The translations under genes and the position numbers were made by a program. Positions 1 through 64,000 of a stretch of DNA of 64,000 nucleotides are shown here, piece after piece (within the stretch, counting starts at the first letter, position 1; every line of letters starts with the position of its first letter). This DNA comes from Macrostomum lignano (taxonomy: Eukaryota), in NCBI GenBank assembly GCA_002269645.1, contig NIVC01000419.1, positions 186,001-250,000 of the forward strand, read 5' to 3'. Below the pieces are notes generated by a model, which was given only the letters and a program-made list of their open reading frames with translations, did not search any database and was not told the DNA's origin.

Positions 1-251
1 CTGCTGCTGCTGCTGCCTTCCTCTATCGCTGGGCGCAGAATCCTCCTCATCATCGGGGCCTCCGTTGCCAATCAAATTTGGCCGATAGGCGGTGCCCTGA
101 ACTCCGCCGCTGAGCGCTGAGGAGTCAGTCGCGACTGCCGAAGGTGCCGAGCTGACGTTTCCACCGCTGCCGCTGCCAAAGCCGCCGCTGCTGGTGAGGA
201 CCTCAGCGCGAGGTAAAGGACTCACGGCAGCTGGTTGCACCTCGAATACAC
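1..251 (-). CDS. TOGARAM1: TOGARAM1 exon 13 (truncated by window edge)
   Basis: CGCAG| acceptor, phase 1, open to position 1: GVFEVQPAAVSP...DRGRQQQQ. Confidence 0.75.
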
Positions 252-666
252 CTGCGGAGTGTGGGATGTGGGGTGTGGGATGTGGACTGTGGGATGTGGT
301 GTTTGACAATTGAAGAAGAATATTTGATAATTTACGCAAACTGGGTCAATCCAGCTTACAGTTCAAGTACTATCGCAAAATTGTACTTTTAAATAAGGAC
401 GTCGCCGAAGACGTTGCGCCATGTTGGGCCGGGGTGAAATTTGGTCAAATCAAATTTATTGCAATATTACAAGCTTAAATCAGTTGATATTCAGTTGATA
501 TTTAAACAGTTCGACTTTGATAAGAATTTTACCTGCAGCCTCATCGATTCCGCCTGTTAATTGGTTAGTACACATGAGAATTCGGTGAAAAATTATCGGG
601 TGTTTTTTCAGGATAAAACTGTTTTAAGAAAATTGAATTAAACAGAAACGCCTGTGCCCTGCCTAC

Positions 667-771
667 CTCTGCCAACAATGTTGAACTCCCTGCCGCCTCG
701 CTGCAGGCCCGAATCTGCGTTGTCAGAATCCAAGACTGATGCCGCTTGTATTGGCGAGCTCGAGTACGTAC
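667..771 (-). CDS. TOGARAM1: TOGARAM1 exon 12
   Basis: CGCAG| and |GTAGGC boundaries, phase 1-1. Ends NIVGR and joins the next exon as IVGRGVF (VVGKGVF-like motif). Confidence 0.75.
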
Positions 772-779
772 CTGCGAAG

Positions 780-1761
780 GTGTTAGATAGGGAAATCCCA
801 GTGTGTTAGATAGGGAAATCCCAGTGTGCTAGATAGGGAAATCCCAGTGTGTTAGATAGGGAAATCCCAGTGTGTTAGATAGGGAAATCCCAGTGTGCTA
901 GATAGGGAAATCTCAGTGTGTTAGATAGGGAAATCTCAGTGTGTTAGATAGGGAAATCTCAGTGTGTTAGATAGGGATATCCCAGTGTGTTAGATAGGGA
1001 AATCCCAGTGTGTTAGATAGGGATATCCTAGTGTGTTAGATAGGGATATCCCAATGTGTTAGATAGGGAAATCCCAGTGTGTTAGATAGGGAAATCCCAG
1101 TGTGTTAGATAGGGATATCCCAGTGTGTTAGATAAAGAAATCTCTGTGTTAGATAGGGAAATCTCAGGTTGCTAGATAGGGAAATCCCAGAGTGTTACAT
1201 AGGGAAATCCCAGTGTGCTAGATAGGGAAATCCCAGTGTGCTAGATAGGGAAATCCCAGTGTGCTAGATAGGGAAATCCCAGTGTGTTAGATAGGAAAAT
1301 CCCAGTGTGTTAGATAGGGAAATCCCAGTGTGTTAGATAGGGAAATCCCAGTGTGCTAGATAGGGAAATCCCAGTGTGTTAGATAGGGAAATCCCAGTGT
1401 GTTAGATAGGGATATCCTAGTGTGTTAGATAGGGATATCTTAGTGTGTTAGATAGGGATATCCCAGTGTGCTAGATAGGGAAATCCCAGTGTGTTAGATA
1501 GGGAAATCCCAGTGTGTTAGATAGGGAAATCCCAGTGTGTTAGATAGGGAAATCCCAGTGTGTTAGATAGGGAAATCCCAGTGTGTTAGATAGGGATATC
1601 CTAGTGTGTTAGATAGGGAAATCCCAGTGTGTTAGATAGGGAAATCCCAGTGTGTTAGATAGGGATATCCTAATGTGTTAGACAGGGAAATCCTAGTGTG
1701 TTAGATAGGGATATCCTAGTGTGCTAGATAGGGATATCCCGGTGTGTTAGATAGGGAAATC
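780..1761. repeat. 23-bp minisatellite GTGTGTTAGATAGGGAAATCCCA, ~42 copies
   Basis: Period 23. Fills nearly all of intron 772-1775. Confidence 0.95.
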
Positions 1762-1775
1762 TCGTTGCTACGAAC

Positions 1776-2047
1776 CTCGCAGATGCTTCCGCTGCTGCTG
1801 ACGCCCGCGAACCACCGAGGCAGGTGGCGTCCCGCCGCTGCCGCTGCCGCCACCGTCGCCAAAGTCGCCGAAGCCGCTGCTGCTGGCCTGGTCGTCGCCG
1901 TAGGCGCGACCGACAACTTCGCTGTGGTAGGACGGGTTGGGCCGGAAGGTGGCGCCCTGATGAGGATTGTAGCGGGTCTGGGGCCCGCCTCCGGTGGCCT
2001 CCGGTGGAAGGTCCTGCGCATGAGGTGCTGTGCCGCTGCCACCGGAG
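1776..2047 (-). CDS. TOGARAM1: TOGARAM1 exon 11
   Basis: GCCAG| and |GTTCGT boundaries, phase 2 to 1, contains EVVGRAY. Confidence 0.7.
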
Positions 2048-2076
2048 CTGGCGAAATAAAACAATAGAATCCTGTT

Positions 2077-2412
2077 GTTGCTAGGGACAACAATCGTTGC
2101 AAGGGATAACAATCGTTGCTAGGGATAACAATCGTTGCAAGGGATAACAATCGTTGCTAGGGATAACAATCGTTGCTAGGGATAACAATCGTTGCTAGGA
2201 CAACAATCGTTGCTAGGGATAACAATCGTTGCAAGGGATAACAATCGTTGCTATAGGGATAACAATCGTTGCTAGGGATAACAATCGTTGCTAGGGATAA
2301 CAATCGTTGCTAGGGATAACAAACGTTGCTAGGGAGAACAATCGTTGCTAGGGATAACAATCGTTGCTAGGGATAACAATTGTTGTTAGGGATAAAAATA
2401 GTTGCTAGGGAA
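2077..2412. repeat. 19-bp minisatellite GGGATAACAATCGTTGCTA, ~17 copies
   Basis: Period 19. Fills most of intron 2048-2422. Confidence 0.95.
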
Positions 2413-2422
2413 ATTTTCTCAC

Positions 2423-2526
2423 CTTTTTCCACCAGCGGCTCCGTGATTGGATTCGGCATTTTCGAAAACTTTCAAAGCCTTCTTCCTCGATGCAGAGTGC
2501 CGAATGTAGTGGAGCGAGCCGTTAAT
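2423..2526 (-). CDS. TOGARAM1: TOGARAM1 exon 10
   Basis: CTCAG| and |GTGAGA boundaries, phase 0 to 2, INGSLHYIRHSASRKK (SL..IR.SA.KK-like linker motif). Confidence 0.75.
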
Positions 2527-2973
2527 CTGAGAGTGCAGTGTAAGACAGGTCCATGGGTTCTAATTGCAGACTCAAGGTAAACCAGGTTCCGGAACCTGCT
2601 TAGACAACAAAAAGTCTATTTATGAAAACATGCGACAGTTTTACTGTCTGTCCCAGACTTGCATATAAATGGAATTATAAGTTTTCAACCGTATTTCTTC
2701 CATCTCGTCAAAAAGAACTGCAATATTAGCAGCAGCATGCAAAACGAAAAAATACTGAAAATGTTCGACAGTTACTATGGAAACACAACGTCAACATTTC
2801 GAAAATTCTGCACGTGACAGAGGCGCAGAATTCTGTCAATAATTTGTGTAATTTTGTGGGATAGAGTCAAATGGAAAATCAAATAGTTGAATGATCCAGC
2901 AAATTTTGGAACGAAATGAAAAGTTGTTACCAGGCAATTACTCAACATTTGGTACTGCGGAGATGTGGAATAT

Positions 2974-3525
2974 GGAGTGTGGTAACTGGAGTGTGGTAAC
3001 TGGAGTGTGGTAACTGGAGTGTGGTAACTGGAGTGTGGTAACTGGAGTGTTGAAACTGGAAAGTGGTAACTGGAGTGTGGTAACTGGAGTGTGGTAACTG
3101 GAGTGTGGTAACTGGAGTGTTGAAACTGGAAAGTGGTAACTGGAGTGTGGTAACTGGAGTGTGGTAACTGGAGTGTTGAAACTGGAGTGTGGTGTTTGGA
3201 GTGTGGTAACTGGAGTGTTGAAACTGGAGTGTGGTGTTTGGATTGTGGTAACTGGAGTGTGGTGTTAAAAGTGTGGTAACTGGAGTGTGGGGTTTAAAGT
3301 GTGGTAACTGGAGTGTGGTGCTTAAAGTGTGGTAACTGGAGTGTGGTGTTTGGAGTGTGTTAACTGGAGTGTGGGGTTTGGAGTGTGGTAACTGGAGTGT
3401 GGTGTTTGGAGTGTGGTAACTGGAGTGTGGTGTTTGGAGTGTGGTAACTGGAGTGTAGTGTTTAAAGTGTGGTAACTGGAGTGTGGTGTTTGGAGTGTCG
3501 TAACTGGAGTGTGGTATTTAGTGGT
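2974..3525. repeat. 14-bp minisatellite GAGTGTGGTAACTG and variants, ~39 copies
   Basis: Period 14. Confidence 0.9.
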
Positions 3526-3748
3526 AGGGTGGTGTTTAAAGCATTTCCCATACTGCCTCTCCGGCATTCAGGCTGCAGCAGCAGTCACTGGTGCGTCAGC
3601 CAGACAACGTTCACAATTTAACATGCAATAAATTTATGAAAATATGAATCTGTATAAAACCAATTCTGGGACAGTTAATTGCCATTGGCATTAGGCCAGA
3701 CCTGGGATTCATTTTTAGGGTTCAACTGGAACACACGACTGCACGAGC

Positions 3749-3770
3749 GGTTGCTATGGAGATAGCAACC
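3749..3770. promoter_or_regulatory. Intronic X-box-like palindrome
   Basis: GGTTGCTA-TGGAGA-TAGCAACC has perfect 8-bp arms and contains GTTGCTATGGAGAT. Confidence 0.35.
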
Positions 3771-3941
3771 AGTTCCAATGATGCAGTGATGCAACTGCTG
3801 CAAGATTATCATAGAGACCGCTTGTTAGCTTTGCATCCTCCTTAATAAAAGTGCACTATTTTGACATTACAGTAGTGAAAATTATGTAAAATTAAAACAT
3901 TATTCGCTAGATTAGTAATGCAGCATTTCATTGCTTCATCT

Positions 3942-4230
3942 AGATTAGCAATCCATTCTATTCTCAATACACTGCTAAGAGAATAGATTAGCAATCAATT
4001 CTATTCCCAATACAATGCAAAGAGAATAGATTAGCAATCCATTCTATTCTCAATACACTGCAAAGAGAATAGATTAGCAATCAATTCTATTCTCAATACA
4101 CTGCAAAGAGAATAGATTAGCAATCCATTCTATTCTCAATACACTGCAAAGAGAATAGATTAGCAATCCATTCTATTCTCAATAGACTGCAAAGAGAATA
4201 GATTAGCAATCCATTCTATTCCCAATACAC
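3942..4230. repeat. 43-bp minisatellite, ~6.5 copies
   Basis: GATTAGCAA recurs at 4029 and 4072. Confidence 0.9.
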
Positions 4231-4271
4231 TAAAAGGCATTAGACTGGGCAAAACTAGTTAGTTTTCTCAC

Positions 4272-4486
4272 CTCTTCTGGCGGTGGGTGCTCCTCTGCTG
4301 CATCAATTTGGCTGCCCCTAGTAGAGGACGGAGCGGTAGAACTTGCTGTGGAGTAGTTTGCGGCCGCAGCACCCACTCCGGAGTCGGATGGCGGGTTCGA
4401 CGGCCCGGCGGTCGCTCGTTTCGGCTTTTTGCCAGCCGAACGAGCCAACTGCGGTTTCATGGGCACCGGGGAGGCCGCCTCCGCTG
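4272..4486 (-). CDS. TOGARAM1: TOGARAM1 exon 9
   Basis: TTGCAG| and |GTGAGA boundaries, phase 1 to 0, AAEAASPVPMKPQLARSAGKK...PPEE. Confidence 0.75.
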
Positions 4487-4550
4487 CTGCAAGGGGAGAA
4501 CAGGACACAAAAATGACTGATATAGCATCGAAGGATTTGCCACAGTCTTA

Positions 4551-5700
4551 ATGGGATTGAGTTCCATCTGAATGGGATTTAGTTCCATCTGAATGGGATT
4601 TAGTTCCATCTAAATGGGATTTAATATCATCTTAATGGGATTTAGTTCCATCTGAATGAGATATAGTACCATCTGAATGGGATTTAGTTCCGTCTGAAGG
4701 AGTTTAGTTCCATCTGAAGGGTTTTAGTTCCGTCTGAAGGAGTTTAGTTCCATCTGAAGGGTTTTAGTTCCGTCTGAAGGAGTTTAGTTCCATCTGAAGG
4801 GTTTTAGTTCCGTCTGAAGGAGTTTAGTTCCATCTGAAGGGTTTTAGTTCCGTCTGAAGGAGTTTAGTTCCATCTGAAGGGTTTTAGTTCCGTCTGAAGG
4901 AGTTTAGTTCCATCTGAAGGGTTTTAGTTCCGTCTGAAGGAGTTTAGTTCCATCTGAAGGGTTTTAGTTCCGTCTGAAGGAGTTTAGTTCCATCTGAAGG
5001 GTTTTAGTTCCGTCTGAAGGAGTTTAGTTCCGTCTGAATGGGATTTAGTTCCATCTGAATGAGATATAGTTCCATCTGAATGGGATTTAGTTCCGTCTGA
5101 AGGAGTTTAGTTCCATCTGAAGGGTTTTAGTTCCGTCTGAAGGAGTTTAGTTCTATCTGAAGGGTTTTAGTTCCGTCTGAAGGAGTTTAGTTCCATCTGA
5201 AGGGTTTTAGTTCCGTCTGAAGGAGTTTAGTTCCATCTGAAGGGTTTTAGTTCCGTCTGAAGGAGTTTAGTTCCATCTGAAGGGTTTTAGTTCCGTCTGA
5301 AGGAGTTTAGTTCCATCTGAAGGGTTTTAGTTCCGTCTGAAGGAGTTTAGTTCCGTCTGAATGGGATTTAGTTCCATCTGAATGAGATATAGTACCATCT
5401 GAATGGGATTTAGTTCCGTCTGAAGGAGTTTAGTTCCATCTGAAGGGTTTTAGTTCCGTCTGAAGGAGTTTAGTTCCATCTGAAGGGTTTTAGTTCCGTC
5501 TGAAGGAGTTTAGTTCCATCTGAAGGGTTTTAGTTCCGTCTGAAGGAGTTTAGTTCCATCTGAAGGGTTTTAGTTCCGTCTGAAGGAGTTTAGTTCCATC
5601 TGAAGGGTTTTAGTTCCGTCTGAAGGAGTTTAGTTCCGTCTGAATGGGATTTAGTTCCATCTGAATGGGATTTAGTTCCATCTGAATGAGAATTAGAAAC
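4551..5700. repeat. 20/21-bp minisatellite TTAGTTCC(A/G)TCTGAAGG with an alternating 40-bp dimer
   Basis: Strict alternation of GTCTGAAGGAGT and ATCTGAAGGGTT units. Confidence 0.95.
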
Positions 5701-6112
5701 GTCGTCTGAAGGGTAACCAATGACATTAGTTAGCGTGTTGAGCAGCAGCTTCTGACAATATAGCTACTCAATTCATGTCAGAATGAAGTCGTTTGAGCAT
5801 GTTGGACTTCACAGGAAAGTAAGACGCAGACTTGCTGTAATTATATAGCTCTGTTTTGGAAAATTAAGGAGTGAAAAGGAAGCTGAGACGAGGACAGGGA
5901 ACGCAGAAACCGTCAGCCGGTCGTTTTTCGACCCAGCCAAAATTGCCATTAATTGCGTGTTTTTTGCTTCTATTTGGAGACGCAGCTCTGCGCTTTCGCC
6001 TGCAGATGTTGACAGGACGAAAATTTGACCTCCTAGTAAACAGCATCGAATATGATGATGCATTGATGGCAGCGATGCGATACAGACTGCCCTGGACTTT
6101 GAAGGGAACGGA

Positions 6113-6390
6113 ATATCTCTCTCTCCGTCTCTGCCCCCTCCCTCTCTCCTTAACCATCAACCATCACTCTCCTTCTCCCTCCCCCTTACTATCTCTCTCA
6201 CTCCCCCTCACTCCTTCTCTACCCCCCACACTCTCCCACTTTCCTTCCCCCCACTCAGCTCCCTCTATCCTCCCCCCACTCTCCTTTCCCCCACTCTCCC
6301 TCTCTCCCTCCCCCTACTCTCCCTCTCTCCCTCCCCCCACTCTCTCTCTCTCCCTCCCCTCTCCCTCTCTCTCTCCCTCCCCCTTTACTC
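6113..6390. repeat. CT-rich low-complexity tract
   Basis: Almost purely pyrimidine on the plus strand. Confidence 0.85.
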
Positions 6391-6470
6391 TCAAAAATTC
6401 ACTATCAACGTGAAAAGGCACAAAAATAGAATTTTATTTACGCAAAAAGATATGTCTAAATTCTGCTTAC

Positions 6471-6542
6471 CGTCTCCATTGCCCGAATCGTAGCTGGGTC
6501 CGCCCTGTCTTTTGTTTTTCGCTTCAGAGGCTGCCACAGAGT
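6471..6542 (-). CDS. TOGARAM1: TOGARAM1 exon 8 (72 nt, symmetric)
   Basis: CACAG| and |GTAAGC boundaries, phase 1-1, DSVAASEAKNKRQGGPSYDSGNGD. Confidence 0.7.
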
Positions 6543-6869
6543 CTGTGTGGGTCAGAAGTCAAATATAATATCTTATTTTAATAATTCACGGGCAGGAAAT
6601 ACGACTCATAAAATTGAAAGTTATGTCCAAAAAATTTTGAGCAATTAAACGAAACAAAAAATGCTATGTTAAACAGTTAGAAATGAGAACTGCGTCTCAT
6701 CATGGTAAAGCTTTAATAATTTTTATCACAGATATTCACGTCATAATTAACTTCGCTACAGTATCATTTTCAAATCGCTACAATGAGAATATTTTTTTTA
6801 TTTTGAGAACTACTCATTAACCATCCCGCATTTTAGATCTACAAAACACCGGACACTGGCGGAGGGATA

Positions 6870-7862
6870 AGGAGAGGGGAGAGAAAGACCGATACGAAAC
6901 GAGAGAGAGAGGGAGAGATAGGGAGAGATGGAGACAGGGAATGAGAGAGGGAGACAGGGAATGAGAGAGGGAGACAGGGAATGAGAGAGGGAGACAGGGA
7001 ATGAGAGAGGGAGACAGGGAATGAGACAGGGAGACAGGGAATGAGAGAGGGAGACAGGGAATGAGAGAGGGAGACAGTGAATGAGAGAGGGAGACAGGGA
7101 ATGAGAGAGGGAGACAGGGAATGAGAGAGGGAGACAGGGAATGAGACAGGGAGACAGGGAATGAGACAGGGAGACAGGGAATGAGACAGGGAGACAGGGA
7201 ATGAGAGAGGGAGACAGGGAATGAGAGATGGAGACAGGGAATGAGACAGGGAGACAGGGAATGAGAGAGGGAGACAGGGAATGAGAGATGGAGACAGGGA
7301 ATGAGAGAGGGAGACAGGGAATGAGAGATGGAGACAGGGAATGAGAGAGGGAGACAGGGAATGAGAGAGGGAGACAGGGAATGAGACAGGGAGACAGGGA
7401 ATGAGACAGGGAGACAGGGAATGAGAGATGGAGACAGGGAATGAGACAGGGAGACAGGGAATGAGAGATGGAGACAGGGAATGAGAGATGGAGACAGGGA
7501 ATGAGAGAGGGAGACAGGGAATGAGACAGGGAGACAGGGAATGAGACAGGGAGACAGGGAATGAGACAGGGAGACAGGGAATGAGACAGGGAGACAGGGA
7601 ATGAGACAGGGAGACAGGGAATGAGACAGGGAGACAGGGAATGAGACAGGGAGACAGGGAATGAGACAGGGAGACAGGGAATGAGACAGGGAGACAGGGA
7701 GGGAGGGAGGGAGGGAGGGAGAGAGGGAGAGAGGGAGAGAGGGAGAGAGGGAGAGAGGGAGAGAGGGAGAGAGAGGAAGGGAGAGGAAGGGAGAGAGGGA
7801 GAGAGGGAGAGAGGGAGAGAGAGGAAGGGAGTGAGAGAGGGAGAGAAGAAAGGAAAAGGGGA
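6870..7862. repeat. GA-rich tract including a 20-bp minisatellite GGAGACAGGGAATGAGAGAG (~38 copies)
   Basis: Period 20 over about 6927-7699, with (GGGAGAGA)n flanks. Confidence 0.95.
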
Positions 7863-7908
7863 GATGGAGGCAGTGAAAAGTGAATGCAATCCAATCAGCT
7901 ACAAGAAC

Positions 7909-8040
7909 CTTTCGAATTGACTCTCGCCAAAGATTTTGCCGGGATGGCAGCCTGCACTTGTGGCAGCTGCTGCTGCTGCTGTTGCTGCTGCTGTGGTTGC
8001 TCTTTTGGAGCAGAAATTTTGTCAGAAAATTTCGATTTCG
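7909..8040 (-). CDS. TOGARAM1: TOGARAM1 exon 7
   Basis: TTGCAG| acceptor, weaker donor AAG|GTTCTT, phase 1-1, AKSKFSDK...ARVNSK. Confidence 0.65.
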
Positions 8041-8390
8041 CTGCAAGAAAGACGCAATAGGGACTTAGGAAAGCAAATTATCAATAGTTTCATACCTGGT
8101 TGTTACACTCTTATAGTAGAGTAGAAGAAATTTAATAACTTGTGCAGAAATGTTCATTCCGATTTTAAAACGAGCAAAATTGCTAGTTGAAAGTGCCGCC
8201 AATGATTGCAAATAATTCTATAAAAATATTGATTATTAATTGTAAACATGCAAAGCTATGGGGAACTGATTCCTTTTAATTGTTTTGATATACCATAGTT
8301 TAATTTTGTTGGTGTATCTAAGCACCACATCCCACATACTGCCATCTGGTGGTCAAATCAGGTGATTTTCAATATCTTCTTGTTTGACTC

Positions 8391-8917
8391 CCCTATGATC
8401 CTAAACTGACGCCTCTATGATCCTGAGCTGACGCCTCTATGATCCTGAGCTGACGCCTCTATGATCCTGAACTGACGCCTCTATGATCCTGAGCTGACGC
8501 CTCTGTGATCCTGAACTGACACCTCTATGATCTTGAACTGACGCCTCTATGATCCTGAGCTGACGCTTCTATGATCCTGAACTGACGCCTCTATGATCCT
8601 GAGCTGACGCCTCTATGATCCTAAATTGACGCCTCTATGATCCTAAACTGACGCCTCTATGATCCTGAGCTGACGCCTCTGTGATCCTGAGCTGACGCCT
8701 CTATGATCCTGAGCTGACGCCTCTATGATCCTAAACTGACGCCTCTATGATCCTGAGCTGACGCCTCTATGATCCTGAGCTGACGCCTCTATGATCCTGA
8801 GCTGATGCCTCTATGATCTTGAACTGACGCCTCTATGATCTTGAACTGACGCCTCTATGATCTTGAACTGACGCCTCTATGATCTTGAACTGACGCCTCT
8901 ATGATCCTGAGCTGACG
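8391..8917. repeat. 22-bp minisatellite CTGACGCCTCTATGATCCTGAG, ~24 copies
   Basis: CTGAC at 8406, 8428, 8450 and onward. Confidence 0.95.
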
Positions 8918-9201
8918 GAAGTCTGTGTGACAGTAATTAGCATATACGTTTAGAGCTTTATTCTATTCGTTTTTAATTTAATCCGACTTATATGGACAAG
9001 CCGGTGATTAGCAATGGCGCAATCACAATTTCACGAGGCCAAAAAATTAATTAAGTAATAATTAATGCAATCACACACTGCAGTGCCCATTCACACTCGG
9101 GGAAAATATGTGGACTGGTGTTGTTCGGAAATAATTTTCAACGTGCTTAAAAATGGATTTAGTAAGCTGAATTTAGTTGCTTTGAGAAGGGGGGGCCTCA
9201 C

Positions 9202-9447
9202 CAGAGGCTCTTTTCTGTTGTTGTTGCTTTGGGATTGCTGGCAGCTTGCCGGCAGAGCCCTCTTGATCAGGTGCAGCCTGCTGAGGCTGAGAAGAGGCCA
9301 CTGATCGGCTTGTCGAAGGCAAGTCATCAAGCACGTCGGAGGTAATGAGTTCGGGTCGTTTGGACTTTACTAGTCGAGGTTTCGACTGCTTTTCCAAGTT
9401 TTTCAAATAGGAACCTTTAGCAGTGGGACCGCTGCTCCACTGGTTGC
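9202..9447 (-). CDS. TOGARAM1: TOGARAM1 exon 6
   Basis: GCAG| and |GTGAGG boundaries, phase 1-1, open frame GNQWSSGPTAKGSYLKNLEK...KRAS. Confidence 0.75.
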
Positions 9448-9747
9448 CTGCGCGTTAGATGCGGTTAGGCTTAGAAATTCGTTCCGTTCGTTTTATTTTC
9501 TTTTAAAGTTATACTTTGCTATTGATAGGCAATAACAAATTGTTTTTAACGGCACGTAACAACACAAATAATAATAGTTTTAAATAAAGCTTGTTTAACA
9601 ATGAATTAAAAACAGAGCTACCTTATTTTATTGAAACAAAAACGAAAACGTACTTTAATACTATTAATATATTACAAATAAATAATGTAAATTTTCGAAA
9701 CTTTTAAGGTTAAAAACTAGTTCTCGGACCTAAAATGGTATTTTTAG

Positions 9748-11492
9748 ATATAGAATGACATTCCCTGATATCCAAAATGACAATCCCTGCTATACAAAAT
9801 GACATTACATTGTATCCAAAATGACATTCCCTGATATCCAAAATGAAATTCCCTGATATCTAAAATGACATTCCCTTATACCAAAATGACATTCCCTGAT
9901 ATCCAAATTGACATTCCCTGATATCCAAAATGACATTCCCTTGTACCCAAAATGACATTCCGTGATATCCAAAATGACATTCCCTGATATCCAAAATGAC
10001 ATTCCCTGATATATAAAATGACATTCCCTTGTACCCAAAATGACATTCCGTGATATTCAAAATGACATTCCCTGATATATAAAATGACATTCCCTTGTAC
10101 CCAAAATGACATTCCCTGATATATAAAATGACATTTCCTGATATCCAAAATGACAATCCCTGCTATACAAAATGACATTACCTTGTATCCAAAATGACAT
10201 TCCCTGATATCCAAAATGAAATTCCCTGATATCCAAAATGACAATCCCTGCTATACAAAATGACATTACCTTGTATCCAAAATGACATTCCCTGATATCC
10301 AAAATGAAATTCCCTGATATCTAAAATGACATTCCCTTATACCAAAATGACATTCACTGATATCCAAAATGACATTCCCTGATATCCAAAATGACATTCC
10401 CTTGTACCCAAAATGACATTCCGTGATATCCAAAATGACATTCCCTGATATATAAAATGACATTTCCTGATATCCAAAATGACAATCCCTGCTATACAAA
10501 ATGACATTACCTTGTATCCAAAATGACATTCCCTGATATCCAAAATGAAATTCCCTGATATCCAAAATGACAATCCCTGCTATACAAAATGACATTACCT
10601 TGTATCCAAAATGACATTCCCTGATATCCAAAATGAAATTCCCTGATATCTAAAATGACATTCCCTTATACCAAAATGACATTCACTGATATCCAAAATG
10701 ACATTCCCTGATATCCAAAATGACATTCCCTTGTACCCAAAATGACATTCCGTGATATCCAAAATGACATTCCCTGATATCCAAATGACATTCCCTGATA
10801 TATAAAATGACATTCCCTTGTACCCAAAATGACATTCCGTGATATCCAAAATGACATTCCCTGATATCCAAAATGACATTCCCTGATATATAAAATGACA
10901 TTTCCTGATATCCAAAATGACATTCCCTGATATATAAAATAACATTCCCCGGTATCTAAAATGACATTCCCTGATATCCAAAATGACATTCCCTGATATC
11001 CAAAATGACATTCCCTGATATATAAAATGACATTTCCTGATATCCAAAATGACATTCCCTGATATATAAAATGAAATTCCCCGGTATCTAAAATGACATT
11101 CCCTGATATCCAAAATGACATTCCCTTGTACCCAAAATGACATTCCGTGATATCCAAAATGACATTCCCTGATATCCAAAATGACATTCCCTGATATCCA
11201 AAATGACATTCCCTGATATATAAAATGACATTCCCTTGTACCCAAAATGACATTCCGTGATATCCAAAATGACATTCCCTGATATCTAAAATGACATTCC
11301 CTGATATCTAAAATGACATTCCCTGATATCTAAAATGACATTCCCTGATATCTAAAATGACATTCCCTGATATCTAAAATGACATTCCCTGATATCTAAA
11401 ATGACATTCCGTGATATATAAAATGACATTCCCTGATATCCAAAATGGCATTCCGTGATATCCAAAATGACATTCCCTGATATCTAAAATGA
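9748..11492. repeat. 22-bp minisatellite AAAATGACATTCCCTGATATCC, ~79 copies, with a ~329-bp block duplication
   Basis: Period 22. The rare variant CCTTATACC recurs near 10336 and 10665. Confidence 0.95.
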
Positions 11493-11645
11493 CAATTCAA
11501 GATTCACAATGATATTTCTGATGCCTAAATTCAACTTCAAGAATTCGAAAGAAAACATTTAGATTATGCATAAATCGAATTAAACTGAAATACATAAAGT
11601 TTAACATAAAAATGCAGCACCAACTACATTCGTTTTAGTTTTTAC

Positions 11646-11940
11646 CTGGCGAAGCGGTGTCGCCCCCCTGCTGCAGCTCCGGCTTCTCTGACTGATCGAG
11701 AAATCTTTTCACCTTTCTCGGCTGCTGATCTGTTGGGATTTCTGAGAATTTTTTCACCCGCCCGTTGGTCACGTAGGCGCTGGGGCCTCCCTGATGGCCT
11801 GCGGGGGACTCCGCCTGCGGCGGTTGCGCCTTCGGCGGTTGCGCCTGCGGCTGTTGGCGCGAGTTCAGCACAGACGTTGAAGAGGCCGGGTCGTTAGAAC
11901 GAGTTGCTTGTTGTTGCTGCTGCGGTGGCTTTTGCTTTGC
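11646..11940 (-). CDS. TOGARAM1: TOGARAM1 exon 5 (Q/P-rich linker)
   Basis: CAG| and |GTAAA boundaries, phase 0 to 1, open frame AKQKPPQQQ...TASP. Confidence 0.75.
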
Positions 11941-12130
11941 CTGTTGCATGAAAAAAAACTATTTTATTGAGATTGTCAACAATTCTCTTTTTATTGTAGA
12001 TAGAAAAGGGCAAGGAATTTTTCACTTTTCGCTTTGGACTACATCAGAATTAAAAGATCAACCATCTCAAGCATCGAGAGAGAGAGAGAGAGTGCTGAAA
12101 GTACTTTAATAAGGCTCCACACGCTAAAGG

Positions 12131-12355
12131 AGGGTTGTAGCCTATAGTGGCTAGAGCGTCAGACTCATGATGACTTGAAGGTCGGGGTTCGATTCCCGAT
12201 TCCACAGGAACAATTTGTGTCCTTGAGCAAGACACTTAACTCTGCATTGCTTCAGTTCACCCAGCTGTAAAATCCGCGCAATAGCTGCGGCTGAGCTGTC
12301 GGTTGCACATCTGCCCATTAGGGTAGGTGAAATCAATTATTACAGCATTATTACA
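12131..12355 (+). mobile_element. tRNA-derived SINE with CORE-like domain
   Basis: Box A-like TAGCCTATAGTGG, CAT anticodon-like loop, box B GGTTCGATTCCC. Followed by TGTGTCCTTGAGCAAGACACTTAAC...CCAGCTGTAAAAT (CORE-like) and an ATT-rich tail. No acceptor stem, so not a functional tRNA. Confidence 0.75.
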
Positions 12356-12673
12356 CACGAAAGCAATTGCTATTAGGTCAACTACAGAAAATGCATATCA
12401 TTTAAAAAATGTTTTGCATTTATTCTAAAAGGTTAGAAGTTTTTAATTTGCAAACAGACGAACTAGCACTACACTATAGTAGTTAAAATTTGTTGTTGAT
12501 CATTTTTGGGGCTCCAAACAGAACTGCATCAAAATGAGAGAAAAAACACAGACGGCTGCGGCGGCGATAAAACAGCTATCCGAGGTAGCCCTACCCTGGC
12601 AACCAACCCACCCAGCAGCAGCCCGTAAGACGCTTCTCACAGACAATCTAAAAGTGTGCATACAGAGTCTGTC

Positions 12674-12786
<113 letters not shown>

Positions 12787-13269
12787 CTGAGAGGAACAGG
12801 AAAATAGCAATAGAATGAAGCCATCTCTTCTCGCAGCATATTGTACAGCTGCATCTATTTAGTGCGCCATCATAGTGTGTATACGAGTAGACTTCTAAGT
12901 TTGATTCCAGCAGGGTCTCAGCTCTTCTGCGTTATCTGCGTTTCTAGCCTAACTTAAAAACCCCCTACTGCACGCGTGCAAGCATTATAGAGTGCGCCAG
13001 TTCTAATTTGCCAAAACAGTTTTTTTAACCAAATAGCTTGCGCTAGCCCGAGAGAGTGTGGACCGGGGGGGGGGCGGTTGCACTGCTCTGCTGCAATCTA
13101 TGCTTTGCACAATACACACTGCCCACTGTGGCTTAGCTGTTCCCGACTCAAGCCGACCTTAGCAGTTCAGATTTTAAATGCCAATTAAAAGACAAAAAAT
13201 ATCATAAATATATAAGATAGACAGGCCTAAATTTATAATAAATTAGGATTTTTTCATGACTGAAAATCA

Positions 13270-13755
13270 AGATTTTGTGGATTTTGAATTGGCGCCTAGA
13301 TTTTGTGGATTTTGAATTGGCGCCTCATGAGAACTAGATTTTGTGAATTTTGAAGTGGCGCCTATATTTTGTGGATTTTTAAGTGGCGTGTTTATTTTGT
13401 GAATTTTGAATTGGCGCCTAGATTTTGTAAACTTTGAAGTGGCGCCTAGATTTTGTAAACTTTGAAGTGGCGCCTAGATTTTGTAAACTTTGAATTGGCG
13501 CCTAGATTTTGTAAACTTTGAATTGGCGCCTAGATTTTGTAAACTTTGAAGTGGCGCCTAGATTTTGTAAACTTTGAATTGGCGCCTAGATTTTGTAAAC
13601 TTTGAAGTGGCGCCTAGATTTTGTAAACTTTGAATTGGCGCCTAGATTTTGTAAACTTTGAAGTGGCGCCTAGATTTTGTAAACTTTGAATTGGCGCCTA
13701 GATTTTGTAAACTTTGAAGTGGCGCCTAGATTTTGTGGATTTTGAATTGGCGCCA
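13270..13755. repeat. 28-bp minisatellite AGATTTTGTAAACTTTGAA(G/T)TGGCGCCT, ~17 copies
   Basis: GGCGCC at 13441, 13469 and onward. Confidence 0.95.
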
Positions 13756-14247
13756 AGAACTTCTGGATTTTAAATATGCAACAGATGCCAAAATGGTTAA
13801 CACGAATTACGCAAAATTCTAGTCAATAAGCCCATCTGCATGCATGTTATTGACGAGCTGAAAGCACTTCGCTACCATCCGATATGCTAAAACTGAGCAT
13901 AATACTGGAGACGGGGGGTATTCAATAGCTATCGCACTCCCAGTGCTGACGCAAATGGGATCTGAGGGGATCTGAGAACCCAAAAAATGCCTAACAATGC
14001 CCTATTGTTTGTAGCAAAGCTTCTTTATCATTTTCCGTCAAGCAGGTTTCAGAACAGGGCTTTTTTGTTCCAATTTTGCAATCTGATAGAAAAACAAATC
14101 GACAAAGATACGGCGCTGGGATTTAAATAGAAACTGAACAAAATCCTAAGGTGAATGAACGGAATGGAAGCCGAATTTTTTAGTTAGTCAAAAAATATAG
14201 GAAGCTGTAGAAACAGGAACAGGAAAGGATAGAAACATACGATTGAT

Positions 14248-14680
14248 GGGAAACAGATGAGAAACAGATGATAAACAGATGAGAAAAAGGTGATGATAGA
14301 CAGATGAGAAATGGAAGAGAACAGATGAGAAACAGATGATAAACAGATTAGAAACAGGTGATAAATAGATGATAGACAGATGAGAAATGGAAGAGAACAG
14401 ATTAGAAACAGGTGATAAATAGATGATAGACAGATGAGAAATGGAAGAGAACAGATGAGAAACAGATGATAAACAGATGATAAACAGATTAGAAACAGGT
14501 GATAAATAGATGATAGACAGATGAGAAATGGAAGAGAACAGATGATAAACAGATGAGAAACAGATGAGAAACAGATGATAAACAGATGAGAAACAGATGA
14601 TAAACAGATGAGAAACAGGTGATAAATAGATGATAGACAGACGAGAAATGGAAGAAAACAGATGAGAAACAGATAAGAAA
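14248..14680. repeat. Compound 11-bp repeat AAACAGATGA(G/T) with larger cassettes
   Basis: CAGATGA at 14539, 14550, 14561, 14572. Confidence 0.9.
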
Positions 14681-15368
14681 AAATGGAAGAGAAACATAGA
14701 GAAGCAAAATGTGCTGAGAAGCAAAAAACAGAGAAGAATTAAAAGCAGAGTATCACACACACACACACACACACTGGGACTTATTCAGTACTCTACTCAC
14801 TTCCCAAAGCAATTCCGACTTGGTTTTCTCTTCCCCATTCGGCTACTCCAGAGTCTCTCAGAAGCCAGAGCAGCTCATTTTAACAGGTTCTCGCTTTACA
14901 TTCAGCTAAAAGTACATCTCTAATCTATAAGCCCGGGCTACCGCGTGTCAGTGACACTCGCTGTGCATGCGTGGAATTTTTCACTCTCCCATACTGCGTA
15001 GTTCTTCTCCTTTGAGAGTTTTAAAGCCACGAGAGAAGCAGCCATCATCATGGCTCTTCAGTGAGTATATTGAGCAAATATATAAATTCTATAAGTATGC
15101 ATACAGTTTTGCTCAGTGCCTTAGTTATCGCCGAGATTCAAGGTCCACAGTTTGAACGCTATGCACATTTGATTAGCACAGTAAACTCTCTTTACCTATC
15201 ATACAAATGCTCAGGACGGAGCTTTGGAGAGCTTTAGAAATCAGCAAGTTCACAATTGACGTCAAAAAGTGCCAAATTAAACAATTTCGTAAATAAAATG
15301 GGATTTTTAACTTAGAAAGACAAGGCGTAGTATGAGATAGAAGTTTAGGGATATAAAGAAACGTTATG

Positions 15369-15710
15369 GCGTGAGGTGGGGGTTTTGGGGTTAGAAAGGA
15401 GAGGCGCGGCGTGAGGTGGGGGTTTTAGGGATTAGAAAGAAGGGTCGCGGCGAGAGGTGGGGGTTTTGGGGTTAGAAAGGAGGGGCACGGCGTGAGGTGG
15501 GGGTTTTGGGGTTAGAAAGGAGAGGCGCGGCGTGAGGTGGGGGTTTTGAGGTTAGAAAGGAGAGGCGCGGCGTGAGGTGGGGGTTTTGGGGTTAGAAAGG
15601 AGGGCACGGCGTGAGGTGGGGGTTTTGGGGTAAGAAAGGAGGGACGCGGCATGAGGTGGGGGTTTTGGGGTTAGAAAGGAGGGGCACGGCGTGAGGTGTT
15701 TAAGAGTTAG
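15369..15710. repeat. 40-bp G-rich minisatellite, ~8 copies
   Basis: CGTGAGG at 15491, 15531 and onward. Confidence 0.9.
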
Positions 15711-15771
15711 AAAGAAGACGCATTAAAAACTGGTAAGTTCAGCAACTTAAATATTGAAAAATGCTACTCAC

Positions 15772-15878
15772 TCGGCCAACCTCCTGACTAGGCGCTGGGG
15801 CGGGCTCGCTTGCAGCGGGCTCCCAGGGCAGTTTGCCTTTTGCTAGCCGGCCGGCGCTTGACTTCCGTCTTTCCGAAG
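15772..15878 (-). CDS. TOGARAM1: TOGARAM1 exon 4
   Basis: CCAG| and |GTGAGT boundaries. Encodes SERRKSSAGRLAKGKLPWE, resembling the SAG..KLPWE motif after TOG2. Confidence 0.8.
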
Positions 15879-16216
15879 CTGGAATTCAAAGCGAAGACGT
15901 ATTTTCTATGTTAAAGTACACGGAGGGTTGTGCAGCTTTCAACTCTGAAGCAAGCAATGCCAAAAACACAATGACGAAATCGCTATAGCTAGATAGTTCA
16001 TCTGATAAGCACCAACCCATGCTAAGTTACTTTTAATCGCATGGCCCTATCAGTTAAGGTAGAGCTTGAGTTCCAGATAGAAGCGAATGTAATAGCCACA
16101 CATTCGATATTGGCGCAGACAACTAAAATAGGAATTGCTATTCAAGTCTATTTATATCTATTAGATCTGCTTTTTTAAATTGTCGAACTATTTTATGTAC
16201 CTAAAAAATCTAAATT

Positions 16217-16665
16217 ACCGTCACATCACACTCAATTTCCGTCACATCACACTCTCAAGTTCCGTCACATCACACTCTCAATTTCCGTCACATCACACTC
16301 TCAATTTCCGTCACGTCACACTCTCAATTTCCGTCACGTCACACTCTCTATTTCCGTCACGTCACACTCTCTATTTCCGTCACATCACACTCTCATTTCC
16401 GTCACATCACACTCTCAATTTCCGTCACATCACACTCTCAATTTCCGTCACATCACACTCTCAATTTCCGTCACATCACACTCTCAATTTCCGTCACATC
16501 ACACTCTCAATTTCCGTCGCATCACACTCTCAATTTCCGTCGCATCACACTCTCAATTTCCGTCACATCACACTCTCAATTTCCGTCACATCACATCTCA
16601 ATTTCCGTCACATTACACTCTCAATTTCCGTCGCATCACACTCTCAATTTCCGTCGCATCACACA
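16217..16665. repeat. 23-bp minisatellite TCCGTCACATCACACTCTCAATT, ~19 copies
   Basis: Period 23. Ends about 30 bp from the exon-3 donor. Confidence 0.95.
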
Positions 16666-16693
16666 CTCTGTTTTCATCGACGCTGTCGCTCAC

Positions 16694-17800
16694 CCAAGGA
16701 GTCGGTCTCCAAGTCGACCAGTCAGAGCGCGACTTCGCTGACCCGTAGCCGCCGGCAGACGCCTGCATCACCCAGTCCTCATTTGCTCCGCCGCTACCCG
16801 CCGCCGCTCCGCCAGCTTGAGGCCTTCGAGTGGCCGACGACGGCACCGGGATGGCGTATTCGACCAGGCCTTCGGCGCTTAGCCGAGGCAGCTGTCGTTT
16901 TGCCAGCCGACTCATCACGGCTTCGAAGAGTCCAGTGGCATCCGGTCGAGTTTCCTGCTCGCGAACCGCAAGCTGCAATGGCTGCAGACGGCCGCTGCCC
17001 AGGCCCTGCGCCAGCAACGCCATCACTTCCAGGGCAGCGTGACGCACCTGGCGCTTCGGATCGAGCAGAGCCGGGGCGATGCAGTTGCACAAGCGAGGCA
17101 GATCAAAGTCAGAACTGGGGAATGTTACTAACGCCGAGATTGTCATGTTCAACGTCTCCTGCCGGACGCGACTGTTCCTATGCTCGAGATTGTTCAGCAA
17201 CAGGTCTAGCACAATCTGCGGCCTGTGATTGTGCATCAGCAGTATGGCCAGCTTCATTAGGGCCGTTCGAACAACATTTTTACCGTCGGACATTCGTTTA
17301 GTGATACCGGCTAAGAGGCTGCGCAGGTGAGGCTGCAGCCGACTGCCCAGGCGATTGGCCAACAGGTAGAGGATGTCCAGCGTCACGATGGCGATGCGAA
17401 AGTTCACGTCGTCCAGCAGACTGTGCAGGAAGGCCAAGAACTTCTCCAGATGCGGCACGGCAGCTTCCAGCGTGTCCAACTGACGCAGATGAGTTCGCAG
17501 ATCTTCAATAGCTTGAGCACGCAGGCTGATCTCTTCCCGATCGTCGAGTTGATCGACCAAGTTGCGAGGAACGCAACCAAATGCATCGTTGGAAGCCGTG
17601 GATTGCTTTGCTGGCTGGTAATATTGCTGTTGCTGTTGTTGCTGCTGCTGCTGCTGAGTTGGATAGTATTGCTGGGTGACTGTCGAGTCAGATATTCCAG
17701 GAATTGGTCTTCTCTGCATGTTGGGACTTCGGGAAAGCGCGGCCGCGTCCACGGCAGCCGTTGCCATGGAAATTAATGACGGGTCCACGTGACCGGAGAC
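16694..17800 (-). CDS. TOGARAM1: TOGARAM1 exon 3 (TOG2 domain)
   Basis: Motifs LLDDVNFRI, LEHRNSRVRQE, FPSSDFDLPRL, LLDPKRQVRHAALE and RLAKRQLPRLSAEGLVEYA match my recollection of the human TOGARAM1 TOG2. Donor TGG|GTGAGC. The end phase conflicts with the next exon (see findings). Confidence 0.9.
17760..17773. promoter_or_regulatory. Near-consensus X-box inside exon 3
   Basis: GTTGCCATGGAAAT matches GTTGCCATGGCAAC at 12/14. Confidence 0.35.
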
Positions 17801-18035
17801 CTTGTAGAAATAGTTCAAAATTGGGGCAGTAAGATGACTGTGTTTTCTGTATGTTTTCAGCTATGCCTGAATGTAAGGTCTATCAGAGCATCGCTTTAAA
17901 TACAACTCTCCAACCCACGCACTAAGTCGCTGCAGGTATACAGTTTGCGCGCACACTTGCTTTTATAATCTTTTGGTTCAGTAATTTCTGCTGTTATTTT
18001 TTATCGCGTCTCAACTTTTCTCTCCTTTCACTCAC

Positions 18036-18056
18036 CGTCTCCCCAGGCATTGCTGC
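18036..18056 (-). CDS. Candidate 21-nt microexon (AAMPGET) or alternative first exon (MPGET) of TOGARAM1
   Basis: Pyrimidine tract plus AAG acceptor, then a strong donor ACG|GTGAGT. Phase 0-0 fits between exons 2 and 3. No transcript evidence. Confidence 0.4.
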
Positions 18057-18330
18057 CTTCGCACAGGTAAGAGAGGGGAGGGAAAGTCCCCCCCCCCTAG
18101 CTACAGCTTGCTAAAGTGTCACTCCGTTTACGAGACCTTCAGTTTGTTTAACAAACGCCGGCGTTCGGCACAGACAAACATGATGAGGCAAAGAGAAATT
18201 TTCTGCTTTCACTAACGAAATTTCGATGAATTACTCGTAGTTGCTAGACAAAGAGCACTCGAGAGTATGAGTGCATGAGTATGAATGCGCTAGGCTGAAC
18301 TGGTATGCTAAAACTAAACCCTAAACCCTA

Positions 18331-18978
18331 AAACTAAACCAATCCGCCCCTAAAACTAAACCAATCCGCCCCTGAAATTAAACCAATCCGCCCCTAAAAC
18401 TAAACCAATCCGCCCCTGAAACTAAACCAATCCGCCCCTAAAACTAAACCAATCCGCCCCTGAAACTAAACCAATCCGCCCCTAAAACTAAACCAATCCG
18501 CCCCTGAAACTAAACCAATCCGCCCCTACAACTAAACCAATCCGCCCCTAAAACTAAACCAATCCGCCCCTGAAACTAAACCAATCCGCCCCTAAAACTA
18601 AACCAATCCGCCCCTGAAACTAAACCAATCCGCCCCTAAAACTAAACCAATCCGCCCCTGAAACTAAACCAATCCGCTCCTAAAACTAAACCAATCCGCC
18701 CCTACAACTAAACCAATCCGCTCCTAAAACTAAACCAATCCGCCCCTACAACTAAACCAATCCGCCCCTACAACTAAACCAATCCGCCCCTACAACTAAA
18801 CCAATCCGCTCCTAAAACTAAACCAATCCGCCCCTAAAACTAAACCAATCCGCCCCTAAAACTAAACCAATCCGCCCCTACAACTAAACCAATCCGCCCC
18901 TACAACTAAACCAATCCGCCCCTACAACTAAACCAATCCGCTCCTAAAACTAAACCAATCCGCCCCTGAAACTAAACC
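18331..18978. repeat. 22-bp minisatellite AACTAAACCAATCCGCCCCT(A/G)A, ~29 copies
   Basis: Period 22. Confidence 0.95.
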
Positions 18979-19090
18979 GGCTTATTCTTTCTTGAAACAA
19001 AACCTAACCTAAAATAAACCAATCCATTCCTAAATCAGCTCAACTACCAATCCACGGTCCCTAGTCTAAACCAAAGCAGCAAAAATTCAC

Positions 19091-19433
19091 CTGGAAATAG
19101 TATCTCCGCAGCGGCGGGTTCAGCTGCTGCAGGTAGCCATTAAATAGCTGGTCCCCCAGAGTCGATCGAATCGCCTCCAAAGCGTGCAGCGCCGCATTGG
19201 CCATGGCCTCGTCCTTGCTGGTGAGGCATTTTGCCAGCGCCGCAACCAGTTGGGAGAAATTTCCCCCGGCTAAATCCGGGGTAAGCAGCACCGGCACAGA
19301 GACGCAGACGTTTCGTTGAATCTCCGGATCGGCCGCGTCCAAACCGTAGCGAATAATGGCGCCAAGGACTGGCTCAGTGTTGGCGCTGCCCATTGTTTTC
19401 ATATAGGTGTGCAGGCACTGCGTTGTGGCCCGT
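19091..19433 (-). CDS. TOGARAM1: TOGARAM1 exon 2 (TOG1)
   Basis: Acceptor CTGCAG|, phase 2, giving VANR/RATTQCLHTYMK. Donor CAG|GTGAAT, phase 0. Confidence 0.85.
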
Positions 19434-19512
19434 CTGCAGTGCGGCAGTGGGTCAGGCATGGACTGTATAGCTGGCAATTTGATGCAGGGCTGTAGGTCTT
19501 CTTTGGGGGGGG

Positions 19513-19953
19513 GCGCCAGCACCAGAGGCGCCAGCACCAGAGGCGCCAGCACCAGAGGCTCCAGCACCAGAGGCGCCAGCACCAGAGGCGCCAGCACCAG
19601 AGGCGCCAGCACCAGAGGCGCCAGCACCAGAGGCGCCAGCATCAGAAGCGCCAGCACCAGAGGCGCCAGCACCAGAGGCGCCAGCACCAGAGGCGCCAGC
19701 ACCAGAGGCGCCAGCACCAGAGGCGCCAGCACCAGAGGCGCCAGCACCAGAGGCGCCAGCACCAGAGGCGCCAGCACCAGAGGCGCCAGCACCAGAGGCG
19801 CCAGCACCAGAGGCGCCAGCACCAGAGGCGCCAGCACCAGAGGCGCCAGCACCAGAGGCGCCAGCACCAGAAGCGCCAGCACAAGAGGCGCCAGCACCAG
19901 AGGCGTCAGCAACAGGGGCGCCAGCAGCAGAGGCGCCAGCAACAGGGGCGCCA
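19513..19953. repeat. 15-bp minisatellite GCGCCAGCACCAGAG, ~29 copies
   Basis: Period 15, in intron 1. Confidence 0.95.
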
Positions 19954-20110
19954 TTGCATTTGAAGGGAAGGTGCGCTACAAAGCTAACTGTGAAAGGGGC
20001 GTCACACAGCTACCAGGTACTGTAAAAAAGGCGCCAAAGCTTGAGCACTTGAGCACTGAGAGTGCATGAAAGTTACATAAATACAGCTAAATACGCAACC
20101 CTGTACTCAC

Positions 20111-20523
20111 CTGTTGGCCACTTTGATATCAGCAAGGCAGGCCACGAGCCCCGGCAGAACCTCGGCCATGCCTTCGCTTAACTGCTGGCCAAACCTGGGC
20201 GTCACCTCAACCAGCAGGTTAATCGCCTTGTTGCGAACCTCCCAGTCCGGGTCGCGCAGCGCCAGGCTGACCGGCTGGAACAGGCCAAGGGGACTCCGCA
20301 GCGACAGTCGGCCGCTGCCCCGCCTTGCCGCTCGGATCAGCGCGTCCAGAGCCTCCTTGCGCAGGCCGGCGTCTTCGGTCACGTGACGGAGGAGCCGCTC
20401 AGTTTCCTCCTGACTGCCCGTTCCGAGGCTGGCCAGGGTGGCCGAGCCGACAGAAGCAGACGATGAAGACGAGGCGGACATTGCTGAGTAGGCCGGCGAA
20501 TTGAAAGCGACTTGACTAGCCAT
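20111..20523 (-). CDS. TOGARAM1: TOGARAM1 exon 1 (start codon; TOG1 HEAT repeats)
   Basis: ATG at 20523. HEAT-like LRDPDWEVRNKAINLLVEV. Donor AG|GTGAGT at 20111, phase 2. Confidence 0.85.
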
Positions 20524-20558
20524 GCCGAGCTATGGGAAATCTGACTTCGCTGCTGTTA

Positions 20559-20572
20559 GTTACCATGACGAT
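20559..20572. promoter_or_regulatory. Candidate RFX X-box upstream of TOGARAM1
   Basis: GTTACCATGACGAT: one good half-site (GTTACCATG), 36-49 bp upstream of the ATG of a ciliary gene. Confidence 0.35.
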
Positions 20573-23500
20573 GACATTGTATTATACTGGTTTTTCCGTG
20601 TCCCAAATTAGCTGCGATTTCTGCTCAAGATTAGTGTCGATTCTATTAGTAGGAAAAATTTAGTTTACTGATTTGAACAATTTTTTCATAAATTATTTGT
20701 TTTAGTAAAATAGTTTTTGATAAAAATGCTTTGTACCAATGTACATTTTATTTAAACGACATAAGCTTCACTTGGAAATATTTTAAATAAATCTAAGCAG
20801 ACGAAACTGAATTTTAAAAGGTGAAACATCTGTAATATATATTATAGTATTTGTATATAATAATACATTATATGGGGTTTCATTTATGGTTTAAAAAAGG
20901 AAGAATAATGCCTAGGATGACTTATTTTAATTAAATGCAACAAGCTACTACAAAATCTAAAGCAAGTAGTTTCAGGGTCTAAGTACTTTAATTTCTGTTA
21001 AATTGGCAACCTAGTAACATGATAATGATAAAAAGAAAGTTTTTAATAATAAAGCTATAATAAGCAGAAATATTTCTAGAATTGACTAGCATTCTAGCAA
21101 TTGGGTTGATTCTATTACCAATTCTAAAAAAAAATTTTTTTAACATATTTACCACTAAGACAACATAATATTCAACACACTGCAGCTACTTATTTGTTAT
21201 TAATTTATATAGTTTTACATGTTTATGTACTATATTTTAAATTAGAAATAGAATTTATTATTTAAAATGTGCATTTTCTATGTTTTCCTAAGTCTGGCAT
21301 AAGCTTATCCTCTCAGACTTCTTAAAATCTGAGCCTAATGCAAGGGAAAAGTAAAGTAAATATTTCTTTTACAATATGCCAGTAATTCTGTCCAAAATGT
21401 ATACAAAGTTGGCGATAATGCAAAAACCTAAAATATTCGATTAACAAACATGTCGCAACTATCGACAACGAAAAGATACACCAGGTGTCGAAGCTGTTCA
21501 ATGAATATTTTAGAAAAATACTAATTTTTAAGGAAACTGAACCAGACACACCATACAGTTTATTAATTTGTATTTTATTGTTTTAGTAATTTAAAAAAAA
21601 TAAAGAATATTTCTTTAAAGTCATAAAGCTTAGCATGTATATTTCTGTAAAGCTTTAGCTTTAAATATTATATATTTTGTTATAACACGACACTTACGGT
21701 TTATTTAGTGCTATTTAAATATGGTACTTGACTAATTGTCTTTCAAATTTGCTGTTTTCAGAGACGAAAATCTTGAATACGGTACATATTTGTTCAAAGA
21801 CATTTATGAAAAAAATGTTTCCGCAATCTCTCGTTTCCGCAAAATACGAGTGTATAATAAGCTTTAAATGCACAAACATAATTTGAACACGCACTGGCTA
21901 TTACGCGCACTCGTGTTTTGGCCATTATATTAAACTCCGAAACATACTATACAATCTACTTTGCATTTTGCTTACTTGTTTTCATGAGCTGAACAGTTCG
22001 AGGCAGAAACCCATCGTTTAATATAGCTCTAATAATTAGCTGTAGATGCAAGCTCGATCAGGCAAATTTTGATCAGATATATTTTGTTTTCTTTCCTTGA
22101 TTCGCGATCCGAGCTCAGATGAGCAGATACTGTCAGCTGAAGGTGAGCGCGACAGTGAACCGAAGACCAAACAGTAACTCAGTCGATCGATCAATATTAC
22201 TCAAGAATCCAAACACAAGGCATGCACGTGCACTTTGTGCTGACGTACTGAGGCTTACATGACTGAGGCTTACATAAGGATCGAATTCATCAGCTTACAT
22301 GTACATGTATAGGCCGGTCTCAAGCGCTATTTTAGATTTTCATTCACATTTATGACCAGAAGATTTCATGTAAAAATTGATAATGTACTACAATCCCTAG
22401 CTGGACCCTCTGATCGCCTTAACGTCCTGTACGTCTGTACATCTGTACTGTACGTCTGTACTGTACGTCCTCGCATGGTCAAAATGCATGATCAAGAAGC
22501 TGTTGACAGGTTGACACGGGGCCGCGGTTGGATTAACAACATCTCCGTACTAGCTGATTTCCACCTTGGGGCCATCTGACGGGTCTGGAAAGCCGGAGTA
22601 TTAAGCGGATAAATGATTTCTTTGCTATGAGACCCGACAAGCCTCTTTGGTATTATGGCTTATGAAGGCCGAATTCATCACACTCTGTAAAATAGCGTCT
22701 TTGAAGGATCACCAAATTTAACTTTGTCCAAGGTTCCTTTGATGTCAAAAGAGAAGCCCAAAAGCGATCTTACTTGCTTCGTGATTTTCTCAATATCAGA
22801 TGTTTTTTTATTTACACCAGCCTAAATCCTCAGAATTGATCCTCTCAACATTCGGCCGACTCGTGTAAATACATGTAACTTCTGTATGCGAACGCTGGAT
22901 TGAGAATGCATTGTATTGATAGAAGCGTCGCCATCACAAGCTCGAAATTTCACATCATCGCAGAACGTCGAAACTTCAATAGAGCTTCGAGGTTATGAAG
23001 GAGACCAATTAAGACCTTTAATTCGACGATTTGATGTTTCGAGCTTGAGGAAGTTTCGAACGTTTCGACCTAATAAAGTTTCCATCTTGTAAAACATTCT
23101 CTTTCGACGATGTGAATTTCGTGATTGTCAAACGCCCCCTACAAATCTAGTCATTACATGCTAGTTCGAATAGAAGATGGCGCGTTAAATGTTAATAATT
23201 TTCAATGAAAGGGGCCCCTTAAATTATGCACTACTGCCTGATAATTAACTATCTACTAGTGTACGACTGGCAACGCCTTTTTGAATCAACCATTGTTATT
23301 AATGCACCAAGAAGCGCATTAGTCCAGGCCCTCCACAATTATCAATCACTAATGCAATACGACAGCGCTCAGTCCATCCCGAACGCCATGCAGCTGTTGT
23401 ATAATTATTTAATTCGACGTTACACGTAAGGTTTCGATTTAAAAGGCGCTGATTTTTTCTCAGAGTATTATTACGGCGATATTTAAATTAAATTTAATTT

Positions 23501-24868
23501 AAAAGTTTGATGAATGCGGGTGAACAATCACAACAATTTAATCCCTAATAAAAGGACGTCATGACGCGTGTGACACGTGAACACAGAGAGGGCTTGCTCT
23601 ATCCGACTGACGTCACCTCATTGAAGAAGTGGGGTGGGCATCGATGGCTTCGTGGGCTGCAAGTGGAGATGGCGGAACGCGCGTAGCGGCCGGAAGCGAT
23701 CGTGTGCTTGTGCGCTTTCGTGAGCGCCACCCGGTATAGTTCATTGGTGTTCTATATCAAAGAGAACAATATAGTTTAACAAATCAGTGAAGAAAGATCT
23801 AGATGAAACCTTCAAATAACTCTCCAGTAAACGCTAACTTTACCTTTTACGCTCGTAGAAATGCCTAGACAATTTAGAAAACTGTCGAAATGTCGCGGTA
23901 CATGTACATAAACAGGCGTTCAACAGACATGAACAAATTAAATCAATTTACTCTCCATTCATTTTCGAATCAGTTTAATGCGACTGAAAATAAATGAGTT
24001 TCGATATATTTCTATGGCTTGCAAGGAGCTTGCAGGGAAGGGATCAGCTCGCTGGAGCACCCAAAATGATTTTGTCTATGGCACAACCAGGCTTAGCCAC
24101 AGATTCTATAAACTCCTAGATAGGCCACTAGCCGCCTGGCCGCAGCGCGAAAACCCCGGGATTAAGACCATAGACTGTAGTTTCAGCTGCTCTTAAGCTT
24201 TAGCAGCAACAGCTAGTGTCTGTGGCCCAAACCCCTCAGGGTTTTCTGGGCCTTCGACTCTCGGAGACGGCCGCTAAATGCATTTCTTTTAAAAGCTAAA
24301 AGCTAGCAGTCCTTCATAAAACAGTGTTCGTTAGGCTTTCGCTTCGAGACTCTGTGTGTGCTTTTACACCGATTACCAATCAGCCTACTCCGACAGTGTA
24401 GAGGGCTTTAACTTGGAGCGTTCTCTCTTCTCTCTTCACCGTTCTCTCTCTCGCTGTCTGATTTCAAGTACGAGTACTCGAGCAACTATAGTCAAAAATC
24501 ACAAAGATTCGAAGGCTTCATAAAATATATTGCTAGTTTCCGCGCATTAAAAAGGTTTCGCTTTAATTGCAAGCTGTTGCGTCAGCCTGCCCTGATGCTA
24601 ATAGCTATGGCTATAATTAAACAGCCTGCGTTATCGGTATTGCAGCGAACTATAGCTGATTCTTAAAGGAGAATCACCCTCTTTACGCTTGACTGAGACT
24701 AACTATGTCAGTTGAAAGGCTTCGCAAAAAGCGTGAACTGCTATTCAAAGTTCAATATTGACTGCTTAACTACAGGAATGAATGCTCATTCGATTTACTC
24801 AAACACATTTCACTCATGCAGTGTACAGGTGCCAGTGTGCAGATGTGCAGGTATATCTGACGAAGAGA

Positions 24869-25675
24869 ATGAAGTACCCATGAGCATGAAGTACCCATGA
24901 GCATGAAGTACCCATGAGCATGAAGTACCCATGAGCATGAAGTACCCATGAGCATGAAGTACCCATGAGCATGAAGTACCCATGAGCATGAAGTACCCAT
25001 GAGCATGAAGTACCCATGAGCATGAAGTACCCATGAGCATGAAGTACCCATGAGCATGAAGTACCCATGAGAATGAAGTACCCATGAGCATGAAGTACCC
25101 ATGAGCATGAAGTACCCATGAGCATGAAGTACCCATGAGCATGAAGTACCCATGAGCATGAAGTACCCATGAGCATGAAGTACCCATGAGCATGAAGTAC
25201 CCATGAGCATGAAGTACCCATGAGCATGAAGTACCCATGAGCATGAAGTACCCATGAGCATGAAGTACCCATGAGCATGAAGTACCCATGAGCATGAAGT
25301 ACCCATGAGCATGAAGTACCCATGAGCATGAAGTACCCATGAGCATGAAGTACCCATGAGCATGAAGTACCCATGAGCATGAAGTACCCATGAGCATGAA
25401 GTACCCATGAGCATGAAGTACCCATGAGCATGAAGTACCCATGAGCATGAAGTACCCATGAGCATGAAGTACCCATGACCATGAAGTACCCATGAGCATG
25501 AAGTACCCATGAGCATGAAGTACCCATGAGCATGAAGTACCCATGAGCATGAAGTACCCATGAGCATGAAGTACCGATGAGCATAAAAGTATCCATGAAG
25601 TACCCTGAAGTATCCATGAAGTACCCATGAAGTAAGCCATGAAGTACCCATGAAGTACCTATGAAGTATCCATGC
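24869..25675. repeat. 17-bp minisatellite GAAGTACCCATGAGCAT, ~42 copies, plus an 11-bp truncated-unit tail
   Basis: Period 17, highly homogeneous. Confidence 0.95.
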
Positions 25676-26021
25676 CTAGGTACAGCTTCAGCATAAAAAC
25701 ATTTTATTGTATTTACCGTATTTTATTGACTGGAAATAGATTTTTTCACGTAAAGGTTGTGACTGAGGGATATTGAAAAAAATCAATTAAAATTTCCAAT
25801 CGATTCCATCATGACGATTCCAAATTCCTATCTGTGTAATATTTCGTAAAGTAGTCAAAATGAAGGAAAACGTTATTGAAATCCTGTTGGGAATACACGA
25901 GCAGAGGCTTTACACGTAGTTAATGGTGATGGCGGAAATTTTCAGAAAAAAATTAATGCCAACGCTTTTAAGGGCCTTTCTACCGAGTGAAAACCATAAG
26001 AAGACAAAATGCGGTAAATGC

Positions 26022-26092
26022 AGCTACCCTGCTACCCTGCTACCCTGCTACCCTGCTACCCCAGCTACCCTGCAACCCTGCTACCCTGCTAC
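26022..26092. repeat. 8-bp repeat CTACCCTG, ~9 copies
   Basis: Read directly. Confidence 0.85.
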
Positions 26093-26627
26093 TTCACTCT
26101 CCACCCCAATCTACCATCACGTACATGTAGTTACCTCTTTACCTCACCTACATTTCTACTCCTCTATTTTCCCAGTGACCTTTGTTTTTCGCCTCAGCAT
26201 CACCATGCCTCAAGTGGAAGGCAATATTAGTACGAGCTATCAATAAAGACAGCACAGGAGCAGGCACTCCATCACCAACACCGGTTGTCATTCTACAGAA
26301 ACTAAATTAGTTCGCTAAAAAGTCGCCGTAGGACTCGCCACTTTCAGCTGGCAGCTGTCTGATCACAGCATCCTGCAAATGCGGGAAAACACCCGAAACA
26401 GAGAAAATCGCCTCCTAAGCCAGGCGCGACTTCCCATAGCAAGCATCAGGTGTGGTTCTATTCGTAAATAATTGAGTTCAACTCAAAGCACCTTGTTTAT
26501 GCTGACTCCGTTAACTGTGTCTACTTACTGGTGTATGTACCAAGTATATAATTAGCAGGGGGGATTTCTAGTCATTACGAGCTAAATATCCGTACAATCT
26601 TTTTATTACAAGAAATAATCATTTTAT

Positions 26628-29600
26628 GCATATTGCACACTGTAGTTGATGCATGTTGTACACTGTAATTTGATGCATATTGTACACTGTAATTTGATGC
26701 ACATTGTACACTGTAATTTGATGCATATTGTACACTGTAGTTGATGCATATTGCACACTGTAGTTGATGCATATTGCACACTGTAGTTGATGCATATTGC
26801 ACACTGTAGTTGATGCATATTGCACACTGTAGTTGATGCATATTGCACACTGTAGTTGATGCATATTGCACACTGTAATTTGATGCATATTGCACACTGT
26901 AATTTGATGCATATTGCACACTGTAGTTGATGCATATTGCACACTGTAATTTGATGCATATTGTACACTGTAATTTGATGCATATTGTACACTGTAGTTG
27001 ATGCATATTGTACACTGTAGTTGATGCATATTGTACACTGTAATTTGATGCATATTGTACACTGTAGTTGATGCATATTGTACACTGTAGTTGATGCATA
27101 TTGTACACTGTAATTTGATGCATATTGTACACTGTAATTTGATGCATATTGTACACTGTAATTTGATGCATATTGTACACTGTAGTTGATGCATATTGCA
27201 CACTGTAATTTGATGCATATTGCACACTGTAATTTGATGCATATTGCACACTGTAGTTGATGCATATTGCACACTGTAGTTGATGCATATTGCACACTGT
27301 AGTTGATGCATATTGCACACTGTAATTTGATGCATATTGCACACTGTAATTTGATGCATATTGCACACTGTAGTTGATGCATATTGCACACTGTAATTTG
27401 ATGCATATTGCACACTGTAATTTGATGCATATTGCACACTGTAGTTGATGCATATTGCACACTGTAATTTGATGCATATTGTACACTGTAATTTGATGCA
27501 TATTGTACACTGTAGTTGATGCATATTGTACACTGTAGTTGATGCATATTGTACACTGTAATTTGATGCATATTGTACACTGTAATTTGATGCATATTGT
27601 ACACTGTAGTTGATGCATATTGTACACTGTAATTTGATGCATATTGTACACTGTAGTCGATGCATATTGTACACTGTAGTTGATGAATATTGTACACTGT
27701 AGTTGATGCATATTGCACACTGTAATTTGATGCATATTGTACACTGTAATTTGATGCATATTGTACACTGTAGTTGATGCATATTGTACACTGTAGTTGA
27801 TGCATGTTGTACACTGTAATTTGATGCATATTGTACACTGTAGTTGATGCATATTGTACACTGTAATTTAATGCATATTGTACACTGTAGTTGATGCATA
27901 TTGCACACTGTAGTTGATGCATATTGCACACTGTAGTTGATGCATATTGCACACTGTAATTTGATGCATATTGTACACTGTAGTTGATGCATATTGCACA
28001 CTGTAGTTGATGCATATTGCACACTGTAGTTGATGCATATTGCACACTGTAATTTGATGCATATTGCACACTGTAATTTGATGCATATTGCACACTGTAG
28101 TTGATGCATATTGCACACTGTAATTTGATGCATATTGTACACTGTAATTTGATGCATATTGTACACTGTAGTTGATGCATATTGTACACTGTAGTTGATG
28201 AATATTGTACACTGTAATTTGATGCATATTGTACACTGTAGTCGATGCATATTGTACACTGTAGTTGATGCATATTGTACACTGTAATTTGATGCATATT
28301 GTACACTGTAGTTGATGCATATTGTACACTGTAATTTGATGCATATTGTACACTGTAGTCGATGCATATTGTACACTGTAGTTGATGAATATTGTACACT
28401 GTAGTTGATGCATATTGCACACTGTAATTTGATGCATATTGTACACTGTAGTTGATGCATATTGTACACTGTAGTTGATGCATATTGTACACTGTAATTT
28501 GATGCATATTGTACACTGTAGTTGATGCATATTGTACACTGTAGTTGATGCATATTGTACACTGTAATTTGATGCATATTGTACACTGTAATTTGATGCA
28601 TATTGTACACTGTAATTTGATGCATATTGTACACTGTAGTTGATGCATATTGTACACTGTAATTTGATGCATATTGTACACTGTAGTCGATGCATATTGT
28701 ACACTGTAGTTGATGAATATTGTACACTGTAGTTGATGCATATTGCACACTGTAATTTGATGCATATTGTACACTGTAATTTGATGCATATTGTACACTG
28801 TAGTTGATGCATATTGTACACTGTAGTTGATGCATGTTGTACACTGTAATTTGATGCATATTGTACACTGTAGTTGATGCATATTGTACACTGTAGTTGA
28901 TGAATATTGTACACTGTAATTTGATGCATATTGTACACTGTAATTTGATGCATATTGTACACTGTAGTTGATGCATATTGTACACTGTAATTTGATGCAT
29001 ATTGTACACTGTAATTTGATGCATATTGTACACTGTAGTTGATGCATATTGTACACTGTAATTTGATGCATATTGTACACTGTAGTCGATGCATATTGTA
29101 CACTGTAGTTGATGAATATTGTACACTGTAGTTGATGCATATTGCACACTGTAATTTGATGCATATTGTACACTGTAATTTGATGCATATTGTATTGTAC
29201 AATATGCATCACTGTAGTTGATGCATATTGTACACTGTAGTTGATGCATGTTGTACACTGTAATTTGATGCATATTGCACACTGTAGTTGATGCATATTG
29301 CACACTGTAGTTGATGCATATTGCACACTGTAGTTGATGCATATTGCACACTGTAGTTGATGCATATTGCACACTGTAGTTGATGCATATTGCACACTGT
29401 AGTTGATGCATATTGCACACTGTAATTTGATGCATATTGTACACTGTAGTTGATGCATATTGCACACTGTAGTTGATGCATATTGCACACTGTAGTTGAT
29501 GCATATTGCACACTGTAATTTGATGCATATTGCACACTGTAATTTGATGCATATTGCACACTGTAGTTGATGCATATTGCACACTGTAATTTGATGCATA

Positions 29601-30285
29601 TTGTACACTGTAATTTGATGCATATTGTACACTGTAGTTGATGCATATTGTACACTGTAGTTGATGAATATTGTACACTGTAATTTGATGCATATTGTAC
29701 ACTGTAGTTGATGCATATTGTACACTGTAGTTGATGCATATTGTACACTGTAATTTGATGCACATTGTACACTGTAATTTGATGCACATTGCACACTGTA
29801 ATTTGATGCATGTTGTACACTGTAGTTGATGCATATTGTACACTGTAATTTGATGCACATTGTACACTGTAATTTGATGCATATTGTACACTGTAATTTG
29901 ATGCACATTGTACACTGTAATTTGATGCATGTTGTACACTGTAGTTGATGCATATTGTACACTGTAATTTGATGCACATTGTACACTGTAATTTGATGCA
30001 TATTGTACACTGTAATTTGATGCACATTGTACACTGTAATTTGATGCATGTTGTACACTGTAGTTGATGCATATTGTACACTATGATATGAGGCATATCG
30101 TACACTGTAGTTGATGCATATTGTACACTATGATATGAGGCATATCGTACACTGTAGTTGATGCATATTGTACACTGTAGTTGATGAATATTGTACACTG
30201 TAGTTGATGCATATTGTACACTGTAGTTGATGCATATTTTACACTGTAGTTGATAAATATTGTACACTGTAGTTGATGCATATTT
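26628..30285. repeat. 23/24-bp minisatellite TTGATGCATATTG(T/C)ACACTGTA(G/AT), ~155 copies
   Basis: Two length variants interspersed over 3.65 kb. Confidence 0.95.
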
Positions 30286-30626
30286 TCTTATTTTCTAAAT
30301 GTGCTAGTAGCAAAATGATGACTAATTCATAAACAATTGAAATAAACACATTGAGGCACTGATATAATCCTATGCTTTACCCACTCGAGCATTATTTAGT
30401 AGATAGGGATTGAAAAGCTGCTTCAAAAGCTCAGGTGTTCACTCTCCTATCGCGCAGCGCATCGTCCAATCCCGTTCCAGGATAATTAACGTGGGTGAAT
30501 CAACAAACGGCTTGAGGCGTGATGAAAACGACAGATTAAAAGCTTCTGGATTTAGTCCGCGTTTCATGCAGTGCCTCAGGAAATTGACAAAAAACACATT
30601 CGAAGACGCACCAGAGGAACACAGAA

Positions 30627-31871
30627 ATGCATCTGTCTTCAGCCATTGATAGAGCCTTCTGGTTATGCAACCTGGTGCTAAGCGCCATCGGCCTAGTGTG
30701 CAACGCGTTTGCTATCTTCATCTTTGCCCGAATGCTGCTACAACGACGCCACAGAGCCAGCGCTTCGCTGATGGCTTTCGCCATTCTCTGTGTAAGCAAT
30801 TTCGCATTCGATACGTTCAACTGCGCGTTTAGCGCCCAGTTCCTGCTGCAGGACCAGTCAGAGCCCGTACTGCTGCTGGAGGACAGCCAGCTGATTACTA
30901 TCGGCTTGGATAGCATCGTGATGAAGAACTCGACAAAACCGGATCTTGGACTAGATTACGGCTTGGAGCTGTTCAGTTTGCTCAACTCGAGCAGCCTGCC
31001 AGCTGAGGTTGTCTCGGACAGTCAGTTCTCGCTGCGCTTTCTGGCGCTCTTCTGCATGACTAACGGGTTTCTGTTTGGCCGGAACTGGTGGATCACCCTG
31101 TTGTCGCTGGTTCGCTGCCTGATCATCATCAGTCCGATTCAAGCCCGACGCCGGATCACCCGTCGACTTTACGTTCGTTTCTGGTGCGTCTGCACCGTTG
31201 GCAGTCTGACCTCGGCCGTCGTTCGATTTGTCGCATTTCGACTTCAGGCAACAACGCTAGAGAAGATTGTCATCGTTCTGCAGCTGCCAGTGCCCAACTG
31301 CCTAGTGCTGGTGAGTACTGTGCTAATCGTGCTCAATCTTGCTAAGAAGCGTTGCCGATGTCCTCAGAGGCAGTGGCTGCATGGACAGACACAGCAGCGT
31401 CAGCAGCATCGATCGGACGTCCGCCTGGGCCCAGCCATGCAGCTTCACGTGCTCGCTCTCCATGGCTACCAAGCTGTCGCTATTGCCGAAGTTGTTCAAG
31501 AAGGCGACGAGCCTCAGAGTTGCTACAGTGGCGAAGACAACCGAGGCCCGTCAGGAAAAATGGCAGCTATGTCGGCAGTGACACCTCCAATCGTCAGCTC
31601 TACAATGACTCAGCAGGAGCTTCAACAGCAGCAGCGACTGATTCGAGCAACCACCAACGTTGTAGCCATCGCTCTGGCCTTCATTGTGCTGGAGACTCCC
31701 GGCAGCTTGATGGAGCTGATTGGCTACAGGTTCAGCAGCAGCGTGCACATTTCCAACATCTTGGTTGGCATTGACTCTATGCTGAATCTGTTTCTGTTCG
31801 TTTGTACCAGCGATCAGGTGCGCAAAGAGATCTCCACTCTGACTGGGAGGTTGTGTCGTCATCGTGGCTGA
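30627..31871 (+). CDS. Intronless orphan class-A (rhodopsin-like) 7TM GPCR, peptide-receptor/Srw-like
   Basis: 414-aa ORF with seven hydrophobic segments. TM1 GLVCN, TM3 end LSLVRC..ISP (DRY-equivalent), TM6 FIVLETP, TM7 DSMLNLFLF (NPxxY-equivalent). Confidence 0.85.
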   Translation: MHLSSAIDRAFWLCNLVLSAIGLVCNAFAIFIFARMLLQRRHRASASLMAFAILCVSNFAFDTFNCAFSAQFLLQDQSEPVLLLEDSQLITIGLDSIVMKNSTKPDLGLDYGLELFSLLNSSSLPAEVVSDSQFSLRFLALFCMTNGFLFGRNWWITLLSLVRCLIIISPIQARRRITRRLYVRFWCVCTVGSLTSAVVRFVAFRLQATTLEKIVIVLQLPVPNCLVLVSTVLIVLNLAKKRCRCPQRQWLHGQTQQRQQHRSDVRLGPAMQLHVLALHGYQAVAIAEVVQEGDEPQSCYSGEDNRGPSGKMAAMSAVTPPIVSSTMTQQELQQQQRLIRATTNVVAIALAFIVLETPGSLMELIGYRFSSSVHISNILVGIDSMLNLFLFVCTSDQVRKEISTLTGRLCRHRG

Positions 31872-31924
31872 TATGAGCATTCGAAAACTAACTCGTAAAC
31901 TGACTAATCATTGCGAATTCCCAA

Positions 31925-32550
31925 ATGCCCCTTCATACCTGCACCCAGTGTCCCTTCATACCTGCATCCAATGTCCCTTCATACCTGCACCCAGTGTCCA
32001 TACCTGCATCCAATGTCCCTTCATACCAGCACCCATTGTCCATAACTGCACCCAATGTCCCTTCATACCTGCACCCAGTGTCCCTTCATACCTGCATCCA
32101 ATGTCCCTTCATACCAGCACCCATTGTCCATAACTGCACCCAATGTCCCTTCATACCTGCACCCAGTGTCCCTTCATACCTGCACCCAGTGTCCCTTCAT
32201 ACCTGCACCCAATATCCCTTCATACCTGCACCCAATGTCCCTTCATACCTGCACCCAATGTCCCTTCATACCTGCACCCAGTGTCCCTTCATACCTGCAC
32301 CCAGTGTCCCTTCATACCTGCACCCAGTGTCCCTTCATACCTGCACCCAGTGTCCCTTCATACCTGCACCCAGTGTCCCTTCATACCTGCACCCAGTATA
32401 CCTTCATACCTGCACCCAGTGTCCCTTCATACCTGCACCCAGTGTCCCTTCATACCTGCACCCAGTGTCCCTTCATACCTGCACCCAGTATACCTTCATA
32501 CCTGCACCCAGTGTCCCTTCATACCTGCACGCAGTGTCCCTTCATACCTA
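31925..32550. repeat. 23-bp minisatellite CCCTTCATACCTGCACCCAGTGT, ~27 copies
   Basis: Period 23. Starts about 55 bp after the GPCR stop. Confidence 0.95.
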
Positions 32551-33205
32551 TATCCCGTGCACTAATCGTAAATCTTATGAAACAAGTTATCATTCCAATT
32601 TGCTGTTATTGTTGTTTCAAAAAACACCACTAAATAAAACCAAAATGAATCGCTTTTTCCGATAACATTATAATCTAGATAAGATCAAAAGTTAAATCAG
32701 TTCAAATCGGCTCATAAACCTAGTAGTTTCAATTCCCATTTCCTTTCAATGCTAACATGTAGATGTGAACTGCCCAATCTGACTCTCCACTGCAATGCAG
32801 CGCGGACTGAAGAAGGTCAAAATGCTTAGCCTTCTCAGTAGTCAGGCGCTTGGCCTAAAATCTCTTTTTTCACATTTGCAAAGAGAATAAATACGAGCTA
32901 GCAATGGGGCTTAGATCGTATGCAGCTTAGAGAAGTTCGATTTTTTTGGGAATTTCTTATCGTATATCTGAACTTATCGGCACAAACAGAAGTTTTCTCA
33001 TTTGTAGATTGAGCGTCATTGTCCTTTAAGGCGTTATCAAAGGATTACCTAATAATGAATTAGCTGGCATTTTGAGCGAAAGTCCACTTGTCCAGCGTGT
33101 ACCACATGGAAAACAAAAGTGCAAGCAGGCTGCACTTCCAAATTGCAATTCGCTGTTTTTCAGCTTTTCAATAGCTCGATAAACTATAGTCTCTTGACTC
33201 AGCTG

Positions 33206-33482
33206 CAGACAGACAGACAGACAGACACACAGACACTAAGACAGACACTAAGACAGACACTAAGACAGACACTAGGACAGACACTAAGACAGACACTAAG
33301 ACAGACACTAAGACAGACACTAAGACAGACACTAAGACAGACACTAAGACAGACACTAAGACAGACAGACAGACAGACAGACACTAAGACAGACACTAAG
33401 ACAGACACTAAGACAGACAGACAGACAGACAGACACACAGGCACTAAGACAGACACTAAGACAGACAGACAGACAGACACTA

Positions 33483-33515
<33 letters not shown>

Positions 33516-33842
33516 CACAGGCACTAAGACAGACACTAAGACAGACAGACAGACAGACAGACACACAGACACTAAGACAGACACTAAGACAGACACTAAG
33601 ACAGACAGACAGACACACAGACACTAAGACAGACACTAAGACAGACACTAAGACAGACAGACAGACAGACAGACACACAGACACTAAGACAGACACTAAG
33701 ACAGACAGACAGACAGACAGACACACAGACACTAAGACAGACACTAAGACAGACACTAAGACAGACACTAAGACAGACACTAAGACAGACAGACACACAG
33801 GCACTAAGACAGACACTAAGACAGACAGACAGACAGACACTA

Positions 33843-33879
<37 letters not shown>
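33206..33879 (+). repeat. Compound (ACAG)n microsatellite with ACAGACACTAAG variant units (outer flank of A)
   Basis: Read directly from the sequence. Confidence 0.95.
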
Positions 33880-33884
33880 TACCG

Positions 33885-36800
33885 CTGTCTGTGTGTTTAG
33901 CGGGACCAGAGTTTTGTTAATGCATTAGGTGGACCACCTAGTTTCCTTATAAAACCGGTGTCTTTTGTCTCTACACGAAAAGTTAGCGTGGGTTGTCTTT
34001 CAGTTTAGCCTGCAGATTAGCCATCTCGTGGAAACTGCATGTCACTTTCAACTGGGATAGCTGGACCAGCCCGGACCTGTTTTAGGTGGACCTTCAAAAA
34101 GACACCGTTTAGGTGGACCATCATTTATTTAGCAGAGTACTGGGATTATTATCGACCCAGTACTGTTAAGCACGAGAAACAACACTAAAAGTCCCGTGAC
34201 AGAAGTCCCAAATACACAATATGTAATAAAGTGAAAATAATGCATTCAGTTCTACTTTGCGCCGGACTCAAGAACCGATCATCCCCATTAAAAACAAATG
34301 AATCAAATGCAACTAATTTTTAGGCCGAGAAAAATAGTTACAAGTGCAAATTAACGGCCAAGCAAAAGTTTAAATAGCAAAAAGTCATATTTGTTTTTCA
34401 CTAGAATAATGATAAACCTAAAGAAACACACTTAACGTCCCAAATATGTGCCAAAAGGCAAGTAGATTGACGACGATATAATTAATAAATTACATTTGCC
34501 CAATAAATTTCACGTATTACAATAGAACAACTTTCCACTCAATTTTTGAAAAATGAAAAAAAGTTTTAACGGACGGACAAGACATGTTACGACGGATAGC
34601 GGAATCATCTCACAGAAAGCCACAAGCTGTCGCAGTCAATATCATCATAAACAAACTTTTGCGGTTGAGCACAAAAAAATCGTCTTCATTTTGCCGGAGT
34701 TGCTTGCGTCACTCGTCTGCATCAAAGCTGACTTGCCGTCTCCAGACTGGGCCTGTCAAATTTGGCATTTATACGAGAATTAAGGATTGACAGTTTACAA
34801 CTGATATTCTACTGAGACTTTGAAACAGACTGGCATATTGGTGTCAGTACAGTCTGTAGGTTAGCTGGACCACCTAAACTTGAATTCCACCTCCTATCTG
34901 TGAGGCTCTTCAACAGACTGGCTCAGTTGCGTCAGTGCAGTCTGTAGGTTAGCTGGACCTCCTAAACTTGAATTCCACCTCCTATCTGTGAGGCTCTTAA
35001 ACAGACTGGATCAGTTGCGTCAGTACAGTCTGTAGGTTAGCTGGACCTCCTAAACTTGAATTCCACCCCATCTGTGAAGCTCTAAAACAGACTGGCTCTG
35101 TGACGTCAGTACAGTCTGTAGGTTAGCTGGACCAGTTCAATTAGAATAGGATAAGCCAAATCTGAACACTTTTGCAGCAAGCTTACCACAGTAGATTCAA
35201 TCTCGTCCTATGACTGAACTGCGATGAGGCAACACGTCTGTCCACCGGACTGACCAGCGTCTCAGGTGCCTCAGCCGACTTCTTAGAAGTGTCCAGACGT
35301 GAGGTGTCAGCCTATAGTCGACTTAATGGCTCTTGGCCTTTAAAGTCTTGGTCGATATATTGCTGGAGTTGCTTGCGTCACTCGTCTGCATCAAAGCTGA
35401 CTTGCCGTCTCCAGACTGGGCCTGTCAAATTTGGCATTTATACGAGAATTAAGGATTGACAGTTTACAACTGATATTCTACTGAGACTTTGAAACAGACT
35501 GGCATATTGGTGTCAGTACAGTCTGTAGGTTAGCTGGACCACCTAAACTTGAATTCCACCTCCTATCTGTGAGGCTCTTCAACAGACTGGCTCAGTTGCG
35601 TCAGTGCAGTCTGTAGGTTAGCTGGACCTCCTAAACTTGAATTCCACCCCATCTGTGAAGCTCTAAAACAGACTGGCTCTGTGGCGTCAGTACAGTCTCT
35701 AGGTTAGCTGGACCAGTTCAATTAGAATAGGATAAGCCAAATCTGAACACTTTTGCAGCAAGCTTACCACAGTAGACTCAATCTCGTCCTATGACTGAAC
35801 TGCGATGAGGCAACACGTCTGTCCACCGGACTGACCAGCGTCTCAGGTGCCTCAGCCGACTTCTTAGAAGTGTCCAGACGTGAGGTGTCAGCCTATAGTC
35901 GACTTAATGACTCTTGGTCTTAAAGTCTTGGTCGATATCTTGCTGGAGTTGCTTGCGTCACTCGTCTGCATCAAAGCTGACTTGCCGTCTCCAGACTGGG
36001 CCTGTCAAATTTGGCATTTATACGAGAATTAAGGATTGACAGTTTACAACTGATAATCTACTGAGACTTTGAAACAGACTGGCATATTGGTGTCAGTACA
36101 GTCTGTAGGTTAGCTGGACCACCTAAACTTGAATTCCACCTCCTATCTGTGAGGCTCTTCAACAGACTGGCTCAGTTGCGTCAGTGCAGTCTGTAGGTTA
36201 GCTGGACCACCTAAACTTGAATTCCACCTCCTATCTGTGAGGCTCTTCAACAGACTGGCTCAGTTGCGTCAGTACAGTCTGTAGGTTAGCTGGACCTCCT
36301 AAACTTGAATTCCACCCCATCTGTGAAGCTCTAAAACAGACTGGCTCTGTGGCGTCAGTACAGTTTCTAGGTTAGCTGGACCAGTTCAATTAGAATAGGA
36401 TAAGCCAAATCTGAACACTTTTGCAGCAAGCTTACCACAGTAGATTCAATCTCGTCCTATGACTGAACTGCGATGAGGCAACACGTCTGTCTACCGGACT
36501 GACCAGCGTCTCAGGTGCCTCAGCCGACTTCTTAGAAGTGTCCAGACGTGAGGTGTCAGCCTATAGTCGACTTAATGGCTCTTGGCCTTTAAAGTCTTGG
36601 TCGATATCTTGCTGGAGTTGCTTGCGTCACTCGTCTGCATCAAAGCTGACTTGCCGTCTCCAGACTGGGCCTGTCAAATTTGGCATTTATACGAGAATTA
36701 AGGATTGACAGTTTACAACTGATATTCTACTGAGACTTTGAAACAGACTGGCATAGTGGTGTCAGTACAGTCTGTAGGTTAGCTGGACCTCCTGGACTTG

Positions 36801-39800
36801 AATTCCACCTCCTATCTGTGAGGCTCTTCAACAGACTCGATCAGTTGCGTCAGTGCAGTCTGTAGGTTAGCTGGACCTCCTAAACTTGAATTCCACCTCC
36901 TATCTGTGAGGCTCTTCAACAGACTGGATCAGTTGCGTCAGTGCAGTCTGTAGGTTAGCTGGACCACCTGGACTTGAATTCCACCTCCCATCTGTGAGGC
37001 TCTTCAACAGACTCGATCAGTTGCGTCAGTGCAGTCTGTAGGTTAGCTGGACCTCCTAAACTTGAATTCCACCCCATCTGTGAAGCTCTAAAACAGACTG
37101 GCTCTTTGGCGTCAGTACAGTCTGTAGGTTAGCTGGACCAGTTCAATTAGAATAGGATAAGCCAAATCTGAACACTTTTGCAGCAAGCTTACCACAGTAG
37201 ATTCAATCTCGTCCTATGACTGAACTGCGATGAGGCAACACGTCTGTCTACCGGACTGACCAGCGTCTCAGGTGCCTCAGCCGACTTCTTAGAAGTGTCC
37301 AGACGTGAGGTGTCAGCCTATAGTCGACTTAATGGCTCTTGGTCTTAAAGTCTTGGTCGATATCTTGCTGGAGTTGCTTGCGTCACTCGTCTGCATCAAA
37401 GCTGACTTGCCGTCTCCAGACTGGGCCTGTCAAATTTGGCATTTATACGAGAATTAAGGATTGACAGTTTACAACTGATAATCTACTGAGACTTTGAAAC
37501 AGACTGGCATATTGGTGTCAGTACAGTCTGTAGGTTAGCTGGACCACCTAAACTTGAATTCCACCTCCTATCTGTGAGGCTCTTCAACAGACTGGCTCAG
37601 TTGCGTCAGTGCAGTCTGTAGGTTAGCTGGACCACCTAAACTTGAATTCCACCTCCTATCTGTGAGGCTCTTCAACAGACTGGCTCAGTTGCGTCAGTAC
37701 AGTCTGTAGGTTAGCTGGACCTCCTAAACTTGAATTCCACCCCATCTGTGAAGCTCTAAAACAGACTGGCTCTGTGGCGTCAGTACAGTTTCTAGGTTAG
37801 CTGGACCAGTTCAATTAGAATAGGATAAGCCAAATCTGAACACTTTTGCAGCAAGCTTACCACAGTAGATTCAATCTCGTCCTATGACTGAACTGCGATG
37901 AGGCAACACGTCTGTCTACCGGACTGACCAGCGTCTCAGGTGCCTCAGCCGACTTCTTAGAAGTGTCCAGACGTGAGGTGTCAGCCTATAGTCGACTTAA
38001 TGGCTCTTGGCCTTTAAAGTCTTGGTCGATATCTTGCTGGAGTTGCTTGCGTCACTCGTCTGCATCAAAGCTGACTTGCCGTCTCCAGACTGGGCCTGTC
38101 AAATTTGGCATTTATACGAGAATTAAGGATTGACAGTTTACAACTGATATTCTACTGAGACTTTGAAACAGACTGGCATAGTGGTGTCAGTACAGTCTGT
38201 AGGTTAGCTGGACCTCCTGGACTTGAATTCCACCTCCTATCTGTGAGGCTCTTCAACAGACTGGATCAGTTGCGTCAGTGCAGTCTGTAGGTTAGCTGGA
38301 CCTCCTAAACTTGAATTCCACCTCCTATCTGTGAGGCTCTTCAACAGACTGGATCAGTTGCGTCAGTGCAGTCTGTAGGTTAGCTGGACCACCTGGACTT
38401 GAATTCCACCTCCCATCTGTGAGGCTCTTCAACAGACTCGATCAGTTGCGTCAGTGCAGTCTGTAGGTTAGCTGGACCTCCTAAACTTGAATTCCACCCC
38501 ATCTGTGAAGCTCTAAAACAGACTGGCTCTGTGGCGTCAGTACAGTCTGTAGGTTAGCTGGACCAGTTCAATTAGAATAGGATAAGCCAAATCTGAACAC
38601 TTTTGCAGCAAGCTTACCACAGTAGATTCAATCTCGTCCTATGACTGAACTGCGATGAGGCAACACGTCTGTCTACCGGACTGACCAGCGTCTCAGGTGC
38701 CTCAGCCGACTTCTTAGAAGTGTCCAGACGTGAGGTGTCAGCCTATAGTCGACTTAATGGCTCTTGGTCTTAAAGTCTTGGTCGATATCTTGCTGGAGTT
38801 GCTTGCGTCACTCGTCTGCATCAAAGCTGACTTGCCGTCTCCAGACTGGGCCTGTCAAATTTGGCATTTATACGAGAATTAAGGATTGACAGTTTACAAC
38901 TGATATTCTACTGAGACTTTGAAACAGACTGGCATATTGGTGTCAGTACAGTCTGTAGGTTAGCTGGACCACCTAAACTTGAATTCCACCTCCTATCTGT
39001 GAGGCTCTTCAACAGACTGGCTCAGTTGCGTCAGTGCAGTCTGTAGGTTAGCTGGACCACCTAAACTTGAATTCCACCTCCTATCTGTGAGGCTCTTCAA
39101 CAGACTGGCTCAGTTGCGTCAGTACAGTCTGTAGGTTAGCTGGACCTCCTAAACTTGAATTCCACCCCATCTGTGAAGCTCTAAAACAGACTGGCTCTGT
39201 GGCGTCAGTACAGTTTCTAGGTTAGCTGGACCAGTTCAATTAGAATAGGATAAGCCAAATCTGAACACTTTTGCAGCAAGCTTACCACAGTAGATTCAAT
39301 CTCGTCCTATGACTGAACTGCGATGAGGCAACACGTCTGTCTACCGGACTGACCAGCGTCTCAGGTGCCTCAGCCGACTTCTTAGAAGTGTCCAGACGTG
39401 AGGTGTCAGCCTATAGTCGACTTAATGGCTCTTGGCCTTTAAAGTCTTGGTCGATATCTTGCTGGAGTTGCTTGCGTCACTCGTCTGCATCAAAGCTGAC
39501 TTGCCGTCTCCAGACTGGGCCTGTCAAATTTGGCATTTATACGAGAATTAAGGATTGACAGTTTACAACTGATATTCTACTGAGACTTTGAAACAGACTG
39601 GCATAGTGGTGTCAGTACAGTCTGTAGGTTAGCTGGACCTCCTGGACTTGAATTCCACCTCCTATCTGTGAGGCTCTTCAACAGACTCGATCAGTTGCGT
39701 CAGTGCAGTCTGTAGGTTAGCTGGACCTCCTAAACTTGAATTCCACCTCCTATCTGTGAGGCTCTTCAACAGACTGGATCAGTTGCGTCAGTGCAGTCTG

Positions 39801-42800
39801 TAGGTTAGCTGGACCACCTGGACTTGAATTCCACCTCCCATCTGTGAGGCTCTTCAACAGACTCGATCAGTTGCGTCAGTGCAGTCTGTAGGTTAGCTGG
39901 ACCTCCTAAACTTGAATTCCACCCCATCTGTGAAGCTCTAAAACAGACTGGCTCTTTGGCGTCAGTACAGTCTGTAGGTTAGCTGGACCAGTTCAATTAG
40001 AATAGGATAAGCCAAATCTGAACACTTTTGCAGCAAGCTTACCACAGTAGACTCAATCTCGTCCTATGACTGAACTGCGATGAGGCAACACGTCTGTCTA
40101 CCGGACTGACCAGCGTCTCAGGTGCCTCAGCCGACTTCTTAGAAGTGTCCAGACGTGAGGTGTCAGCCTATAGTCGACTTAATGGCTCTTGGTCTTAAAG
40201 TCTTGGTCGATATCTTGCTGGAGTTGCTTGCGTCACTCGTCTGCATCAAAGCTGACTTGCCGTCTCCAGACTGGGCCTGTCAAATTTGGCATTTATACGA
40301 GAATTAAGGATTGACAGTTTACAACTGATAATCTACTGAGACTTTGAAACAGACTGGCATATTGGTGTCAGTACAGTCTGTAGGTTAGCTGGACCACCTA
40401 AACTTGAATTCCACCTCCTATCTGTGAGGCTCTTCAACAGACTGGCTCAGTTGCGTCAGTGCAGTCTGTAGGTTAGCTGGACCACCTAAACTTGAATTCC
40501 ACCTCCTATCTGTGAGGCTCTTCAACAGACTGGCTCAGTTGCGTCAGTACAGTCTGTAGGTTAGCTGGACCTCCTAAACTTGAATTCCACCCCATCTGTG
40601 AAGCTCTAAAACAGACTGGCTCTGTGGCGTCAGTACAGTTTCTAGGTTAGCTGGACCAGTTCAATTAGAATAGGATAAGCCAAATCTGAACACTTTTGCA
40701 GCAAGCTTACCACAGTAGATTCAATCTCGTCCTATGACTGAACTGCGATGAGGCAACACGTCTGTCTACCGGACTGACCAGCGTCTCAGGTGCCTCAGCC
40801 GACTTCTTAGAAGTGTCCAGACGTGAGGTGTCAGCCTATAGTCGACTTAATGGCTCTTGGTCTTAAAGTCTTGGTCGATATCTTGCTGGAGTTGCTTGCG
40901 TCACTCGTCTGCATCAAAGCTGACTTGCCGTCTCCAGACTGGGCCTGTCAAATTTGGCATTTATACGAGAATTAAGGATTGACAGTTTACAACTGATATT
41001 CTACTGAGACTTTGAAACAGACTGGCATAGTGGTGTCAGTACAGTCTGTAGGTTAGCTGGACCTCCTGGACTTGAATTCCACCTCCTATCTGTGAGGCTC
41101 TTCAACAGACTCGATCAGTTGCGTCAGTGCAGTCTGTAGGTTAGCTGGACCTCCTAAACTTGAATTCCACCTCCTATCTGTGAGGCTCTTCAACAGACTG
41201 GATCAGTTGCGTCAGTGCAGTCTGTAGGTTAGCTGGACCACCTGGACTTGAATTCCACCTCCCATCTGTGAGGCTCTTCAACAGACTCGATCAGTTGCGT
41301 CAGTGCAGTCTGTAGGTTAGCTGGACCTCCTAAACTTGAATTCCACCCCATCTGTGAAGCTCTAAAACAGACTGGCTCTGTGGCGTCAGTACAGTCTGTA
41401 GGTTAGCTGGACCAGTTCAATTAGAATAGGATAAGCCAAATCTGAACACTTTTGCAGCAAGCTTACCACAGTAGATTCAATCTCGTCCTATGACTGAACT
41501 GCGATGAGGCAACACGTCTGTCTACCGGACTGACCAGCGTCTCAGGTGCCTCAGCCGACTTCTTAGAAGTGTCCAGACGTGAGGTGTCAGCCTATAGTCG
41601 ACTTAATGGCTCTTGGTCTTAAAGTCTTGGTCGATATCTTGCTGGAGTTGCTTGCGTCACTCGTCTGCATCAAAGCTGACTTGCCGTCTCCAGACTGGGC
41701 CTGTCAAATTTGGCATTTATACGAGAATTAAGGATTGACAGTTTACAACTGATATTCTACTGAGACTTTGAAACAGACTGGCATATTGGTGTCAGTACAG
41801 TCTGTAGGTTAGCTGGACCACCTAAACTTGAATTCCACCTCCTATCTGTGAGGCTCTTCAACAGACTGGCTCAGTTGCGTCAGTGCAGTCTGTAGGTTAG
41901 CTGGACCACCTAAACTTGAATTCCACCTCCTATCTGTGAGGCTCTTCAACAGACTGGCTCAGTTGCGTCAGTACAGTCTGTAGGTTAGCTGGACCTCCTA
42001 AACTTGAATTCCACCCCATCTGTGAAGCTCTAAAACAGACTGGCTCTGTGGCGTCAGTACAGTTTCTAGGTTAGCTGGACCAGTTCAATTAGAATAGGAT
42101 AAGCCAAATCTGAACACTTTTGCAGCAAGCTTACCACAGTAGATTCAATCTCGTCCTATGACTGAACTGCGATGAGGCAACACGTCTGTCCACCGGACTG
42201 ACCAGCGTCTCAGGTGCCTCAGCCGACTTCTTAGAAGTGTCCAGACGTGAGGTGTCAGCCTATAGTCGACTTAATGGCTCTTGGCCTTTAAAGTCTTGGT
42301 CGATATCTTGCTGGAGTTGCTTGCGTCACTCGTCTGCATCAAAGCTGACTTGCCGTCTCCAGACTGGGCCTGTCAAATTTGGCATTTATACGAGAATTAA
42401 GGATTGACAGTTTACAACTGATATTCTACTGAGACTTTGAAACAGACTGGCATATTGGTGTCAGTACAGTCTGTAGGTTAGCTGGACCACCTAAACTTGA
42501 ATTCCACCTCCTATCTGTGAGGCTCTTCAACAGACTCGATCAGTTGCGTCAGTGCAGTCTGTAGGTTAGCTGGACCTCCTAAACTTGAATTCCACCTCCT
42601 ATCTGTGAGGCTCTTAAACAGACTGGCTCAGTTGCGTCAGTGCAGTCTGTAGGTTAGCTGGACCTCCTAAACTTGAATTCCACCTCCTATCTGTGAGGCT
42701 CTTCAACAGACTGGCTCAGTTGCGTCAGTGCAGTCTGTAGGTTAGCTGGACCTCCTAAACTTGAATTCCACCCCATCTGTGAAGCTCTAAAACAGACTGG

Positions 42801-45800
42801 CTCTGTGGCGTCAGTACAGTCTGTAGGTTAGCTGGACCAGTTCAATTAGAATAGGATAAGCCAAATCTGAACACTTTTGCAGCAAGCTTACCACAGTAGA
42901 TTCAATCTCGTCCTATGACTGAACTGCGATGAGGCAACACGTCTGTCCACCGGACTGACCAGCGTCTCAGGTGCCTCAGCCGACTTCTTAGAAGTGTCCA
43001 GACGTGAGGTGTCAGCCTATAGTCGACTTAATGGCTCTTGGCCTTTAAAGTCTTGGTCGATATCTTGCTGGAGTTGCTTGCGTCACTCGTCTGCATCAAA
43101 GCTGACTTGCCGTCTCCAGACTGGGCCTGTCAAATTTGGCATTTATACGAGAATTAAGGATTGACAGTTTACAACTGATATTCTACTGAGACTTTGAAAC
43201 AGACTGGCATAGTGGTGTCAGTACAGTCTGTAGGTTAGCTGGACCTCCTGGACTTGAATTCCACCTCCTATCTGTGAGGCTCTTCAACAGACTCGATCAG
43301 TTGCGTCAGTGCAGTCTGTAGGTTAGCTGGACCTCCTAAACTTGAATTCCACCTCCTATCTGTGAGGCTCTTCAACAGACTGGATCAGTTGCGTCAGTGC
43401 AGTCTGTAGGTTAGCTGGACCACCTGGACTTGAATTCCACCTCCCATCTGTGAGGCTCTTCAACAGACTCGATCAGTTGCGTCAGTGCAGTCTGTAGGTT
43501 AGCTGGACCTCCTAAACTTGAATTCCACCCCATCTGTGAAGCTCTAAAACAGACTGGCTCTGTGGCGTCAGTACAGTCTGTAGGTTAGCTGGACCAGTTC
43601 AATTAGAATAGGATAAGCCAAATCTGAACACTTTTGCAGCAAGCTTACCACAGTAGATTCAATCTCGTCCTATGACTGAACTGCGATGAGGCAACACGTC
43701 TGTCTACCGGACTGACCAGCGTCTCAGGTGCCTCAGCCGACTTCTTAGAAGTGTCCAGACGTGAGGTGTCAGCCTATAGTCGACTTAATGGCTCTTGGTC
43801 TTAAAGTCTTGGTCGATATCTTGCTGGAGTTGCTTGCGTCACTCGTCTGCATCAAAGCTGACTTGCCGTCTCCAGACTGGGCCTGTCAAATTTGGCATTT
43901 ATACGAGAATTAAGGATTGACAGTTTACAACTGATATTCTACTGAGACTTTGAAACAGACTGGCATATTGGTGTCAGTACAGTCTGTAGGTTAGCTGGAC
44001 CACCTAAACTTGAATTCCACCTCCTATCTGTGAGGCTCTTCAACAGACTGGCTCAGTTGCGTCAGTGCAGTCTGTAGGTTAGCTGGACCACCTAAACTTG
44101 AATTCCACCTCCTATCTGTGAGGCTCTTCAACAGACTGGCTCAGTTGCGTCAGTACAGTCTGTAGGTTAGCTGGACCTCCTAAACTTGAATTCCACCCCA
44201 TCTGTGAAGCTCTAAAACAGACTGGCTCTGTGGCGTCAGTACAGTTTCTAGGTTAGCTGGACCAGTTCAATTAGAATAGGATAAGCCAAATCTGAACACT
44301 TTTGCAGCAAGCTTACCACAGTAGATTCAATCTCGTCCTATGACTGAACTGCGATGAGGCAACACGTCTGTCCACCGGACTGACCAGCGTCTCAGGTGCC
44401 TCAGCCGACTTCTTAGAAGTGTCCAGACGTGAGGTGTCAGCCTATAGTCGACTTAATGGCTCTTGGCCTTTAAAGTCTTGGTCGATATCTTGCTGGAGTT
44501 GCTTGCGTCACTCGTCTGCATCAAAGCTGACTTGCCGTCTCCAGACTGGGCCTGTCAAATTTGGCATTTATACGAGAATTAAGGATTGACAGTTTACAAC
44601 TGATATTCTACTGAGACTTTGAAACAGACTGGCATATTGGTGTCAGTACAGTCTGTAGGTTAGCTGGACCACCTAAACTTGAATTCCACCTCCTATCTGT
44701 GAGGCTCTTCAACAGACTCGATCAGTTGCGTCAGTGCAGTCTGTAGGTTAGCTGGACCTCCTAAACTTGAATTCCACCTCCTATCTGTGAGGCTCTTCAA
44801 CAGACTGGCTCAGTTGCGTCAGTGCAGTCTGTAGGTTAGCTGGACCACCTAAACTTGAATTCCACCTCCTATCTGTGAGGCTCTTCAACAGACTGGCTCA
44901 GTTGCGTCAGTACAGTCTGTAGGTTAGCTGGACCTCCTAAACTTGAATTCCACCCCATCTGTGAAGCTCTAAAACAGACTGGCTCTGTGGCGTCAGTACA
45001 GTTTCTAGGTTAGCTGGACCAGTTCAATTAGAATAGGATAAGCCAAATCTGAACACTTTTGCAGCAAGCTTACCACAGTAGATTCAATCTCGTCCTATGA
45101 CTGAACTGCGATGAGGCAACACGTCTGTCTACCGGACTGACCAGCGTCTCAGGTGCCTCAGCCGACTTCTTAGAAGTGTCCAGACGTGAGGTGTCAGCCT
45201 ATAGTCGACTTAATGGCTCTTGGCCTTTAAAGTCTTGGTCGATATCTTGCTGGAGTTGCTTGCGTCACTCGTCTGCATCAAAGCTGACTTGCCGTCTCCA
45301 GACTGGGCCTGTCAAATTTGGCATTTATACGAGAATTAAGGATTGACAGTTTACAACTGATATTCTACTGAGACTTTGAAACAGACTGGCATATTGGTGT
45401 CAGTACAGTCTGTAGGTTAGCTGGACCACCTAAACTTGAATTCCACCTCCTATCTGTGAGGCTCTTCAACAGACTCGATCAGTTGCGTCAGTGCAGTCTG
45501 TAGGTTAGCTGGACCTCCTAAACTTGAATTCCACCTCCTATCTGTAAGGCTCTTAAACAGACTGGCTCAGTTGCGTCAGTGCAGTCTGTAGGTTAGCTGG
45601 ACCTCCTAAACTTGAATTCCACCTCCTATCTGTGAGGCTCTTCAACAGACTGGCTCAGTTGCGTCAGTGCAGTCTGTAGGTTAGCTGGACCTCCTAAACT
45701 TGAATTCCACCCCATCTGTGAAGCTCTAAAACAGACTGGCTCTGTGGCGTCAGTACAGTCTGTAGGTTAGCTGGACCAGTTCAATTAGAATAGGATAAGC

Positions 45801-48649
45801 CAAATCTGAACACTTTTGCAGCAAGCTTACCACAGTAGATTCAATCTCGTCCTATGACTGAACTGCGATGAGGCAACACGTCTGTCCACCGGACTGACCA
45901 GCGTCTCAGGTGCCTCAGCCGACTTCTTAGAAGTGTCCAGACGTGAGGTGTCAGCCTATAGTCGACTTAATGGCTCTTGGCCTTTAAAGTCTTGGTCGAT
46001 ATCTTGCTGGAGTTGCTTGCGTCACTCGTCTGCATCAAAGCTGACTTGCCGTCTCCAGACTGGGCCTGTCAAATTTGGCATTTATACGAGAATTAAGGAT
46101 TGACAGTTTACAACTGATATTCTACTGAGACTTTGAAACAGACTGGCATATTGGTGTCAGTACAGTCTGTAGGTTAGCTGGACCACCTAAACTTGAATTC
46201 CACCTCCTATCTGTGAGGCTCTTCAACAGACTCGATCAGTTGCGTCAGTGCAGTCTGTAGGTTAGCTGGACCTCCTAAACTTGAATTCCACCTCCTATCT
46301 GTAAGGCTCTTAAACAGACTGGCTCAGTTGCGTCAGTGCAGTCTGTAGGTTAGCTGGACCTCCTAAACTTGAATTCCACCTCCTATCTGTGAGGCTCTTC
46401 AACAGACTGGCTCAGTTGCGTCAGTGCAGTCTGTAGGTTAGCTGGACCTCCTAAACTTGAATTCCACCCCATCTGTGAAGCTCTAAAACAGACTGGCTCT
46501 GTGGCGTCAGTACAGTCTGTAGGTTAGCTGGACCAGTTCAATTAGAATAGGATAAGCCAAATCTGAACACTTTTGCAGCAAGCTTACCACAGTAGATTCA
46601 ATCTCGTCCTATGACTGAACTGCGATGAGGCAACACGTCTGTCCACCGGACTGACCAGCGTCTCAGGTGCCTCAGCCGACTTCTTAGAAGTGTCCAGACG
46701 TGAGGTGTCAGCCTATAGTCGACTTAATGGCTCTTGGCCTTTAAAGTCTTGGTCGATATCTTGCTGGAGTTGCTTGCGTCACTCGTCTGCATCAAAGCTG
46801 ACTTGCCGTCTCCAGACTGGGCCTGTCAAATTTGGCATTTATACGAGAATTAAGGATTGACAGTTTACAACTGATATTCTACTGAGACTTTGAAACAGAC
46901 TGGCATATTGGTGTCAGTACAGTCTGTAGGTTAGCTGGACCACCTAAACTTGAATTCCACCTCCTATCTGTGAGGCTCTTCAACAGACTGGATCAGTTGC
47001 GTCAGTGCAGTCTGTAGGTTAGCTGGACCTCCTAAACTTGAATTCCACCTCCCATCTGTAAGGCTCTTAAACAGACTGGCTCAGTTGCGTCAGTGCAGTC
47101 TGTAGGTTAGCTGGACCAGCTTAAGTTGTATGTGCACCGATTTGCTTACCTGCTAGATTTTGCTTTCTGGTCTGGCAGGAAAACTTATTTCTGAAATTTC
47201 GATTGAGTAGGTTCTTACTGAGGCTCTTTACTAAAGTTAATCATTTTTTCATCCTAAAAAACACTTCGTTTTGGTACTTACTGCAATTTCAATGCAATTT
47301 TTCAAGAACGTCGTCGAAAACATTTTTCACTGGCTCCCAAGTATTGTTAGATCTAAAAGTCGTGTGTTGTTTTATTAGCTACGTAGTAATCCAAAGGCTT
47401 GGTTTTACTAGAGAATTAGAACGCGAGGAAGTCAATCTTTTAAATTGAATCTTTTCATTTTATGCTTACCTTAGGTATCCAGTCCACTTGATGTAACATC
47501 TGTTACTGTTGCACCTCTCCGGGACTCTGTGTTATTGGGATATCTCCTGCGAGACATTCGTGTCTTCTCGTGTATTGACTATTGACAGTTCAGTTGAATG
47601 TTTCAGTCTATCCGAGAAATTAGGTGGTCCATGTAAGCCTGTTTTAGCTAGACCAAAGGTTTTCACTTTTATAGCTCTGCCCCTCTCTGACTCGTTTAGT
47701 CGACGGACTGTCTGTCCCTTGGACTGCTCCTATTGGCTGGCATTCCCAGTAGGGGTGGTCCGATTTTTACCACCTCTCCGAAATCAGTCCTTAACCAATG
47801 CAGCTCTAGTCTGTGTGACTGTGTTGTGCGCTTCGAGTTTCGTTTACATGGACCTCAACAGACGATTTGATGTGCGTGCAACTGTGTTTAGTGGGACCCA
47901 GGTTAAACTAAAATAAAAAATATCAGACCTTCGCTTTGAGCTTGGTTTGGTGCTTCCCCACCCCTAAACAGGGCTCTGAGAGCAGAACCTTCTTCTCAAG
48001 GCCGAAACTCTCCACCAGGATTATTTCTTATTGTGGTTCGACACTTTTATAAATATCAAATATCAAAAGGAATCTAAAAGAAGGAAAGTCGATAGGCCTA
48101 TAGGATACAATATCCATTTAAACTACTATCAGCAGCTAACGTGATAAAGGAACCGTCATTCGAATATTTTTCGGGCACAAAACCTTGGGAAGGCTTTGAA
48201 GAAAGCTCAACAAAGCCGTGTGTGCCTAATTTAAGATCACGGAAATTAAATATATTACTTTTTTGGCGTAAAAGATGTTGTAAAAAGGTTAATTGCCAAC
48301 AGACTGAAACAGACTGAAACAGACTGAAACAGACTGCAACAGACAAATTCAGAAATTTTCATTGACAATTTTTGTTTAGCTGGACCTTTCAGACCCGGTT
48401 TAGGTGGACATCGCAAAAAGTCCATGTAAACTGAAATGCATTTTTTTCTGAACATGAATGCCGATGAATGTTGCGCTTTGCGGCACTCATTCCTGACATC
48501 CATTGCTCTGTTTTGTGGTCCTTATAAACCACTCAACGTTGTCTGGAGCAAAAATATTCGGTGGTCCACCTACGCTGTCCACCTAAACCGAAAGGTCCAG
48601 CTAATGCGGCAACTGAACCGACGAAAGGTCCAAGTAAACACACAGACAG
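33885..48649 (+). mobile_element. Copy A of an unclassified non-autonomous TIR element (14.8 kb, satellite-expanded)
   Basis: Left end CTGTCTGTGTGTTTAGCGGGACC and right end GGTCCAAGTAAACACACAGACAG match at 20/23. A second matched block GCATTAG(G/C)TGGACC lies further in. Full-length homology to the inverted copy B. No transposase ORF. Confidence 0.7.
34696..47117 (+). repeat. Hierarchical satellite: 17 full and 1 partial units of 580/669/756 bp, each with 3-5 copies of an 88-bp subunit motif
   Basis: Unit starts (GGAGTTGCTTGCGTC) at 34696, 35365, 35945, 36614, 37370, 38039, 38795, 39464, 40220, 40888, 41644, 42313, 43070, 43826, 44495, 45252, 46009, 46766. Confidence 0.95.
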
Positions 48650-48651
48650 TA

Positions 48652-48775
48652 ACACACACAGGCACTAAGACAGACACTAAGACAGACACTAAGACAGACA
48701 CTAAGACAGACACTAAGACAGACAGACAGACAGACAGACACACAGACACTAAGACAGACACTAAGACAGACACTA

Positions 48776-48824
<49 letters not shown>

Positions 48825-48847
48825 CACAGACACTAAGACAGACACTA

Positions 48848-48908
<61 letters not shown>

Positions 48909-48921
48909 GGCAGACAGACAG
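48652..48921 (+). repeat. Compound (ACAG)n / ACAGACACTAAG microsatellite (inner flank of A)
   Basis: Read directly. Same orientation and same variant units as the outer flank. Confidence 0.95.
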
Positions 48922-49366
48922 TGAGATTTTTCATTCGCTTACTTGACTTCAGGCGAGTGCCTGCTTAAAGCACACTGTTTCGTCAATATTTAATCATTTG
49001 CAGCCGGGTTTTAGCCTGCACGAGCGCACCTTTCCTTTTTGTCAGATTATTTCGTGTTTTGCTGCAGCGGCTGTCTTCTGGGAGCAGGTTGTCCAAAGAA
49101 AGGAAAAACGGCCAATTTTCCGTCTTTTTGCCTTTGAAATTTTCTCAGCATTTTTTCAGCAGGATTTCTTCGAAATCATTTAGCAGATTTGGACTGCTTT
49201 CCCAGCTGCGCTCCCGTCTTGAGCAGCGGTGGTTAAAAACCTACGGATTGAAATTAGCCGGGTATATTGCACTCACTATACAGGCCGTGCAAGGCAAAAC
49301 ATGCATCCAATTTATCCTCCTGTGAGGAAAAGATAACCACAAACTATATAGCTAACCTCGAATGTT

Positions 49367-51060
49367 GATTGAATTCCCCAAATATTCTTATTGAATTACC
49401 CAAAGATTCTTATCGAATTCCCCAACGATTCTTATTCAATTCCCCAAAGATTTTTATTGAATTACCCAAAGATTCTTATTGAATTCCCTAACGATTCTTA
49501 TTCAATTCCCCAAAGATTTTTATTGAATTCCCCAAAGATTTTTATTGAATTCCCCAACGATTCTTATTCAATTCCCCAAAGATTTTTATTGAATTACCCA
49601 ATGATTCTTATTGAATTCCCCAAAGATTCTTATTGAATTCCCCAACGATTCTTATTCAATTCCCCAAATATTCTTATTGAATTCCCCAAAGATTCGTATT
49701 GAATTCCCCAAATATTCTTATTGAATTACCCAAAGATTCTTATTGAATTCCCCAACGATTCTTATTGAATTCCCCAAAGATTCGTATTGAATTCCCCAAA
49801 GATTCGTATTGAATTCCCCAAATATTCTTATTGAATTACCCAAAGATTCGTATTGAATTCCCCAACGATTCTTATTCAATTCCCCAAAGATTCTTATTGA
49901 ATTCCCCAACGATTCTTATTGAACTCCCCAATAATTTTTATTGAATTCCTCAAGGGTTCTTATTGAATTCCCAAAAGATTCTTATTGAATTCCCCAAGAA
50001 TTCTTATTGAATTCCCAAAAGATTCTTATTGAATTCCCCAAGAATTCTTATTGAATTCCCAAAAGATTCTTATTGAATTCTCCAATAATTCTTATTGAAT
50101 TCCCCAAAGATTCGTATTCAATTCCCAAAGATTTTTATTGAATTCCCCAACGATTCTTATTCAATTCCTCAAAGATTTTTATTGAATTCCCCAACGACTC
50201 TTATTGAATTCCCCAAAGATTTTTATTGAACACCCCAACGATTCTTATTCAATTCCACAAAGATTTTTATTGAATTCCCCAACGATTCTTATTCAATTCC
50301 CCAAAGATTTTTATTGAATTACCCAAAGATTCTTATTGAATCCCCCAACGATTCTTATTGAATTCCCCAACGATTCTTATTCAATTCCCCAAAGATTCTT
50401 ATTGAATTCCCCAACGATTCTTATTGAATTCCCCAAAGATTCTTATTGAATTACCCAATAATTTTTATTGAATTCCTCAAGGGTTCTTATTGAATTCCCC
50501 AAAGATTCTTATTGAATTCCCCAATAATTTTTATTGAATTCCTCAAGGGTTCTTATTGAATTCCCAAAAGATTCTTATTGAATTCCCCAAGAATTCTTAT
50601 TGAATTCCCCAAGAATTCTTATTGAATTCCCCAAGAATTCTTATTGAATTCCCCAAGAATTCTTATTGAATTCCCAAAAGATTCTTATTGAATTCTCCAA
50701 TAATTCTTATTGAATTCCCCAAAGATTCGTATTCAATTCCCAAAGATTTTTATTGAATTCCCCAACGATTCTTATTCAATTCCTCAAAGATTTTTATTGA
50801 ATTCCCCAACGACTCTTATTGAATTCCCCAAAGATTTTTATTGAACACCCCAACGATTCTTATTCAATTCCCCAAAGATTTTTATTGAATTCCCCAACGA
50901 TTCTTATTCAATTCCACAAAGATTTTTATTGAATTCCCCAACGATTCTTATTCAATTCCACAAAGATTTTTATTGAATTCCCCAACGATTCTTATTCAAT
51001 TCCCCAAAGATTTTTATTGAATTCTCCAAAGATTCCTATTAAATTCTTCAAAGATTCTCA
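49367..51060. repeat. 22-bp minisatellite ATTGAATTCCCCAAAGATTCTT, ~77 copies, in the spacer between copies A and B
   Basis: Period 22. A ~615-bp block duplication is marked by variants near 50109 and 50724. Confidence 0.95.
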
Positions 51061-51616
51061 CAAAAATTCTAACGATTAATGATGATTTTTTAGATTTTTA
51101 TTTAAATTTTAGACTCCTAAAAACTCCCGCTTCTAAACAGATCCCCAGAAACCTCTGAGCACGACAGCTTCGCTGGAACCACCTGGATGTGGAACCAGCA
51201 TCAGGAGCTCAATTAAAAATAATGACGCCACTGACAGCTGCACCTCATCCACAATCACCACTTTGAAGAAGCATCCCACCAATCAGCCACCCCTCCCTCA
51301 TAATGATGCAAGGCTCCTCACGGGCAGTCTGTATCGATGACTTTCAACCGCTGTACCAAGATTTTAGAGCCTACACGGAATACTGATCTAGCAGCTCTGG
51401 GTACGAGCAGAACTTTTACACGAATAGTTCAACGCGATAACGCAATAGACACTCTGGTCCGGTAAAAGTCGTGGGTTTAATTCCTTGTGTGCAATCACAT
51501 GGGAGGATTTTTGGTTTTTATTGCGGTTCACGTCCCCCCCCGCCCCAGAGTGTCCAGACGTCTGATGATCTGATGATAAAATCAGATACACAAATACACA
51601 GGATCACTGTATCTCA

Positions 51617-51986
<370 letters not shown>

Positions 51987-51992
51987 GTGTTA

Positions 51993-54900
51993 CTGTCTGT
52001 GTGTTTACTTGGACCTTTCGTCGGTTCAGTTGCCGCATTAGCTGGACCTTTCGGTTTAGGTGGACAGCGTAGGTGGACCACCGAATATTTTTGCTCCAGA
52101 CAACGTTGAGTGGTTTATAAGGACCACAAAACAGAGCAATGGATGTCAGGAATGAGTGCCGCAAAGCGCAACATTAAACGGCATTCATGTTCAGAAAAAA
52201 ATGCATTTCAGTTTACATGGACTTTTTGCGATGTCCACCTAAACCGGGTCTGAAAGGTCCAGCTAAACAAAAATTGTCAATGAAAATTTCTGAATTTGTC
52301 TGTTGCAGTCTGTTTCAGTCTGTTTCAGTCTGTTTCAGTCTGTTGGCAATTAACCTTTTTACAACATCTTTTACGCCAAAAAAGTAATCTATTTAATTTC
52401 CGTGATCTTAAATTAGGCACACACGGCTTTGTTGAGCTTTCTTCAAAGCCTTCCCACGGTTTTGTGGCCGAAAAATATTCGAATGACGGTTCCTTTATCA
52501 CGTTAGCTGCTGATAGTAGTTTAAATGGATATTGTATCCTATAGGCCTATCGACTTTCCTTCTTTTAGATTCCTTTTGATATTTGATATTTATAAAAGTG
52601 TCGAACCACAATAAGAAATAATCCTGGTGGAGAGTTTCGGCCTTTAGAAGAAGGTTCTGCTCTCAGATCCCTGTTTAGGGGCGGGGAAGCACCAAACCAA
52701 GCTCAAAGCGAAGGTCTGATATTTTTCATTTTAGTTTAGCCTGGGTCCCACTAAACACAGTTGCACGCACATCAAATCGTCTGTTGAGGTCCATGTAAAC
52801 GAAACTCGAAGCGCACAACACAGTCACACAGACTAGAGCTGCATTGGTTAAGGACTGATTTCGGAGAGGTTGGTAAAAATCGGACCACCCCTACTGGGAA
52901 TGCCAGCCAATAGGAGCAGTCCAAGGGACAGACAGTCCGTCGACGAAACGAGCCGGAGGGGCAGAGCTATAAAAGTGAAAACCCTTGGTCTAGCTAAAAC
53001 AGGCTTACATGGACCACCTAATTTCTCGGATAGACTGAAACATTCAACTGAACTGTCAATAGTCAATACACGAGAAGACACGAATGTCTCGCAGGAGATA
53101 TCCCAATAACACAGAGTCCCGGAGAGGTGCAACAGTAACAGATGTTACATCAAGTGGACTGGATACCTAAGGTAAGCATAAAATTAAAATATTAAATTTA
53201 AAAGATCGACTTCCTCGCGTTCTAATTCTCTAGTAAAACCAAGCCTTTGGATTACTACGTAGCTAATAAAACAACACACGACTTTTAGATCTAACAATAC
53301 TTGGGAGCCAGTGAAAAATGTTTTCGACGACGTTCTTGAAAAATTGCATTGAAATTGCAGTAAGTACCAAAACGAAGTGTTATTTAGGATGAAAAAAATG
53401 ATTAACTTTAGTAAAGAGCTTCAATAAGAACCTACTCAATCGAAATTTCAGAAATATGTTTTCCTGCCAGACCAAAAAGCAAAATCTAGCAGGTAAGCAA
53501 ATCGGTGCACATACAACTTAAGCTGGTCCAGCTAACCTACAGACTGTACTGACACAACTGAGCCAGTCTGTTTAAGAGCCTTACAGATGGGAGGTGGAAT
53601 TCAAGTTTAGGAGGTCAAGCTAACCTACAGACTGCACTGACGCAACAGAGCCAGTCTGTTTAAGAGCCTCACAGATAGGAGGTGGAATTCAAGTTTAGGT
53701 GGTCCAGCTAGCCCTCAGACTGCACTGACGCAACTGAGCCAGTCTGTTTAAGAGCCTCACAAATGGGAGGTGAAATTCAAGTTTAGGTGGTCCAGCTAAC
53801 CTACAGACTGTACTGACGCAACTGATCTAGTCTGTTTAAGAGCCTCACAGATGGGGTGGAATTCAAGTTTAGGAGGTCCAGCTAACCTACAGACTGCACT
53901 GACGCAACTGATCCAGTCTGTTGAAGAGCCTCACAGATGGGAGGTGGAATTCAAGTCCAGGTGGTCCAGCTAACCTACAGACTGCACTGACGCAACTGAG
54001 CCAGTCTGTTTTAGAGCCTCACAGATGGGGTGGAATTCAAGTTTAGGTGGTCCAGCTAGCCCTCAGACTGCACTGACGCAACTGAGCCAGTCTGTTTAAG
54101 AGCCTCACAAATGGGAGGTGGAATTCAAGTTTAGGAGGTCCAGCTAACCTACAGACTGCACTGACGCAACTGAGCCAGTCTGTTTAAGAGCCTCACAAAT
54201 GGGAGGTGGAATTCAAGTTTAGGTGGTCCAGCTAACCTACAGACTGCACTGACGCAACTGATCCAGTCTGTTTTAGAGCCTCACCAATAGGAGGTGGAAT
54301 TCAAGTTTAGGAGGTCCAGCTAACCTACAGACTGCACTGACGCAACTGAGCCAGTCTGTTGAAGAGCCTCACAGATAGGAGGTGGAATTCAAGTTTAGGT
54401 GGTCCAGCTAACCTACAGACTGTACTGACACCAATATGCCAGTCTGTTTCAAAGTCTCAGTAGATTATCAGTTGTAAACTGTCAATCCTTAATTCTCGTA
54501 TAAATGCCAAATTTGACAGGCCCAGTCTGGAGACGGCAAGTCAGCTTTGATGCAGACGAGTGACGCAAGCAACTCCGGCAAGATATCGACCAAGACTTTA
54601 AGACCAAGAGCCATTAAGTCGACTATAGGCTGACACCTCACGTCTGGACACTTCTAAGAAGTCGGCTGAGGCACCTGAGACGCTGGTCAGTCCGGTGGAC
54701 AGACGTGTTGCCTCATCGCAGTTCAGTCATCGGACGAGATTGAATCTACTGTGGTGAGCTTGCTGCAAAAGTGTTCAGATTTGGCTTATCCTATTCTAAT
54801 TGAACTGGTCCAGCTAACCTACAGACTGTACTGACGCCACAGAGCCAGTCTGTTTTAGAGCCTCACAGATGGGGTGGAATTCAAGTTTAGGTGGTCCAGC

Positions 54901-55962
54901 TAACCTACAGACTGTACTGACGCAACTGATCTAGTCTGTTTAAGAGCCTCACAGATGGGGTGGAATTCAAGTTTAGGAGGTCCAGCTAACCTACAGACTG
55001 CACTGACACCACTATGCCAGTCTGTTTCAAAGTCTCAGTAGAATATCAGTTGTAAACTGTCAATCCTTAATTCTCGTATAAATGCCAAATTTGACAGGCC
55101 CAGTCTGGAGACGGCAAGTCAGCTTTGATGCAGACGAGTGACGCAAGCAACTCCGGCAAAATGAAGACGATTTTTTTGTGCTCAACCGCAAAAGTTTGTT
55201 TATGATGATATTGACTGCGACAGCTTGTGGCTTTCTGTGAGATGATTCCGCTATCCGTCGTAACATGTCTTGTCCGTCCGTTAAAACTTTTTTCATTTTT
55301 CAAAAATTGAGTGGAAAGTTGTTCTATTGTAATACGTGAAATTTATTAGGCAAATGTATTTATTAATTATATCGTCGTGAATCCACTTGCCTTTTGGCAC
55401 ATTTTTGGGACGTTAAGTGTGTTTCTTTAGGTTTATCATTATTCTAGTGAAAAACAAATATGACTTTTTGCTATTTAAACTTTTGCTTGGCCGTTAATTT
55501 GCACTTGTAACAATTTTTCTCGGCCTAAAAATTAGTTGCATTTGATTCATTTGTTTTTAATGGGGATGATGGTTCTTGAGTCCGGCGCAAAGTAGAACTG
55601 AATGCATTATTTTCACTTTATTACATATTGTGTATTTGGGACTTCTGTCACGGGACTTTTAGTGTTGTTTCGCGTGCTTAACAGTACTGGGTCGATAATA
55701 ATCCCAGTACTCTGCTAAATAAATGATGGTCCACCTAAACGGTGTCTTTTTGAAAGTCCACCTAAAACAGGTCCGGGCTGGTCCATCTATCCCAGTTGAA
55801 AGTGACATGCAGTTTCCACGAGATGGCTAATCTGCAGGCTAAACTGAAAGACAACCCACGCTAACTTTTCGTGTAGAGACAAAAGACACCGGTTTTATAG
55901 CGAAACTAGGTGGTCCACCTAATGCATTAACCAAACTCTGGTCCCGCTAAACACACAGACAG
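51993..55962 (-). mobile_element. Copy B of the same element (4.0 kb), inverted relative to copy A
   Basis: 51993-53520 is the reverse complement of 47118-48649, and 55155-55962 of 33885-34695, with scattered substitutions. Same termini. Confidence 0.75.
53524..55154 (-). repeat. Copy-B internal repeat: about 11 tandem 88-bp subunits plus one full large unit
   Basis: GGTCCAGCTAACCTACAGACTG recurs about every 86-88 bp from 53524 to 54400, then one constant region and 3 more subunits. Confidence 0.9.
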
Positions 55963-55967
55963 CGGTA

Positions 55968-57426
<1,459 letters not shown>

Positions 57427-58509
57427 AATAAAAAATGGTGCAATAACACAATCGGTTAGAAGTTAAAAAAGGCTACACGCAAAGAAACTAGATAAGTTGG
57501 GCCATAGTCAAGCCAACACGCAGATTCATGATAAAGAGACGGTTCTACACTATCCATATACTAAAAAATTTTACTCTAAATTTTGAAGCAGCTTATGAGA
57601 TTCATTTTAAGCTATAAGAATTGCATTTCAAATCGGTTCAAGCGGATATTCTATTCGAACAAATCATCTTTCTGAATATCCCAGTCTTTCCTCGGTTACC
57701 CTTGCTTTGTGCCGAGGTTGAAGCCGCGCATCAAGCCGATTTTATGAACCAATCACGGCACGGCTAGGTAGGTGACGTCACTCGGCTTCTAGGCACACCG
57801 GTCAAGGACAGTTCAAGGCCATTTTGTTCACAAATCACGCTCGTGATGCATGATTCTGGGCTGCATTTAAACGAGCCGATGTTTCCGTATTTTTCCATCC
57901 TTGTCGGGGTTCGTGCTGGAGCATAATCTCCTTGCCAGTACCGTAGTTCCGACATCTCCCCCCTTAAGAATTCCCGTTTTTATATTTGACACATGATCGT
58001 CTCTGATCTCCTTGGTGAATTCGAACAGTTCCGTGACCCGCCTGCTGTATAAGGTATTGCATTGCAGTATTGCTATTAACACAGCACTTAAGATTTTGCT
58101 CAGTTAGAAGTGATACATGTCAAAAGATAAACATTTTTCTCCGTATTGCATTTTTTCGGTAAGCCTGCATCCTTAAATTTTTCAAGAAACGTACTTGAGC
58201 AGTCCTTGGTTCCTTAACTGCCGGATCTTCTCATTATTAAAAGTACATGCATTTTTTGTCACATTTGCTTCTATAATTATTTACTCATTCTCAGCTTTAA
58301 ACTGCGGTAGTTTTATGCTGTATGCTGCAGATCTGGAAGAGTAGCTGAGCTACGAATAGCCCATTTGGATGAGGAAAGTTAGTTGCCAGCTTGCAGGAAG
58401 TCCTAGCGATTCCGTGTTCTAGAAGAAATTCATCCATTTGTGCAAGAGTCTCTCAATTGGTATATTGTGGTATATTGGTGTTTCTTTAGATCCAACTGTC
58501 TCTTAGTGG

Positions 58510-59410
58510 TCACCCCTGTCTCTTGGTGGGCGCCCCGATTTCTTGGTGGACTCCACTGTCCCTTGGTGGGCGCCCCTGTCTCTTGGTGGGCGCCCCTGTC
58601 TCTTGGTGGGCGCCGCTGTCTCTTGGTGGGCGCCCCTGTCTCTTGGTGGGCGCCCCTGTCTCTTAGTTGTCGCCCTTGTCTCTTCCTGGTTGCCACCCTC
58701 CATCTTCCTGGTTGCCCCCCTCTATCCTCCTGGTTGCCCCCCCCCTCTATCTTCCTGGTTGCCCGCCTGTATCTTCCTGGTTGCCTCCCTCTATCTTCCT
58801 GGTTGCCCCCCTCTATCTTCCTGATTGCCCCCCCTGTATCTTCCTGGTTGCCACCCTCTATCTTCCTGGTTGCCTCCCTCTATCTTCCTGGTTGTTCCCC
58901 TCTATCTTCCTGATTGCCCCCCCTCTATCTTCCTGATTGCCCCCCCCCTGTATCTTCCTGGTTGCCACCCTCTATCTTCCTGGTTGCCACCCTCTATCTT
59001 CCTGGTTGCCTCCCTCCATCTTCCTGGTTGCCACCCTCTATCTTCCTGGTTGCCACCCTCTATCTTCCTGGTTGCCTCCCTCTATCTTCCTGGTTGCCCC
59101 CCTCTATCTTCCTGATTGCCCCCCCCCTGTATCTTCCTGGTTGCCACCCTCCATCTTCCTGGTTGCCTCCCTCTATCTTCCTGGTTGCCTCCCTCTATCT
59201 TCCTGGTTGCCCCCCTCTATCTTCCTGGTTGCCCCCCTCTATCTTCCTGGTTGCCTCCCTCTATCTTCCTGGTTGCCCCCCCCCCTGTATCTTCCTGGTT
59301 GCCACCCTCTATCTTCCTTGTTGCCCCCCTCTATCTTCCTGATTGCCCCCCTCTATCCTCCTGGTTGCCACCCTCTATCTTCCTGGTTGCCACCCTCTAT
59401 CTTCTTGTCC
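58510..59410. repeat. 20-21-bp minisatellite with a unit switch (CCCCTGTCTCTTGGTGGGCG to CTCTATCTTCCTGGTTGCCC)
   Basis: Read directly. Confidence 0.9.
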
Positions 59411-60133
59411 TGTGTTGTTAAGTAGTCCTTGCTTCCTGGTTGACGCCCATACCCCTGTATCTTAGTCTGGCTGATGCCACGTCCAATTTTGTGTTTATCT
59501 GCTGCTTAATTTAGTTTTTGGAGGAGCGCTGCTTTTGTGTAGGCGACTGGGGGTGGGGTTTGGGTCCGCGGCCACCTGAACCCCACGAGTGCTTTGGTCA
59601 CTCCGTCACGGCGACATATTGGCGCCAGAATCCGAAGCTGGCGTTAGAACAGCGGGCGCAGGTGCTTCAACAAAATTATAAAACGGAAAATTAGCATCTA
59701 AATGGCTCGAGGTCAACAAAGTAAGCCCAGGTCACACTGTTCGATAGCTTACATAGTTACTTGATCAACTTTTTAATATTTATTATGAACAAGCGTAATT
59801 TAACAATTCAAAGTGAAAAAGACAGTTTAAGTAGCGGTTAGGCCTATTTTTATCAAATCCTTATTATATTTTACGAGCTACATTTCATAAAAAAATTTTA
59901 AGGAATTGAAGGTTCATTTTTAAATTTACTTTAGCAAAGCAGATCTTTTAGTGAAAAAAACAGTGCTTCATTACGCAGTAAAACAAAAATATTTGTTGTT
60001 CTTGTGGTAGTTTCTGGCATGAAAACTGATTACGTTCAGAAATTAGGTTTGCTTTTTTTACGTAGTTTGCCATGGACAAACCGGCATCAGATAATCAAGT
60101 AAAGTCTCGAGTTCGAATCCCGGCCCTCGCTTC

Positions 60134-60563
60134 TCAACTTGTCCACAAAGCCGGCTCGTCAATTTGTCGTTTCAATTTCTGGAAAGCTTCCAAGTTGACG
60201 TCGAGCTTAGGAGGCCGTTTGGAGGGCTCCTTGTACTTGAGCGTCATGCTGTCCCCCAACTGCTGGATGATGCGGCACTGGGCCTCAAACTCCTCCAGTT
60301 TGCGCCGATATTTCTGCTTGGTGTAGGCCGGACTGCTGGGATTGTAGGCTCTCAGGTGCAGGCCAATGTAGATGGCGGCGGAGCGGTCCTGGCTCAGGAA
60401 TGGGTACTTTGGCTTGAAGTTGGCCGCGGCTGTCATGGCGTTGCGAAGTGCATCGGCGAGCGTCTGCTCCAGGTAGCCGGGTATTGGCAGCTTTGTCACG
60501 TCAGTGGGATTCTTCAGTGGCGGCAGCTTGGCAGGCAGCTGCAGATCCCAGTACAGCTCCGGT
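60134..60563 (-). CDS. AK9: AK9 last coding exon
   Basis: CTGCAG| acceptor, phase 2 matches the previous exon. LPAKLPP, GYLEQ, KPKYPF and LRAYNP resemble the AK9 C-terminus. Ends in TGA. Confidence 0.85.
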
Positions 60564-60656
60564 CTGCAGTGCAGTTAGTTACAAATTGATAGTGGGGACA
60601 GAGACAAGAGTTCTACGTGACAAAATTCCGACATTATTTTGGGAATCGGCGTTGTT

Positions 60657-61185
60657 AGCACCCATTTTGGCACCGCAGGCACTCATTTTAGTGCCAATGG
60701 CACCCATTTTGGCACCCGCAGGCACTCATTTTAGTGCCAATGACACCCATTTTGGCACCACAGGCACTCATTTTAGTGCCAATGACACCCATTTTGGCAC
60801 CCGCAGGCACTCATTTTAGTGCCAATGACACCCATTTTGGCACCCGCAGGCACTCATTTTAGTGCCAATGACACTCATTTTGGCACCGCAGGCACTCATT
60901 TTAGTGCCAATGGCACTCATTTTGGCACCCGCAGGCACTCATTTTAGTGCCAATGACACTCATTTTGGCACCCGCAGGCACTCATTTTAGTGCCAATGAC
61001 ACTCATTTTGGCACCCGCAGGCACTCATTTTAGTGCCAATGACACCCATTTTGGCACCGCAGGCACTCATTTTAGTGCCAATGGCACTCATTTTGGCACC
61101 CGCAGGCACTCATTTTATTGCCAATGACACTCATTTTGGCACCCGCAGGCACTCATTTTAGTGCCAATGACACTCATTTTGGCGT
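60657..61185. repeat. 42/43-bp minisatellite (dimer of ~21-bp halves), ~12 copies, in the AK9 intron
   Basis: GGCACCCGCAGGCACTCATTTTAGTGCCAATGACACTCATTTT. Confidence 0.95.
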
Positions 61186-61335
61186 TGCAGCGCTACATAT
61201 TGGCGAATCGGTTCGATTATCCTACTTTAAGCAGTCTGATTAGTATAACATTTACAAAGCTAAATTGAAATAGAAACTGAAATTTGTGAATTATTATTCA
61301 TTAAAAAGTTTCGAGGTTTCGAATCGTATGCTCAC

Positions 61336-63891
61336 TTGCGCATGAAGCAGTCTCGAGCGCCTTCATCGGAGAAGCAGTACAGCCGGTCTGTGTACTCAAC
61401 CAGCAGGTCTTTGTTACCGGGCACCAGAGCTTCGTAACGCTGCTTGCCACTCAAGAAGGTGACAGGGCAATAGCCCTGCAAGTGCAGCTGCATAGGGAAC
61501 TTGGACCGCACAGCCGATTGCAACACTTTCTTTGGCAGCAAATCGTCCGTTGGCAGCAGTCTGGTGGCCAACGGCGGCACGAACTTCGCCGCGCCATCGA
61601 GGAATTTTGCCAGCTCGTTCGGGCCGGCGCACTTATAGTAGCGACCCCGGAACTCGGCCGCGTAGTTCAGACCGGGCGTCTCCGAGCAGTCGACCAGTTC
61701 GCCGTGAGCTTGCAGTCTCACCGGACAGTACTGACGGTACTCGCCCAGGCGGGCCAGGAACTCCCTGTCCGTGATGCACATGTCGGCGATGGACGCAGCC
61801 GTGTCTCGGCGCACCCTGTAGACGTACTGCTGAATGTGGGCTGTCTGCTTCTTAGCCTCAGCTAGGGCTGTCTCCCAAAGTAGCCACTTGGACTGCGTGC
61901 CATCCAGCTGGCACAGACTCCGGTGCTGCTCCCTGTACCAGTTGGCCACCGGATCGCTCTCCTTGCGATAGCAGGCCAGCTTAACGGCCAACACTTGGGC
62001 AGAGTCGTGCATTACGTAGGGCTTGTCCGTGCGCAGTCGGTCGTTGGTACCGCGAATCATGAGCTCCTGATGATCGACGTTTAATAGAAACACCTTGTGC
62101 GGCACAATGCCGTGCTGGGTGAGCAGCTTCACCTGGCGCATGCTGCATGGAAATCCATCGAATACGTAGCCCCGAACGGAGGTTCGCGTGTCCATCAGGA
62201 CGGTCTCGACAGCGCGCACGACCAGCTCCTCGGGCGCCACGCCTCCAGCCAGCAGGTGCCTATTAATCTCCTTGGCCAGTGAGGTCTTTCGCTGCTCCTG
62301 CAGTACTCGACGAAGAGCGTCTCCCGCACTGAGCCGGACGAGGCCGAGGTCCTTGGCAAATCGGCTGGCCAGGGCGGTCTTGCCGGACTTCGGCGGGCCC
62401 AGAACGGCCACTCTAATCGGGACCACCACCCGCGGGTGCTTGGCGCTGCTGTCCAGGTAGCGACGCGGGTCGGCGGCGAAGGAGTCGCGCCTGGCCGCGC
62501 TGGACATGAAGTAGACGAAGCTCTGATAGACGGCCGGGAAAGTCGGATGCGCCTCGTCGGCGAGAGGCAGAACGCAGTCGCCGTCGTACAGAGCGACTGG
62601 GCACCAGCGGCCGAAGCTGCTGAGGTGCTTGTAGCCGGTGGTGAGCAGACGGGCGGCTGTCTTTTCCGATACCGGGTAAACTCGCTCGAAGATGCTGCGC
62701 CGGTTCTCAATAAGGTAGCGCAGGCTCTTGGTGATGTAGTGGCGCACAATGTGCGGCTTCTTGCCCGACTCGACTACGAAACGCGGAATCAGCATCTCCT
62801 CCAGCACATCCTTGACAGCGTCCAGCGAGTTCAGATCGCCGTCGTACACATCGTTGATGTCGTTCTTCAGCCGATCGATGGCGTCCTCTTCAGGCTCCTC
62901 GTCCTCGTCCTCCATCTCCTCCTCCTCCTCAAACTCCTCAGCCAGGATCGCTTCGATGTCGTTGGCCTCCTCTTCCTCCTCCTCTTCTTCTTCTTCCTCT
63001 TCGTCGCCCTCCTCGATTTCACCGTCCTCGATGCGTTGCTGCCGTTCCGCTTTGCGCTGCTCCTGGCGCTCATTGCGAGCCTCCTCGTTCTCCTTCAGCA
63101 GCTCCTTGCGTCGCTTCTCCATCGCTTCTTGGCGCTTCTTCTGCGACTTCTCCTTGTTACGCTGCTTGATGTCGTTCTTCTGCTTTCGACGCTCGCGCCA
63201 TTTCTCCAGCTTAGGCGGCAGCATCCGGGCGATGATCTCCTGGTCGCCCGTGTTCAACACGATCGCTCCATCGACGAATAGGCCGGCCTCGGCGAGGAAT
63301 TGCGCCTCCTCGGCGTCCTGGGAAGCCTTCGAGCACGAATCCGATGTTCTTGAACGGTTCGCGCGCCAGAACTGCGTCAGCAGAGTCTCCAAGGACTCAG
63401 TAGTCAGCGGATCCTGCTTCTCAATGTTGTTCTTCACGTTCTCCTCCAGATCCGAGTAAGAGATTTCCTCCTCCTCGTCCGGCTCCTCCGGCGACTTCTC
63501 CGATGGCTCTTCAACCTCGACCGGCTCACCGTCGGTCCGTCACGGACGTCTCAGGCAGGTCGGGCAGCTCCTCAGGCAACTCCTCCAGCTGCTCCTCGTG
63601 ATCCGGGCCGATCCGCTTGCGCGTTTTCGGCAGCACAACTTCTTGCAGCCGGTCGCGGAAGGAGATGTGAAACAGGCCAAGTCGGCGGGCCAGCTGCTTT
63701 CCGTGCAGAGTTTTGCCCGAGCCTTTCGGACCGAGGATCAGCAGGCGAAGAGGCGGCGGCTTCAACGGCGTGTCAGTTGGCAGGAAGAGCTCTGGCTGTT
63801 CGAGGAACTTGTCTCTAGCTTCGTTGGACGCGAAATAATAGACCTTGCCGCGATACTTGGCGGCGATCTCCGGGTTGCCAGGCCACATCAC
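61336..63891 (-). CDS. AK9: Adenylate kinase 9, large exon (apparent indels near 63540 and 63319-63360)
   Basis: Two P-loops (GPKGSGKT, GPPKSGKT), VFDGFP, repeated YCPV/WCPV and YRGKVYYF (YHS-like) modules, acidic coiled coil. Boundaries TCCAG| and |GTGAGC. The rest of the gene lies beyond the right edge. Confidence 0.85.
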
Positions 63892-64000
63892 CTGGATTAG
63901 GGAATTGAGGAGGTGAAAGTGTGGGTGATGGCCCCAGATTCGAGCGTTAAAAATTGGGTGTCAAAAGGACGTCTTTTCGTCAGTTTCTTGGAAACACTCA

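Follow-up and report, generated by a model that had tools for sequence, protein, structure and literature searches.

Helentron-derived HINEs (DINE-1/pearl) have a recognisable layout, in which subterminal inverted repeats (subTIRs) are 12-15 bp long, the 5' subTIR lies 2-4 nt from the terminus, and a short palindrome comes after the 3' subTIR, at 38-60 bp from the 3' terminus (PMC7492417, PMC4067079). Helentrons and HINEs insert at TT in T-rich DNA, and an internal (GTCY)n-type microsatellite separates their 5' module from their tandem repeats (PMC7492417, PMC4067079). Here we describe a non-coding element, X, that is present in two copies, inverted relative to each other, within the 64,000-nt stretch of Macrostomum lignano DNA that was analysed (the window). 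It matched no standard superfamily signature, and its closest structural analogue is the HINE.

IS200/IS605-type HUH transposons, such as IS608, have asymmetric ends and an end hairpin, generate no duplication, and insert in a single orientation beside a specific tetranucleotide. These features may be analogous to those of X, although IS200/IS605 elements are prokaryotic, small, and devoid of inverted repeats or internal satellites, while X has no linked HUH gene. Waldo-type non-LTR retrotransposons insert in a fixed orientation into (ACAY)n, which are AC-rich tetranucleotide repeats, yet they are characterised by reverse transcriptase and 5' truncation, whereas X contains inverted repeats, is non-coding, and lacks poly-A or any other 3' tail. 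To our knowledge, the documented DNA elements that target microsatellites target (TA)n. As with Micron in rice and the MuTAnT Mutator-like elements in Medicago (PMC4486113), X has its target microsatellite on both flanks, in line with a preference for simple repeats as a safe target. However, the (TA)n target of Micron and MuTAnT is palindromic, such that polarity is undefined, whereas the target of X is a non-palindromic tetranucleotide array; furthermore, MuTAnT elements generate Mutator-type duplications, in contrast to the duplication of at most 2 bp at X.

Structure and termini of the element

The boundaries of both copies, and the features around and within them, are listed in Table 1. 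The unique arms, which are 0.8 and 1.5 kb long, are 98.8% (left) and 98.5% (right) identical between X_A and X_B, and X_B has the same terminal sequences as X_A when its reverse strand is read. An initial annotation of this DNA had described a 23-bp imperfect terminal inverted repeat common to both copies, and this was borne out: the left and right repeats agree at 20 of 23 positions, with the outer 15 perfect. These 15-bp perfect repeats are offset from the boundaries by 8 nt on the left and 4 nt on the right, and the tips outside them do not match each other. The annotation had treated the five bases beyond the repeats, TACCG versus TGTTA, as lying outside the element. Those sequences were read correctly, but TACCG and TAACA are the same in both copies and inside the inserted unit, and hence are not flank. 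The left junction is predicted to fold, as had been proposed, with an 8+3 bp stem at -14.7 kcal/mol (z = -2.7 to -3.0), whereas the same analysis found no fold at the right end.

Table 1. Coordinates of X and associated features within the window
Feature	Position	Strand	Details
X_A (copy A)	33877..48653	+	14,777 bp; ACATACCG start to CAGACAGTAAC end; boundary exact within a 2-nt rotation (AC ambiguity)
X_B (copy B)	51989..55970	-	3,982 bp; boundaries as in X_A; two satellite blocks
Host array A, left part	33206..33876	+	(ACAG)n with higher-order variants (ACACTAAG 12-mers, ACACACAGGCACTAAG); (ACAG)8 adjoins X_A
Left-junction hairpin	33865..33892	+	ACAGACAG-ACATACCG-CTGTCTGT; 5' arm consists of ACAG units, the host's or the element's
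Left subterminal inverted repeat	33885..33907	+	CTGTCTGTGTGTTTAGCGGGACC; 15 bp perfect (33885-33899), then GCG, then GGACC; 8 nt inside the left boundary
Left-arm (G)TTTAG[G/C]TGGACC cluster	33897..34119	+	12, 40 (palindromic), 172, 197 and 224 nt from the left inverted repeat; all inward
Internal satellite of X_A	34688..47117	+	18 blocks: ~358-bp spacer, then 2.6, 3.6 or 4.5 copies of the 88-bp repeat
Internal copy of terminal repeat	47881..47898	+	ACTGTGTTTAGTGGGACC; direct relative to the left repeat
Internal short repeat	48298..48344	+	(AACAGACTGA)4.7; 10-bp repeat with ACAG/ACTG units
Right-arm motif cluster	48376..48649	+	Inward sites 10, 43, 61 and 74 nt from the end of the right inverted repeat; opposite-direction pair at 237 and 261 nt
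Right subterminal inverted repeat	48635..48649, extended to 48627	+	Part of the right-arm cluster; reverse complement of 48627-48649 is CTGTCTGTGTGTTTACTTGGACC
Four terminal nucleotides	48650..48653	+	TAAC; outside the right inverted repeat
Host array A, right part	48654..48921	+	Opens with complete variant unit ACACACAGGCACTAAG; closes with CAG then TGAGAT
Unique spacer between loci	48922..51616	.	TGAGAT start, ATCTCA end; 22-bp minisatellite 49368-51058
Host array B, right part	51617..51988	-	B-type variants: ACTG, ACAA, AC insertion, ACACTAAGACAC
Host array B, left part	55971..57426	-	1,456 bp; ACAA(ACAG)9 adjoins X_B

X has no coding capacity, with stops throughout all six frames; the longest ORF confined to it encodes 135 aa without a Pfam match, and Rfam, tRNA and Pfam searches of the element returned no match.

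The difference in size between the copies reflects the copy number of an internal 88-bp satellite, with 79 cores of the repeat detected in X_A and 12 in X_B, where one block holds 10.6 copies. In X_A, the satellite is organised into higher-order units of 668+757 = 1425 bp, which share 98.1-99.9% identity. The 88-bp repeats are oriented alike relative to the ends in both copies, and each contains one near-palindromic TTAGCTGGACC(A/T)CCTAA site and a hairpin with an 8-bp stem. This site belongs to a motif, TTAGSTGGACC, that has 99 exact occurrences, all within 33925-55922, against an expectation of 0.05. The 13-bp motif points inwards in both arms and is found once per 88-mer, a 17-bp form of the site is TTAGGTGGACCACCTAA, and a variant of the motif also forms the end of the terminal repeat. 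The block GCATTAG(G/C)TGGACC, which the annotation had placed about 40 bp in as the second half of a bipartite repeat, is present at both ends (as GCATTAGGTGGACC 40 nt in at the left, and GCATTAGCTGGACC 43 nt in at the right), but is one of many reiterated motifs rather than a special partner of the terminal repeat. A protein supplied in trans would presumably bind these putative GTTTAGGTGGACC sites. The idea that the 88-mer is a relic of joined ends, formed at a circle junction, was rejected, as the two have the binding-site module alone in common.

Insertion into (ACAG)n arrays

The window contains four (ACAG)n arrays, and each of them abuts an end of X with the same polarity relative to the element, as had been noted at either end of each copy. 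Agreement in polarity is expected by chance in 50% of cases when there are two copies, and so proves nothing. The arrays comprise 6.1% of the non-element sequence, and two random insertions into them have p ~0.004. The variant patterns differ between arrays A and B, whereas the left and right flanks of one copy agree with each other. The sequence directly to the right of TAAC(AC) is wholly different between the copies, and the outer flanks of the two loci are unrelated, sharing only TGAGAT on one side; hence homology does not continue into the flanks, as it would in a segmental duplication. The spacer has no similarity to the remainder of the window. On the left, the proximal flanks of both copies have the form (ACAG)4-variant-(ACAG)8/9, with the number of ACAG units at the junction being 8 in A, against 2, 5 and 7 in paralogous units, and 9 in B, against 6 and 7.

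Empty sites were reconstructed by excising ACATACCG…CAGACAGTAAC precisely and fusing the sequences on either side, which yielded the junctions ACAGACAGACAG/ACACACAGGCACTAAG in A and ACAGACAGACAG/ACTGACAGACAGACAG in B, and a 32-nt probe for each was matched to the same copy's arrays. The probe for A occurs twice, both times in the left part of its array, and that for B once in the left and once in the right part, whereas probes retaining 1-6 nt of X on either side had zero matches in the arrays. Across alignments of 140-144 columns, the reconstructed sites agree with uninterrupted paralogous units at 128/144, 129/140, 136/142 and 136/142 positions, with diagnostic variants flanking the junction on both sides. 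As the unit spanning each junction also exists uninterrupted elsewhere in its own array, the arrays are older than the element. The annotation had proposed a mobile element that either targets or carries a microsatellite; a discrete, non-coding, (ACAG)n-associated element stands, and the continuation of each array's own pattern in register across X, together with the uninterrupted paralogues, favours targeting and disfavours carrying. Furthermore, the restoration of empty sites in two differing arrays makes a simple inverted segmental duplication look unlikely.

Within the (ACAG)n arrays, X is preceded by ...ACAG and followed by AC... at both sites, and each site coincides with the 3' edge of a run of pure ACAG units (p ~0.03). 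AC is found on both sides of both copies, such that the target duplication is 0-2 bp, with AC ambiguous at each. The earlier view that there is no clear target duplication, CA fitting A and not B, is therefore right in that any duplication is at most 2 bp, but AC fits both copies once the boundary is shifted by one base.

Comparison with described transposons

X begins with ACATACCG and finishes with GTAAC at a G^A target, which corresponds on the opposite strand to ends of GTTAC and CGGTATGT at T^C. Neither reading conforms to a canonical Helitron (5' TC, 3' CTRR, a hairpin ~11 nt upstream, and insertion between A and T). A duplication of at most 2 bp is incompatible with the superfamilies that have fixed duplications, namely hAT (8 bp), Mutator (9 bp), P (7-8 bp), PIF (TWA), piggyBac (TTAA) and Tc1/mariner (TA), and keeping extra nucleotides, including TA, in the reconstructed site abolishes its match to the paralogous units. 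The inverted repeats do not reach the termini, as they would in a cut-and-paste element, with 8 nt and 4 nt outside them, whereas inward subterminal motifs are reiterated at both ends, as expected of such elements. Both copies (n=2) have one pre-existing microsatellite on both flanks, in the manner of Micron and MuTAnT. Hence the annotation's statement that the termini fit no nameable superfamily signature agrees with each of the standard ones tested, and the corresponding suggestion of a possibly undescribed element needs qualifying, as X is HINE-like in several respects, though two defining features of HINEs are not found in it.

Like the HINEs DINE-1, pearl, Cg_HINE and DTC84, X is non-coding and has asymmetric ends, with central tandem repeats that vary in number and are fixed in orientation (PMC4067079, PMC7492417, PMC3879986). 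It also has 15-bp subterminal inverted repeats, one of them 4 nt (TAAC/GTTA) and the other 8 nt from the boundary, and an association with a GTCT/ACAG-type tetranucleotide repeat. Where HINEs have a 3' palindrome, X has a predicted hairpin beside the other repeat, although its distal arm consists of ACAG/CTGT units that are either the host's or the element's, at a distance of 8 nt plus 4k. HINEs generate no duplication or a dinucleotide; that of X is 0-2 bp, with AC ambiguous. Unlike HINEs, X has (ACAG)n rather than TT in T-rich DNA as its target, and the long ACAG arrays are older than the inserted unit and form no part of it. Within X, the sole candidate is the (AACAGACTGA)4.7 repeat, which lies at the relative position expected and may be the counterpart of the HINE-type internal microsatellite. 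The arms of X are also much longer than those of HINEs, with the 13-bp motif reiterated in both, and no partner with the same ends that encodes Rep/helicase turned up in the collections searched.

Origin of the two copies

X is very probably a discrete mobile element that inserted independently at each site, and its preference for (ACAG)n is, on balance, probably genuine, in which case its integration machinery would select these arrays. The reading we tentatively favour, without holding it to be probable as a whole, is that X is a non-autonomous DNA transposon with an expandable internal satellite, which made two independent insertions into (ACAG)n by a Helentron-like mechanism. X would have integrated twice into pre-existing, probably paralogous arrays, each time between ...ACAG and AC..., by a Helentron-like single-strand reaction of an HUH nuclease, be it "peel and paste" or a rolling-circle process. 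The minus-strand layout would be 5'-GTTA-subTIR ... (TCAGTCTGTT)n ... tandem repeats ... subTIR-CGGTATGT-(CTGT)k-3', such that cuts after GT could account for the junction between the host and the 5' end, the target, and the 3' end of the element for any k, with (CTGT)n arrays offering many target sites in one strand orientation. The mechanism taken alone is more tentative still. Only two copies were seen, 2.7 kb apart, the 3' hairpin needs ACAG units of uncertain ownership, and the model gives no account of why both insertions should lie where a run of pure ACAG units ends on its 3' side. Additionally, protein-binding motifs that recur near the termini typically belong to DDE cut-and-paste elements rather than to Helitron-like ones. 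X may instead be a non-autonomous cut-and-paste (DDE) transposon with an (ACAG)n preference and a 2-bp AC duplication, the transposase of which binds the reiterated GTTTAGGTGGACC sites in both arms, as happens in transposons with subterminal repeats. The inward motif clusters of both arms, the motif variant that ends the terminal repeat, and the AC flanking both copies on both sides are all consistent with such an element; CMC-Mirage and ISL2EU have reported 2-bp duplications, and reinsertion 2.7 kb away is typical local behaviour of cut-and-paste transposons. However, the tips of DDE elements normally match, whereas the outermost nucleotides of X are ATACCG on the left and, once the right end is reverse-complemented, GTTA(C); the empty sites rule out a duplication of TA, TTAA, TWA or 8-9 bp, and no transposase was found. 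We regard this origin as somewhat less likely than the favoured one.

A single insertion could also have been copied with its flanking arrays and a further 6 bp by a local inverted segmental duplication, after which the arrays diverged through slippage and unequal exchange. The copies are indeed inverted, tail to tail and 2.7 kb apart, the window has no other (ACAG)n arrays, the left-proximal flanks have the same form, and the presence of TGAGAT/ATCTCA at the inner edges of both arrays suggests that at least the arrays themselves underwent inverted duplication at an earlier time. That the element was duplicated with them is nevertheless improbable, as the copies differ completely and at once to the right of TAAC(AC), their outer flanks have nothing in common, and the uninterrupted paralogues of the junction unit in each array predate insertion, unless X was precisely excised from duplicated units. 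Similarly doubtful is the integration of a circular X, whether by a Campbell-type crossover between element-borne ACAG and genomic (ACAG)n, or by a site-specific recombinase of the tyrosine or serine class that uses a short AC core. Both routes would automatically yield direct (ACAG)n on both sides in a fixed polarity, and could accommodate the asymmetric ends, the lack of any duplication beyond a shared core of 2 nt, the right repeat that ends in ACAGACAG, and the extra ACAG units at the left junction. Yet no ACAG unit follows TAAC in either copy, which is unlikely for a random homologous crossover, neither a recombinase gene nor a circular junction was observed, and inverted repeats with binding-site arrays are unexpected for Crypton-like elements. 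Three further models were rejected. An "outward HINE", in which the left repeat, hairpin and array form a 5' module leading away from X, has no 3' repeat on the far side of array A or array B, and the flanking sequences there are unrelated to each other; inspection ruled out canonical Helitron termini at the outer limits of the arrays; and gene conversion, through homology-driven copying of X between arrays, does not fit as neither copy has the other's proximal right flank.

Were a genome-wide survey to bear this out, X would count as a DNA transposon with specificity for a tetranucleotide microsatellite that is not palindromic, and such a target makes orientation specificity, and hence strand-specific target recognition, testable. 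Its two copies represent a clean case of a satellite arising inside a transposon, with growth from 4 kb to 15 kb through amplification of an internal 88-bp repeat that carries putative binding sites, and X may help to explain the regular association of GTCT/ACAG-type microsatellites with DINE-1/pearl-type elements. A more speculative extension, which we consider a long shot, is that X represents an undescribed eukaryotic lineage of DNA transposons, site- and strand-specific for (ACAG)n, that would choose its target by base-pairing of the terminal CTGTCTGT/ACAGACAG with the microsatellite, in a guide-like, single-strand manner by analogy with IS200/IS605 target recognition, and seed satellite DNA from its own binding-site modules.

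Searches for relatives

A further copy of X, or an autonomous partner, was not found in the collections searched, which do not include the source genome. Specifically, in collections of that same scope, a DNA scan with the 88-mer core had no match among metagenomes or viruses, and the terminal-repeat pattern had zero matches among genomes and viruses. The 72-aa ORF at the right end matched nothing when used as a protein query for other copies, and an exact-sequence look-up of the neighbouring 414-aa ORF returned no record. The paired-motif pattern had three viral and five prokaryotic matches, with ~2 expected by chance. In metagenomes, the terminal-repeat pattern was found in five contigs (L001-L005), which represent a single locus of the same eukaryote, recovered from five samples. 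At this locus, a (CTGT/CTCT)n run is followed by GTGTTTAGTTGGACC, and the microsatellite alone resembles the window; the architecture differs from that of X, with inverted microsatellite-like arms around a 125-bp core, and this locus is treated as a chance match, or at most a very distant relative.

Structure of element X

Element X, a non-coding element, is present twice in mutually inverted orientation, with both copies, their ends and the flanking arrays bearing out the initial annotation of a two-copy element with terminal inverted repeats (TIRs) embedded in (ACAG)n. The left arms of copies A and B are 98.8% identical (929 matches, 11 mismatches) and the right arms 98.5% (1500 matches, 23 mismatches), and the copies differ in size, at 14,777 bp versus 3,982 bp, because they differ in satellite copy number. 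The inverted repeat CTGTCTGTGTGTTTA is perfect over 15 bp, and through GGACC 20 of 23 positions match. Outside it lie eight non-matching nucleotides on the left and four on the right, so that, with the boundaries derived from the reconstructed empty sites, these repeats are subterminal. A hairpin is predicted at one end only (left z = -2.7 to -3.0; right z = +0.8 to +1.0). X also has an internal copy of the terminal repeat, ACTGTGTTTAGTGGGACC, some 770 bp away from its right end and in direct orientation relative to the left repeat, possibly left behind by a nested or shorter element.

Both arms carry a reiterated motif, (G)TTTAG[G/C]TGGACC. Its core TTAGSTGGACC has 99 exact occurrences against 0.05 expected, all between 33925 and 55922. 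All five left-arm sites (12, 40, 172, 197 and 224 nt inside the left inverted repeat) point inward, as do right-arm sites 10, 43, 61 and 74 nt from the end of the right inverted repeat; two further right-arm sites, at 237 and 261 nt, point in the opposite direction. The end of the terminal repeat is itself a motif variant. The 23-bp repeat of the proposed bipartite TIR stands, at 20/23, while its second block is one instance of this motif rather than a special partner. Several sites are near-palindromic (TTAGGTGGACCACCTA), fitting, as expected, a putative dimeric DNA-binding protein.

The interior consists of blocks in which, after a spacer of ~358 bp, an 88-bp repeat is present in 2.6, 3.6 or 4.5 copies, and each 88-mer has one motif site and one hairpin with an 8-bp stem. 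Copy A has 18 blocks with 79 cores of the 88-mer, ordered as a 1425-bp higher-order repeat with units 98.1-99.9% identical; for copy B the figures are two blocks and 12 detected cores. The longest open reading frame (ORF) lying wholly within X has 135 aa and no Pfam match, and searches of X with Rfam and tRNA models gave no match. X is most aptly described as a non-autonomous DNA element that carries a satellite.

Coordinates of the features in the window
Feature	Position	Strand	Remarks
X copy A	33877-48653	+
X copy B	51989-55970	-
Left (ACAG)n array of A	33206-33876
Right (ACAG)n array of A	48654-48921
Left (ACAG)n array of B	55971-57426	-
Right (ACAG)n array of B	51617-51988	-
15-bp inverted repeats, copy A	33885, 48635
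15-bp inverted repeats, copy B	51993, 55948
Internal terminal-repeat copies	47881-47898, 52744-52761		second in copy B
Inter-locus spacer, first 6 bp	48922-48927		TGAGAT
Inter-locus spacer, last 6 bp	51611-51616		ATCTCA
Example minisatellites	780-1761, 4553-5686, 9754-11494, 26626-30284		last: 156 copies of a 23-mer
(GA)54.5 microsatellite	12677-12785		perfect, 100% matches
TOG/HEAT-repeat gene exons	16613-20523	-	401-aa ORF, weak Pfam matches
Minisatellites between its exons	18326-18978
15-bp array in frame within an ORF	19512-19953
414-aa ORF	30627-31871	+	ATG-initiated, hydrophobic, membrane-receptor-like
701-aa ORF	61332-63437	-	adenylate kinase domain, long glutamate-rich stretch

Insertion into pre-existing arrays

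The window has four (ACAG)n arrays, each of which adjoins an end of X, and all have one polarity relative to X. They are impure, with variant units interspersed, for example (ACAG)n-ACACACAG[G/A]CACTAAG-(ACAGACACTAAG)m in A and ACTG-(ACAG)~25-ACAA-(ACAG)~7-ACTG-(ACAG)3-ACAC..ACAC-(ACAG)4-AC-(ACAG)n in B. The variant pattern is common to the left and right flank within each copy, and differs between A and B. When X was cut out exactly, from ACATACCG to CAGACAGTAAC, and the flanks joined into a 32-nt probe per copy, probe A (ACAGACAGACAG joined to ACACACAGGCACTAAGACAG) had two other exact matches, both in the left array of A, and probe B (ACAGACAGACAG joined to ACTGACAGACAGACAGACAC) had one in each array of B; leaving between 1 and 6 nt of X in place at either end abolished the matches. 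Alignment of the reconstructed sites to these uninterrupted units over 140-144 columns gave identity at 128/144, 129/140, 136/142 and 136/142 positions, with diagnostic variants on either side of the junction. These matches and alignments mean that, at both loci, the arrays and their higher-order patterns are older than the insertion of X, which is a discrete inserted unit because its boundaries are identical in two different sequence contexts. Hence TACCG and TAAC(A), which lie outside the TIR, are part of X rather than flank, and the target duplication is 0-2 bp: where CA had been thought to fit A alone, a one-base shift gives AC, found on both sides of both copies. Of the proposed microsatellite-targeting or microsatellite-carrying behaviour, it is targeting that is favoured.

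The apparent target of X is a tetranucleotide microsatellite that is not palindromic. The (ACAG)n arrays account for 6.1% of the window outside X (p ~0.004 for two random insertions there). Both copies share the insertion phase ACAG^AC and sit where a pure run reaches its 3' edge, a type of position that represents 44% of the ACAG sites in array A and 6.3% of those in array B (joint p ~0.03). The common polarity has a chance p of 0.5 with n=2, and is hence uninformative.

The copies lie tail to tail, 2.7 kb apart. At the inner edge of both arrays CAG is followed by TGAGAT, and, as these 6 bp are shared and the window holds no further ACAG array, the arrays are suggested to be old inverted paralogues; the outer flanks of A and B have nothing in common. 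Duplication taking X along is unlikely: the sequence directly after TAAC(AC) is completely different (ACACAGGCACTAAG in A versus TGACAGACAGACAG in B), and both arrays contain uninterrupted paralogues of their own junction-spanning unit. The latter are not derivable from an interrupted unit by unequal exchange or conversion, meaning precise excision would be needed, which itself implies mobility. Copying of X between arrays by homologous repair was rejected, as neither copy has the other's proximal right flank. It is therefore probable that the copies integrated independently; the original interpretation is partly supported, with independent insertions favoured over plain duplication.

No other copies were found by protein search with the right-end ORF, or by DNA scans of metagenome, viral and prokaryotic collections. 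Terminal-repeat matches came from only one locus, in five metagenome samples, which has nothing but microsatellite in common with the window and a different architecture. This eukaryotic locus (1320-1575 in L001, the first of five contigs, L001-L005) has a ~125-bp core starting GTGTTTAGTTGGACC, and the microsatellite-like arms that flank this core are mutually inverted, with (CTGT/CTCT)n, varying in length among samples, to its left and (ACAG/ACAT/AGAG)n to its right.

Relationship to known mobile elements

Cut-and-paste transposition by a DDE enzyme with a 2-bp duplication would suit the inward-pointing reiterated putative binding motifs, which are typical of DDE elements. Other features argue against a classical DDE element and point towards the Helentron-associated non-autonomous elements (HINEs): the termini are asymmetric, the duplication does not exceed 2 bp, a hairpin is predicted at a single end, tandem repeats lie centrally, and there is an association with a GTCT/ACAG repeat. 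A DDE element is nonetheless only slightly less probable than a HINE-like one. Insertion as a circle, driven by a recombinase or by homology, is improbable.

HINEs, which are Helentron-derived, include DINE-1, pearl, Cg_HINE and DTC84 (PMC4067079, PMC7492417, PMC3879986). On its minus strand X follows the HINE order: GTTA with a subterminal inverted repeat, a short GTCT-containing repeat, (TCAGTCTGTT)4.7, a variable segment and tandem repeats, closing with a second subterminal inverted repeat and then the hairpin. Cleavage would fall after GT at the host-5' end junction, at the target, and at the 3' end of X for any number k of terminal (CTGT) units, and such GT-adjacent cuts would be compatible with one HUH nuclease specificity. 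The predicted hairpin is a candidate for the 3' palindrome of HINEs. Our tentative view is that X works most like a HINE, yet it is not classed as one: HINEs are defined in part by a TT target and by a microsatellite inside the element, and X fails on both counts.

Remainder of the window

The eukaryotic window, which judging by the best match of its 701-aa ORF probably comes from an invertebrate animal, is unusually rich in minisatellites, with more than 20 arrays of 11-43-bp units across 1-32600 and 58400-61200, about one per 3 kb; the X motif is absent from these arrays. The Pfam matches of the 401-aa TOG/HEAT ORF were below cut-offs, except a CEP104-like TOG at its cut-off. For the 414-aa ORF, 2 kb upstream of copy A, Pfam gave no match, and the protein collection did not contain this exact sequence. 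The best match of the 701-aa ORF is from the mollusc Lottia gigantea, at 46% identity.
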